From: Cycas panzhihuaensis
Lineage: Eukaryota; Plantae; Cycadophyta
Direction of reading: 5' to 3'
DNA length: 64,000 nt
Assembly (NCBI GenBank): GCA_023213395.1
Contig: CM041465.1
Location: 96,293,741-96,357,740, forward strand
Shown: piece by piece, positions 1-64,000 of the stretch
How positions within the stretch are numbered: position 1 is the stretch's first letter
Layout of the letters: every line of letters starts with the position of its first letter
Position numbers and translations under genes: made by a program
The notes under the pieces: generated by a model
Seen by the model: only the letters and a program-made list of their open reading frames with translations
Databases searched by the model: none
Told to the model about the DNA's origin: nothing

Positions 1-3000
1 CTAAGTTATAAGCCATGAATAATTATTAATATTAACACTTCTAAGTTGTTCCAACTCATGGGTGTATTACACCTCCTTCTATATAAAGTCTTGAATAGGC
101 TCACTCCTAAGGATGAATGGATAGAATTATTATATTAAAAAAATTCTAACTGTAAGTATTTCTCCCAATTTGTAGGCCACTCCATAGTGTACATCTTGAG
201 TAAATCCTTGAATGCTTGACTCACTCTCTTAATTTTCACATCTATCTTAGGATGGTATTTTGTATCAAACTATAGCTTAGTGCCCAACACTTAGAACAAT
301 AATTTCTAAAGATTTAAAGTGAGCTTGTTGTCCCTATCAAATACTATGGCTTTTGGCACTCCATGTAATCAAATAATCTCCTTTATAAATATTTCAATAA
401 TGTTTGGTATAGTATTAGTAGAGTATATTGGTATGAATTGTGTAGACTTAGTTAGCTTATCCACCATAATTAATATTGTATCATGTTATCTAGTGCTTCT
501 CAATAAACATATAATAAAATCTATTGTCATTATTTTCTACATCCATTCAAGTATTTCTAGTGATTATAACATCTAACTAGATGTTTATATTCTATTTTAA
601 CCTTTTGGCATGCCAAGCATTTTGATATATAGGTTAAAATATCCTTCATCATGTCAAGCCAATAGAATTATCCTTTTATAATAGCATATGTCTCATTATA
701 GCCTAGATGTCCTATATAAGGTACTTCATGTACTTTATACAAAATAAGTACTCTAGTTTTAGGGCTTTATGGTACACAAATTCTTTGTTAGTATGCCAAA
801 GTACCATTTTCCATTTCTTTAAACCTAATAAACTTCCTTAATAACTTGGCATTTATATTTCATTATTTTCTTTGTCATTGCAATGCATTCTAAGCTTATT
901 TGCATAATGTTCTCCTATGATTTTAGCATACTTATAATAATAATATGGTATGTTTGACTCAGAGTATCAACAATATTATTTTACTTACCTTTGATATAAT
1001 TTAATTTAAAATTAAATTCGCTCATATATTCTATCCATCTATGTTATCTAACATTTAATTATGGTTGCATGAAGATATGATATGAACTACTATGATCTAT
1101 TTATAGTTTAAACATTTGTCTAGTAAATAGCATCACCAAACTTTAAGTGCATGAAGGATAGTCACAAGCTCAAGATCATGCATAATATAGCTCTCTTTAT
1201 ATGCTTTTAGCTTTCTAGATCCATAAGCCACCACTTTTTAGGGTTGTGATCTTAGAAAAGTCTCTTACACGCTTCTTGTAGTATTTAGTAAGTCCTATAA
1301 AGCTTTGTACCTCTTACATATTCTGAGGGAAAGGCTAATCCATAATTACTTTTATTTTCTATAGGTCCATAGAGATGTCTTTAATTAAGATAACATGCCT
1401 CTAGTAATACACCTTATCCTTATAGAATTCACACTTGTTAAATTTTACATATATCTTGTATTCTCTAAGCAATTGTAGCACTATTTGTAAGTGCTCATCA
1501 TATTCTTCTCATGTCTTAGAGTAGACTGATATATCATCAATGAAAACCATCATAGATTTATCTAAATACTATTTAAGTACATTGTTCATCATGTACAAAA
1601 AAGTTGCTAATGTATTTATCAAACTGATAAATTTATAGTGATTGTACCTCATTCTGAATGCTATCTTAAAGGTGTTTTAATCCTTAATTTTGATTTGGTA
1701 GTACCTAGATCTTAAGTCTTTTTCTTTTTTAACTCTATTGCTCCTCTTATTTGGTTAAATAAATCATTTACCTAGGGTAATGAGTATTTATTCTTGGTAA
1801 TAGCTTTTCTTAAACATCTATAATCGATGCATAGCCTAAGAGATCCATTATTCTTTTTTATAAATAATATCAGAGCTCCTCATCGTGATGTATTAGGTCT
1901 AATAAACTCCTTGTCTAGAATCTCATATAGATACATCTTTAATTCAGTTAATTTAATTATGGCTAGCTTATATAGAGCCTTAAAAATTGGTCTTTCCCTT
2001 GGCATAAGCTCTATGGAATAATATACATCTCTCTTAGCTGGTAATCTAGGTAATTCATTAATAAAAACATCTCAGAACTCTCTCACTAAAGGGAGGTCTT
2101 CAAGAGTTAATTCCTTTTAGATTCTTCTTTGATTATATAGGCTTCATATACCTTATAACCTTTCCTTAACTACTTCTTTACATGGGTAGTAGAGATTTTT
2201 TCTATAAAAGTCGTGATCTTCTTTCCTTGTACTACTGTTGACTTCCCTTCATCATTTAAATATTTAATCAACTTATTAAAATGGTCAAGTTTAGCATGGT
2301 ATGCTTCTAGACATTCCATGCCAATAATGATATCATAGTCTCTTAGTGTTAATATTTGGAGATTGATTTTTATAGATCATACTTCCCACTCAAGAGGATA
2401 AAAAAAGGTATAAACTTTGTCAACCCCCTTTTATTACCATTTACCATATTAGAAACCCATCTCTTTGTATGTGCTTACCTTTGGAGTTTACATTTCTCAG
2501 CTAATTTAGGATGTATGAAGTTAGAGCTACTTTCAAAGTCAATTAATAGTGTAAGTTTGTGATTTATGATCTTCCCTTCTACCTAGACCATGGCAAATTG
2601 GCAACTAGCATATCTTTCTTTAATTGCCATTTGCACATGCATCTACTTTGTTATCATAGTACTATTCCAAATGGTATCTCTACTTGAAATACTTTACAAA
2701 CCTACTCCATAATATGTCTCTTTCTTATGGTGCTTCCACCATAGAGATGCCTTACCTATCAAATTATACACTACTACTCTTGCCTTACCATTAAACTTAC
2801 AATTGTTTAAGCTAAAATACTTTTCCATATTGAGTAGCCAAGACTCTAATTCATCCTCTTCAATAACTTCTCCACTAAAAGTTGGTAGCTTTACCTATCT
2901 CATCTCAAATTATAGTATATTCCTCCTACCTTTATGCCATGTTTATCTCAACCTTGGGGTTTCATTAGAGGATGTTATTCTTATAGAGTTACATTTGTCA

Positions 3001-3516
3001 CTACATCCACATATTTTTTTATTAATCCTCCTAATTAAATGGTCATGAGTTAATACTTCTTGTGATCTACTTCTTCTTCCATTACTTCTTATATTATGAA
3101 TTCTTTTAGACCTTTATTGCTATATGGTCCTTTGGATATTATGAAGTATAGCTTTATGGTTCTTAAGAATATTCTCATTATCTTCTCTATAACTTTTTAA
3201 TTGCTCTTGTTGGTGTGGACTATCTTTACCAATGTCACCAATACATCATCTTGTAGGCTTAACCTATGCCTTGGAGGCTCCTCTATTTTTATCTCTTGTT
3301 TATTAATATTAAATTAAACCTCTTGATCCATCTACATATAATCTTTAAACCTATCCATTCTTTATTCCCATTGCATCTATGCCCCAACTTAATCTTCTAC
3401 TAAACACTACTTTGAAAAATTTGATAATATTCAGGTAATGATATAACTTATCAACTTCAAATCTATTGCCTCAAGAGTGGTATTTGGTAGCCTTTTGAAC
3501 CTAGGTTCTAATACTA
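1..3516 (-). mobile_element. Degenerate Ty3/Gypsy internal region (gag-PR-RT-RNaseH-integrase), running off the left window edge
   Basis: Minus-strand RT motif VFIDDI at ~1531-1547. Protease-like region ~2300-2560, RNase H ~1000-1300, integrase <700, i.e. Gypsy domain order. Decayed tRNA-Met PBS (plus strand ggttctaatacta, 3504-3516). Many stops. Confidence 0.88.
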
Positions 3517-3518
3517 AT

Positions 3519-6500
3519 TATCACAACCCAACCTACCCTAACATACTTCTATGCAAGTATGAATAGTAGACAAATGTAATACATTAGGAGTTTTTTGCCA
3601 TTTTAGTAACTAGTTGTATACCAATCTTGAGTTTATAAAGGATTCAATGAGAGTAATGCATAATGGAATAAACACCTAAGTATATATGTAAATCCAAGTG
3701 ATAAAGGTGTTTAACATACAAATATAAAAATCTCTTCTTCCATCACCCAAAGTCATATAAAATTATAGGTAGCCATAACCAAGTAAGAGTATACAATTAT
3801 ATATAATGTCTTATAGCATATAGTCAAAAGCTCTATAATATGGTTAGGAAAAGAAGTTGTCCAACTATATTGTAATTAAAGGGTTCTTCCATCTAAACAA
3901 TCACAATCCTACATAAGAAAGTGCCCCTCTACTAGAGTAAATTATATGAATATAGGAATATTAGTTTTCCCCCTCTTCACTTAGCCCTTACCTAAGTGGT
4001 CACATTAATAGCTAGTTTAAGGCCTTATTTTATATAAAATTCTATAATAAAGAAGTTGTGTTAATCCATTGTTAATGCATGTGAGCATACCCCTGCTTAA
4101 AAGCCTCATTAGCCATACATAAAGTATTTGTTTATGCTCAAGCCATGACTATTCTTTAAACTAGATTAGTAATGTTAAGTCAATTGGGGACCCTTATCAA
4201 ACTAATCTTAAAGGACTACCTATTTATGACACACCCATAGGGTGTAACTAGGACTCAAGGGAAATAATTAATTATGACCCTTATCCTCAAATAGCTAGAA
4301 GGTAGAGCAACTAACTTAATAATATATAAATATGGCTTGGGAGAGTAACTAACCCAATCCCTCATGGAGAGAAACCAACTCCATCCTCACTAGAGCACAA
4401 TTAAGGATAAGTAACTAACTCAACTCCTATGTAAATACCAATAATAACTAAGTGTAGGGAAGTGACTAAACCCCACCTCATAAGAAAACCTTTGCCCCTA
4501 ATAATAGCATTCTAAGGAGATTAGAAATATAACACACCCATAAGGCTTTGGAATGCTCTAAGTATGCCCTTTTCTATAATAATATAAAATCTAAGGTACA
4601 AATATAACAAGCTTACCTTCTATAATTAGGTGGAGTAATAAATTCAATACCATATATATGAAGAGTTTATGGGAATCAACCAACTCAAAATCCCTACTTA
4701 GATAAAGATCATGGGAGAGTAACCAACTTAATCCCTACTCAAATAACGATCAAGGGAGAGCAACCAACTCTATCCCTACTTAGATAAGGATCAATGGAGA
4801 GTAATTAACTCAATCCTATTATAGATAATGATCATGTAAGAGCAACCAATTCAATTACTACTCAAATGTTCTTTGGTATTCCTCTACTTTCTCCCTTTTA
4901 TAACTCTTCTATGTATGCTTGATAATCCCCCCATGTCTCTTTCCATATCCTAATTGTCTATCCCATCTTCTCCTTCCTCAACTTTCCTTTCTTGCCTTTT
5001 GTTTCATGCTCCTAACTATCCATAATTCTGAGTTAAAGTCATGGGACTTAGTAGTTAGAATAATGCATGCAATGGTTGCTAAAAATAGCTTGCAGTTATT
5101 ATTGTTTGAATAATTATTAACTAATCACTACTCTTACTTTTAAAAATATCTCCTCATAGGAAACTTCTGGGTAGTCTCCACCTATCCAATTTTATATAAT
5201 AATTTAATATGATTCCATTAAGACTAATTTGATAAAATTTCATCAACTAATAAGAAAGTTGTAAGTGAAGTTGTGAAGGTCTATAAATTTCTCTTCAAAC
5301 TTCCATATATTTCTTTTACAATTTTAGGCTAATAGATACACTTTTCAAGTATAATTAATTATATTTAATCACATGGGAATGAATTCTTTTGAATTATGAT
5401 TCTAACACATCTAGAATCATCCAATTCTAACTATAAATGACTGAGATATCACCAAAATAATGAAAGGTTATCCTAGAGTATTTTTCTCTTATTTTTATGA
5501 GTTTAATCATAAAATATAAAATTATTACCTTAAATAATTTTTAAGCATAAAATCTATTTTCATAAATGGATAGAGCCTTAAAAGAGCTTTTAATCGATTG
5601 TTACGTGAAAAATAACTACGTATTAAGAAAGCTATGGTTATTTTAGTGAAGTATACATTTTGAGGGTTCTATCAGTTGCTTTCTTATGAGCTCTTTTCCT
5701 ACATTTTTTCTTTCTGCTAAATCCTCTCATATGACTTCTTCCTTAGAAAACATTTCTAAGAAAGACTCCTTTATATAGTAATTTTTTATATGAGTTCTTT
5801 ATACATTTGCCTTCCTCACATCTGTGACAAAATTATGACATTTTCATAAAAATCTAGTTCTGAAGTCCAAATTTAAATAATTATAACTTTCATATCAGAC
5901 GTTTAATTTAGGAGTACTACTCATTGGAAAGCCCTTAATATTATATTCATGATAAAATAGTTATTAAAGGCTAAAAGGTAATTTATAATAAATATTAACC
6001 CCCATCAAGCTTATCAACTTATTGAATTATTCCTATTCTGTAAGTGGTGAAGGTTAAATTTTTACCATATCTTTTTTATTTGATATCTATTTTTAGGACT
6101 CCTACCACTTGTTAGAAACCTGTTTATGCCATTTTTGATGTGGACTAAGACTTAAAATCTATTTATAAAGTCTGTAGTAGATAATTTTTGTATATTAGGT
6201 CCTCAAGTTTGATTTTACCCTTTACCTAATTGTCTATTAGTCATTTCTACAATTTTAGACCTTCATGGAATTTGGTTGAATTCCCTACTAGTAAATATGT
6301 AATTAGATGTAAATGGATCTATAGAAAAAGATTCAAGTACCCTTAAACTAAATTTATAACCACTTGAAATTACTTATTTATAAATTCTAAAATTATTCTT
6401 GTTATTATCCAAACTATACCTACCCTTCTATTCTTCCTTTCTTCATAACATCTACTCCCCTTGTCTTCAAAAGTAACTTAGTTTGATTATATATTGATAT

Positions 6501-6620
6501 AAGATAAAATAAAATAAATGTTATATCTTGTTAATTATTAGCATAAAAATCTAACGCCTTGCCATCAAATCACAAAACAAGCCACCTACCTATTCTAGGA
6601 ACAAAAAATGGTGCATTATA
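3519..6620 (-). repeat. Putative long 5' LTR of the Gypsy element at 1-3516
   Basis: Starts right after the PBS with tatcacaaccc (decayed TGTCAC). A plausible opposite terminus ggtgcattata ends at 6620. The partner LTR is outside the window, so the right boundary is unverified. Confidence 0.45.
4669..4866. repeat. ~41 bp tandem repeat, about 5 copies
   Basis: Unit approx. atgggagagcaaccaactcaatccctactcagataaggatc. Partial copies also occur at ~4300-4430. Confidence 0.85.
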
Positions 6621-7060
6621 GTACCTAGTAGAGTATGAATCAAACTTCCACCTCATAAGGATGAATAAGTAAATAAAAGTAGTAATCCCTTATACTTGGT
6701 GAAGCATAAACTAGCCTCCACCTTACATAGGGTGAACAATAAATAAAATGAAATAAATTACATTAATATAAAATATGAAGAAGATGAAAATGATAGGGAA
6801 AGATGAATAAATATGACTACTAATGATTTATCATGACAAAGTAGAAGTATATAACCAAATATTGATCACCTCAGGACTGGGCCCTTATAGTCCTTGAGTC
6901 ATAGGTAATTTTAGGGTTATTTATATAAGGTATATCTAAGCACCAAACTAGGAAAGTGTATGGAGTAAAAGGGCCTTAGTAAGGTCATTGTGATGCCTTA
7001 GAAATATCTACTATAATAAAGATCATATAGGGGAAGAACATGCATATTTATTTTACAAGA

Positions 7061-7448
7061 TAAAGGAAATAAAAATTCAGGAGAATAGGGCAAAACATAG
7101 AAGAGATAATCAAAACTTTAATACATCAATATAGCATGAACAAGAAAGCCATTATATTTAATCCATATTATGAAGAGAGTAACAAAATGTCCAATATTGT
7201 TGGCAGTGTCTAAAGATACCAGGGTTGCACACCCCTTAAATTATATAGTTTAGAGGAGGAGGGAAACTCCTCAACCCTTGAAATTCAAATAATAGTAAAA
7301 TAATCATAACTTAACTTAAATGAAATTAACTTAAACTAACATAAACTTACCTACACATGTTGAGCACCCACATGTGTAAATTTAATAATATGAGGTGTGC
7401 TCCTCTAGTTAGAAGGTGGGAGTGGAGTGATGACTATTAACTTCAACA
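7061..7448 (-). repeat. 3' LTR (~388 bp)
   Basis: Aligns end to end with 13475-13863; hand count 33 substitutions plus 1 indel. Ends taaagg...caaca. Confidence 0.95.
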
Positions 7449-7460
7449 TTCTCCCCTTTA
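7449..7460 (-). promoter_or_regulatory. Polypurine tract
   Basis: ttctccccttt directly abuts the LTR, giving AAAGGGGAGAA on the minus strand. Confidence 0.85.
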
Positions 7461-7531
7461 ATGGTCATCACGAACACTTGTATCTTCTCTTTGAACTTAT
7501 GAAATTTATACTTGAAGAAAACTTTAAAATT

Positions 7532-8170
7532 CTATTCCTTAGCTTGATCTTTATCAACTTGTTTTATCCTTATAGCAATATATGTCCTTTTATCATGAAG
7601 TGGTGCAAAAAATCTATAAGTGAATATAGCTATGAAAAAATTGTAAGTAAATAAAGCTTGATTTGTACAAAGATGAATAGTTGTAATTTTGACTTTAACT
7701 TTTAGAATTTTAACTTTGTCTGTCATATTATTAGGTCTCTTTTCTGTTATATTATAAGATTCATTCTCCCCCTCAAATGGAGGATCAAATTCTTGTGTAA
7801 CAAGATGATCATGCATTTGATTGGAATCTTCATTGGTCTTTTCAATATAATTTACCTCTTCTAGTACCTGTCTCACATACTCAACAAGATCAACATCAAA
7901 TACATTGAGGGTATCTCCCCCATAAGTAGAAATTAAAATATCCCATATGTATTTGGAAGTAGTTAATTCACAAACTCTAGAAAATACATCATCATTAATA
8001 ATGCAAAATAATAGTCCTAAGACTTCATTATCTTTTCTAAAATTTTCTTTAATATTAAGATCATATTCATATTATAAATACTTCAAAAGATCATGTGTAA
8101 TAAAATAATCTTGCATAGTCCTACACCATTGTGAAAAATTATACCTATTGAATATAGAAAATTGTGTCAT
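7532..8170 (-). pseudogene. Truncated Copia gag (N-terminal DUF4219/UBN2-like part)
   Basis: Minus translation from 8170 gives MTQFSIFNRYNFSQWCRTMQDYFITHDLLKYL, then KDNEVLGLLFCIINDDVFSRVCELTTSKYIWDILISTYGG, typical of Copia gag. Confidence 0.75.
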
Positions 8171-10664
8171 TTTATCAAAAAAAAAAAATTAGTACATAAA
8201 ATGTATACTTTTACCAAATCAAGAAGGTCAATAAATACAACCTTTCAATGCAATAAACCCTTTACCTCGATAATAATATATAATGTTGAAACTAAAATAC
8301 ATATGAGTATTTCACTTTGAAATATAAAGAATATGAAGAAACTGTTAAATAAAATAAATTGTACCTATTTAATTTTCAGGTCCACTTGACTTACCGTGCT
8401 TACGACCATTTTCTATTATAAATTAGCTTAAAAAAAAGCTTAAATAAAAGTCAAATGAAAACTTTAAATATATAGTATAAGTGATCAATACAAAATAAGA
8501 TGAAGAACTCCTTAAAGGAAAGGTTTAGAAGACAAGCTCAAGTTTGACAGCTTCAAAGTTGTACTAAATGATATTAGAATAACATGAAACTTCACCAGTA
8601 TAAAAATCAATGAAAAATATATTGAATGGAGCTAGCCATTTTGAAAATGAGTTCCTAGAAGTCAACATTTTAATGATCCAAAGGTATAGGCCTCTTTTTT
8701 AGGCCTAACAAGACTAGGGAGCTCAAAATAGTATAAAAATGGTAATAAAACTTTGTAGAATGCTGTAAAATAATCAAATATATCTTATAGAGCTGCTTAA
8801 TATCTTTTTAGTTGAAAAAATTTGAGAAATAATGCATGAAAATATGTAATAATGATAGATTATAGGCTATTAAGTACCTTAATTTTGATTGATTTGAAAG
8901 TTAGTAAAAATAATTTAAAGTGTATAAAAAACTATGTCAGTTCAAAGAGGAGTGAGTCAACTTCCCAACAAAACTAACAGAACTACATTCTAATATCAAA
9001 CAGAAAAGTTATAGTGAAATTAGCAACAAGTACTTTTATGGTAAAAGGTTTAAAAAGTGCTAAAAAATACTAAAGTATCACATTTGGCGATTAAAATAAT
9101 AATTAAAATAAATCTTTAAAAAAAAAGTAAATAGATGGTAATGAAGTTTATTTATAGTATTTGACTACAGAATAGATCTGGGCTGAAAATATTCTTTCGA
9201 TGATAAGATATACTATGTTAAAAAAGTGATTTTGTAAAAAGGTTTAAAATAGCTTCAAAATTGAATGATCAACTTTAAATTGACTGAAACAGGGTCAAAT
9301 CAGCTCCAAATTGGTCATATGACCAGTCAAAATCAATCTACAGAAAACTTTAGACATAATGGAGTAGGTTTTGTTAGAAACCGATGACCCAGTGAAACGT
9401 TATGGAAAAAAAAATCTAGTTGCCCTATGTAAAATAAAAAATTAAAAAAAAAAAAAATGGTATTATAAAGTCATGAACCCCTTTTAATTATAAATTATGG
9501 TCACATAAAAAAGATCACATGACTAGGGGCTAAAAGAAAAAGGGGATAAAACTTTAAAATACGGATTTGAAATATTATTCAAAATAATTAATTTTTTTTA
9601 ATTTTATATAAAAATTATATAAAAGAGAACATTTGAAATAAAATGACGATGTTGTCGTAATGCATAGACGGGCGACCTACACATAGTAAACTGCAATGAA
9701 TGAGGTGATTAACAAAATCGATGATGAAAAATAATAAAATAAAAATGCGCACTTATTATGCATGAATATATATATTTTTTATATATATAAAAAAGGGAAA
9801 ATAAGAAAAAAGGTCGATGCAAGGCAGTAGATCCTACTGTTGACACCAAACCAGCTGTGGAGAATTATCAAATTGATAATAAAAAAAGGAGGTGCTTCAC
9901 AGAGTATGAAAAACCCATGTGAACTTGCAAGATATTACGTTGTCGAACTTACGCAATCCACTCTGTAACCGGGTCTTGAAACCTTTATTTGACAGCACAA
10001 AGACTATTGTAGCAATGCTTGATGTCACAACCAAATTACAATGCACGCAGGCCACATAGGAAGAGAGAAATTGTAGTGGATGCAAGCCTGAAGGATTGTC
10101 AGACGATCTCTTTGTATCAGATCTTATTGGTGTAATAGTATCTGGACTTGCTATTGAGTAAATATTTGATTACAGTCTTGATTCACCTTCTAGACATGGT
10201 AATATTTATGGTTTGGTAAATGTTCTCAATTCAACCTAAACCTGTAAGATTGGATGTGCAGAAGATAGCAAATAATTGGAAATTTAATTGTGATATAAAA
10301 GATTTGTCCAAACCAGGTGGTAGTGCATTGTTGATGCTAGATGAAGTGCATGGATTTGCTAATGTTCCCTCAATTGAAGCTGTAATTTCTATAGCTTTAA
10401 ATGAAATGAATTATTTGTGGGAGTCTACCTTGACTAGGAATGGTTGCTCTATTAATAGTCCCAAAGGACATAGAGAAGGCCTAGGAGGAGTAATTCTAAA
10501 GTATTTGGAAGAATCTCCACCATCAGAGAGCCTATGGGAAACTAAATGTTTTGTCTTTGACAAGGATTTCTAGTCAAGCGTGGACTGAAGCAGCAAACAT
10601 AAAACTTTGCTATGCGTGCAAGGAACCTCCTAATGATTTTGATATATAGTCACATAAATGTAAG

Positions 10665-10889
10665 GATGATATGGTGCTTAAATCCTTTAATCATTTTTTG
10701 CACCAGAATAAGAAAGTTGATTTCATTGAACAATTTAATGAGAAATTACTTGTGAAGTAGGAGAATGAGAATCTTCGAATTCTTAATGTTAGAAGTTCTC
10801 AGTTGACTAAAGTGAGTAGAATAAAGTTTATGACTCCTTTGGCCTTTATATTTTTATATGAAAATCAACTCTTCCTTACTTTCTGGAAT
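10665..10889 (+). pseudogene. Captured fragment of a conserved plant WD40/transducin-like protein gene (At3g54190/At2g38630-like, from memory)
   Basis: Translates DDMVLKSFNHFLHQNKKVDFIEQFNEKLLVK*ENENLRILNVRSSQLTKVSRIKFMTPLAFIFLYENQLFLTFWN. Matches the recalled motif VLKSFNHLLHRNKKVDFIEQFNEKLLVKQENENLQILDVR...FMTPSAFIFLYENQLFLTFRN. Confidence 0.85.
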
Positions 10890-10949
10890 ATTATTGAGGG
10901 CTTCTTTGGGTGCTTAATATGACATTTCAAAGTTGTGATGGCTCAAGTG

Positions 10950-11124
10950 TGGCCTTTTGATCTTTCAGCTTATGAAACTTTGTCTATTACTTTCCAAAGA
11001 CGTCTTTCAAGCAATGTAGTGATGGGTATCTCTACTTGAATTCAAGAAGGGAATCAGAAAAGATCCTTCTGGTTATGTTCTTAACTCATAGAGCGAAAAT
11101 TCTATAACTTTTACTAGTTGTCCA
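10950..11124 (+). pseudogene. GHR1: Captured N-terminal fragment of a GHR1/SIRK1-type LRR receptor-like kinase
   Basis: Translates GLLIFQLMKLCLLLSKDVFQAM**WVSLLEFKKGIRKDPSGYVLNS*SENSITFTSCP. Compare the recalled GHR1 N-cap ALLEFKKGIKHDPTGFVLNSWNDESIDFNGCP. Confidence 0.75.
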
Positions 11125-11187
11125 ATGGAAAGGTTCTTACCTATATTTTATTTATTAATAAACTTTCTAATCTTGATGTTGACAGTA

Positions 11188-11400
11188 TGATGGAAATCTT
11201 GCAGATCAAAGGGACTTGAAGGTCGCCCAAATTAGCATTTCAAAGAAATGTGGTTTGAGGAAGCTACTTGATTATGTTGGTCCTGGATTTCTATTAACCT
11301 AGAAAACTTTGAAAGTGATCTTCAAGCAGGCGCTCCTTATAAATATGAGCTTCTTTGGGTGCTTTTGTTGGAAACTATTACTTGTGCACTAATTCAATTG
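11188..11400 (+). pseudogene. NRAMP: Captured N-terminal fragment of an NRAMP1-type metal transporter (TM1-TM2)
   Basis: Translates [23 protein letters not shown], then a deletion/frameshift, then [35 protein letters not shown]. Matches the NRAMP signature YxGPGFL...DPGNFExDLQxGAxYKYELLW. Confidence 0.9.
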
Positions 11401-12199
11401 AAAAAAGGCTTTGATTATGAGCCAATGGTTGCTCAATATGGGAAGTGAAGGATTATAATGAAGGCGTATTTTAAAAATTATAAATTTGTACAAAAAACAT
11501 TAAAAAATGTTTGAGTTTTTCAATTGTATAATCTTTGTACAATATGTATATCATGAAAAAAATATTTTTTTTTTAAAATTATATTTATAGAATAGCATTA
11601 AAAACTAATGAATCAATGGAGCCAAGTGCTTTTGAATACTTTTCCTTTTTTGTATGTATATCAAACGATGTGCAAAACTTTCTGAAAATCCTGAGAACTT
11701 GTTGTTTCAAAAATATTCTACCAACAACAATAAAGATAGCTTGACAAAAAATGAAACTTAACTCTAATGTTGACATATGGCTATTTTTATGCTTTCAACC
11801 TTATAGCAAGTTATAAAAAAGAGAGATCTGGCTCATCAAATCTCACTACCACATAGGCTCTCAAGGCCTATATGTGAATAGAGCAAATATACAAATATAG
11901 TAGAAAATATTTTAAAAATTATATATTTATATAAAACATAAAGATGAGTAATGTGTTTGAAATCTTTCAAATATACTTTAGAGTTTCACAAAAAAAATCT
12001 TCAAATAATAACAGTCAAAAAATATTTAATGGAGGAATATAACCATACAACAAAACCATAATGAACCAAGAAATTTTTTAAATATTTTGAAGAGAGTATA
12101 TAAAAAAAATGCATATGTATTTGTATTTGAAATTTTTTAAATATGTTGAAGAAGATGTATCAGAAAACTAAGAAACATATATATGTTTAAATCTAAAAA

Positions 12200-13330
12200 T
12201 GAAATATGAAGAACCTGGTAAGCAGATGTAGTAGATTTGCAGTAAAAAATAGACTTCCAAAGATGAGATCTGTTATATATTCTTCTCCAAAAAGCTGAAT
12301 ATACCCCAAAATTAATAGATCTGAAAGAAGACTTGAAGAAATAGTCAAATATATGATAAAAATATAGATCTGAAAGAATATGTAATAGACCTAAGGAAAA
12401 CTTGAATGAATATTATAGATTTAAAGTAGATATGGCATATCTATAGCCAATATTGTAGATCTAAAATAAATATACCAGAAAATAGTGAAATAATAGTTGA
12501 AATAAGTAGATCTAAAAAAATATATAGTAGATCTGAAGTAAAATATAGTAAATATGAATCAAATATTACAGATCTGAAATAAATATACCAGAAAATATTG
12601 AAATAATTACTGAAATAATAAGATCTAAAAATATATATAACATATTTAAATAAAATATAGTATAAAATGATGAAATATTTGATAAAATAAGTAGATCTAA
12701 AAAATATATAGCAGATCTGAAGAATATTTAACAGATCTGAAGTAAAATATAGCAGATCTGAAGTAAACTATAGCATATCTTGAAGAAAACTTGAATAAAT
12801 ATTACATGCAGCTAAAATCCTGTGCATATCTAAGAAAATATTAGATAAATAATAAATATATGTCTGAAAAATACCAAATATATGATAAAATATGTAGATC
12901 TAAAAAAATATGGCTCAACTCTAGAGAAAACTTGAATAAAGATTGCATGCAGCTGAAATCCTGCACACATCTAAAAAAGTATTGGATAAATAGACAAAAA
13001 TATACTTGAAAATAGTCAAATATATGATAAAATTTATAGATCTGAAGAATATGTAGCAAATCTGACAAAAATCTTTAAAAAAAATATTGCTTGATGCTAA
13101 AATCCTACGCAAATCTGAGAAAATATAAGATAAAAAGATGAAATATACTTGAAAAATGTCAAATATTGATCAAAATATATAAAACTTTATTGATGAAACC
13201 TCTATATAGTGATAAAACTTGATATTTGTTGTTTTTAAGCTATGCACCTACATAAATCTGAAGAAATCTAAAATATCTTTATTATAGCATAAGTATATTT
13301 TTAAGAATAATTAAATCTGTGATAAAAATA
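12200..13330. repeat. Degenerate tandem array with an AGATCT core
   Basis: Recurring ~20 bp units such as atagcagatctgaagtaaaat. Higher-order duplications, e.g. ~12785-12925 versus ~12926-13066. Confidence 0.75.
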
Positions 13331-13460
13331 TAAGAAATTGCTGAAAAATCTTTCAGAAAATGAATATAACCAATATTTCTTGCTTGTGAGTAAATCTGCT
13401 TCAAATGGGAATAAATCTTCTTGCTTCTTCAAAAAAAGTTTAACAATGGATCATAAATCT

Positions 13461-13472
13461 GCTCTGATACCA
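13461..13472 (-). promoter_or_regulatory. Primer binding site (initiator tRNA-Met)
   Basis: gctctgatacca is the reverse complement of TGGTATCAGAGC and lies 2 nt from the LTR. Confidence 0.95.
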
Positions 13473-13474
13473 GA

Positions 13475-13863
13475 TGAAGGAAATAAAAATTTAGGAGAAT
13501 AGGGTAAAACATAGAAGAGATAATCAAAACTTCAATACATCAAATATAGCATGAACAAGAAAGCCATTGTATTTAATCCATATTGTGAAGAGAGTAACCA
13601 AATGTCTAATATTATTGGCAGTGTTTAAAGACATTAGGGTTGTACACCCCTCAAATTATGTAGTTTGGAGGAGGAGGGAAACTCCTCAACCCCTAAAATT
13701 CAAATAACAATAAAATAATCATAACTTAACTTAAATGAAATTAACTCAAATTAACATAAACTTACCTACACATGTTGAGCACCCACATGTGTAAATTGAA
13801 GAAGATGAGATGTGTTCCCCTGGTTGGAAGGTGGGAATGGAGTGATGACTATTAACTCCAACA
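13475..13863 (-). repeat. 5' LTR (~389 bp)
   Basis: TG...CA termini (tgaagg...ccaaca); partner of 7061-7448. Confidence 0.95.
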
Positions 13864-14851
13864 TAAGAAAAGTGTCAAATTTTAGGCTTGAATATTTTCC
13901 ATCAAATAGTAATAAATTGAAATAAAAAGAGGGAAGGGGGGTGTAAAAAGCCTTAGAAAATAATAAATTAAGGGTAAAGGTGCAATAAATAATCTAGGAT
14001 GTAAAAATTATTAATAGGTTTGAGATTATAGCTCAAAACCAAGTCATTTCATTATACTTTTTCCTATGAAGTTAAAGGGATCCTTTGGGAACTTTTTGTG
14101 CCTTAATATGTAGGAGTGCTAAGGTTTTCTTGGAAATATGGACTTATATGACCAAGAAAATTAAGTTTAGTGCTTAAAATAGAGTCACTAGACTATACAC
14201 TTAGGTACGTTTTATATTACTTTCCCTAGGGAGCTTTTAAGCATGACATGGTATATTTATAAAATATTTATGGAACTTTCATGAGTACTTTTGTTTTAGG
14301 TTACATGTAATTTGTGGATCACTTATGGTTTTGAGTCTTATAAATGAACAATAGAAAAATTATGAATATAATGAAACTTTTTGGTAAAAATTTTGATCAC
14401 TTATGGCCGAAGAAAACCTATTATAAAATAGGGCACTCATGAGTTTTAAAATTTATTTTTACACATGAGTTTACCAAAATTAAAAATCTAGTTTTTTAGA
14501 GCTACTTACCATCTAACATTAACTATGAGTAAACTAAGAGTCCTTTTAAAATGAGGTCAATTCTAGAGTATCTAGGACAAAATGATAGCTAGGTAGGGGG
14601 GAGACTTAATAGGCCTAACCATCCATTCTAATTTAACTTTTTATTTTTAGTCCTAAATTCCATTTTGGGGTTTTACCCTATTTTAATATTTTTTACTCCT
14701 ACAACATTCTTTCAAACCCTGCCTTTTGGCTAAAATCAAGTAGAATGAAGCCCTGGATAATTCTATCTATTTAGAATTTTATTTTTATCCAATTTTAATT
14801 TTAATTTTAATTTTTTTATCATTAGGTAACTAGGTGCAATTTGTACTGGGA

Positions 14852-15132
14852 CATTTTACTATGGATCATGCCTCATATTGAAATTTAAAATAAGGTGCAA
14901 TGTCTTGTTATAAAACATCACATCCCATTTTGAATTTCACAATAGGACGTCATATCCCATTATAGAAAGTAGCAATAGCTTTCATAATGAGGTGTGATGT
15001 ACCATTATAAATTTCATAATAGGGCATGAAGTCCCATTATAAATTTTATAATGGGGCATAAGTTCCTATCATGGATCATGATAAAACATAACATCTAATT
15101 CTGAAACTCGTAATGGGTAATATAGTAAAATG
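14852..15132. repeat. Array of palindromic ~30 bp units inside an 11 bp inverted repeat; possible DNA-transposon remnant
   Basis: Units such as cccattataa-att-ttataatggg (15033-15055). Flanks cattttactat (14852) and atagtaaaatg (15122). Confidence 0.6.
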
Positions 15133-17923
15133 AGACAAAGTAAAAGAGGGCCAAAAAAGAAAAATTTTTATTTTCTTTAAGTGTTTTTTTGTTTCTAAAC
15201 TAGCCATCAATTATCAAAGATTAACCAATACTTATTTTTTCTCACAAATGGTGTTTGTAATAGTAAATAGGGAATTTGTAAGCTAAGATATGCTTAATCT
15301 GGCTACTAGGATGTATGATGTTATTCAAGGTGTGATGAGGAGCTATTGATGATATCAGATTATGATTTCTCAATAGTATATTTCTTACTAGGCATTTTTT
15401 TACCTCTCATTTTTTGCCCATACTTAAAAAGGGTGTGTAAATAAATAAAATAAGACATGACTTCAATAAAAAGAAGAAGATTGTATAGATCTAAAGTTAA
15501 ATGTATAGATTTTGGAGATCATTAGAAGGTAGATTATGGAGCACTGATAACAGTTAGAAGAAATCAAGATTCATGTTTCATTGAATCTACTATGATAATT
15601 TTACCAAGTCAAAGGTATTTAATAAGCATCAAAGAATTATCTAACTTTAGAGGATGTTGCTTATTTTGCATTAAGTTTCACTCAATCTTATACATTACAA
15701 TATATAAATGGAGCTTTTATTCAAAAGAACCAAGTAAAAGGGTTAAGATAATAGGGGAAGGTCCATCTTACAAGTAAAGAATAAAATAATTCTCATGCAT
15801 TATTGTCCTATAATAAGGCCTTTATTCAAAATCATTGTTTAGAAAAGAAACATGCATGTAAGCAGTGTTAATATAGGAATAGTCAATGTGCAAAACAAAT
15901 AATGATTGGGTCATTCCTATGAATCACTATCCCATAGGAAGACTACATTTTGAACTACTTTTCAAGAAAGAGGTGACAACATGGGAAGTATTGATATAGG
16001 AAAGAGTCATATAGGAGCCACCTCATAAGATAAAGAAAGAAATATGAATTATACCTTACACTGATAACACTTTTTTAAGAATGAAGGACAAAGTAGGAAA
16101 CATCTCACATAAGACAATCTTATGTGGGAGTAATAAGTATAGGAAAAGAGTTAAGGTCCCAACTCTTAACACATAAGAGATTAATAGACTCAAAACCAAA
16201 ACAAAAGAACTATGACATAAGAAGAACTTATACAGGGTTGTATTTATGTGATTTAAAGATTCATAAAAGTAAACTCTTAAAAGCAAATTTCTAAGGGGAC
16301 ATATAGAGTATGTTTCTTGCCTCCCAGAAATGGATCAGGAGATCGCAACGTAGGAAAGTGTAGGTATGTCTCTTCATCTCACATCCCATCAAATTTCCTC
16401 ATGTTTGTTGCCTCACATGATGATTATATGACTGCTAGATATGTGGCTATTTGGGCTTATTGGCTTGCTTGTATCTATTTTTATGCTTATGATGATCAAG
16501 ACTCTGATCCAAATGGCCCTAGAGCCCCTCGTTATGGTCTCCTAATTAATAAAATGACCATTTCGTGTTCTTGCAACTTGGTTTTCATTGAGTTCCAAGT
16601 CATTATTACTTGTTTATTCTATTATTTCCCCCTTCACCACATATGATCAGTCACTTAGATAGCCCAAGGGTTAGTTTGTAGAGGCTTAGGAGGGAATATA
16701 TAGCTTTTCCATTAAGTTTCTAGTAATTTTAATGATATATTGTTAACTTATCCTAATTTCTACCTATCCCACTTTGATTTCTATTGGGCCCATAAAGTTC
16801 TTCATAGTATCATAAATATCTTTGCGGTACCACAAAGAAATTTGCAATGCGACTATTACCTTACTGGTTATAGCTGGCAATGTTTAAATTAGCTCATTAA
16901 TTACATCACTGACATGTTTAATGCCTCAGGGCAAGCCCAGATTAAGGCATAATGGTCATGGGTAACCTCTAAAACAACAAAACTCCATTTCATTTTGAAT
17001 TAGGCATCATTCTCTTCATCATTTAAGCTCATTTCTTAATAGGAAAGGAAAATTCAGCTCTAGGAAGGAAGTATACAATAAAATTTAGATTTTGGGAGCA
17101 AAACACTTCTTAAATCCACTCCTGTAGTCAACAACACTCTCTTTTCTTCTCTTAGCACTTAAAAAGGCCCTCTAAAGGCACACTCTCAAGAGTTGCAAGG
17201 GTCTTCCATCAACAAATTCAACCACAAGCATCAAGCTTACTTGCATGAAGCGGGTAAGGTCTAATCCTTCTCTTATTTTTCAATGTAAACTTCTTCTAGT
17301 TTACTTGGATTTCATCTATTTAGCTCATTTATACTTAGCATCTAGCTTGGAAACTATATTTTATACCTCCCTTTAAAATCTTAGAGAAATTATTTTTCAT
17401 GAACTAGAAACTCTCCATAATAACAACCAAAGCATTGGAGAAGGAAGTGAGTGGTACACCGATTAATTGAGGGAGCTTAGAGAAGGGTAATAAGTGTAAG
17501 TGCAAACTTTTGCACCCCCTACTCATTGGGTGATCCCCTCCCAACATCATATGGTATCTAACCACATTGTGCATGCACCTCTATTCCTATATGAAGTCGC
17601 TCAACCATACCAATTGGTAAGCATCCATTACTCATTTTGAGACTCTGCATCTCATCTTTACACCCTACTTTCCCTTTGGAGCATAGCCTAAAGTTGTAAA
17701 ACTGAATAATTCCTCTTTGTTATACTTAAGAGACCACTCATATTAGGGAGTCCATGCCATCTTGAGGTACACCCCCCCGCCCCCCCCCCCCCCACATCCC
17801 TTTTCCCTCATCTCTCTCTTTCATCCTACACATATCTTTATACGCTTGGGTTTCTTACAAAAGAGAACTAACATTTTGCTTGTTTCCCTCTCTTGATTAA
17901 GAGTAACAAATATTTTACAAAAC

Positions 17924-18237
<314 letters not shown>

Positions 18238-21200
18238 TACAAACATCTCTTGTGGGTAGAATTTTACTTTGTGTATATAAGTGGAGGGCTTACTCTCTTA
18301 AAGTAGCTCATAAGCCATAAGAAGGGCTTCATCCCAAGGTGAGCACCAATTTGTAGTTTAGCATTTTTCTTCCTCATATACATTTTACTTTATTCTATTT
18401 TACATTTGAATATTACTCTAGTTACACCTAGGGAGGTAAGTAAACCTTATTGTCTCTAACAACTCCTATGGAAAAGGAGTCTTCAACACTAGCAAAAGAG
18501 GATCAAGGAAGAGCAAGGTCAAGGTTGCCTTCAAATGTCACAAACTGAGTACACTCCTTCCAAATCCTCTCTTTCTCATAATCATTTCCTTTTAATTGAT
18601 AATACTTGCTCCCTAAATTCCCTATCAAAGCAAACCCACTATCACCTTCTTTCAAGTTTATTCTTTTAATTATTTGCACTTACATATGCATATAAGATAA
18701 AAGTTAAGGATTTACTTTTAACAAGTATATCTCTTTTACACCTATAGGAAAGAAAAACATCCCAAAGTAAAGGAATAGATCCTTCTCTTCTCTTTCTCTC
18801 CTTCTTCACAAAGAAAAATGCATATTAGGATAGAGTTACTTTGACATTTGCATGTACATATGCATACAAAACTAAGTTTAAGTTTTAATTTAGAGAGTGC
18901 ATTCCACCTTGCACAACCAAAGAAAATAATATTAAACAAAATGAACATTACATTTGCATAAGAATATTCACTCCCCCTATTCCTTTATGCCACTCTTGAC
19001 CACATTGTTTACTCTTTTATTTTAGGCCTATAACTTTAAAGTTCTTTTTTTTTTTTTTTGCCAAAGATAAAGAGAGTGAATTGAGAGTGAGAATTTACAT
19101 CTATCATATACCATTATTTGCATTTATTGATTGTTGCATTTGTGATAACATAATCACAACTTCGACACACAAAACACTACATTTTAAAACTAGATGCCAT
19201 ACTCAAGCGAAACCTTATATTCTCACATAACTCTAAAGGGAACCCCTTAAGCAATAAGCAAACATACCAAACCCTCTTTTCCAAAAAGGAAACTTATTCC
19301 CTCCTTAGAAATGAGGATAGGAGAAACCTCCCTAGGCCACTCTGTAATCTAAGAAGGTCCAGCCTTTCATAACCTAGACATGGTATCAATCAACCTAAAA
19401 CCAAGGCCCTATGAGGGTAGAAAGGGAACATGCATCCCGCAGGTCCCTAAACTTGCACCCACAAGGTGCACATATGCCCTTTGAGGGAAAACTAAAGTTA
19501 TGCCACATCTCTTAGACTCCTACCTCCTAAGCTCTTCATTAGTTTGTGTGCAATAATTTATAGTTAACCCCCTGAAGGTGTGCTTCTAGAGTATATGGAT
19601 ATAGTTATAATCTAGACCCTTGATTTAGAATATGCTTTATATTATAGTTATTAATATCAATACAAATCATGATTAAAGTCTAATTTCTCATTATGATGGT
19701 GCCTAAATAACTCTAATAATGCTGACACATTATTAATATGATTATATGCTTAACTTATAAGAAAAAAATACACAAGTATAAAAAGTTATGAAATATAAAT
19801 TGGTTATTAATGTGCACTACATCCCTCCATGTTATTCTAATGGTTATAAAATAAGATTTTAAGGTAAAGGGGGTCATACAAGGTGTGCAACCTAGAGGTG
19901 GAGGGATTAGAATTATAAATTATATTATCTAGTCAAAACAAGGTTCACATACAAATAATCACGAAAATGTTGTAGTTAGTAGGTTTATAAAAGATTCATA
20001 AGATGTGGTACATCCTAAATAATAAAATAGCCATGGGAGGTATGAACCATGTAGTTTTCCACTTAATGCATTGGGAAAATAATTAATTATAGAAAATCTA
20101 ACTAACTCAAATTGAGTTAGTGTCTAGAAAATGTAATCCCTTATCTAGGTTTGTAGTATGAAGAAACATAGAAATCTAACATAGTAGAGTTAGATACATA
20201 TGTATAAGAGGTAGACCTTGAAGATAAAAATCTAATTACATAAATAACGATAACTGGAGGATAGAAAGTATCATGGAGTTACACGATTAGTCATTCATCC
20301 TCTATTGATAAGTATGTAACTAATTAGTTAAAGTAGGATTAGTATATAAGATTCAAATTAGGTATCCTAACATAGATGAAAGATTACTTATACCATTATC
20401 CAACCTTACCTAATTGATTTCCATCATGATGATTATCTTAATGATAATAAAGGGCCACATTTAATAGCACCATAGTGATCAAGATTACTTTAACAACAAC
20501 ACTCATGAGGCTATTATAATAATAACATAACTTTTAGGGAACATCATTAGACTAAACAACCAAAACAAAATCCATTGCCTTATCAAGGCATACGATCATC
20601 CTCTAGCATAGTGATCACAAATCAATAGAGCAAAGGAAGGGTCTAAACTATCATAAAAGATATTTTACACCAACTTGTAATGCAAGTGGAGGAGACTTAG
20701 AAGAGGAGATATCATAGTTTAAGAAGGGAGTTGTAGGAACCTTTTAGAGGAGGACATCAAGTGTTGGGAAGGTGGCTCTGTAGAGAGGAGAGGCTCTTCT
20801 CTAAATTCTTCTTCTCTTCTTCTTCTCCTTTTTTTTCTTTATCTCTTTTCTCTACTTCCTCTTTATTGATAGCTATTTGTACATATATTTTGATTGAAAT
20901 TATATTTTTAGTAAGAGAAAATTATACATATAATAGATCTCATAAATTTAGGAGTAGTTTAGTAAGTGCATTTTACTATTAAAGATCTCAATTCATCATA
21001 ATTATATCTATTTGTATCAATTGATTTTATTATGTAGCATTCTTTCACTCAAGCATTCTATTGTATATAAGTTAACCTTACAATAAAATGTAGATTATTT
21101 AGATAAATGGTTGTTTTCTTCTCAACTCATTAAGTGCATTATCTAATGTTTTGATGTAAATAATTCATCTTGGAAAATGAAGATATACACCTTGTAAAAA

Positions 21201-21949
21201 TCTTGTTGCATGTCATTGATCCTTTTATATTTCTCTCTAAAAATAAAGTTAAAAGGTACATGAATACACATGAGGGCTCTCTAATTATATTATACACACT
21301 TTAACTTTAAGTTATTACAGAGGCATATGATCTATATTTTTAATAGCATATGTTGGTATTAATAAGGGGATTTAGTTAAAGGTTAACAGATGTAGTTAGG
21401 AACTAAATCCCTTATGATATTATTTAGAGGTCTTTACCTACTAATTTAGCTCAAGTAGATCAAGACATCAACCCTTTTCCTATGATAGATACTCAAGTAG
21501 AAAGGAATAGAACTTATCCACCTTCGTTTCCTTTTAATTTTTATCTGCTTCTCCTCTCTTCCTTCATATTTTTTTCCTTTATTATTCTGAACAATATCCT
21601 TAGTAACTCTATGTAATGGACATTTTACTTTTCTTCTTTATATATTATCTATCATAAGAGCCAACTTGAGTATGTTATAGAGTTAGATTTTAACAGTTGT
21701 CTTCACTATTATTCATTCTTACTTATCAAATACAAAGACCATAACTAACCCTTTGAGGGGTGCAATGATAAAGAGACAACAAAAATTAGTAACCATGTTG
21801 GGGATATATACCCCACATTATTTTTTAATTTTCTTTTATTTAGGACCATTACTATACATATCAGATTTAGCATTTTTGGTGAATGGTCAACCTATTAAGG
21901 AGGCATACTAAGAATATTAAGATGTCTAAATATATCAAAATATTAAAGT

Positions 21950-22600
21950 AGTTTGGAGGCCTAAAATTCATAAAATTATAATTTTTACTAGATATGGTAG
22001 CTTGGAAGGATATTTTCCCATAGGTCTATAATGGTCCTTGGGATCTCAAAGGTGAACTACATGATATTCCTAAGATAACTTTGAAACACTACCTCAAGTT
22101 TAGTAGAGGTGGATTAATTTTAGTAAAATGACATATTACAAATTTTTCTTTTATATGTAAGAAGTTTCAAATATATGAGCTTAATGTTGCCATCAAATTA
22201 TTTGTTCATTCTTTAACTAAAGCAACCATGATTTGGTTTTATTCCTTACCATATACTTTATCATAAGTTAGAATAACTTGATGTAGGTTTTAAGGAGGAA
22301 ATATAATAGTAAGAATACCTTTTCTTACATCATTAAAGAGTTGTCTTCCATCAAGAAAAGAGAAATAGAGACTATTACATAGTATATTGACATATTTAAT
22401 TTCATTCTCAATCATATCGAGGTAGAATCAAGACTTGTATAATATATCCTTATCAAGTGGTTTCTTAAGGGTGTTAATCCTAAAATCAAATGATTAATTG
22501 TTTCCAAAGAGCTACGAAATTTTTAAGTAGCTAAATCACTCACTTTGGATTTTGAAATGATCACAAACAAATTGGTACAATAGGTAGAAGATAACCTTCA
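21950..22600 (+). pseudogene. Degenerate Gypsy gag remnant (Retrotrans_gag-like)
   Basis: IKLFVHSLTKATMIWFYSLP and ELSSIKKREIETIT*YIDIFN resemble the gag capsid motifs. Confidence 0.65.
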
Positions 22601-24260
22601 AACTAATATGCTATTAATAGAGCCAAAATAAAAGTAGATTGATACCAATTAGGAGAGTAGATTTGATATTATAGTGGCAAATGAAGAGGATGTGTAGATA
22701 AAATTAGATATCATAGGCACTTATGTAATAAATTATGACAATACTAAGATGATCTTAGTATTTAACAAATACAAACATAAAATTAAAATTATTTAAGATG
22801 AGTTAATAATCTTAAATGGCTCTCAAGATTTTCTAAGAGGCCATACCCATGAATATACCTGTTTGATTTCATGTTCCCAAATATTATATCAAAGCCAAAG
22901 GGTCCTACATAACTGAAGCCTAAAGTTGAGGAGAGTGGTGAGATTGTTGATTGCCCAGTGAATCTTTCAAACCTAGGACTTGTCTTGAAGGTCGATTAAC
23001 TCCAACAACATACAGAAGTAGGCACAACAAATTAGTGGTGGTTGAAGCAATGAAAATCACTAATCAATAAAGAAAAAGGGTCAATTGTAGTCATTATTTA
23101 AATATGTAGGCCATGAATATGGAAATAGATAGCTCGTTGGGGGTCATCTAAAACTGATAGATAAATAAATATATTGTTGGAGCCACTAGAAGCATGTACT
23201 GATAGAGATTAAATAATATTGAGCATAGCCATACTAGTGTACGTCTAAGTCCATTATACCTCTCATCAAAATATCATAAAATTTAATGAAATAAGCCTAT
23301 TTTTTAGTATTGTTTATTATTAAACCCCTTCTTAGCACCTATGGACATGATTGGAGCCTATACTAGTGTTTTTTAATCTAAACATAAGTGTTGGAATGAG
23401 TGCACAATAGTAGAAGGCTACTTCATCAAAGTTTATATGTATTTGTGAGAATATTAGAGACTCGTGCATAAATCAAGCTTAGGAACAGCAATATTAAGGC
23501 CAATTGGGTACTTATTAAGGTGGTTAGGCATGTTTGAGAGGTGGTCAGGTAGCATACAAGTTATTTACTAGTCATATAAAGAATGTACAAGGTTGTAGCT
23601 CCATGCACTGGTTCATGTAGTGTATGTAGGTTAGATCTATACTACGATAGCTACACCTTTTTTTATGATGTAAATGTGACTTTTGGATCCATTTTTGCAT
23701 GAGTATTACAAAGTTTTAAACCTTAGTAAATAGTAATATCTCTTTTTCCCTTCATTTCAATCATGTGGGTTAAGTGATAAGACACGAGATTTTGTAAAAA
23801 GTTGCAACCCATAGAATATACCTTTTAGTATATTCCTCTTAATAGAACTTTATAAAAGGGCATTTTGACCATTGATATTACACCATATTTTATATTATGA
23901 AGGATATATGAGGTATTCTTGAGTTGTTTTGACCATGGATTGAGGAGATTTTTGTGTTTTTTGACTTGGAGATTGTGCATTATTATTATATAAAGTCATT
24001 CTCTGCTCTTGGAGCACTTTTCTAAGTGACTTAAGGGTTTTTGTTTTTTAGACTTTTGAGTTCATTTAAGGGTATTTTTATCCATTTATGAGGGGAGAAT
24101 AGTTGGTGAGTCACCTAAAGCATGCATAGTCAATGTTTGGAGTACCCCTCGAGTGTGTGCGCCTGAGTTAGAGGAGACCAAAGTGGTGCATTTTTATCCA
24201 GGAAGCCTATTAGACATTTCTTTAATATCATTTGACTCATATTGAAGCATATTTCTCAAG

Positions 24261-27200
24261 ATGGAGTATATTATGCCTAAGGTTATCTTCAATGGTAACA
24301 ATTTTAGTGAGTATAAGGCTAATATAGAGCTTATTTTGATGGTGAATCAACTTTGGAGTATCACTAAGGCTAAAGTGGACGATTCCATTAGACCATAAAA
24401 AGTGTGTTTAACTCAAAGAAAAGAAATTCATGGCTATAGGATTATTAAAACTATCACTAGCACTAGACCGGAGAGCCTTGGTTCATAATCTAAATGAATC
24501 AAATAAAATTTGGACAAAACTATGTGAAACCTTTAAAAAGAAGAAGAGGAATAAATGTCTTGCCCTGATGTTAGAGTTACTCAATTGGCATGTAGAAGAT
24601 AAGAATAATATTAGCTCCTACCTAAACAAAATCATAGACTTGAACAATAAGCTAGAAGAACTAAAGTAGAATTTGATCCATGATACATTGTTATTCAGAA
24701 TAATCATGTCAAGGCTACCAACTGCATTCCCCACTTTTTAGACCATGCATGGTAGAGATGAGGTGATGGAGATAGAGAAGAAGAAATTAAATGAAAAATA
24801 TAATTACTACAAGAATGATGGTCATAGAGAGAAGAATTATTAGTTCAAGAGATGTGATGTGCAAAGTAAGCCAAGATGGTAAAAGAAAGAGCATTGTTAC
24901 TCATTGCATCAGAATAAAAACCTTATCAACCATGTTAGATCATAGAGATTATTAGGTGCTTGAATCTAGAGCATAGAAGCATGTCTTTGACTAGAAGTGT
25001 AACTTTGATACAATGACTAAAAATCATAGTAGTGCAAAGACTATCCTTGGAGATGCTCATGTATTGCCAGTGGAAGGTATCGGCAAAGTATCCATTATAG
25101 GTGGTAAGTTTACCAGGGTATACTACATATCCAAGATGTAATTAAACCTTCTTTCAACTTGGGAAATCTACAAAGAAGGTATGAAAGTAGAGATTTACAA
25201 TCATAGATATCTAATTAAGGATCTAAAGTAGAACTTCTCTATCATTGCTATTAGAAAAGTCAAAGACAACTTTTGGGTGTTTGAGAAATTTTAATCTTAG
25301 AAGAAGTCATATGCCTTTGTCATCAACATTGATGATGTGACTAGACTTTGGCATAATCATCTAGGACACCTTAACTATAGGAGCATCGCACTACTAAAGA
25401 GGTTGAAGATGGTGGACAGTTTGCCATCAGTTTCCTACTTAGATGGTATCTATGAAGGGTGTATGTATGGAAAGCATCACCGCTACCCTTTTGCTCGAGA
25501 GAATACTTGGAGAGCCAAGGGGAAGTTGGAGCTTATATATATAATGGGGCCTCTCCCAAACCCTTCGATATTAAGAGCTCATTACACTCTTGTGTTTATA
25601 GATGATTATACCAGGAAGGCCTGGGTTTACTTTCTCAAAAATAAGTTAGTTGTATTCAATCACTTCTGTGACTAGAAAGTGATGGTGGAAAATGAAAGTA
25701 ATAAGAAAATTAAGTCATTAAGAAGTAACAATGGTAAGGAATACAACACTCATGTATTTAATTAGTTCTACTATGATCATGGTATAAAGAATAAATTTAT
25801 AGTCTCATATATCCCATAAGAGAATGGAGTTGTTAAATGAAAGAATTGTACCATGATGGAGATGGTGAGATGTATGGTACATGCTAAAAACCTACCACTG
25901 ATGTTTTGGATAGAGGTTGTGATGATTAATGTATATATTTTGAATTAGATACCTACTCAAGTAGTTTAAAATATAACCCCTAAAGAAAAATAGACTAGTT
26001 AGAAGCCTATCATTAGCCATTTGAGAACCTCTGGGTGTATTGGATACACCCACATCCAAAATAATACTCATAAGAAGTTGGATCGAAAGAGTCTGAAGTG
26101 TATATTCATGGGGTATTATGATTAGAATAAAACTTATAGACTATGGGATCCATAGCGGAAGAAGAGTGTGGTTAGTTAGGATGTAAAATTCGATAAATCA
26201 TTGATGTATCATACTAATAGAGCATCAGAAGAGCCTTTCTATCCCCCTACTCCCATTACCAGATTCATCAAGTAAAGAGGATGATGAGCTAGTCATTGGA
26301 ATACATGAGGAAGTAAGACCAAGTGGGATAAGTAATAGTGAGGAGCTATCATAAGAAAAAGTACCTTGAACAACAGTTTTTTTTATACCTTTATAAGCAA
26401 TGAAGACTATTAAAGATTTTAGTGTAGCAATGCATACCCTAACTAATGACATAAGAATAAAAAGCTAGCATGCCAGTTAAACTCTGCTAGTAAACACCAA
26501 TAACTCTAGTGATCCTCATTCATTTGATGAAGTGAAAGGAGATCTATAATAGAGGAAGAGTATGGTTCATTAACAAGGAATAATATATGGGATTTGGTTC
26601 CACTTCCCCTGATGAAGAACCTTGTTGGATGTAAGTGGGTCTATAAGATAAAGTTTTACTATGATAGAGAAGTGGATAAATATAAGGCTAGACTTGTTAC
26701 TCAAGCTTTCAAGCAAAAAAAAGGAATTGACTATGAGGAGATATTTATACTAGTCTTTAGAATGATAACTATCTGATTGATTATTTCCTTAGCAGTTGCT
26801 TATGGTTGGGAGTTACAACAAATGGACATTAAGTCTACATTCCTTAATGGAGATATAAAGGAGGATATATATATATCGTAGCCTTTAGGATTTATTAAGG
26901 AAGGCTAGAAGCATCTTGTTTACCGGTTAAAGAAATCAATATATGGCCTAAAATAAGCACTATTTACTTAGTATGAGAAGATAGATACTAAGTTAAAAGT
27001 TAAAGGTTTTGAAATTTCTAAACCCAACCTAAATTTGTATGTAAAATAAAGAGGGACTTCAATGGTTACTTGTGTGGTGTATGTAGATGATTTAATCATT
27101 GGCGATAACTATTGCAAGACTATTACAAAAGTCAAGTCTAATTTAGGATCTTCTGTTGACATGATAAACCTTAGGAGATTTCATTATTTCTTAGGCATTT

Positions 27201-28649
27201 AGATTAGGTAGATGGAAGATAGGATCATGTTATTATAGTCATAGTACATGAAGAACCTATTGGAGAAGTCTGGAATATAAAATTATAAACTTGTTACAAT
27301 ACCATGTGTAAATGGCCTAAGATTATAAAAGGATATGGCCAAAACCTTTGTAGATGGAATGAAGTATTACTAGTTGGTAGGGAATCTAATTTACTTAACT
27401 CATACAAGACCAAATATTACCTATTCTATTGGATTGGTTTCATGCTATATGCATAATCCTCAAGTGCTTCATTTAGTTATAGCAAAGAAGATTCTGAAAT
27501 ACCTGAAGAAGGCCATTAATCTTAGTCTCGAATATCATCAAGGTGAAGAGATAAGGATACATGGCTACATGGATGTTGATTGGGGAGGAGACTATGATAA
27601 TCAAAAGTCCACTGTTGGATACATATTTGGTATCAGTAATGGATTTATTTCATGGTAGTTGAAGAAGTAACAGACAGTGGTGCTATCTTCTACAGAGGCA
27701 GAATATCAAGGACTTAGTGTTGGTGTGAAGGATATTATATGGTTGCAATGTCTCTTAGAGTTTCTTGGAGTTTCCAACAAACATCCAATTATCTTCATTG
27801 ATAATCAGAGTACCATTCATCTGCCAAAGAATCCAAAGTTTCATGTGCATATGAAGCATATTAAGATTTAGCATCACTACATCTATGAATAGATCAAGTC
27901 AAGGAAGCTACAGGTCAACTATTGTCTAAGTGAATTTTAGCTTATAGATATGTTCACCAAGCTACTTACTAAAGATTAATTCACAAAGATGCATAACAAA
28001 TTAGAAGTTACCGATGTTATCCTTGAGGGAGGATGTATCAACAAGGATAAAAAAGATGTAGGATAGTCCCAGCCTTCATGATAATGTAATTATTACAAGT
28101 TACAGGCTTTCCACATTCACATTAAGGAGGGATATTAACGTAGTAGTTATTTGTTAAGCCATAGGTTAATGTTAATATGGTTTAACTAAGGTGATTAAGT
28201 GAAAAGATATGAGAAATTCAAAGGGTTGTAACCTTAATCAGGTGACACCTTTTAGAAGCATATAAAAGCCTTGAGCCATTATGTATTCAATGCTTTATAT
28301 GAATCAATTATGGAATAATCAATGTGATCTAGAAGGATCTTTTATGGTGGGTTTTTTCCTGAAAGGGTTTTTCTATGTAAATCTTATGTACTGTGCATCT
28401 ATATTCTATGTATATGTTTTGTTTGCTTGTTATATATGGTTAAAGATTTTGTAGATGGGAACATACCTATTTGATTTCATATTCCTGAATACTTTAGAAG
28501 TCTTTTTTCATAATTTTTTTTTTTTCATATATTTTCTCCCATATCTTAGTGATTTTATCTATCTAGCTTTGGTTTTTACTCATCCTATTTTGATTTTTAT
28601 CTATCCCACCTTGATTAGCACTTATTTTATCAATTCTAGAGTCTTCACA
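24261..28649 (+). mobile_element. Degenerate Ty1/Copia gag-pol with probable 3' LTR (28133-28649)
   Basis: gag start MEYIMPKVIFNGNNF, LWHNHLGH, integrase FIDDYTRKAWVYFLK, RT KWVYKIK and YVDD (~27080), RNase H DVDWGGD and SSTEAEY. PPT-like tracts at ~28025 and ~28124. 5' LTR not identified. Confidence 0.88.
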
Positions 28650-31600
28650 GTACCACAAAATAGAACTTTGTAATACTGTGGTAAATATTATACGATGAAT
28701 TTTTTCACTTTAAAGATCTTTTAGCCTATGGTTGATTACACATTCATGGCATCCAATTATAGCCTATCCATTAAATCTAATTAAAACCTATTAGAATTTA
28801 TAAGTATACTTTGATACCATATTAGAAATACAGAGTATAACATAATGGAATTATAATATACATATATAATAACTAAATTATCTCATGAGTTATGTACAAA
28901 TGTAAAGATAAATATAACAAAAATAGAAATATGTATAATAAATATCAAAATCATTCACCATAAAAAAGACAATAGATTTATATATAAAAAATCCAATGTG
29001 GGAAAAACCATGGGAGAAGCTAGATTTGGAACTCCTTTTAATGATCAGAATAAGTACAAGTTATTTCTCAAATTCTTAAGTGGTGTGTATACATATCTAT
29101 ATTAATGTTCATCTCCTAAGTAGTCAACCATGTCCCTTGAGCCTTTATATCATCCAATAGTATATAATCATAGATATGTATACATCTCACATATCTCAAT
29201 ATATATTATTACTAAAATTATATATGTGTTATAACACATTAATATTAAACATTATAGATATGATTAATTCATATATTCTAACATTCCCCTTAATGTTTAA
29301 TATCTTCAAATTTTGCTCTTTAATTCTTTATGTCTTCAAGTATTCATCCATTGGTCTTCAACCTATATGTTGGATCTCGTAGCTTGTATTTGTAATTTAT
29401 ATGTTGTATTAGTGTTATCACTTATAACCTGTAAATCATCCATATACTTGTCTCATATAAGCATTAATATATGTATCTATAATAAATCTCTATTAGCATA
29501 TATATAGTCATTTATGATTATCAATGACCAATTATAAGCATCTAACCTATAAATATAAATCATCAACCATCATCTAATTTATCACTACTATATGAAGTAT
29601 TTTACTGAAATCTTTACTTTTGTACCTACTTTTATCAATATCAACTATCAATGAATCTTTAAATCAAAAAATAAATAAATTGATTTCTGAGTCTATATAA
29701 ATAATAACCATCTACCAAAATATATAGGTAACCAACCTTTATAATCACTAGTTTAATAGGTAATTACTTTAAATATATGGTTCATTATCTTTTAAAATAC
29801 TTGTTACAAGAGTAGCAAAATCTCACCTCTTGAGTACGAGTTAAAAAATTATAATTGAGTGTGTTATATAAGAGTAACTTATGAAACTTATGCTTGCCTT
29901 TTATGAACAAGATTTATTTTTGTACGCTTCTTCATTTACATAGTTCAGTAACTTTTTTAGCATCTATTATCAAACATCATCAATAATTAATCTCAAAACA
30001 TACTAACTCTAAGAACAAACTAAACTACTTGGCCAAGATAACTTAAATGTAGCAAGGTAGCACTAATAATGTGATTATATACCTCTTATCATATATGGAT
30101 AGTCGAGCTTCTCACTAAAAAATATAAATAAACATCATTTTTTAGTTTGATAATCTTACCAACTAAATATTAGCTAGATAACATCAATAACTAATTTAGT
30201 ATGCTAATAATCAATCATATGAGACTTTTCCTTGACTCATTAATAAGTGGAATTTCTCAATCTCCTTATCTCTTTAGGTGATCTATTCATTTGACTAGTG
30301 GAGTTGTAATCACTAAACTAAATATGATTTTACAAGGGGGATTTTCATAACTAGCATATCAATAAATTTTCATATTAATATCTCATCAAATATATCCTAC
30401 TTCATGAATTTTTCAACTAATTTTGAGCCTTGAAATATCCTAAACAAGCTTTTAAATAATTACTTGTAAAGAAAACTTTCTTTTACTTTCTTCATTTGCC
30501 AAAAATAACTTTACCATCATATTTAGAGACTTTTAAAACATCAAAATATACTAAATTTTTTTTTAATTATTTATAAAATGCATCTTTTATAAGGTTTAGT
30601 GTACTTTCATCAAATTTTCCCATTATTTTCTTTATCTTCTACTATCTAAAGTATACCTTGTAACTACTCATTTTGATTATCTCAAAGTTATCTTTCCAAT
30701 GTAACTAATAACACCTAATTCTAATATCTTAGTGAGAAATTATGGTCGAAGAAGTGCCAATGTATCATAAAAAAGTATATAATCCTTTAGAAAATTAATT
30801 TTAAACTTTAAATATCAATTAAATTTAATTAATAAAATTCATAATTATAAAAATATTCTAATTTAATTTAATCAAGTTTGAGATATACCCACTTCACTGA
30901 CTAGTCATTGGTCACATGCACTTATCTATGTGACCTCCCATTGATTAGTTAAGGGGCTTATCAAATTCCAAAAAAAATATCAAATGCAATTAAATTTTTA
31001 AAATCAAATACAATTTTTGTTTATGATTTCTAAATATTTTTGTTTAAAACCTCCTACAAAATTATGTCTCTAATCTTTGTTTGATTCTATATTATAAATT
31101 TTCTTCCTCTAATGAATGATCAAAATACAAAGTCTTTTCTTCAATGAGTATTGTGTGAATTATTTGATCTCCATTAAGGGTGCTACATGAGATCTTTTTC
31201 AATCTATATTTGTTACAAATCATGTTTCTTATGGCTATTTATCTTTTTTATGGGTTGCTTAAGGTTTTTATTTAAGTGATCATCTTTGGTATTGTCTCCT
31301 CTGCATAGGCAATGATGGCAATAGCTCGATTGCTATATCATAGTGTGAGATTTGTTTGGAGATAATTCTATTTATTGATGGAGGTTCTTATGATTGATGA
31401 CTATGTGGCTTACCCTCCATGAAAATTAGACACTATGGTATGCTTTCTTTGTGGCCATGGCTTTGGTATTTAGGCACTTTCATCTATTTTCTATGGACTC
31501 CACATACTTTGTGGTATAACATTGTTATTATAATGAATTTATTTACTATAATATTTTCTTCTATATAGGGGCAGTTGGTAGCACCATGAATGACATCCTT

Positions 31601-34600
31601 CTTCTCATTAGTATATTAATCTAACTACTACTTATATGGTTATGCTCTTCATATATTATTTTCTATATCTAGTAGCATGTAGGGTATGATCATATGGGTT
31701 TAATACTTCCAGAGTCAATTAGGATTTTTCCATTGTATGTACATAGAGCAGATGTATGGAGGTCAAACTACATCATGCATAGTGTAGGGTAAATACATAT
31801 ACAATTAATGATTAGGATGATTCTCTATATATTGCATACTCTATCTATTTGTTTGGTATGATTTGCATTCTTCACTATAATAATTATGGCCATAATTTTT
31901 GGATTTAATAATTTTTTAAACCTTCACTTCTACTTTAGAATGCCTATCAAACTAATGTCACAAAATAAATAACATTTTTCCATAACTATGCCCCCACATA
32001 TATCATAGTGATTTCTCATATCTTTAATATTTCACATAATTCAATCTTCAAATCATGTCTATATTATTGTTTAACATACCTTCTTACTATCACTTATTAT
32101 TTATTTTTGCTGCTTAAATATCACCATGCCTTGAAGTTACATACCTTTATCAATCATGTCATATCTTACCATATACCTTTTTGCTACCCATTTTATATTA
32201 ACTAATGGAATTACTAGCTTGAATATCTTTCTTAATTATTTTACTTGATATCCTTTTATTAATTTAATTACATCATGCACATCTCTTTATAGGCTACAAA
32301 AATACCTTTAACTGGAAGAAAATCTATAAGCAAGGTGGACAAAAAATTCCTTAAACAAAAGCTAGGTAAAGAGATATGCCATTACAACTTATCTCTTTTA
32401 AAGCTAATTGTGAGAGTTGGTAAGGTGTCCAATCCCACAAAATCTTGGTCATTTCTATAGGTAGATGACCTATATCTATGAACTCAATTGGCCATAGTTT
32501 ACTCTCATCTTCATCATTTAATTATCTCACTTTAAACACTTATATATCCTAGTATATGTGCATATATCATGCATAATAAATATCCCCATAGATATAAATT
32601 AATATGCCATTAGTTTGCTATATATCTAATATGTATTTTGTCTATTTCCTATTTGTAGCTTTCTCATCTTATGTATGTTAGCTTATTATTCAACTTCTTT
32701 TGGTCCCTAGATCATAGTCATATATTGCCAATATTATTGGTATGTTTAGATTTTTAGCTCATCAAAATCACCTTATAACTAGCTCTTATATTAGCCCTAT
32801 TTCTAGCTCATCAATCTAATGGAATTAGGGGATAAAGGGAATAGAATAAGAATGCAGAAAGAAGTAAACCATTAATCCTATAAGAGTGGTGGTGTTGATG
32901 AACACCAAGGTCTTCAAACCACATGAATAAATAAACGAGACTTAAGTAGGATATAATACACTACTCAAAGTCCTCTATTGACCAGCATTGACAAATGCCT
33001 AATATGTTACTACCAAGATCTAATATAGTGTAGTTATATTACAACTGAGATCTAACATAGTACTACCATAATATCTCTACAAATATAAGTTATTACCCCA
33101 ATATAGGTAATCAACCTAAGGTGGATACAAGCCTTAATATAAGTATTATTCTAATATTTCTCCCTCATAATACCCATTTGGGGAGACTCTTAGTTTATCT
33201 TTGAATTTAATAAACTTTATCTTTCTAAGTGCCTTTGTGAATATATCTGCCACATGTTCTTATGTGCTACAATAAACTAATTCTAGCTTGCCTTATTATA
33301 CCAACTCTCTGATGAAGTGATATAGTGTTTCAATGTGATTTATGCTGCCTTGAAACACTAGATTTTGAGTCATCTAAATTGTGCTTTAATTCTTATAAAT
33401 CAACTTAGTGGGACTAACTTATTCTTCCTGTAAATCCTGAAGTAACCTTTTAGACAAACTATTTCATGTACTTCTACTACAATTGCTTTATACTCTACTT
33501 CTATAGTAGACATAAGTACTATGGCCTGTTTCTTTAAACTCCATGCTACTACAATTGAACCCAAACTCAATGTATAACTAGAGGTAGATTTCTTATCATC
33601 TACACAACCTACCCAGTCTAAGTCTATATACCCTACTAATATATAGTCCTATGATAACCTGTAATGTAATCTATATCTAATGGTACCTTTGAGATATCTA
33701 ATAATTCTCTTAGCTACTTACTAATGTTTTATCTCAAATTCATACATGAATCTAGAAATTACATTAATTGCATATGTGATATCTAGTTGAGATAAAGTTA
33801 AGTAAATTAGAGTCTTAATCAATTGCCTATAAAGTGTAAGATTAACTAATTTTAATTCTTCAAACTTAGGTAATTTCAATCTAACTTATACTAGAGTTGC
33901 AAGTGTCTTGTAACTATTCATGTTAATCTTACATAATAGGTCTAATGTATATTTTCTTTAGGAGATAAGTATCCATTTTTTATTTTACCAAACTTTAATA
34001 CCTAAGAAGTAATGCATTAGTTCCAAGTTTATCATCTCAAATTCCTTACATATATCTTTTTTAAATCTTTGGTATAAGTGATCACTATATCTAGTATATA
34101 CCTAGTCATCAACATAGAAACCCATAATTAGTATGGAGCTTTCTTCTAATTTGATGTATAAGTTAGGCTCTAATTAACTTCTTTAGAATCCTCTATCCTT
34201 AAAATATTTGTTAATCATAAAGTACCATGCTCTAGGTACTTGCTTAAGTCCATATAAGGTCTTTTTAACTTTGTAGACCTTATTTTTTTCTCCCTTCACT
34301 TGAAACCCTTTGGGTTATTTGACATATATTTCTTCATCCATATAGTCATTTAAGAATGAACTTTTTACATCCATTTGATGTATTGTCCAACCTTATTATG
34401 CAACTAAGGCCATAATTAATTTAACTATTTCTAGCCTTGCAACTAGTACAAATGTCTCATTGTAATCTATGCCCTCACTTTAAGTATAGTCCTTTGCAAC
34501 TAACCTTGTCTTATACTTGTTAATAGACCCATTTAATTTATACTTGGTCTTATAGACCCATTTAGTCCTAATGGGATTTTTTCTAGGTGGTAGATCTACT

Positions 34601-37600
34601 AACTCCCATGTGTAATTTTTCACTAAGGCAATGTGCTCTTCCTTCATTACTTTCTTCCATTCATCTTGATTATTTTCCTCTTCAAAGTTATGAGGCTTAT
34701 TAGACTCCATAACCTGAGTCATAAGTGCAAAATTCACCCTTTGAGACCTTGTAATCCTTCTCTCAAAGTTGGTGTCTAAAATATTTAAAGGGTTATGAGC
34801 CCTTTGTACCCATTTTGGGACCCTTTGATTTGAAGAAGAGGGTCCTACTTTATTTATATTAGGTACATTTATCCTCTTAGAGTTTGAGTATATTTCAACC
34901 ATGATATTTTTCCCTTTATCTTTTTCAATGACTTCTTCTTAATAAGACACATCTTCTTTAAAGATGACATCCCTATTTATAACAATCTTTTTTCCTTTTG
35001 GATCATAAAGTTATAGGATCTAAAAGAGTCACAATATCTTATAAAGATGCATTTCACACTTTTTTCATCTAGTTTTATCTCCCTTTGATTTGGGACATGT
35101 GCATAAGTTATCCATCCAAAAATGCTTAAGTGTTTGATACTTGGCTTATAACCTATCCAAGCTTCTTCTCGTGTAACCCACCTAATTGCTTTAGTGGTAT
35201 ACTTGTTTAACATATATACAACTATATATACAGATTTAGCCCAATAGTCATTTCCTAGATGCTTGTCCTTAAGCATATTTTTAGCTATTTCAATAACTAT
35301 TCTATTCTTCCTTTTAGTAGCCCTATTTTATTATGGAATATAAGGATTTGTAAGTTATTTTTATATGTCACAATACTTGTAATAAGTTTTAAATTTATTT
35401 AAAATAAATTCTCCCCTATTATCTGATCTTAGGGTCAAAATTCTAACTCCACTTTACCTTTCCACCATAGTTTTGAAGTCCATGAAAAACTATAGAGCAT
35501 CTTATTTTAATTTGAGGAAGCAAACCCATGTTATCCTTATGAAGTCATTAATAAATATTATAAAAACCTTAGTACCTCTAAGTGAAGGAACATCCATTAG
35601 ACCATATAAGTTTGGGTATATCAATTAAAGGAGCATATTAGCTCTATAACTTTCATAAAGAAATCCTTCCCTTTATTGCTTTCCAAGCACATATCCTTCA
35701 TATAGTTCATTGCTATGAACAATAGTTGGTAGTCTAATTAGCATGTCTATTTTCTTCATTAAGGCCAAACTATTTTAATTCACATGGCCAAGTCTTTTAT
35801 GCCATGTTTCACTATCCACATTTATTGATACCTTTAAGGCATAATAGTCTATTGGAAGTATGACTAGTTTGAATAATTTATCACCAATTATTTATCCTTT
35901 CACCATAATTACTTTGTTCCTTAGTTTATCTTTATTGGTGCATTCCTTATTATCAAAGATTACTTTGTATCTTTGTTGCATCATCTGATCTACTAAAAGT
36001 AAATTCTTGTTAAGGGTTGGAACATATAACACATCATTTATATACTTAGTTTCTCTAAAATTAATTTATATAGAGACATTACCTTTTCTAATAACCACTT
36101 AAGTAGTGTTATCACCAAATATGATCTTACTTTTCTTAGTGTTATCCAATTCTTTAAACCACTCTTCCTTATTAGTCATGTATGGAACACCCTAAATCTA
36201 TGTACCAATTGTCTTCTTCCTCACTATCCATTAAACTTGAAAGAAATAATCTTTCATCTTGTCTTTTCTCAATAATTGTTTTAGTAGTTCTCCTTTATGA
36301 ACTTAACCCTTTTACAAAGTAATTTTCCTTTAAGTGTCTTTTCTATAGAAATAATAATATTAGATTGTCCCTTTACCCCTTAGGCTTCTACATCCTTGTC
36401 CTTGGTTTCTCCCCCTAGGACTTTGACCTCCTCCTCCTCCTTGAAGTCCATAATTTTAACCTTGACCTTGGCCTTAAAAATACCTTTGACCTTGGAACTA
36501 ATTTTACTCTTGATAGAATTGACTTGGGCCTTGTCCCTGATAATTACCTTGACCTTAATGATATCCTTGTAGATGATAGTCTTAATTTTACCTTTAAAAT
36601 TAATTTTTAAGTTTACCTCTACCTCTAGGAGATTATCCTTTACCTCTAAAAATTTATCCTCAATATGTAAGTCTAATTTTTGTCTTAGTGGCAAAAACAT
36701 GCTCAAGAAACTCGCTCCCTCCCTTTTTCTCTTCTATAACTAGAGCATGGCACTTGACTAATCTATATTAAGGGTACTAAGGTCCTTAGAGACCTTAATT
36801 CTAGTGACCATCATCTCAAATCCCTTGATGTCGCTTACACATTTTAAGATTTTCTTAACTACTATTTACTTACTAATAATCTCTCCTAAGGCCCTCATTT
36901 GCTTAACTAGGCATTGGATGTTTATAATAAAATCATTAACTCCTTCATTAGTATTCATCCTTAGGTTTTTAAATTTACTTCTTAATGTATGAAACTTTGA
37001 TATTGTTACTCCTTCATATGTAATCTTAAGTATGTCCTATACTTCCTTTAATGTCACTGCTTCATTGACCCTTGGGAATATATGATCCTCCAAAGTATAA
37101 AAGATGAATGCAAGTGCCTTATTGTCTATCCTTTTATCCTCCTTGAGGCTTTTCTTTTCTTTCTCTATGGTGTTTTCAGTAAGTGCTCCATAACCTATTT
37201 CAATAAACTCATATGTATCATTGGCAATAAAAATTAGTTGCATACATCTACTCTAATTGAGAAATTTAGTGCTATTAAACTTGTGCACCATAACATTACC
37301 AATATTTAATGCCATAATTAAAAAATTACCTTAGAAAATAATTGTTTAAAAAATAAAGTACTTGTAAGAAAGTGTTAATAAAACACTAAAAAATAAATAA
37401 AAAGGCACTCAAAGGTAATCAAGATTTATCCTACTTCAACTTCAAAAATTAGACAAATGTCCCAATTGGTATTCAACCACCTTCAAAGCAAACTTGTATA
37501 TTAATAAGAGCTTACAAACTAAAATTTTGCTAGTTTATATAAGGGACATCATGTAGGAAACTTAAAACTAGTGTCAATTTTGATCATTAAAAAGTTACAT

Positions 37601-38106
37601 TAAATTATTTTAAAAAATTTTAAAGTTATATCCACTCAATAGAGGACAAAAAAAGAATCCAATGCTTTAAACAAGACTTAATTATGACATAAGGTGGCCA
37701 GGATATACATTAAAATGTTCAAGGAAAAATTAGCTTTCTACCATATAAGGATCAAAGAAATTTTATATCAAATTGAACCACTAAAAAATACATCAAATGG
37801 AAATCAAATATAGTCATGTGACCACTCATTTCATTTGGGTGGAAATATACTTCATCTTGAAGCTAACATAACTAAAATCTAACTTTGTTGGTGACAATTA
37901 TAGCTATTAAAGCAAAAATAGATATTGATTTTGAAATAGCTTCTTTGAAAATTGTGTTAGCCCCTTTTAAAAAATAAATTCTTGGTCACTTGAATGTTGT
38001 TATATGACCTACAGGTTATCATCAAAACATGGTCACACTGCTAGGATGTCAGATAAAGAAATTACTTGTAAGACTCCAGATATACTTGATAGAGCTCTAA
38101 GAATAA

Positions 38107-38109
<3 letters not shown>

Positions 38110-38154
<45 letters not shown>
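38110..38154. repeat. (TG)n microsatellite
   Basis: Seen directly. Confidence 0.98.
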
Positions 38155-38157
<3 letters not shown>

Positions 38158-38614
38158 TTTCTATATATATGAAAGAGGCTATGTCAATAATTTGAGAAGC
38201 AGGCTAAGTAGGACTGTACAAGAATAAAGTATAGGCTTAAAAAGGTGGATGCAAGCTCTAGGTTAGTTTGTTATGTAGCCTATAGTGACCAAGGAGAAAT
38301 TTGAAAATATGAGTCCCATTCTAATACAAAAGACGTTAACTAAGAGCAAGTTAGGAGTAGGTGCATCACATGAATGTTACTCTAAGGAATTTATATAAGA
38401 GCAATTATGTATTTATTATTGCATAAACTTAGACAGCTCATAAGTCATGAGTCATTTCCATCTAGAAAATGGTATGCAATCATAAGTACATAAAGGCTTA
38501 TAGAGATCTAACCCAAAAATCTATGACTCTATGCTCATTAGAAGGTGCAAGGATGTAGAGCAACCACTAGTGGAGAAAGAGAGATGCATTATGGATATAC
38601 CTTGTTAATAGATT

Positions 38615-38885
38615 ATGGCAATTCCAAAGATCAAGACAAGAACATATAATCATGTCCTCAATGAGCTTCACTCATATAAAGAAGAAAATTATGGAAGTGG
38701 AACAGGAAGTTGTAAAGACTTCAGATAAAAAAGAGAAAGGTGTTAATCCTTATGACCTTTAACAACAAGAGAATGTGTTGGCAGAATCAAAGATTATGCT
38801 TCCTACTTATTGTAAACACCTTAAGGCTATTATTGGTAACCAACAAGGAATATTGGTAGAGATTGAGTAATCTAGATAGGAAGAA
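38615..38885 (+). pseudogene. TFCA: Captured near full-length copy of tubulin folding cofactor A (TBCA/KIESEL)
   Basis: Translates MAIPKIKTRTYNHVLNELHSYKEE / EVEQEVVKTSDK / KEKGVNPYDL*QQENVLAESKIMLPTYCKHLKAIIGNQQGILVEIE. Recalled plant TFCA: LKIKTSTCKRIVKELHSYEKEVEREAAKTADMKDKGADPYDLKQQENVLGESRMMIPDCHKRLE. Confidence 0.88.
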
Positions 38886-39860
38886 TAAAGAACTATTTGT
38901 CATTGGTATGGATTATAGAGAGAGAGGATTAGAAACAGGAGTGATAGTGAAAGTAACAACTAGTACTCCTCAATAATATAGAACTTAGTCATTGGATAAT
39001 AATACCTTAAACCTATAACTTGAATAGAGATGTTATGTAATATGCTTTCAAAAATATTATAAATGCAGAATGCTAGATCAACCAACATAAGTATAATAGA
39101 TATTGGCAATAGATGCTAATAAGCAAATAGTAATAGTAAACAGAATCACATAAATATACTAGTAGTACAACAAACTCCTTTATAACTTTGACTGAGATTC
39201 CTCAATAGCTTATCTAACTTGACTCTAAATGATAGCTTTTACAAATAGGGAAGATGGATTTAATACCAGATGATGGAATTAAGGGTTAAAGGGAATAAAA
39301 TGAGAATGCAAAAATGAGTAAACCATCAATTCCATAAGAGTGGTGATGTTAATAAACACTCGAGTCTTCAAATCCTATGAATAAATAAGCAAGACTTGAG
39401 TAGGATATAGCACACCACTCAAAGTCCACCACCGATTGGCATTGACAAATACTAGATATATTGCCACCAAGATCTAATATAGTGTGGCTATAGTATGACT
39501 AAGATCTAATATAGTACTATCAAAATATCTCTGCCAATGTGGGTGATCAACCCAAGGCAGATACAAGCCCCAATATGGGCATTATTCTAACATAATCAAC
39601 TCTATAAGCTTGTCCCTACTTTACAAAATCTCTTTATTAATCATGGCTCTAATACCATATTAGAATTTATAATTAGACTTTGATGCCAAATTAGAAATAT
39701 GAAGTATAACATAATGAAATTATAATATATAGATATAATGACTAAATTATATCATGAGTTATATGCATATTTAAAGATAAATATAATAAAAATAGAAATA
39801 TACACAATAAACATCATGAGCATTCACCACAATAGAGACAAAAATTTTATACATACATAC

Positions 39861-39900
<40 letters not shown>

Positions 39901-41286
39901 ATGTGTGTATACACACACACACATACACACACATATATATATAACTCAATGTGGAAAAAATTGTGGGAGAAGGTAGAGTTAAAACTTATTTTAATAATCA
40001 AAATGAATACATCTCCTTTCTCAAGTTCTCAAGTGGTGTGTATATATATTTATATCAATGTTTACCTCATAAGTAGTCGATCATATCTCTTAATCCTTTA
40101 TATCATCTAATAGTGTATAATCATAGATATGAATGGATTTTACATATCTCAATATATGTAATTAGTGGGATTATATATGTGTTACATCTCATCAACATTA
40201 AACATTACATATGTAATTAATCCACATATTCCAACTAAACAATGGGTTGTCCATCAGTTTTGAATCAAACCATGGACTAATTAATGCTTTAGTATTAATT
40301 GATATTGAAATAATAGGCAATTTATCCATGGTTTTGGCCCATGATTTTATAGTAAATTATGGGACTAAAAGCATGGGCCTTACCCCTCCCTTTTTCTATT
40401 TAAACCCCTCTTATTTGATCAAATAGATGGCCAAATTTTATAATGTTATACTACTAGAACACTGTTAAAAAATCTATAGACTTCTAGTTGTATTCATAAC
40501 TTACTTGTTAACTTCCACCTTTAACTTAGAGATTACAGATAAGTAGTTGTCAAAGACCTCTTTTATTAGAGCTACATGTTACTAGCATCCCTTCTTCACT
40601 AAGAATTAGGGTAATACCCTTTATACTATTGTAATTTCCCTCTTCCAATTACTTTTTATTTTTCTTTTAAATTTTTAAATTATTTTATGCTTCCCTCTTG
40701 TTTGGTTTCTAGTGCATCCTTTACATGTTTCACTTCTCTATTATGTAAATGTTTTATAGAAGAACAAAGACTTAGTATTATCTATTGATTAAAAAGTAGT
40801 GGGAATACTAGTAATTGTAAGGCTCTTTTTATACCAACTTCTTAATTAGTTTTAGATTACTATTTTCTTTTAGTTTATAACATCTTTTATTTGTTAACTT
40901 TTAAGATTATATTACATATTACTAATGTGGTAGGTGGAGGAGTGATCTATCATGTTATCGTGTAGGTCAGAGGCTTTTGAAATAAAGTTGAAGACCCTTT
41001 TTTTCCCTTACTTCTCCTACTAATAGAAAGTGGTTATTGTATAACCAAAGTGCTACCAAAATTTCACTAATTTCATAAAAAATGTATGACCTAAAAGGTG
41101 TGCTTTAAATTCATTTTCATGTAATTTAAGTAATCTTTAAAATATTTTTCCATTATAACTCAACTTAGCAAGTAGAAATACTACCAGATTTTTTCTAGAA
41201 ATTTGTGAATTATTATATGTAACTAACTTGGTTTTGAGTTTATTAGTAATGTGGTTTCATAAGGTTTTGCATGCTCAAAAAGGGAA

Positions 41287-44200
41287 TGTTTTATCCTAAG
41301 GGTATCTTAAGGGTAATGTCTTAATTTATCTTTATATAACTCTTGATGTAACTTAGACACTTGTCTGACACGTCATTTATACATGTATCAGTTACATTTA
41401 CTCATATATATTTAAGGAGACTATCTCCCTCATAATAAATGAATCAAGTCATTCTCATATATCTGAGCCTAAAGTTTAACATAGTATTAGAGCAGGTCGA
41501 TCTATTTGCCTGAGAGAGAAACCATCAGATATCATGTATCATTTTAAAGAAATACTAAGAGGTTAAAATGACTATTTAAGAAGAAGGAAACTAAAATTAC
41601 TAGAAGATCAAGAAGATTATAGAAATCAATTTTATACGGGCATGTATGGACCTGTACGGATGGAGAAATCTAAGAGTACTTAGAATTTATTAAAACTTGT
41701 TTAATACATAGATCTCAATATGGATATCACTTTTATCAACTGACAAGAAGACATTTGAGATCGTTTTGAGGTAGTTTTTGACCATTTACTAGTCTGCGCA
41801 GGTTTTAGTACTCAATCATAGATTTTGATTAGAATCTTGTACTAATCTAAGTACAATCACTTATAAACTCTATGTTTTAGTGATACAATTCCTTTGAATC
41901 CTCTTTTGAAGAGATTAATTAAATAAACAAAAGTTTGATGTAATTTTTTGAAAAACCCTAACCACCCATCTAGAGGTTTCAAGCTAATTTTCTCATAAAC
42001 TAGAAGTCATCTCTAGAAAATAATCTCAAAGCTGGAACCCTTGTGAAAATTATTGTACTAGTTTGTACACTTTTATTTTTGTACTAAAATCCATACAATT
42101 ACATGACTAAATTTAGATTTCTTTGCTATTACTATTAGAAAATGGCTTCCTTAATCTTAGCCCTAATTAATCTGGACAAACTGATAGATACTAATTATCA
42201 CATATGAAAAATTAAGGTAGAGACTTTGTTAAGGGAAAAAAATGCATGGACAATATCCATTAGTACTTAAACAAAACCAACTATAATCGAGTCTACTCTA
42301 ACTAGTTAGGAAGAAAGAGATAACATAAGGGTAATAGTTTTAAAGCTCTCTATTTTTAATCCTCTACTTATCTATATTGAAAAATCAAATTCATCATCTA
42401 CAATCTAGAGCATATTTGTGAATATATATAGTCAAAAAAATAAGGTTAGGATCATAGCACTCAAAGAAGAATTGTTCAAATTACACATGAAGGAAACTAA
42501 CACTGTATCAAAGTTCATACACAAAGTCATCTCAACTAGAAATAATCTTCTGAGTGTAGAAGCAAGTATTATATCATAAGAAGTTGTAGAAATGATAACA
42601 AGTAAGCTCCCAAAATTGTTTGATGTCACAGTAAATACAATAACCAATAATAATCAAATTGACACAATGTCTCATGATGGTCTAATTAGGTTATTATTAA
42701 GACAAGAGCTAAGGAATAAATTATATGAAGACATAGCATAATAAAAGAATACTTTGTGATAAAACTAAATATAGGACCTAGAGGCTAAGGTCAATTTTAT
42801 AGACATGGATGAACTCTAGAATTCATAAGTCCATCCTAAGGAAGGTGGAAAGAAAGTAGAGGATGAAGATACTTAAATCCTCTAAGAGATGCAAGGGTCT
42901 GTTTTAACTATGGGAAGCCTAGTCACTTCTCTAGTAACCACAGGGCATTTGATGTATATTATCATTGTGGGCAACTTAGGCACTACCCCTATCAGTGCAC
43001 ATAAATGAGAATTAAAATCCATAGAGGAAAATAATATATTAGAAACTATAGTAAGGAGCAAATAGATTAGGATAAAGAGGAGACAACCTTCATTGTTACT
43101 CTTACCACTAGCCTAGAAGATGAAGGCATCCAACACATAGACTCTAGAGCCTTACAACAGATGATAGGTTAGGAAAACTAGTTTTGAGTCACTTGAACCT
43201 TATTCCTCCAACAAATCTATTGAACTAGGGTATAAGTTTCCTCTAAATATTAAAGGAATCAAGACCATAGCTATTAAATTAAAGGGCAATATGTAAAAAT
43301 TTAGAAATGTGCTTTTTGTACCAAGTTTAAAAAGGAACCTCCTCTCTATCTCTCAGCTTAGAAAGAAAATAACGAGGACTATATTTGATAAATAAGGGTG
43401 CTACTATATCTTAGATATGAAGAATGATAGTGCTATGATTAATAAAGGGATAGAGAATAATGATCTATACATGTTACTTTCTAATCCTATAATTCCAAAA
43501 AAGGATGTAAAGCCATAAATTGCTATAAATTCTAACATCAATAATAAATTGTGGTATTTGAAATATGGGCACATCTCCTTAGACATTTTAGAAATGATGC
43601 ATAAAATAGGAATGGTTGATGGACTTCCTAAAATTATATCTAATCATTTTATTTGCAAAAGCTATCAACTTAGAAAATAGCACTATTTTTTTTTTAATGA
43701 ATAGCAAGCTCAAAATAAACTAGAATTAATATATATAGACCTATGTGGACCTCTTACTTCTCATTCAATCAATGTCTCTAGATATTTTTTAATGTTCATT
43801 GATGATTTTTCTAAGAAAGTCTAGGTTTATTTTCTCTACAATAAATCTAAGGTCTTTGAAGTATTTAAAGAATTTAAAGCTAAAGTCAAGTTGGAATTAG
43901 GGTCAAAAACCAAAAGTATCAGATTAGATGCTAGAGGAGAATGTATTTCAAAGGAATTCTTGAATTTCTACAAAACATGTGAAATACATAAATAATTTAT
44001 GACTCCCTACACATCTTAATCCAATGGGGTAGCTAAATAAAAAAGTAGAACTATTATGGAGATAGCTCACTGCATGATTTATAATAGATAAGTTTCAAAT
44101 TTTTACTAGGTAGAAATAGTAAGTACAGTCTACTACTTAATAAATTAAAGTCCAACAAAAATCTTGGAATAAGTTACTCCAAAAAAAGCCTAGACAAAAT

Positions 44201-47200
44201 AAAAACTAGATGTAAGTAACTTAAAAATATTTAGATGTTTAGTTTTTGTTTATATACTAAACAAAAGGAGATCCAAACTTGACTCTAAAATTATAGATTA
44301 TATTATGATAGGCTATAGTAAAAACTTAAAAGCCTACAAATGTATAGATTTAAAAGCTAATAAGATCTATATAAGTGAAGATGTCAATTTTAATACAGGA
44401 TATGTCACTGGAAGCCATTTTCCACCTCAAGTAATTGAAGAAGCCCCAAAAGGGATATTGTAAGAAGAACCTCCAGTAGAAGAAACCTCTAGAATAACAT
44501 AAGAGGATATAGGATGAGATGATATAGAAGAGTTAAAAACAACATCTCTACCTCATGAAAGCTTTGCCTATAAAGGAGAAGAATTATCCCCTGAGGAATC
44601 AGTCATAAAAGAAAAGAAGAAGGAAAAGAGAGTACCAAAATAGTACATTAAAACTATTGAAGAAGGAAAGGGAGATGTATTTACAGATAAGACAAGAAAA
44701 TAGAAGCATCAAGCATTGTTTAGTAATATAGAACCACAGTCCTTTAAAGAAACAAAAGAACATGCAGAATGATAAGTAGCAATGGATGCTAAAATGGAAT
44801 CAATCACCAGAAATCAAAGTTAGGAGTTGATCAATTTACCTAATGATAAGTTTGTGGTTAATTACAAGTGGATATATAAAATGAAGGAAAATACTAATGG
44901 CAGGATAGAAAATCATAAGGCCATACTTGTAGCATAGGGTTACACCCAAATAATAGGGATAAACTTTAATGAAACATTCTCACCTGTTATTAAACTTGAC
45001 ACTATAAGAATAGTAATTACTTTAGTAGCTCAAAATAACTAGAAAATTTATCAATTGGATGTAAAAAGTGCTTTCTTGAATGGTGAACTAGAAGAAGAAG
45101 TCTATATGAGACAACCAAAAGGCTATATTAAAAAAGGTTAAGAAAATATTATATGTGAGCCAAAGAAGGCACTATGTGGATTAAAGTAAGCTCCAAGAGC
45201 TTGGTATGCTAAATTGGACAAATTTCTCTCACAAAATGGTTTTCTCTTATGTAATTTAGATTCTAGTTTATATATAAAAAAAAGAAATATGCTAATCACA
45301 ATAAATTGGGTCTATATAGATGGTATGATTCTCATAGGGAGTGATATAGAATCAATATCAAGTATAAAAAGTCAACTAGAAAAGAGCTTTAATATAATAT
45401 ATTTGGGAATTCTAAGTTACTACCTGGGAATAGAAGTCAATCAAAACAAGGAATTAATTACATTATCACAAAGTAAATTAGTGACATACTCGACAACTAA
45501 AAATAGAACTTGGTTGATAAATGCCAGGTTTGGTGTTGTGGCAAGACTTGACAAAAACCTCTTGGAAGAGGTTAGTATTGAAACTGAGGGGTGGAACATT
45601 GACCAAAAGTTGGTTTACAAGTTGGACAGCTTTAGGTGCTCTAGATGTAGGTGCTTGGGGCATCTTCCTTTGAAGTGCCAAGGAGAAAATAGGGATGGGG
45701 CTAGCAAGAAAAGAGGCTCAAGCAAATTTGTTGAGGATCTAGAGGTAGAAGTAAGCATGGGTGATACTTTAGGGACTAAGGTAATTGAATCTCCTCAGAT
45801 AAATCAACACATGGAGACATATATCCTAGTGGAGGCTAAGGAAAAGGAGTAACCTACGGGTCAGAAGGAGGGACAACAAGGGCCAGTGGTTATGGAAGAG
45901 GAATGCCTTAATGGTGAAGAGAGGAGGACTGAGGAGGCCCCAGTTGAGGTAGCTGAGATTAGTTACAATGAGAAGATGAAGGGGATAAATTGGGATGAGG
46001 AGGACCTTCTCTCAAACGAAGGTGAGGAGGGGGTTCTGCTCACAAGTTAGGTGGAATTACAACAAGGGGAAGAGGAACATTAGGCTAGGGTTGAATGTAG
46101 GGTTAAGGGGGGGCTAGATATGAGAGGGGAGCCAGAAAGGCCACCTAGTGGGGATCACAAGTGGATAGCGAGAAGAGCACCTGATTTAGGCAGTAATAGA
46201 AAGGTTGGCAGACCATCTAAGAAAGTGATTTAAGAAAGGGAAATGGTTTTCCAAATTGACCAAGGGTATTAGTGTACCCTAAAGGAAAGGGTAATTAACG
46301 GCTTGTTTCTCATGAGTAGAAGATAATTCTTTAGGGTAGGCATAAGGGGCTTGGCCATGAGGATATTATCATGGAATGTTAGGGGCCTAAACGCCCCCTC
46401 TAAACAGAGAATTATCAAGGACTTGAGATTTAGAATGGGGGCGGATATTATGATGTTGTGGTAAACAAAACTTAAGAACGCTAAAGAAGCAGAGGTGAAA
46501 AATAAGATTTGGAGGAATGGCGAGATGCTAGCAAAAGAGGGTTCTCTTGGATCGGGTGGCATGGAGGTTCTCTATGACCCTAGATTTAGCAAGGGATAGG
46601 TATGGTTCGGAAGATCATTTTATAACCGTATACCTTACCTGCAGGAGAATAAATATCCAATGGCTTACCACCAATATTTATGCTATGATAACAACAGAAG
46701 GAAAAAAGACTTTATGGGATAAGATTGTGGTTGCCCACAAAGATTGGAAAGGCCCCTGGTTAGTTGTGAGGGACCTAAATATAGCCCTATTTCCAGGTGA
46801 AAAGAGGGGGTCAAGAGGACTAGTCCAGGAGCATGTCAGACCTAAGGGTTTTCCTTTAGAAAGGTGGGTTATTGGACGTCCCACTCAAAGGGGCTAGGTA
46901 CATGTGGTCAAATAGGAGATTAGGGGACAATCACATCTAGATAAAGTTGGATAGGGTGTTAATAAATTATGAATGGATGAGACTCCATAAAGACATCAAA
47001 TTAGAAGCGCTTCTGAAAGTGGCCTCTGATCATTCACCTCTAATGTTAGAATTCAATACTTTAAGTATTCATCGTGGGGCCCCCTTTCGGTTCGAGCTTA
47101 TGTGGTTAAGGCATCCAGATCTTAGGGACAAGGTTAAGGAATGGTAGGGTATCCCAATAAAAGGGCATGCTATATTTAGGTTCTTAAAAAAGCTGAACTC

Positions 47201-50200
47201 AGTTAATAGATAGATTAAAGTTTGGAACAAAGAAGTCTTTGAAAACATTTTTTAGGCCAAAGGTAGAATTCTTAAGGAGCTTAACATGGTAGAGGGTAGG
47301 ATCCAAGAGGAAGGAAGGTCCTCCATTCTAGACGAGATGGAGAGATCGACTACAAAGAACCTGGAAGACGTGTTGGCCAAAGAGGAAATACACTGGAAAC
47401 AGAAATCTAGAGCTCTCTAGCTATCAGAGGAGATAAAAACATTGAGTTCTTCCGTATGTCTACTTTGAAACATAAGTCTTGTAATAGAATAAATATTCTA
47501 TGAAGCACAAATAGAGTAAATCATGTGAAGGAAGAAGAAATCAAGGACATAGCTATGGAATACTTCAAGAATTTATTTGAAGAGCCCAAATGCTAGGAGA
47601 TAAAATTAAGGAAGAAGCTCATGAGTCATATTCCAAAGCTGATTAATGATGATCAAAATAGGAGGCTAACGGATCATTTTACACTGGAGGAAGTGGAGAA
47701 GACTCTTTTCAATATGGGTCAGGATAAAGCTCTTGGTCCAAATGGTTTCCCACTAGGTTTCTTCCAAGAATTTTGGGACATAATCAACGAGGATCTATAA
47801 CTAGCTCTAGATGAATTCTTTGATAAGAAAAAAATTATAAAGGAGTGGCAGGCTACTTTTTTGGTGCTAATCCCAAAGAAAGAAGGAGCGAAAGTCATGG
47901 AGGACTTTAGACTAATAAGTCATTGCAATGTAAAATATAAAATCCTAGCAAAAGTTCTAGCAAATAGGTTAAAGGAATGCTTGTTACTTATCATATCTCA
48001 AAATCAGGATAAATTTGTGAAAGGCAGAGAAATTTTGGATGGGATAATAGTGGTCCATGAGATGGTTCATTCAGTCTATCATAGGAAGGAAGCTAGCATG
48101 TTGGTAAAAACTGACATATCCAAAGGTTACGATCAAGTGGCCTGGGATTATTTGATTGAATGCCTCTAAGATTTTGGCTTTGATGAGGCTTGGAGGGAAT
48201 GGATGTGGTGTTGTATATTTAGGCCCTCCTTCTCTATCTTGATAAATGGTACTTTGAATTCTTTCTTCCCTTATTTTAGAGGATTAAAGCAAGGGGATCC
48301 CTTATACCCCTACTTATTTATCATTATAGTGAAAATATTAGGGAGGGTTGTTGAGGAGGCCAGAAGGAAAGGGTAGACAGTTGGACTAAAACCCTCATCT
48401 GGCATTGATAATATTATTCATCATTAGTTTGTTGATGATAATATCTTTCTAGGTAAGGCGGCCCTAAGGGAAGCTAGAGCTTTTAAGGTGGGGCTCCAGG
48501 CTTACGAGAGGCCTACAAATTAGAGAATCAACCTAGGGTAGAGCTCTATTTTCTTTCTTAATACCCCTGAGAGACTACAAAGGGGGATTAATAGGGAGAT
48601 GGAGATCCCTATTAGGCCTCTTCCAACCAGTTACCTGGGGATGTCTCTATTTATAGGAAACATGAGTAAGGACCTTTGGAATTCAATGGTGGATAGGATC
48701 CAAAGGAAGTTGGTTGGGTGGAAAGGTTCGCTTCTTAGTCAGGTAGGCAAAATCTAGCTAGTGGCAACCTCTCTGTAGAGCATTATAGTTTATATAATGT
48801 CTATCTTTAAGATACTGAGTAAGATCATTTCAATCTTAGAAGGCATTCAGAAAATATTTCTCTAGTTTGGCATAGAGGATAAGGAAAATGGTTTCCTAGG
48901 ACAAAGTTTGTAGGCTCAGATGGGTAGGAGGGCTCAATATTAGAAGATTAGGAATGTTTGATAGGGCTCTAGTGACTAAACTTGGGTGGAGACTGGAAAA
49001 AGATGATGGTACCTAGTGGGAAAATATTATAGACAAAAAGTACCTAGGGGGTAGGCACTTTTTGAAGGATGAGGTGGGGGAAGTTTCAGGATCCTCTATT
49101 TGTAAGGGGTTGGTCCACATGATACCTATTTTAAGAAATGTATGAGATGGAATCTAGGGAACAGGGAAAGAATCAAGTTTTGGGAGGATAAATGGTGTGG
49201 AAACTACAAAGTGAAAGACAGGCCATCCATCGGTAATCTATAGGGCATTTGTGAAGGTACTTTCAGCATGATGGTCAAGGACTACTAGGAGGTCCAAGGA
49301 AAAGATAGATTTTAGAGATCCTTTGAGGAGTTGCAAGGGACCCAGGAGGGGGGGGGAAGTATTCAAATCCTTAAGAGTGAGTTGATTCATCAGTATATTC
49401 CCAAAAGGCTTATGGTTGAAACAATTATTTAGCCTCACTCTTCCTTTGGTATGTACTTCGTGAAGGAGGGTTATCAAATTATTTGTATAGATGAGGGGTT
49501 TGGCAAGAACCCACTATTGGCTAGGGTATGGAAGTTGGGGCTTATTCCTAAGGTGGGGGTCTTTTGGTGGCTCTGTTTATAGAATAAGATATTAACAATT
49601 GATAATCTTCATAAACAAGGCTTAGCCACGCCAAATAGATGTGTGTTGTTCAAGAGTGATGAGGAGTCACTGGACCATATTAGTATTCACTATACCTTCT
49701 CTAGGGGTGTTTGGTCATTTCTCTAGTCTAACCTTGGGCTGGACTAGGTGATGCCTAGGACACTGCTAGACCAATGGATGTTATGGAAATCTCCCTTTAG
49801 GATCAAGACATTGGGACTATTATGGAAACTAATTTTGCCCATAGCAGTCTAGAATATTTGGAAGGAATGTAATAGAAGAATTTTCTAAGGGAGGGAGATG
49901 GACAAACTAAGGCTCTATGAGATGATTCATATGGTGACAGTGGAAATGCTCAAATCCTTAGATGAGAAAATGGTCCTAAAAGGGGAGGAAGGAATCATGG
50001 ATGGTTGAGGGATTAGAAGACCTAAGATCATTGGGGTAAAAAGAAGAAAGTATTCTTGGCAGGTGCCTAATGAGAACTGGGTCGAAGTAAATTTTGATAG
50101 GGCATCAAAAGGCAACCCAGGTGAGGTTGGGGGGAAGGCCTTTATAGAAACCTAAACAGTACGGTAAGATGGGCCTTTGCAAAATATTATGGCCAATAGT

Positions 50201-51737
50201 CAAACCATAGTGCTAAACTAAAGGCTATGCAGAGAGCTGTAGCTATGGATGATGAGGATGATAGTGATAAGGTAATAATAGAAGGTGATTCTCTGAATGT
50301 GATCAGGATCCTCAAGGGGGAGACAGAGGCTAATTAGTATAATGTGGACATGGTGAGGGATGCTTAAGATGTTTTAAGATCCAAACAAAGTTCTTAGATT
50401 TGGCATACGTATAGGGAGGGTAATGCATCTGCAAACTGGCTTGCCAATTAGGCAGTTCATAATAAGAGAATGATGGTTTAGAAAGGGAATTTCCTAGAGG
50501 AGCTTCTAAGTCTGGTCAAAATGGATATGTTAGCCCAGAGTGGGGTGAGCTAGCTATCAAGCCTATTTTGGTGCTTTGTATCAATGTGGGGGTTGAGTTA
50601 TGCTAGGCCATGGGCATGTCATGGCCATTCTATTCCATAGCCGAAGGGCTACTATTGTAAAAGGTTTGGGGACTTATCAAAACCCCTTCTAATTTTTTTA
50701 CCAAATAAAAAAAAAATAAAGTAAATATATTAAACATTTGCTAACAAGATTTCAAATGGAAGATTGCAATAACTGTGTAACTCCCATGGAAGTTAATTGT
50801 GACCTAGTTCCAAGTAAAGGAGAAATTGAAGTAGATGTAACTTTATATAGATAATTGATTGGAAGTCCAATTTATGTCATTATAACTAAACCTGACATCT
50901 CATAATAATTAGACCTAACATCTTATACTCTATAGGTCTAGTTTTAAGATACATGCAACAACCCAAGATAAGACATTAGAAGGCATCTAAGAGGATACTC
51001 TAATATTTAAAAGGAATAATTAATATAAAACTTGTCTATTGAAAAATGAAATTAGACAAGTTAATTGGGTTTTGTGTCTTAAATTGGGTTAAGGATAAAG
51101 AAAAGACGAGATCCACAAGTGGACATTGCTTCTTCCTAGGGCCAGCAACTATCTCCTATAGTAGCAAAAGATACCCAACAATTACACTTTCATCCACTCA
51201 AGTTGAATGCAAGTCAGTTGTTAGTGTTACTTATGAAGTAGTTTGGTTGAGGCAACTACTACTTAATCTGAATCAATAGCAATAAGGACCAATAACTTTA
51301 TTTTGTTCTAATGAAAGTGCCATAAAATTAACCAAAAATTATGTACTCCATGCATGAATAAAACACATCAAGGTGCATCATTTTTTTCATATGAGAGAAA
51401 GTGCAGAATAAAGAAGTTAACTTTGTATATTATCCTATAAATGAACATGCTGTAGATTTCTTAATAAAATTGCTCAACATAGATAGATTTCATATTCTTA
51501 GAGATAAAATAGGATTAAAAGGATAAAATATTAAGAGATAGTGTTAAGATATATTGATTTATCCTAAGGGTATCTTGAGTGTAATGTCTTAACCCCTCTT
51601 TATGTAACTTAGACATTTGTCTAACACATGTCATATGTACATGTATCGGTTACATTTACTCATATAAGTTTAAGGAGACTCTTCCTCATAATAAACAAAT
51701 TAAATCATTCTCATCTATCTGAGTTTGAAGTTTAATA
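41287..51737 (+). mobile_element. Degenerate Ty1/Copia element split by a LINE
   Basis: LTRs at 41287-41481 and 51542-51737; decayed PBS tagtattagagc (41482-41493). gag from 42142, integrase DLCGP and [20 protein letters not shown] resumes at ~50718 (SKYIKHLLTRFQMEDC) and RNase H at ~51050-51500. Confidence 0.92.
45479..50717 (+). mobile_element. 5'-truncated L1-type LINE with RNase H domain
   Basis: ORF1 zinc knuckle CSRCRCLGHLPLKC. ORF2 starts at 46357 MRILSWNVRGLN, with endonuclease SDHSP, RT LIPKK, QGDP and FVDD, zf-RVT, and RNase H VNFDRASKGNPG. A-rich tail ~50703-50716; TSD aaagtaaat (45470-45478 and 50718-50726). Confidence 0.95.
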
Positions 51738-52445
51738 GGAGTGAATTCCAAGTTTTCTTCTTAAAACCCTTATCCTATATATTTCTTTACAAAATAAAAG
51801 GTCTTTAAATCATATCCTTCAATTTTGTAGTTAGTTTTTATTTTAAAAAGAAAAAAACCAAAAGAAGACTTTGCTTGGCTGATTCATCATACTTCCCTAC
51901 TTCTCCTTATGCCTTGCATCTAGTTAGGTTTATTTTTTAATGAAAATGAGCTTTAAAAAAAGAGTAAATGAAATTTTCACTCCATTACATGTTTATTTAT
52001 CTTTGTGTGTGCTTTACAAAAGCTAAAACAAAGCGAAGATTCACATTTGTTACAATTTATCAAATCTATTAGGCCAAATAAAATTTTATTTAAGGCTAGT
52101 TCTTTATTGTTTCTATTTACCTAAAAGCTACATCGTAGTTGAATTATTAATTTTATTGTTTATTTCTTTAGCATATTTAGATTAGGATCCGTTCTTCTTT
52201 CAAAGAGGAGGATTATTGCCTTTCTACATAAAATTTATCACCAAATAAAAGAAGTGATATTATGTCCTTAGGTAGATGAAGTCCTCTTATTTATGTTTTA
52301 AATAGGTTAGTGAAGGGCATGTATCTTTGCCATGTACTAATGCATACGGTGTTAATAACCTAACAAACTTTATTATGTTGGATATACGATAATAATGTAT
52401 AAGGAGGCCAAGTTTTTGGAGATTTTTTGGTGTAGTTTTTCCCAC

Positions 52446-55400
52446 TATAACATATCTTCTATAATAGAGGACTCCTAAAGAGAGAAGTAAGAGAAATAAT
52501 AAACACCAAAGAGAACCAAAAGAGGCAATTAATCACCAAAGACAACCGAAGTTCTTTCTCTCAAGTAATATGAACCATGAATAAATTACAATGAAGACCT
52601 AAGAGAGTATATATAGCACTTCAACTGCTAAGGCTTACTTTCCACTAGTTCATGTAGAACAAAATCTCACACCTCTATTTTAAATACTTACTAAATAAGT
52701 GAGTATTATAAAAGTACAACTACTTGCTAAATGCATGTGTAATATAAAAGCATAACTACTTGCTAAATACATGTGTAATATAAAAGCACCACTATTTGAG
52801 TGCTTATTAAATAAGTGAGTATGACTATTTAAGCACTTGCTAAATAAGTAAGTACATTAGAATATTCATGAGATTACATAACCCTTTGGTGGATTCTACA
52901 TGCTAATACTTCCTTCTACTTATGGAGATGGGGTTATGTTATAAGTCCCCCCCTCTAAGACATTGAGTCCTTGAAGCATTATAGATGGAGATGTTACTTG
53001 ATAAACTCATTAGATTCCTAAGTTGCTTCATTTGTATCACACCCAATATATTATAACAAATACTTAGAAATAATGTGATTCTAAAAGTGGCGCTTATGAT
53101 TAGTGAGGATCCAGTTTGGTGGAATTGTAAATATTTGTTCATTATTGAGAATGGGAAGGGTGGTGAGGGTTGTAATATTTTTGCCTAAGCACTTTTTAAG
53201 GTAGGAGACATGAAAGACATTATAGATATTAGTGTTTAAGGGTATATACAACTTTACCAATCTTTTTTATGACTTTATATAGACCATAATAATGGGGGCT
53301 TAGATTATGGCCTTAATGGACTTTAAGGGATTATTGTTTATATGTATAAAGATAGAGGAATATGAGATCTCTAATGTCAAATGAATCATTAGATTGATGG
53401 TAGTCAGTGAGTTGCTTTATATAATTCCTTACATTGGCTAAGTTTTGCTTAAGGGTATGAAGGATTTGGTCCATCTCTTGCAGCTTTTGTTGGGTAAAGG
53501 CATTCCAAAAATCAGTCACTAAAGTGTGGTGAAAAAGATAGTGAGAATCATATAATACTAAAAATAGGGACATGTCAATGGCTAAATGGTGTGAGGAGTT
53601 GCGCCAATATTCTACGAGGGATAACTAAGATGTCTATTTAGCTTGGTGGTTAAAGGAAAAGTAGCATAGGTATGTTTCCAAAGTTTTTTTCAAGGCCTCT
53701 GATTGACCATTTTCTTATAGATGATAAGTTGTACTCATATTAAATGAAGTTCCCATAGATTTAAATAATTCTTACCAAAATGATCTAGTGAACTTAGGGT
53801 CCCTATCACAAATGATAGTTGAAGGAAATCCATGAAGGCAAAAAATAAATTGGACATAAATGTTGATAAGATAGGATGATTTATAAGATGTGTGTACTAG
53901 AATAAAATGAGAATATTTAGTTAGTCCATTGATGACTAACCAAATTAAGTGAAACCTAACCGATGTAGGCAAGCTAGTAATAAAATCCATGGCAATGTCC
54001 TACCATTTTCCTTGAGGAATATGTAATGGTTTGACTAGTTCTATTAAGGCATTATTATCCACCTTATGTCATTAATAAGTATCACATTCTAACATAAAGG
54101 TAAAGATAGTGTGTTTTATATAGGTCCAAAAGAAGTCAACATAAATATGATGATAAGTTTTATCAAATCTTGAATAGCCCCCTAAAAGAGTGGAGTGATG
54201 CTTTATTAGAATATGTCAAATGAAAGATGAGGATGGATGGACAAAGATGTGATTATGGAATAATAGATTATTTGAGTATGTTGATCATTCATTCTAGTTT
54301 AAATATTCTTCTTTCTAAAGGAAGTAATCAGGTCAAGCCTAGTTTTTAACATGTAGTGCATTAAGCTAGATGGGTTAGGGCTTGGATATAGCATGAATGG
54401 TAGGGTTGGCGGTATTGGAATTAGGAGAAAGATGAGAGAGGGCATCTGCAATCACATTGTCTTTATCTTTCTTATAAGATATCGTAAAGTTAAAAACCTA
54501 AAGGCGATCAATCTATTTGGCTTATTCTTCTGAGATGATTGATTAATCCATCAAATTATGGAACTACAATGGTCAGTAAGGATTGTGAATTTTGACCCCA
54601 AAAGATATTGACAGCACTTATCCACAACATGTAAGACTACTCGTATTTCCTTTTGGTAAGTTGATAACTAAAGTTTATGGTCCTTTAGTTTTTGGATTTT
54701 AAAAGCAATCGGATGATACTCTTACATAAAAATAGTGTTTATGCTAAATCTTGAAGCATCACATTCGAGCTAAAATGGTTAGATGAAATCAGGAGTGGCC
54801 AGTACTAGGGTAGAGGTCATTACTAACTTTAGGTAGGAAAAGGCAGCTTCAGTCTTTGAAGACCATTGAAAAGAGTTTTCGTAGAGCAAATTTGTTAGCA
54901 AGGATACTAGTGTAGCATAATTATAGACAAAACGATAATAGAACCCTACAAGGCCAAGGAATGCTTATAGTTATGTGAGATTAGTTAATGTCAACCAAGT
55001 AGTGATGACTAATATTTTATCAAGGCCCATAGGTACCCCTTTGCAAGAAATAATTTGTCATAAGTACTAGAGTTCAGTTTTTCCAAACTCATACTTAGAA
55101 AGTTTGGTATATAATTGGTGTTAGAATAAAATTTAGAGGACGATCTCTAGATGATGAATGTAATGGTCTAAACATGAACTATAGATGAGTATATCATCAA
55201 AGAAGATAAGGACAAATTTATTAAGATGAGGACTACAAATTTTATTCATGAGGGCTTGGAAGGTGGTTGGTGCATTACAAAGGCCAAAAGGCATCACTCA
55301 AAACTCAAAGTAGTCATGGTAGGTTTAGAAAGCTATCTTATTATAATCTCTTAGGGCTATCAAGATCTAGTAATATCCTAATTATAAGATTAGCTTAGAG

Positions 55401-58400
55401 AAGATCAGTGCTCCATGGATCTCGTTAAGCATATTATCAATTTGTAGTGTGGAAAACTTATTCTTGATAGTAATCTTATTAAGCTCCCTGTAATCCATAC
55501 AAAGGCAAAAAGAGCCATCTTTTTTCCTAACTAAGATGATTAGTACTGTATATAGACTTTTGTTGAGCTAGATTATTCCCATATCCATTAGCTTAATCAT
55601 GATTTTCCCAATTTCATTTTTCTATAAATAAGAATTTCTATATGGTCATAAGTTAATTGGGTCATAGTTAAATTTCAATTCGATTATATGATAATACCCA
55701 TAGTCAAGAGGGGTGGTGGAAGGAAGAGGAGCAAATACTTTCTCGTACTTTGTAAAAACGTCTTAAATATGCATGTGGATTGGAGAATCAATTTGGATAT
55801 TATTTAGGTGAACTATATAGCCAAGGTTAATTTGAAAATGCTTTTTCATATGACCTTGTGAGATAAGTTAGTTTGGAGGGTATTGCATGCCATAGAGTTT
55901 GTGTTTTTCCCATATGATCTTTAAATATTATGAATGGATTAAAGGGTGAGTTATTCATACTATAAGTTCCTAAGTTTTGTAACCATTGGATCCCCAATAT
56001 AACATCAGATCCTCCTACAGATAATGCATAAAAATCAAAGGTTAGGAGATATGAGCTAATTTGGATAGATAGGTTTTTTATAACACTTGCACAATGGAGT
56101 TTCTAGTACCCTAGTAAAGAGCAAGTAAAGCTAGTCTTTGGGATAATATATAGGTTTAGTTGTTTAACTAATGAGATATTGATAAATTTCAAAGATGTAC
56201 CACCATTGATTAGTATTGACATTAGAGTCTTTTGAAGAATGCCTTTAACTCATAAGGGTTCAAGATAAGTAATAGAGATTATGGATAATAGGGATACTTC
56301 AAGTTGGAGACCAAAGTTGGGGTCTATCTAGATTCCTTTATCAACCTCTTCATCAAAATCAGAGTCTAATGGGTCATCTATGGGGTTAATTAAAAAGACC
56401 ATATACATCGTTGAACAAATACAACCATGCCAAGGAGTCTACTCTTCTAAGCATTATATATAAAGGCTTGTCTCTACCTATCATTGCACTTTGGCATGTG
56501 AGATTTGGACTCTTTTTATTAAGGGTCCTTATGCCTATCAATCTATTGGAGGACAAGTTGTATCATTAGGTCAAGGTCGAGGACATTGAAAGTCTATCTA
56601 AGGATGAGTTACATCATCAAACTAAGGGCAACATCACTAGAAGTCTATTTGTTAAGGTCATAAGGACCATGGGTGTCTCTTCGAGTGTACATAGATCTTT
56701 TAGCTGCAAACTTTACCTCTACTAATTTTTCCATTCTAATAGCTTCCTTGAGAGAAGGAAAGAATAATATCTTAAGACACATCTATATATGGTCTTGGAG
56801 CCTTGCTATATAAGTGTTGATCAAAGTTTGTTTATCTAGATTTTGACCTTGTGAATATTAATTAAATAATGCTTGGAATTCATCTATAAATGGCTCTACA
56901 AATGATGATTGCTTAAGCCTGGTTAGCTAAGTGAAGAATGAATGACTCCACGTATCCCCATACTACTCAAAAAAATAGTTTGTGAAGTGTTTCCATATTT
57001 AGGTTGAAGGGTACTCTTTTTTCTACTAATTAAAATAGTGATGTGTTTTCCCATCTAAGTGGATAAGAGGCATACAATAATTGATCCCCTTCAATCATTA
57101 GATTGAGAGTGGAGTAGGATTCTAATTTACTTATCTAATTATAAGTGCTTTCCTTATTTAGATCAAGATCAAAGGTTAGAATATTAATTTTATGGTGAAA
57201 TGATTATTATTATCATGAGGGCGGCGATGGCGGTGGTGGTGGTACGGGACCTACTTGATGAGAAGAAATTTGTGTTGTAATTTATACTATATAATTTTTA
57301 TTTGAAATGATTTGTGCCATTATCTATGCCATCAGGGATATAATAGAATCCATATCAGATTTTTATACTAGATTTAACATGTCAACTTTTGCCTCGTATA
57401 CTTCTGTCTTAACATCCTACTATAATGTGGTGAAGTGATTCTCCAAGAGTGAGATTTGGTCGATTTGAGTTGGAGCCATGATTATTGTAGAAATTTTTTA
57501 AAGAAGAGGGGATTAGTTAAAAGAAGGGAATTTACGAAGAAGGATGAGTAAGATAGAATGGGTGCTCTAAGAAATTGGGATTAAAAATGAGAGAGAAAGG
57601 GAGGGGGATGGGGTGTCTATAAACCATTGACCCTAAAAACTTTTTTTTTTTTTTATGATAAGTAAAAGCTTCTTTTTTTTTGGTCTTTCTTTGATAAGTA
57701 AAAGCTTTTCTTTCTTTTTTTTTTAATTGCTTATTCTACTATATGCTAGTACTAGTCTAACTATTGTGAGTACTTAGCTCCAATGTATCATTAACCAAAA
57801 TAGGTAATAGGCCCTAATGGAAGGCTTCTTAGTGGATTACGGTCAATCTCATTGGCCACAAATATTATCTAAGTGAGTATTCCTCTCTAGAATCACAATA
57901 ATTACTTCTTGAAGGAAATAACTATTGAAATCCTAGCCACATATTTATCTCAAAATGATAGCTCTTTGTATACACTCAATGAAGGAAATCTAAGTTAGGA
58001 TGGGGCTATTGCTAGTTTCATTGGTAAACACTTGGGCCAGCTACTTTGGGATTCCCATGATACTCCTCATAAAGAGTTTTAGGGCTTATGCCCAGGCACT
58101 TCCTATGGTTAAGTGGATAGGGATTTACCCTTATCTAAATCTGTAACACAATACTTTATTCAGAGAAGAAGAAAAAGAAGAATTTATTATAGAATTGGCC
58201 CTATCAAGTGTTGAACTTCATTGAAGATCTCCACCTATATAATAAAGTAACCTACCACTTTCACTACTTTCTGATCACTAGGATCCAAGTGGATGAGGTG
58301 AGAGCATATGGTAGGTAATTGCAAAAGGCCACTAGGGAAAAAAAAATTGCACAAATTTGGCCCTAGAAGATGGCTCTGATACCACTTGTAACATATCACT

Positions 58401-58861
58401 CCCAAAGAGAGAAGTAAGATAAATAATAAGCACTAAAGAGAACCAAAAGAGAAAATTGATCACTAAAGATAATCAAAGTTCTTTCTCTTAAGATATATGA
58501 ACCATGAATGAATTACAATAAAGACTAAAGAGGGTATATATAGTGCTTTGACTACTAAGGCTTACTTCTCACTAGTGCATATGGGACAAAAGCTTACACC
58601 TCTATTTTAAGCATTTACTAAATAAGTGAGAATTACAAAAGCATAACTACTTATTAAATACATATGCAATATAAAAGTACAACTACTTGCTAACTATATG
58701 TATAATACAAAAGCACCATTATTTGAGTACTTGTTAAATAAGTGAGCATGATTATTTAGGCACTTCCTAATTAAGTACTACAAAACATTCATGAGATCAC
58801 ATAATCCTTTGGCAGATATGCAAATACTTCCTTCCACTTATGGAGATGGAGCTATATTACA
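52446..58861 (-). mobile_element. Full-length degenerate Ty3/Gypsy element
   Basis: LTRs at 52446-52943 and 58387-58861, TSD cccac/cctac, perfect Met PBS ~58373-58384, PPT ~52945-52956. RT IFFDDI (~55191-55207), integrase MDFITSLP...DRDPKFTRSFW, gag ATG ~57479. Confidence 0.94.
57640..58360 (-). mobile_element. Possible short 3' LINE fragment in the Gypsy leader
   Basis: Minus-strand tail cttttacttatc followed by A-rich sequence occurs twice (57641-57725). A faint RNase H-like HGNPKVAG lies upstream. Confidence 0.4.
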
Positions 58862-59450
58862 CCTACCAACTTTTCTTAAGGGGATCCAAGGGGGACAGCA
58901 GCCCCCTTGGCCAGGGGTTATGGGGACTACCAGAACCCCCCTCTACAAGTGAGGGTTCGAGGACAGTAGCCTCCAAAGAAAAAAGATAGGGTTCAAAACC
59001 TACCAAATTGTAAAGAGAATCAAGGTCATTCATTAAAAAGGCCTTAGATATAATAGTTGTAATTAATGTACTTTCTTATATGTAAGTCGCATTGGGTGAT
59101 TAGCATTTTCTGATATTGTATTGCATTGCATTGTATCGTGGATGGTTGTTGGTTGTTACTACTGTGAGAACTCTGTTATGGCTACATGTACAAATATTTC
59201 ATTCTTTATCAATAAATTTTAATACCTTTCCTGTGTGGATGTTTCCCTAGCACTTTATGAGGGTTTTACCCACATTATATCTAGTGTACTTGATAATGTG
59301 TATGCTTTCTTATATATGTTGAAGGACCTCTACTTTATGTACTTATTTTTGTTATAATTTTGAATCCTTATTCTCATTGCAAATAGATAGATCTTGGCAG
59401 CTAGTTTTGGTTATTTAGAACTAGGTTTTCTCAATATATTAGTTTTTTTA
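58862..59450 (+). repeat. LTR-like remnant
   Basis: GC-rich hairpin motif ccaagggggacagcagcccccttgg. The segment gtggatgtttccc...gggttttacccacatt resembles ~28345-28380 in the Copia LTR. No partner found. Confidence 0.35.
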
Positions 59451-61959
59451 AGATTGGTGTCCTCCATTTATTTCTCATCTTAGAGCTTGAGGTTCATTAG
59501 AATTGGATATGAGTATTACTAATCTGCCTTATACTTATTTGAGGTGGGTCATTAGGCATAAATGAGACCCCATTGACTTATCCATAAGTATATCTATCCT
59601 ATGGTCTTAACTCCTTCAAGACTCTTGCTCATGTTAGTCCCTTCCATTTTTCTTATCAATGGAGTCCATTAATTTAGCATCATTTAGGAGTTAGGTTAAG
59701 ATAGGTCAATCTACCTTTAGAGGGATTAAAATAAGTATGTAGAAATAATAGTATTTGGGCACATATGCCCTAATAATATCGACACATTGTGAGGGCCTCT
59801 TTTGAGTGCTACTTAGTCCTTTCAAGTATAACTTACTATTTGATAGGTTGATTTTATCTCAAAGCTTTTAGTAAATTTATAGTTCACTCTTTTATTTATT
59901 TGTGCATCTACTTCTTCATTTGTTTATATGTAATATTTGCTTGATTAGATAGTAACTCTTTTCTTTATTTTTATGTCTTTTCATCTTTCTTCTTTTTTGG
60001 CATATGGCATACATGTGCACATTGCCTAGCTAACCGAAACACATTGGCCTTTTGTCCCTATACTTGTTGATAAGAGATATACAAATACATTGTGGAAGGC
60101 ATATACTTATGCTCCTCTGAGTTAGACTACTATCATCCTTTGGGTTTGTTACTAGGTCATGTTATATGTCCTCTCCTCTTATGCCCTACATTTCATATGG
60201 CGACCATACTATAAACTTACCAATTAGGTTTTAGTAGATATTATGTTGTTGATTATCTTTCTTTACTTTGTTTAAGCCCTTTACTTTAGAGTGAGATTCT
60301 TTCAAGTTTATTACCTATTCATATGAGGATCACTTACATCTTTTCTATAACTTTAGATTCTAAGTGCATATAAAGCATTCAAATCAACTTTTAATTTTCA
60401 TGTTTACTTTTCATATACAATGATTTTCTCATCGCCTAAGAGGCTTACCTCTATTAGATTCATATTCTTCAATCCCATTTAGCCTGCCACCTACCACGTA
60501 ATCCTTAATAGTAAGCCAACTTCCACTTAAGTGGCCCATGAACCCCTTTCAAGCCCAATTGCCTTACCATCCATAAGTACCTTATCAAATTCAAGAACAT
60601 TATCAAGCATAAGATCCCTAACAAGCCTATGGCCTAGACTAGTACTAAGTGACAAACCCATATAGTTCATAAGTACCTTTTTAAGAGGGAGTGGACCCAA
60701 TCTACCCACCTTATGAATTAGACCTTATGTATTAGAATCTTATAAGATCCCCTACCTATGTCATTGGATCTCCTTAGCCCCATGATCCTTCCTTTGGTCT
60801 TGAGTCTTCAACTTAAGCCCTCCTCTTTGACTAAACCCAAGTGGATAAGCAAGTCCCTAACCCATCACAAACCCAAAACATCCCATATGATATTATAGCT
60901 AGCCTTATAGCTCAATTTGAAGTATCTATAGAAAAGTCTAATTTGGCTTGGCCTATCACATATTCAAAGCTTCCCCTAGCTTAATCCCTTCTGATTTCCT
61001 ACCTTAACAATAAGTAGTCCTATAATAGTGGGTTGCTTCATAAGCTATATCTTTGTTTATCCCTCTACCCACCCAAGCCCCACTAATAGTATTCTTATCT
61101 ATGGTTCCCACTTTAGTGGTAGGTCCTTAACCTACCTAACCACCTCCTCACTCCACCCCACCTCCCCCTCTAATAAGTGCACTCTACACATCTATTCCTC
61201 AACCAATATTTACTTGATCTAACACCTTATTTCTACTAGTTTCACCTTACCCTTATTTTATTCCAATGGGCCCTTAGGGAATGCCACATTCTCCTATGTA
61301 TCTTGTTTATCTTATGTAGCCCACTCCCTAACCTATGTAGTCTACCTTTGTCCCACTTAGGTATGTTAGTCAATAATGGGGGTAAGGTAGGCCTTATCCT
61401 CAATTTGCTTATGGAGATGACCCTCTCTACTTATATGGGGTCGCCCCTCTAATTAGAGGCCCACATGGGTAGAACCCTATCTTACATCCTTCTTATTCTA
61501 ACCTACTCTATCAAGTTATGCCTCTAGATGCTTAATTATATCCTCTATCCCATCAAGTTGTTGTACCTCAACTAGAACTAATCTACTATATATGAACTAC
61601 TCAACTCTATCAAGCTTAACCTAGGCCTATGCCTATCCCATCTTATATAACCATTCCTCATGGAGTTATTGTATAAGGTGGTGTTCCATATCAATCCCCT
61701 CCTTATGGTGCTTTAGCCTATGAAGGACATGTGCCATGTATGCTCAATGTATATATCCAAGTAGAAGCCTCTTACCAATATGGGGGTATCCCCTAAACCA
61801 CTCCACCTTACTAGTCCTAAGAGTAAAGGTAAACCTCCTATGGTGAAGTCCAAACATAATAATTATATCCACCTCAACCTATATTCCTACCTATTAATCC
61901 TTTAGTTCAACTTAGATCATGTCCCTTCATTGATTATCAAACCAACTTAATTTCTCTTG

Positions 61960-64000
61960 AAGCACTCATGACTAATCTGCCACCTTACCCCCTAGAAGTA
62001 CTTGAGTTAGAGGGCACTTTATCCTAAGACCCTATGGACCATGTTAAGGCATTTATCATGGTATGCATTAACTATTACCACACGGTTATATTTTGATGAA
62101 GTTATTTTCTAAATCACTCCAAGGTGATATACTAAAATAGTTTTTTTATTGCCTGCTACTCATTCCATCTTCTACTTTTAGTAATTGGGGGATGCCTTAG
62201 TTAATTACTTTAATGTATTACATCCCTATTATAGTGGGGATAAAGCCCTCCTCTCCCTTAAATAAGGTAACAATGAGCTTAACTAAGACTCCATTCACTA
62301 CTTTCATGATCTATTATACTCACCTAAGGCTACTTTACCTAAAGATTTAAATTGAGAAATATTTATGACCGTTACTTATCTTGAGATCTATATAAAAGTT
62401 CTCAAAATAGGTGCTACTACATATGATTCTATGATTATAAAGTTCCTTACTCTAGAATCCATAAAGATCTAAGTAGGTTTAAAAGAATTAAATAAATTTC
62501 CCCCATAATATGGAGCAGTACTAGTGCCACAAGACTAAATGCCTCAACCATAGGCTCTTAGGCCCCTACACTAATAGGACCATGGATCCCCTTACTTTCA
62601 CAACTCAATCATTTAAGCAAGTGGTGTGAGACTTTAACTGATTAAAAGATAACTAGAGCCACCTATTCTCTTACATGGGTATAGGCCAATTTACCAAGCA
62701 ATGTAAAATATTCCTCAAATTGAGGGCAATAACCCTATCTCCCCTTAAGAGAAGAAGAACTTATATCTACCCAAAAAGAGGTGGTGTTATGTTCATCTTA
62801 CACTCATGATAATGCTCACTATTAGACCTAACATCCTAAGTAAACATCATCATGAGATCTTCCACCTTAGTTTTTGTCAAAACCTAATTTAGAGTAGCTA
62901 GTTCATGAAGAACCTTTTCTAGATCTTGAAATACCCAAACTCTAAGTTCAATAGTAAACTAAATAAGGAAGGGGAAGACCCCAACCTTAAAGAATACCTC
63001 CACCTAATTCACCTTTAAACTAACCCAAAGATAAATCCCAACCTAAACTAATAATCTTTTCTTCTAAGGACCAAGGGTCCATTGAAATTCCCTAATGCTA
63101 TAATCCCAAGGGTAAAAGAGTCATCTAAATTCTTGAGACCACTTAAATATTTATCATAACTTGAGCTCAAGCAATAAAGGAGACTAAAGGAGCCTCATCA
63201 TCCTAATAACTACCTATCAATCTAAAACCTATAGAGATTTTCCTCCTTTCAAAGACCATACTTATCTACTTTAATTAATACGACCCAGGAAGGGTCCTTC
63301 TCCAACCCATAAGTAAGGGAAAGATATTATTAATTATTGTGAAGCTCCATATTATTTTGATAGGTATGTCCATTATGGGCATCTTACACAAAGTTATCCT
63401 AAGCAATAAAGCCTATTTTTGGAAGCCTTAGGGGATAAAGAAGTTCTTATCCACCAAGTCCATTTAAAAACCATAAACTAACTATTCATTACATTTGACA
63501 TTAAGGACTTGCTAGTGCTAAAAGAATGAGAGTGCATTTGGTACTTCCCTTTTGCTAATATGATTAAGATTCTAAAATTTATCCTTAAGGGAATGATGGT
63601 AGATAACAAATTCTTAGTCAATATCATCCCTGCTCAAATGATTAACAAACTTAATATTTGGGCCCTTAAACCTATTATATGGAAGTGCCAAGGGAATGAT
63701 GGCAATGAAAAATCCCCCCTCAAAATAGTTACCATCTCCCTCACCCTTGAGGATAAAACCATCCTTAGTGAGACTATGGTTCATGATATTGACATTGATT
63801 ATAACCTCCTTTTGGGGAGACCCTAGTTGGACCAAATGAGGGTTGTCTACTCTTCCTTATGGGGTCAACTAAAGTTTGTCCATAATGGAAGAGTATGCAA
63901 TGTTACATAGGAAGCACCACCTCCTTACTCATCCCACCCCATTGTTTAAGATATTTTTTACGTTGAAGCTAAGGAGGAAGTAAATAAGACGCATCGCTTA
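61960..64000 (+). mobile_element. Degenerate Tat/Ogre-like Gypsy gag-protease remnant
   Basis: gag DPMDHVKAF and KLFSKSLQG. Protease MMVDNKFLVNII...YNLLLGRP*LDQMRVVYSSLWGQLKF. A Pro/Tyr-rich stretch lies upstream. Confidence 0.75.

Follow-up and report, generated by a model that had tools for sequence, protein, structure and literature searches.

Anatomy of the element

The window, that is, the whole stretch of 64,000 nucleotides that was analysed, holds on its minus strand an old LTR retrotransposon of copia type, a pol-less and non-autonomous derivative belonging to a family of very high copy number. Its leader carries a 1.6-kb patchwork of decayed scraps that lie on the opposite strand and come from no fewer than three or four unrelated host genes. 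From its 5′ to its 3′ end, the element itself comprises the following parts.

13864-13868, minus strand: target-site duplication (TSD) TCTTA, matched in 4 of 5 bases by its partner TCTTG at 7056-7060
13475-13863, minus strand: 5′ LTR (TG...CA), 389 bp, 91.2% identical to 7061-7448
13461-13472, minus strand: primer-binding site (PBS) TGGTATCAGAGC, exact, of the initiator tRNA-Met type, 2 nt from the 5′ LTR
11546-13460, minus strand: PBS-proximal leader backbone, 23% GC, delimited by contig depth and GC content
8172-9378, minus strand: gag-proximal leader backbone, high copy (contig depth 2,800-43,000)
8171-7910, minus strand: gag N-terminal stub with ATG at 8171 and a frameshift near 8075 (Pfam DUF4219 and Retrotran_gag_2)
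7449-7459, minus strand: polypurine tract (PPT) aaaggggagaa, adjoining the 3′ LTR
7061-7448, minus strand: 3′ LTR (TG...TA, terminal CA mutated), identified by LTR comparison

The motif TGGTATCAGAGC occurs three times within the window, where 0.12 matches would be expected. The gag stub is recognized by two neighbouring and colinear Pfam matches within 8188-7910, DUF4219 (E=0.015) and Retrotran_gag_2 (E=1.6e-4), both of which lie below the Pfam cut-offs. Between gag and the PPT, the ORF lists and Pfam revealed no pol domain (PR-INT-RT-RH order), and none of the open stretches exceeds 179 aa; with pol missing, the element is classed as a non-autonomous derivative, and the assignment reaches the copia type and no finer lineage. 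The paired LTRs differ by 29 transitions and 4 transversions (K2P 0.092), an excess of transitions that fits a dead copy, long methylated. The element is an old and crippled copy.

The leader, from PBS to gag, is 5.3 kb long, and its backbone (23-26% GC) is poorer in GC than the cargo that it encloses (29-39%). Contig depth, as used throughout, is summed over the contigs of four runs; it is not a copy number and carries no information on strand or expression. By this measure the PBS-proximal backbone is deep in all four runs, and it contains tandem arrays of AGATCTGAA-type units with periods of 20-21, 113 and 141 at 12405-13181, as detected by TRF. A loose contig end at 9347 was considered as a true breakpoint and rejected, the consensus beyond it being a diverged homologue of 9348-9378 that has no match elsewhere in the window.

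Host-gene pieces in the leader

The patchwork and its flanks, read from the PBS-proximal to the gag-proximal side, consist of the following segments.

11401-11545, no strand assigned: segment between the NRAMP piece and the backbone, of intermediate depth (600-1500), with no family match
11183-11400, plus strand: N-terminal piece of an NRAMP gene (NRAMP1-type; Pfam Nramp, TIGR01197)
10916-11150, plus strand: candidate LRR receptor-kinase-like 5′ end, marked only by the cap-like motif LLEFKKGIRKDPSGYVLNS at 11032-11088
10889-10915, plus strand: second NRAMP bit (YKYELLWVL), 27 nt, a direct repeat lying between the DUF7899 and LRR-RLK-like pieces
10662-10889, plus strand: DUF7899 piece (Pfam), profile positions 211-286, with one in-frame stop
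10481-10564, plus strand: piece of the TrhO/UPF0176 rhodanese family (NCBIfam, PDB)
9979-10035, plus strand: weak candidate for an argininosuccinate-lyase (ASL) piece, KPLFDSTKTIVAMLDVTTK (PDB 9ggi)
9379-9800, no strand assigned: AT-rich stretch of low copy beside the cargo, towards gag, containing A-runs and (TA)n; depth 10-275, compared with over 30,000 to its left

The pieces measure ~80-240 nt, the 27-nt bit aside, and follow each other head-to-tail on a single strand at distances of 0-55 bp, in agreement with the close spacing of ~60 bp given in a preliminary description of the locus; the host origin and shortness of the pieces described there likewise stand, within a size range wider than the ~170-230 nt proposed. 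All matches to host-protein families fall on the plus strand; 11 pieces of the minus strand were compared without a single family match. As PBS, gag and PPT are read from the minus strand, the cargo is antisense, not sense, to its carrier. Its place between PBS and gag, i.e., in the transcript leader, is also as first described. The pieces are marred by stops, frameshifts and one deletion of ~16 nt.

Three host-gene pieces had been named in that description, and profiles support a host origin for two of them. The piece called WD40-like belongs to Pfam DUF7899, with profile positions 211-242 and 244-286 following on from each other with only the in-frame stop between them (E=1.7e-11 and 2e-14); it is 67% identical to a DUF7899 protein carrying PF25463, and a homologous-protein search with it returned two short DUF7899 proteins. 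Queried in the same way, the NRAMP and ASL pieces yielded no candidate within the length window of that search. The NRAMP piece is matched at 11302-11397 by Pfam Nramp (E=2.2e-6) and TIGR01197 (E=8.4e-7), and a frameshift together with the ~16-nt deletion separates its FESDLQAG from GPGFL, which lies just upstream in another frame. The third gene, an LRR receptor-like kinase, is unconfirmed by the libraries, the cap piece having no match in Pfam or PDB, and is recognized by motif alone: within the window LLEFKKGIRKDPSGYVLNS has a single occurrence, and 0 of 200 shuffles contained it, a count to be read with the motif having been chosen post hoc. The layout of this piece, with a leader of ~22 nt, an ATG at 10938, a hydrophobic signal-like stretch and then LLEFKKGIRKDPSGYVLNS, is interrupted by two stops and one frameshift. 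We presume that it resembles the GHR1-type kinases. Between it and the NRAMP piece, a 53-nt T-rich GT...AG stretch at 11131-11185 could be the remnant of an intron.

Absent from the preliminary description were the TrhO piece, the 27-nt second NRAMP bit and the possible ASL piece. The TrhO piece (NCBIfam NF001133, E=2.9e-5; PDB 4f67, E=7e-5) supplies the C terminus of a 117-aa ORF (10220-10570) that owes its length to chance. That ORF was rejected as a single gene, phmmer against the representative library having returned only four matches, all to repetitive junk proteins; this blank is weakly informative, as the last 28 residues, which are TrhO-like, are too short to reach significance among 1.8 billion sequences. 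A Pfam match to INTS4_C at 10500-10646 (E=0.019), sitting just behind the TrhO piece, was taken as chance; the region is suspected by us to be a frameshifted continuation of that piece. The 27-nt bit is 81% identical to 11338-11364. For the ASL candidate, 13 of 19 residues are identical to PDB 9ggi, a plant chloroplast ASL (E=0.22), and its three colinear pieces found nothing in Pfam or NCBIfam; the block in which it lies has the lowest contig depth. An extension to ~10240, seen by eye, is not claimed here. A Pfam match to zf-Nse at 9910-10056 (E=0.022) was regarded as chance and is better explained by the ASL-like match.

Other copies and other elements

Contigs from DNA skims under three other organism labels span the joints at 10166-10220, ~10650, 10889-10916 and 11400 with 89-96% identity, and at least three variants of one joint are present within a single run. 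The mosaic is therefore not private to the present copy. Searches for TIRs, a TSD or Helitron ends bounding the cargo block also came back empty, and the case that the preliminary description had named as contrary to its reading, a Helitron or MULE passenger unique to this copy, is not borne out. Contig depth rises in steps that are nested around 9773-10166 and not polarised in one direction; weakly, this suggests more than one round of assembly, so that the serial acquisition proposed earlier is retained as to repetition and not as to polarity. None of the RNA runs searched contained the stretch, which is no proof of silence.

Elsewhere in the window, a second copia element of a different family (PBS at 39646-39657) holds an antisense TBCA piece in its leader. 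A decayed gypsy-type element lies at ~52471-58859, with its PBS at 58373-58384, and no host-gene cargo was noticed among its open pieces.

Comparison with known systems

Gene capture by LTR elements is known; what sets the present case apart as an unusual variant is a patchwork that sits in the leader and is antisense. In maize Bs1 the cargo follows gag and makes up a chimeric ORF that is expressed. The present cargo differs in being antisense, between PBS and gag, drawn from more donors, decayed and without an ORF. The likeness is that host-gene sequence, here the DUF7899, NRAMP and TrhO-type pieces, is found inside an LTR-bounded element: Bs1 is described as a non-autonomous copia-like element with partial sequences of three unlinked host genes that was retrotransposed further, its copies all having identical switch points (Elrouby and Bureau 2001, 2010, summarised in PMC5131818 and PMC7264820). 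LTR-mediated retroposition has been attributed to microsimilarity-dependent template switching (Tan et al. 2016, PMC5131818, and the yeast Ty1 work cited there), and the partial mRNA copies in discontinuous LTR elements, multi-gene chimeras and secondary retroposition as pseudo-elements reported in that study all have probable counterparts here. However, its model places the switches in first-strand (minus) cDNA synthesis, and its retrocopies take the place of internal ORF sequence, their transcription following for the most part the orientation of the parent gene (PMC5131818).

In gymnosperms, copia and gypsy elements with exon fragments are very common, at ~400,000 fragments per genome, yet two or more fragments occur in only ~14% of cargo-bearing TEs, whereas the present element is a multi-piece mosaic; the word antisense never appears in that survey, and orientation and leader position seem not to have been analysed in it (PMC13477047). 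Extra antisense sequence within an LTR element is also known from Grande gene23, RIRE2 and Retand. Their ORFs follow pol, ahead of the 3′ LTR; they are conserved from copy to copy and lack homologues among host genes (PMC7264820), while the present cargo comes from host genes, varies and occupies the leader. Like it, the mosaics of Pack-MULEs and Helitrons string together short pieces of several host genes in one orientation, but these elements capture at the DNA level, often keep introns and have TIR/TSD or Helitron termini, which are absent here.

Origin of the patchwork

On balance, the patchwork was probably generated by reverse-transcriptase template switching onto host mRNAs and then spread with the element. 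The element's reverse transcriptase would have hopped between co-packaged host mRNAs, through microhomology or by jumping at template ends; the chimeric element would then have been retrotransposed in trans, spreading its cargo passively, and additional rounds, whose number can only be surmised, may have added cargo into the same leader region. Pieces that abut head-to-tail, together with the 27-nt NRAMP stutter, are a signature of serial template switching (PMC5131818), and the LRR-RLK-like piece ends ~22 nt upstream of its ATG, close to where an mRNA begins, which is what run-off and a subsequent jump would leave. Also counted in favour are the complete anatomy (LTRs, PBS, PPT, TSD and gag stub), the restriction of host matches to the plus strand with a cargo GC above that of the backbone, the joints spanned in other runs without a TIR/TSD or Helitron end, and the antisense TBCA piece in the leader of the second copia.

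The orientation of the cargo bears on the step at which host RNA entered. Reverse transcriptase copying an mRNA yields its complement, and the antisense cargo thus points to host RNA copied during synthesis of the element's sense (plus) DNA strand, a step that is itself conjectural. Alternatively, only antisense cargo may survive, as sense cargo would bring splice or poly(A) signals damaging to the genomic RNA. Against the template-switch origin count the classical minus-strand model, which predicts sense cargo (PMC7264820, PMC5131818), and the possible intron remnant at 11131-11185, which favours capture at the DNA level; moreover, the cargo sits ~2 kb away from the PBS, a distance not directly accommodated by simple extension of plus-strand strong-stop DNA.

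The GT...AG spacer would fit, as an alternative, a patchwork made at the DNA level, in which a double-strand break in a chromosomal copy was filled with DNA from several loci, by synthesis-dependent strand annealing or microhomology-mediated template switching, and that copy was later amplified. Short abutting pieces with a 27-nt stutter suit filler DNA equally, and the nested depth centred on 9773-10166 suits repeated repair or insertion at a single site that is AT-rich, fragile and furnished with (TA)n (9758-9801). Filler DNA has, however, no reason to be co-oriented, as all recognisable pieces are; nor does it account for a piece that terminates near an mRNA 5′ end, or for the recurrence of the antisense-in-leader pattern in another copia family of the window, and we regard this origin as improbable. 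Co-orientation in multi-gene mosaics is typical of Helitrons and Pack-type elements, which brings in a passenger (Pack-MULE, Helitron or a chimeric retrocopy made by a LINE) that entered the leader between rounds of transposition or after them. Imperfect inverted A/T-rich runs at 9425-9458 and 11562-11595 do flank the low-copy block, but these arms are low-complexity A/T runs of 71-86% complementarity without a flanking TSD; a GC-rich hairpin followed by CTRR is absent from both strands within 9300-11750, the plus-strand 3′ end of the block has no poly(A) tail, and depth climbs stepwise instead of at two sharp borders, which together make such a passenger very unlikely.

Whatever its origin, the patchwork might be more than debris. 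The preliminary description had drawn from its geometry, purely by inference, that the cassette would be transcribed and could yield siRNAs or tie silencing of the element to a cost for the host, and a transcript initiated in the LTR would indeed include antisense host sequence, so that a working module directed against NRAMP, LRR-RLK, DUF7899 and other genes, regulating the host or shielding the element, is permitted. The idea of such a silencing conflict is already in print for gene capture by TEs at large (Muyle et al., bioRxiv 10.1101/777037; PMC13477047), and epigenetic cross-talk between captured fragments and donors is reported in maize (bioRxiv 10.1101/777037) and gymnosperms (PMC13477047). 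Nevertheless, the copy is old (K2P 0.092) and ridden with transitions (29:4), stops, frameshifts and a deletion have eroded its pieces, the element contains no palindromic or hairpin module and no inverted duplicate able to form a hairpin, the stretch is in no RNA run searched (again, not proof of silence), and cargo-bearing conifer TEs gained no methylation advantage (PMC13477047). A working module is accordingly most unlikely; under the best explanation, the template-switch origin, the cargo is dead passenger DNA.

Implications

Any effect of the patchwork on host genes is speculative, and nothing shows that it does anything. Accounts of LTR capture, from Bs1 and Ty1 to Drosophila and vertebrate retrocopies, concern sense cargo and first-strand cDNA synthesis. 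Antisense leader cargo in two unrelated copia elements of the window would thus point either to an undescribed entry step for host RNA or to strong survivorship selection on orientation. A bolder and doubtful reading is that copia elements of the present, gymnosperm-like genome have a recurrent capture route, in which the growing plus DNA strand switches onto packaged mRNAs and loads antisense cargo repeatedly at the same region of the leader; the result would be an 'onion' of older and younger cargo, and LTR transcripts would become natural antisense RNAs to several genes at once, which could feed the silencing of host genes. The entry step, or the selection on orientation, bears on how hundreds of thousands of gene fragments have accumulated in giga-genomes.

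Structure of the element and its leader

The window is AT-rich plant DNA (GC 25-35% over its first 30 kb). At 7061-13863, one non-autonomous element derived from copia lies on its minus strand, recognized as such because it has long terminal repeats (LTRs), a primer-binding site (PBS), a purine tract (PPT), a target-site duplication (TSD) and a gag stub without pol.

Features of the element
7061-7448 and 13475-13863, minus-strand element: LTR pair, 389-bp direct repeats, 91.2% identical
7449-7459, minus: PPT, purine tract aaaggggagaa, adjoining the left-hand repeat
12405-13181, PBS-proximal leader: tandem arrays of AGATCTGAA-type units, ~0.8 kb, periods 20-21, 113 and 141
13461-13472, minus: PBS, exact tRNA-iMet primer site TGGTATCAGAGC, 2 nt from the right-hand repeat

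The flanks, TCTTA and TCTTG, represent a 5-bp target duplication with one base changed. In minus-strand reading both LTRs start with TG, the 5' LTR ending in CA and the 3' LTR in TA, and they differ by 29 transitions versus 4 transversions (K2P 0.092), a bias that fits long-term methylation. The sole protein trace encoded by the element itself is the copia-type gag stub from the ATG at 8171, comprising approximately the first 90 residues (DUF4219, E=0.015; Retrotran_gag_2, E=1.6e-4), and neither ORF lists nor a domain search revealed a pol domain or a long ORF downstream of it. The leader, which extends from PBS to gag, is unusually long at 5.3 kb. In each of the four runs examined its AGATCTGAA arrays have high copy depth, and parts of them are skipped by many contigs, so array length differs between copies. 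Outside the element, a 41-bp unit (ATCCCTACTTAGATAAAGATCATGGGAGAGTAACCAACT...) is repeated in tandem 3-4 times at 4690-4853, and 17826-18250 is a ~420-bp (TA)-rich imperfect microsatellite and palindrome with 'YIYIYI' ORFs on both strands.

Host-gene pieces in the cargo

The observation of the preliminary description, that unrelated host coding pieces lie closely packed in the leader and run opposite to the element, is confirmed and extended. The cargo contains more pieces than were first noticed, separated by 0-55 nt, and its GC content (29-39% over 9800-11400) exceeds the 23-26% of the leader backbone (8172-9378 and 11546-13460). All recognizable host-protein matches have plus-strand orientation, opposite to that of the element, whose PBS, gag and PPT are on the minus strand, and 11 stop-free minus-strand pieces taken across the region as a control gave no family match at E < 0.1.

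Pieces of the cargo
9979-10035, plus: putative plant argininosuccinate lyase piece, PDB 9ggi, 13/19 residues, E=0.22, a weak lead
10481-10564, plus: TrhO/UPF0176 rhodanese C-terminal motif, NCBIfam E=2.9e-5, PDB 4f67 E=7e-5
10662-10889, plus: DUF7899 piece, profile positions 211-242 and 244-286, E=1.7e-11 and 2e-14
ATG at 10938, then a hydrophobic stretch, plus: LRR-RLK-like piece, cap-like motif LLEFKKGIRKDPSGYVLNS at 11032-11088
11183-11400, plus: NRAMP N-terminal piece, Pfam E=2.2e-6, TIGR01197 E=8.4e-7

The DUF7899 piece, previously called WD40-like, consists of two stretches split by a stop that match consecutive profile positions, and shares 67% identity with a short protein of the DUF7899 family in a public collection. 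The NRAMP assignment holds, the piece being damaged by a frameshift and a ~16-nt deletion in the GPGFL to FESDLQAG interval. The rhodanese piece, overlooked earlier, closes a 117-aa ORF whose remaining part has no relatives among 1.8 billion proteins. The GHR1-type LRR-RLK piece proposed earlier found no confirming match in any library searched; its receptor-kinase cap-like motif occurs once in the window and in 0 of 200 shuffles, and the identity is taken as probable. The argininosuccinate lyase lead had no support from Pfam or NCBIfam.

Joints, other copies and possible layering

A 27-nt repeat of the NRAMP 'YKYELLWVL' stretch, with 81% identity to 11338-11364, separates the DUF7899 piece from the LRR-RLK one; short stutters of this kind are what serial template switching leaves behind. 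The boundary of the LRR-RLK-like piece, ~22 nt upstream of its ATG, would be near the expected mRNA 5' end. The LRR-RLK piece is followed, before NRAMP, by a T-rich 53-nt stretch with a GT start and an AG end (11131-11185), which may represent either filler or what is left of an intron.

None of the sequencing runs listed for the stretch is recorded as RNA. Four DNA skims, carrying three coded organism labels, supplied the contigs that were compared with 8000-13900 at ≥88% identity. The joint at 10166-10220 is bridged by contig records 10 and 25, that at ~10650 by records 7, 11, 12, 13 and 21 (at least three distinct variants within one run), that at 10889-10916 by records 15 and 22, and that at 11400 by record 16, all with 89-96% identity. 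Since these contigs come from other runs, the mosaic is not private to this copy, and thus the uniqueness that would have counted against the preliminary description is not found.

Summed contig depth along the element
Left of 9379: >30,000
9379-9772 (left side): 10-275
9773-10166: ~1-14
10167-10954: 17-63
10955-11348: 170-540
11349-11545: 600-1500

LTR, gag and backbone show very high depth (10^3-10^5), whereas the cargo has low depth that climbs stepwise away from 9773-10166. Because summed contig depths are not copy numbers, this pattern serves as a hint only; it resembles a set of nested layers in which older cargo encloses younger, rather than growth in a single direction, and suggests more than one round of acquisition.

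Probable origin and proposed function of the cargo

By the route established for LTR elements, reverse transcriptase switches template onto co-packaged mRNAs in a microsimilarity-dependent way, which yields partial, sometimes multi-gene retrocopies in discontinuous elements able to retrotranspose again, Bs1 being an example (summarised in PMC5131818). The abutting pieces, the stutter, the stop near a 5' end and the spread with the element fit this route, and capture at the RNA level followed by passive spread is the reading we lean towards. The antisense orientation does not fit the standard route, because switching during first-strand synthesis gives sense cargo; according to reviews, what these elements transduce usually has the same sense as the element (PMC7264820). 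For cargo to be antisense, one of three things is needed: copying of host mRNA during extension of the element's sense (plus) DNA strand, an origin at the DNA level, or survivorship, in which sense cargo that brings splice or poly(A) signals disappears. A filler patchwork made at the DNA level is an unlikely though serious alternative. A passenger transposon nested in the leader is improbable: the cargo is bounded by no terminal inverted repeats with TSD (sole candidates are A/T runs without duplication), no Helitron-type hairpin-CTRR end occurs on either strand within 9300-11750, and its plus-strand 3' end bears no poly(A) tail.

It had further been proposed that LTR-driven antisense RNA could yield siRNAs against host genes, or make silencing costly to the host. 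A transcript begun in the 5' LTR is indeed predicted to include antisense host sequence, but this copy is old and transition-ridden (29 vs 4), the host pieces are broken, an inverted duplicate for hairpin folding is absent, and the element has no palindromic or hairpin module beside the cargo. The functional reading is unsupported, and a selected siRNA function is improbable. The idea that captured fragments link transposon silencing to a donor-gene cost has been published for maize (bioRxiv 10.1101/777037); when it was examined in gymnosperms, cargo-bearing elements had no methylation advantage (PMC13477047).

Comparison with other elements

Gymnosperm genomes hold ~400,000 transposon-captured gene fragments each, with only ~14% of cargo-bearing elements having at least two (PMC13477047), and a maize study found no LTR element carrying fragments from more than one gene (PMC2774510). 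The word 'antisense' is absent from the gymnosperm study (PMC13477047) and from a 2026 review on the capture of genes in plants.

Two further elements lie in the window on the minus strand.

Other LTR elements
36869-39657, minus: second, unrelated copia, PBS 39646-39657 (1 mismatch), gag 37252-36869
52471-58859, minus: decayed Ty3/gypsy-type element, LTRs 83% identical, RT and integrase remnants, exact tRNA-Met PBS 58373-58384

No host-gene cargo was noticed in the open pieces of the Ty3/gypsy-type element. Within the second copia's leader (~2.3 kb) are a (GT)n run (~38100-38150) and one member of a pair of 260-bp direct repeats (32819-33078 and 39273-39532, 82% identical), which may reflect either nesting of another element or duplication within this one. 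The same leader, on the other side of this repeat from the PBS, has a plus-strand, hence antisense, tubulin-folding-cofactor-A piece at ~38691-38759 (PDB 3mxz, E=0.005; no match to Pfam TBCA). The main interest of consistent antisense mosaics in leaders is their bearing on the mechanism of capture.

Follow-up and report, generated by a model that had tools for sequence, protein, structure and literature searches.

A truncated antisense tubulin-folding cofactor A pseudogene in the leader of an old Copia retrotransposon, probably derived from a single capture

The window, i.e. the whole stretch of 64,000 nucleotides that was analysed, contains an old, broken Copia retrotransposon on the minus strand (32817-39592), which carries in its leader a copy of the gene for tubulin-folding cofactor A (TFCA, or KIESEL). 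The copy is a pseudogene fragment and cannot encode a TFCA protein. With moderate confidence it can be considered the result of one old TFCA capture, after which the insert was copied along passively within a sub-lineage that forms a minority of the Copia family.

The Copia element and its surroundings

The features of the element, from left to right, are as follows.

32812..32816: left copy of the TSD, one mismatch to 39593-39597
32817..33156, minus strand: 3' LTR, whose terminal dinucleotides have decayed
33157..33166, minus strand: polypurine tract (PPT), read from the sequence
33182..37315, minus strand: decayed Copia gag-pol (Pfam Retrotran_gag_2, Pol_BBD, SH3_retrovirus and RVT_2; six-frame translation; tblastx)
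37316..38252, minus strand: gag-proximal leader, including a (TG)n run at 38110-38154
38253..39003: foreign segment that most family members lack, with a firm right and an uncertain left boundary
38490..38614, plus strand: upstream flank common to paralogous copies (contig pieces 2, 10, 18, 26, 28 and 29)
38615..38884, plus strand: processed TFCA pseudogene fragment, codons 1 to ~90 of 112
38768..38769, plus strand: predicted exon-exon junction after the KQQ codons, an intron site in the loci of other plants
38855..38856, plus strand: second predicted exon-exon junction, with GT at the same place in the loci of other plants
38885..39003: non-TFCA flank common to paralogous copies (pieces 3, 7, 8, 12 and 22), without poly(A)
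39004..39256, minus strand: leader of the multi-copy family proximal to the primer-binding site (PBS), from contig coverage, with a sharp break at 39004
39257..39268, minus strand: decayed PBS, 3 mismatches
39271..39592, minus strand: 5' LTR of the Copia, from the comparison of the LTR pair
39593..39597: right copy of the TSD, one mismatch to 32812-32816

The element has the parts of a Ty1/Copia retrotransposon: two LTRs, a TSD, a PBS and a PPT, with the termini and the PBS decayed, and a gag-pol in which gag, the protease region, the integrase region, RT (RVT_2) and the RNase H region follow one another in the order typical of the group. The gag-pol is of full length from its start ATG at 37315, and is interrupted by many stops and frameshifts. 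Its integrase core and RNase H, which have no Pfam match of their own, were recognized by translation and by tblastx against two other Copias of the window. The LTRs, of ~340 and 322 bp, are 80.4-80.5% identical (K2P 0.24), as computed with the right end of the 3' LTR placed at 33161 and 33152, and the TSD is 5 bp long with one mismatch between its copies. The PBS-like site, which we take to be of the initiator-Met type, is with its 3 mismatches at chance level when considered alone, but it lies 2 nt from the LTR end. The earlier note on this DNA had described a minus-strand Copia with its gag ATG at 37315, and the gag, Pol_BBD, SH3 and RVT_2 matches, together with the LTR pair, the PBS-like site and the TSD, bear this description out.

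No Pfam match was obtained for the leader at 37316-38103 and 38160-38617 read through stops, and a search of the leader for a second host fragment gave 0 Pfam matches in 18 frames. A nested solo LTR or a tandem duplication within 37330-38100 was considered and either rejected or found weak, 28, 10 and 6 of 200 shuffles scoring as high. The gag-proximal leader contains a 41-nt direct similarity (37381-37421 and 37776-37816, 78%), and a weak self-inverted stretch of 99 bp (61%) is located at 38400-38498, just upstream of the start of paralogous cover.

The window has a G+C content of 31.5% and is composed of nested decayed retroelements. The TFCA-bearing Copia lies within an outer LTR element (28782-40235, minus strand), 48 bp past the PBS of the latter (39646-39657). 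The LTRs of the outer element are ~80-84% identical in two blocks, with a microsatellite in the right one, and its 3.5 kb interior gave no Pfam match in six frames read through stops. On the right there follow a plus-strand Copia (41287-51735, LTR pieces 80% identical), with a LINE-like RT remnant inside (47.8-49.6 kb) and no host fragment in its leader, and a decayed Gypsy-type element with LTRs (52471-58859, minus strand). The left part of the window holds a decayed Copia with no detected LTR pair (24246-28012, plus strand), a Gypsy-type remnant truncated at the start of the window (1-3300, minus strand), a 41-bp tandem repeat at 4690-4853 and a long (TA)n-rich array at 17826-18300. No tRNA gene was found in the window.

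The TFCA fragment and its spliced origin

The homology to TFCA, placed by the earlier note at this position and on the plus strand, was confirmed by three kinds of matches. When read through its stops with X, the stretch 38664-38930 matches the Pfam family PF02970 (TBCA) with an E value of 6.8e-7 and 30.0 bits against a cut-off of 30.3; plant TFCA of known structure (PDB 3mxz) matches the piece with an E value of 2.1e-14; and all 120 of the 120 listed TFCA homologues match the window, and do so only at 38627-38867. In 106 of 107 homologues, 40-48 of the 81 compared residues are identical to the piece, with gymnosperm and other TFCA proteins not separated (48 and 47 of 81, respectively). The best DNA match, which weakly favours a gymnosperm host, is to a spliced locus, L008, with 70% identity over 264 nt; the protein of L008 shares 99% identity with an entry labelled Picea.

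The description of the piece as a nearly complete reading frame did not hold. Compared with L008 the frame has a 9-nt deletion at 38620 and a frameshifting insertion of 10 extra nt within 38678-38692; it contains stops at 38760, 38868 and 38877, the first of which is common to orthologues while that at 38868 is not, and its homology to TFCA ends at ~38884, i.e. at codon 90 of 112. Such a combination of a frameshift, three stops and a truncation is that of the disabled frame of a processed pseudogene. Beyond 38884 the next 66 nt agree with the rest of the TFCA CDS at 16 of 66 positions, and the mRNA tail aligns with this sequence at a level that 107 of 300 shuffles also reach. Neither the C-terminus nor the 3' UTR nor the poly(A) of TFCA was found in the piece. 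The lack of a poly(A) tail, which the earlier note had pointed out, was upheld, there being no run of 5 A within 38860-39049. As regards a TSD belonging to the insert, likewise not evident to that note, the best candidate, of 10 nt and with one mismatch, does not rise above the background of AT-rich DNA, as judged with an uncertain left edge and in sequence that is ~20% decayed. It is also worth mentioning that a scan for stop-free ORFs missed the TFCA piece, and such a scan is therefore insensitive to decayed fragments. A homologue search with the X-read pseudogene returned no candidate, and a profile search with its 34-aa stop-free piece returned 3 matches, of which the one inspected was a repetitive non-TFCA protein.

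The spliced origin of the piece is supported by a comparison with 26 plant TFCA loci, collected by a motif scan of metagenome contigs, several of which are redundant and several of which read as angiosperm. In each of the 20 intron-bearing loci the splice donor lies right after the KQQ codons, and the other 6 loci are spliced there. A GT is present 87 nt past the KQQ site in 17 of the 20 (in one it is shifted by a deletion, in two it was not located). The window aligns with spliced L008 along a single ungapped diagonal that passes through both junctions, with identities of 56/75, 60/87 and 19/29 in the three successive parts; for the short last part, the other 1237 offsets average 7.6 identities, with 17 as the best. 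Since both intron positions, as known from the loci of other plants, are crossed without an intron, the piece appears to be derived from mRNA and to have lost the introns of its parent gene; the absence of intron-length sequence reported in the earlier note is thus confirmed at the KQQ junction and at the second one. An 828-nt contig, X19, which is RNA by guess, was considered as a transcript of the Copia element and rejected: it matches 38693-38822 with 21 differences in 130 nt, lacks the 10-nt insertion and continues as TFCA on both sides, so its TFCA-like sequence comes from the parent gene or a paralogue. Among the RNA data listed, none was given as containing 38170-39840, from which nothing follows on expression.

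Edges of the foreign block

While the right edge of the block is firm, its left edge is uncertain, and may be placed either at 38253, where a 10-nt match to the family leader was found by eye, or at ~38490, where paralogous cover begins. For that 10-mer 0.05 matches per 64 kb are expected, a value to be read with the fact that the 10-mer was chosen afterwards. The upstream flank at 38490-38614 may represent the TFCA 5' UTR or the end of intron 1; its comparison with the 5' UTR of L008 gave no match (171 of 300 shuffles score as high). The downstream flank contains an imperfect repeat (38889-38907 and 38980-38997).

Distribution of the insert among related copies

The presence of the insert in other copies was examined in the contigs of four DNA runs from three related organisms (X1-X4), approximately half of each run being covered, and copy abundance was judged by contig counts and not by contig depth. 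The contigs cover the LTR and the PBS-proximal leader many times; in that leader 17-36 contigs per run differ from the window at 39101-39141, and 48-76 at 39222, while 1-8 differing contigs per run are found at the TFCA positions. In 9, 9, 9 and 13 contigs of X1-X4, respectively, the match to the window ends exactly at 39004 with a common loose end, and a further 2-5 contigs break off at 39006-39016. Because so many contigs leave the window sequence at 39004, as do most family members, the TFCA insert is not a feature of the whole family. That the locus is old, and not produced by the assembly, follows from orthologous contigs of 97% identity, which span 38380-39063 in X1 and X2, and from pieces of 96-98% identity covering the TFCA part in X3 and X4.

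Apart from the orthologues, at least five pieces (5 of 32 among the pieces listed, ~83-88% identical) run 33-58 nt across 38884, and these pieces, 3, 7, 8, 12 and 22, continue into the same flank. The 9-nt deletion at 38620, which is present in 0 of 117 TFCA homologues, is common to the window, to pieces 2, 18 and 28, which represent one paralogue in three organisms, and to piece 29, all of which cross it without a gap. The 10-nt insertion is present also in piece 30 (86% identical), and is absent from pieces 3 and 19 and from the X19 contig. The indels of the TFCA copies form a nested pattern of descent. The copies are linked by a common end of the TFCA homology, by the flank beyond it and by the 9-nt and 10-nt indels, and they descend from a single damaged copy rather than from several rounds of copying of the mRNA.

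Several observations bear on whether the secondary copies, which have the truncation point and indels in common, lie in sister elements. One X1 contig ties such a copy to the family: it matches the window up to 38926 and again, in the family leader, from 39026, its shorter match being 41 letters long and the letters between the two matches not being known. The TFCA-bearing paralogues differ from the window by 12-19%, and the insert-free family leaders by 14-18%. For five joints to 38971-38975 the short side comprises only 22-26 letters, and the imperfect repeat of the flank may have produced them. Among the pieces listed, none spans an LTR and the insert, and no TSD of a paralogue was seen. 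The earlier note had asked whether other members of the family share the insert; the common truncation at 38884 and the common flank make it likely that a few do, while the break at 39004 shows that the family as a whole does not. A TBCA match is present, neither a poly(A) tail nor a TSD is found, and the junction is common to other copies, which is the opposite of what that note had named as grounds for giving up its reading.

Two other genomic TFCA copies have internal deletions, one from 38677 to 38833 and the other from 38684 to 38828. Further contigs match only 38845-38940, one set of them at high depth in X4; these may represent a more amplified, further deleted derivative.

Age and decay

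The TFCA fragment differs from the X19 contig at 21 of 130 positions, against 0.097 per LTR branch of the Copia (P 0.015); when calculated per ancestral G/C site the values are 0.26 and 0.20 (P 0.14-0.18). The direction of this comparison would fit a capture that may be older than the insertion of this Copia. At 16 of the 21 listed differences the window has A/T where the contig has G/C, and the reverse transition does not occur. The differences between the Copia LTRs comprise 53 transitions and 10 transversions. Within 33160-39592 the 4.2 kb of gag-pol contain 3 CpG and the TFCA fragment 0, a near-total loss that agrees with long methylation-driven decay.

Origin of the insert

The reading that we favour comprises four steps. 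A reverse transcriptase, of an LTR element or a LINE, would have copied a spliced TFCA mRNA. The copy, already fused to non-TFCA flanks, with ~120 nt of unrelated sequence at the 3' break of the TFCA fragment, would then have entered the leader as an inverted block of 0.5-0.75 kb, either at the DNA level (by break repair or cDNA recombination) or through antisense read-through RNA; these routes are proposed since simple template switching to the mRNA would produce an insert in sense. The leader would have tolerated the block, with gag-pol whole, and a handful of daughter copies would have arisen, in which the TFCA part gained its indels. Finally, all the copies would have decayed by G/C to A/T change. 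At most, the fragment would once have put antisense TFCA sequence into the RNA of the element. Against this reading it counts that the link to the family leader is provided by a single contig, that 38380-38475 is covered by orthologous contigs only, and that in several paralogues hundreds of letters to the left of 38561 or 38494 remain unaligned, which leaves room for a context other than that in the window.

The last two points would be expected if another vehicle, such as a different transposon, a LINE 3' transduction or a segmental duplication, had multiplied the block, one copy of which landed in, or was repaired into, the already inserted Copia. Paralogous cover is indeed confined to ~38490-39000, internal deletions accompany the long unaligned left flanks, the antisense orientation suits insertion at the DNA level, and the composition-corrected age test allows an age equal to that of the insertion. 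Such a vehicle is nevertheless rather unlikely: a paralogous contig does reach the family leader, the divergence of the paralogues equals that of the family leaders, a search around the TFCA block revealed neither terminal repeats nor a TSD nor a second LTR pair, and a loose end of an X4 contig at 38848 resembles, by eye, the window at 38272-38297, which would extend the shared flank leftwards.

A single-step template switch within the particle, of the type known from the maize element Bs1, onto an antisense RNA or a cDNA strand, with the insert kept for a function in the family, seems quite improbable. Some features of LTR-mediated retroposition, as described in the consulted part of Tan et al. 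2016 (PMC5131818), are present, namely a partial mRNA without poly(A) or TSD, internal to an element with both its LTRs, and what may be secondary copies; moreover, if the family leader resumes at 38252, ~15 nt (by eye) were replaced and not duplicated. The orientation, with TFCA on the plus and gag-pol on the minus strand, is opposite to the one given as usual in the available text of Vicient and Casacuberta 2020 (PMC7264820), the mRNA part is set off from the leader at either end by sequence that is not TFCA, and a retained function is at odds with most family members being devoid of the insert and with the bearing copies gathering frameshifts and deletions.

A one-off LINE-made retrocopy into a single resident Copia, with the other TFCA-like contigs as independent retrocopies, is highly improbable and, judged from the sequences, largely refuted, since independent copies would not have the truncation point, the flank and both indels in common, and since LINE products start from the 3' end, which is missing here together with poly(A), with no TSD above background, even though LINE insertion allows either orientation, a LINE-like RT remnant (RVT_1 and zf-RVT) lies elsewhere in the window, and poly(A) and TSD may decay or be absent, as stated in the part of Zhu et al. 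2016 (PMC4838847) that was available.

The 7-14 kb element and the antisense orientation

According to the earlier note, the TFCA insert was an independent capture of a host mRNA at the same leader position and in the same orientation as in an element at 7-14 kb of the window. The latter is a gag-only LTR element (7054-13864, minus strand) with LTRs 91% identical, a perfect PBS at 13461-13472 and no pol found. Its 5.3 kb leader carries two plus-strand, i.e. antisense, host fragments, DUF7899 (10662-10889, E 6.7e-31) and Nramp (11308-11397, E 6.7e-5), and no minus-strand ones were found in it; the element represents a multi-gene capture, more recent than that of TFCA. Shortly before the DUF7899 piece there is a stop-free, protein-like plus-strand frame of 117 aa (10220-10570), which has no Pfam or Atlas match and is possibly a third captured fragment. 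The same leader contains a tandem array at 12331-13181.

Because there is no similarity between their LTRs, and their gag sequences are only 41.5% identical over 53 aa, the TFCA Copia and the 7-14 kb element belong to different families. No similarity between the two leaders was detected by blastn, and the remaining resemblance is at the level of composition (1 of 50 shuffles scored higher, with a scattered alignment). The independence of the capture and its mRNA origin stand, but not the near-intact state of the copy. As regards position, both inserts are antisense and lie in the interval between PBS and gag, but their positions are only loosely alike: the distance to the PBS is 0.37 kb in a 1.9 kb leader for TFCA and ~2.1-2.8 kb in a 5.3 kb leader for the 7-14 kb element.

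A host fragment detectable with Pfam is present in two of the five LTR-bounded elements examined, in both cases antisense and between PBS and gag, and was not detected in the other three; the scan through stops was confined to these five elements and so excludes the 24-28 kb Copia and the 1-3 kb remnant. With random orientation the chance of two antisense cases is 1 in 4, and they do not establish a rule. It seems improbable that Copia-type elements of this lineage have a preference for antisense when they take fragments of host mRNAs into their leader, be it that a mechanism distinct from the sense switch is at work or that the translation of gag-pol is blocked by inserts in sense; the two fragment-bearing elements of the window would fit such a preference. 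If it existed, RNA complementary to the mRNAs of housekeeping genes (TFCA in one case, DUF7899 and Nramp in the other) would have been made by these sub-lineages, and small RNAs directed at the donor genes could readily arise from it.

Comparison with known captures

The TFCA insert is an ordinary gene-fragment capture in a large plant genome, and its antisense orientation, the sole unusual trait, is somewhat unusual. No report of a TFCA capture, no census of orientation and no paper on the structure of the KIS gene were found among the papers listed in the literature searches, and antisense capture may still be reported somewhere; in the available part of PMC3726574 the words orientation, antisense and strand do not occur. 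The case can serve as a worked example, in which the spliced origin, the sharp family junction and the nested indels trace the way from capture to copying. Should antisense capture into leaders prove to be a genome-wide bias, it would matter, as the template-switch model predicts sense inserts; antisense inserts also bear on the silencing of donor genes.

Plant TFCA (PF02970, PDB 3mxz) represents the donor gene, which the piece no longer resembles in coding ability. Among known systems, the retrocopies made by LINE-1-like elements in dicots are, in the part of PMC4838847 consulted, likewise intron-less gene copies; the TFCA piece differs from them in having no poly(A) and no TSD above background, in its missing 3' end and in its amplification after formation. 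The conserved antisense ORFs of Grande, RIRE2 and Retand, as presented in the consulted section of PMC7264820, are situated between pol and the 3' LTR; they are intact ORFs without a host homologue, present in most copies, whereas the TFCA insert lies in the leader, is broken, occurs in a minority of copies and is host-derived, and so falls outside that class. The same section describes transduced sequences as usually sense and as present in one or few copies per family, and the TFCA insert is similarly of low copy within its family.

In the consulted part of PMC5131818, the LTR-mediated template switch is said to yield sense inserts. Bs1 and the other LTR-mediated retrocopies of maize described there resemble the TFCA case in having partial spliced host sequence inside an LTR element, without poly(A), and in low numbers, Bs1 having one to five copies with common switch points. 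In the Bs1 type, however, the insert replaces part of the ORFs and is mostly sense, while the TFCA Copia has a full-length gag-pol and an antisense insert in its leader. The captures closest in setting are those of gymnosperms, for which the available text of Bao et al. 2026 (PMC13477047) gives ~400,000 captured gene fragments per genome, with Ty1/Copia examples and a preference for first exons. As in the TFCA case, these are exonic fragments of host genes inside LTR elements; that text, in which 'antisense' has 0 occurrences, gives neither the orientation of the fragments nor their position in the element, both of which are given here for TFCA.
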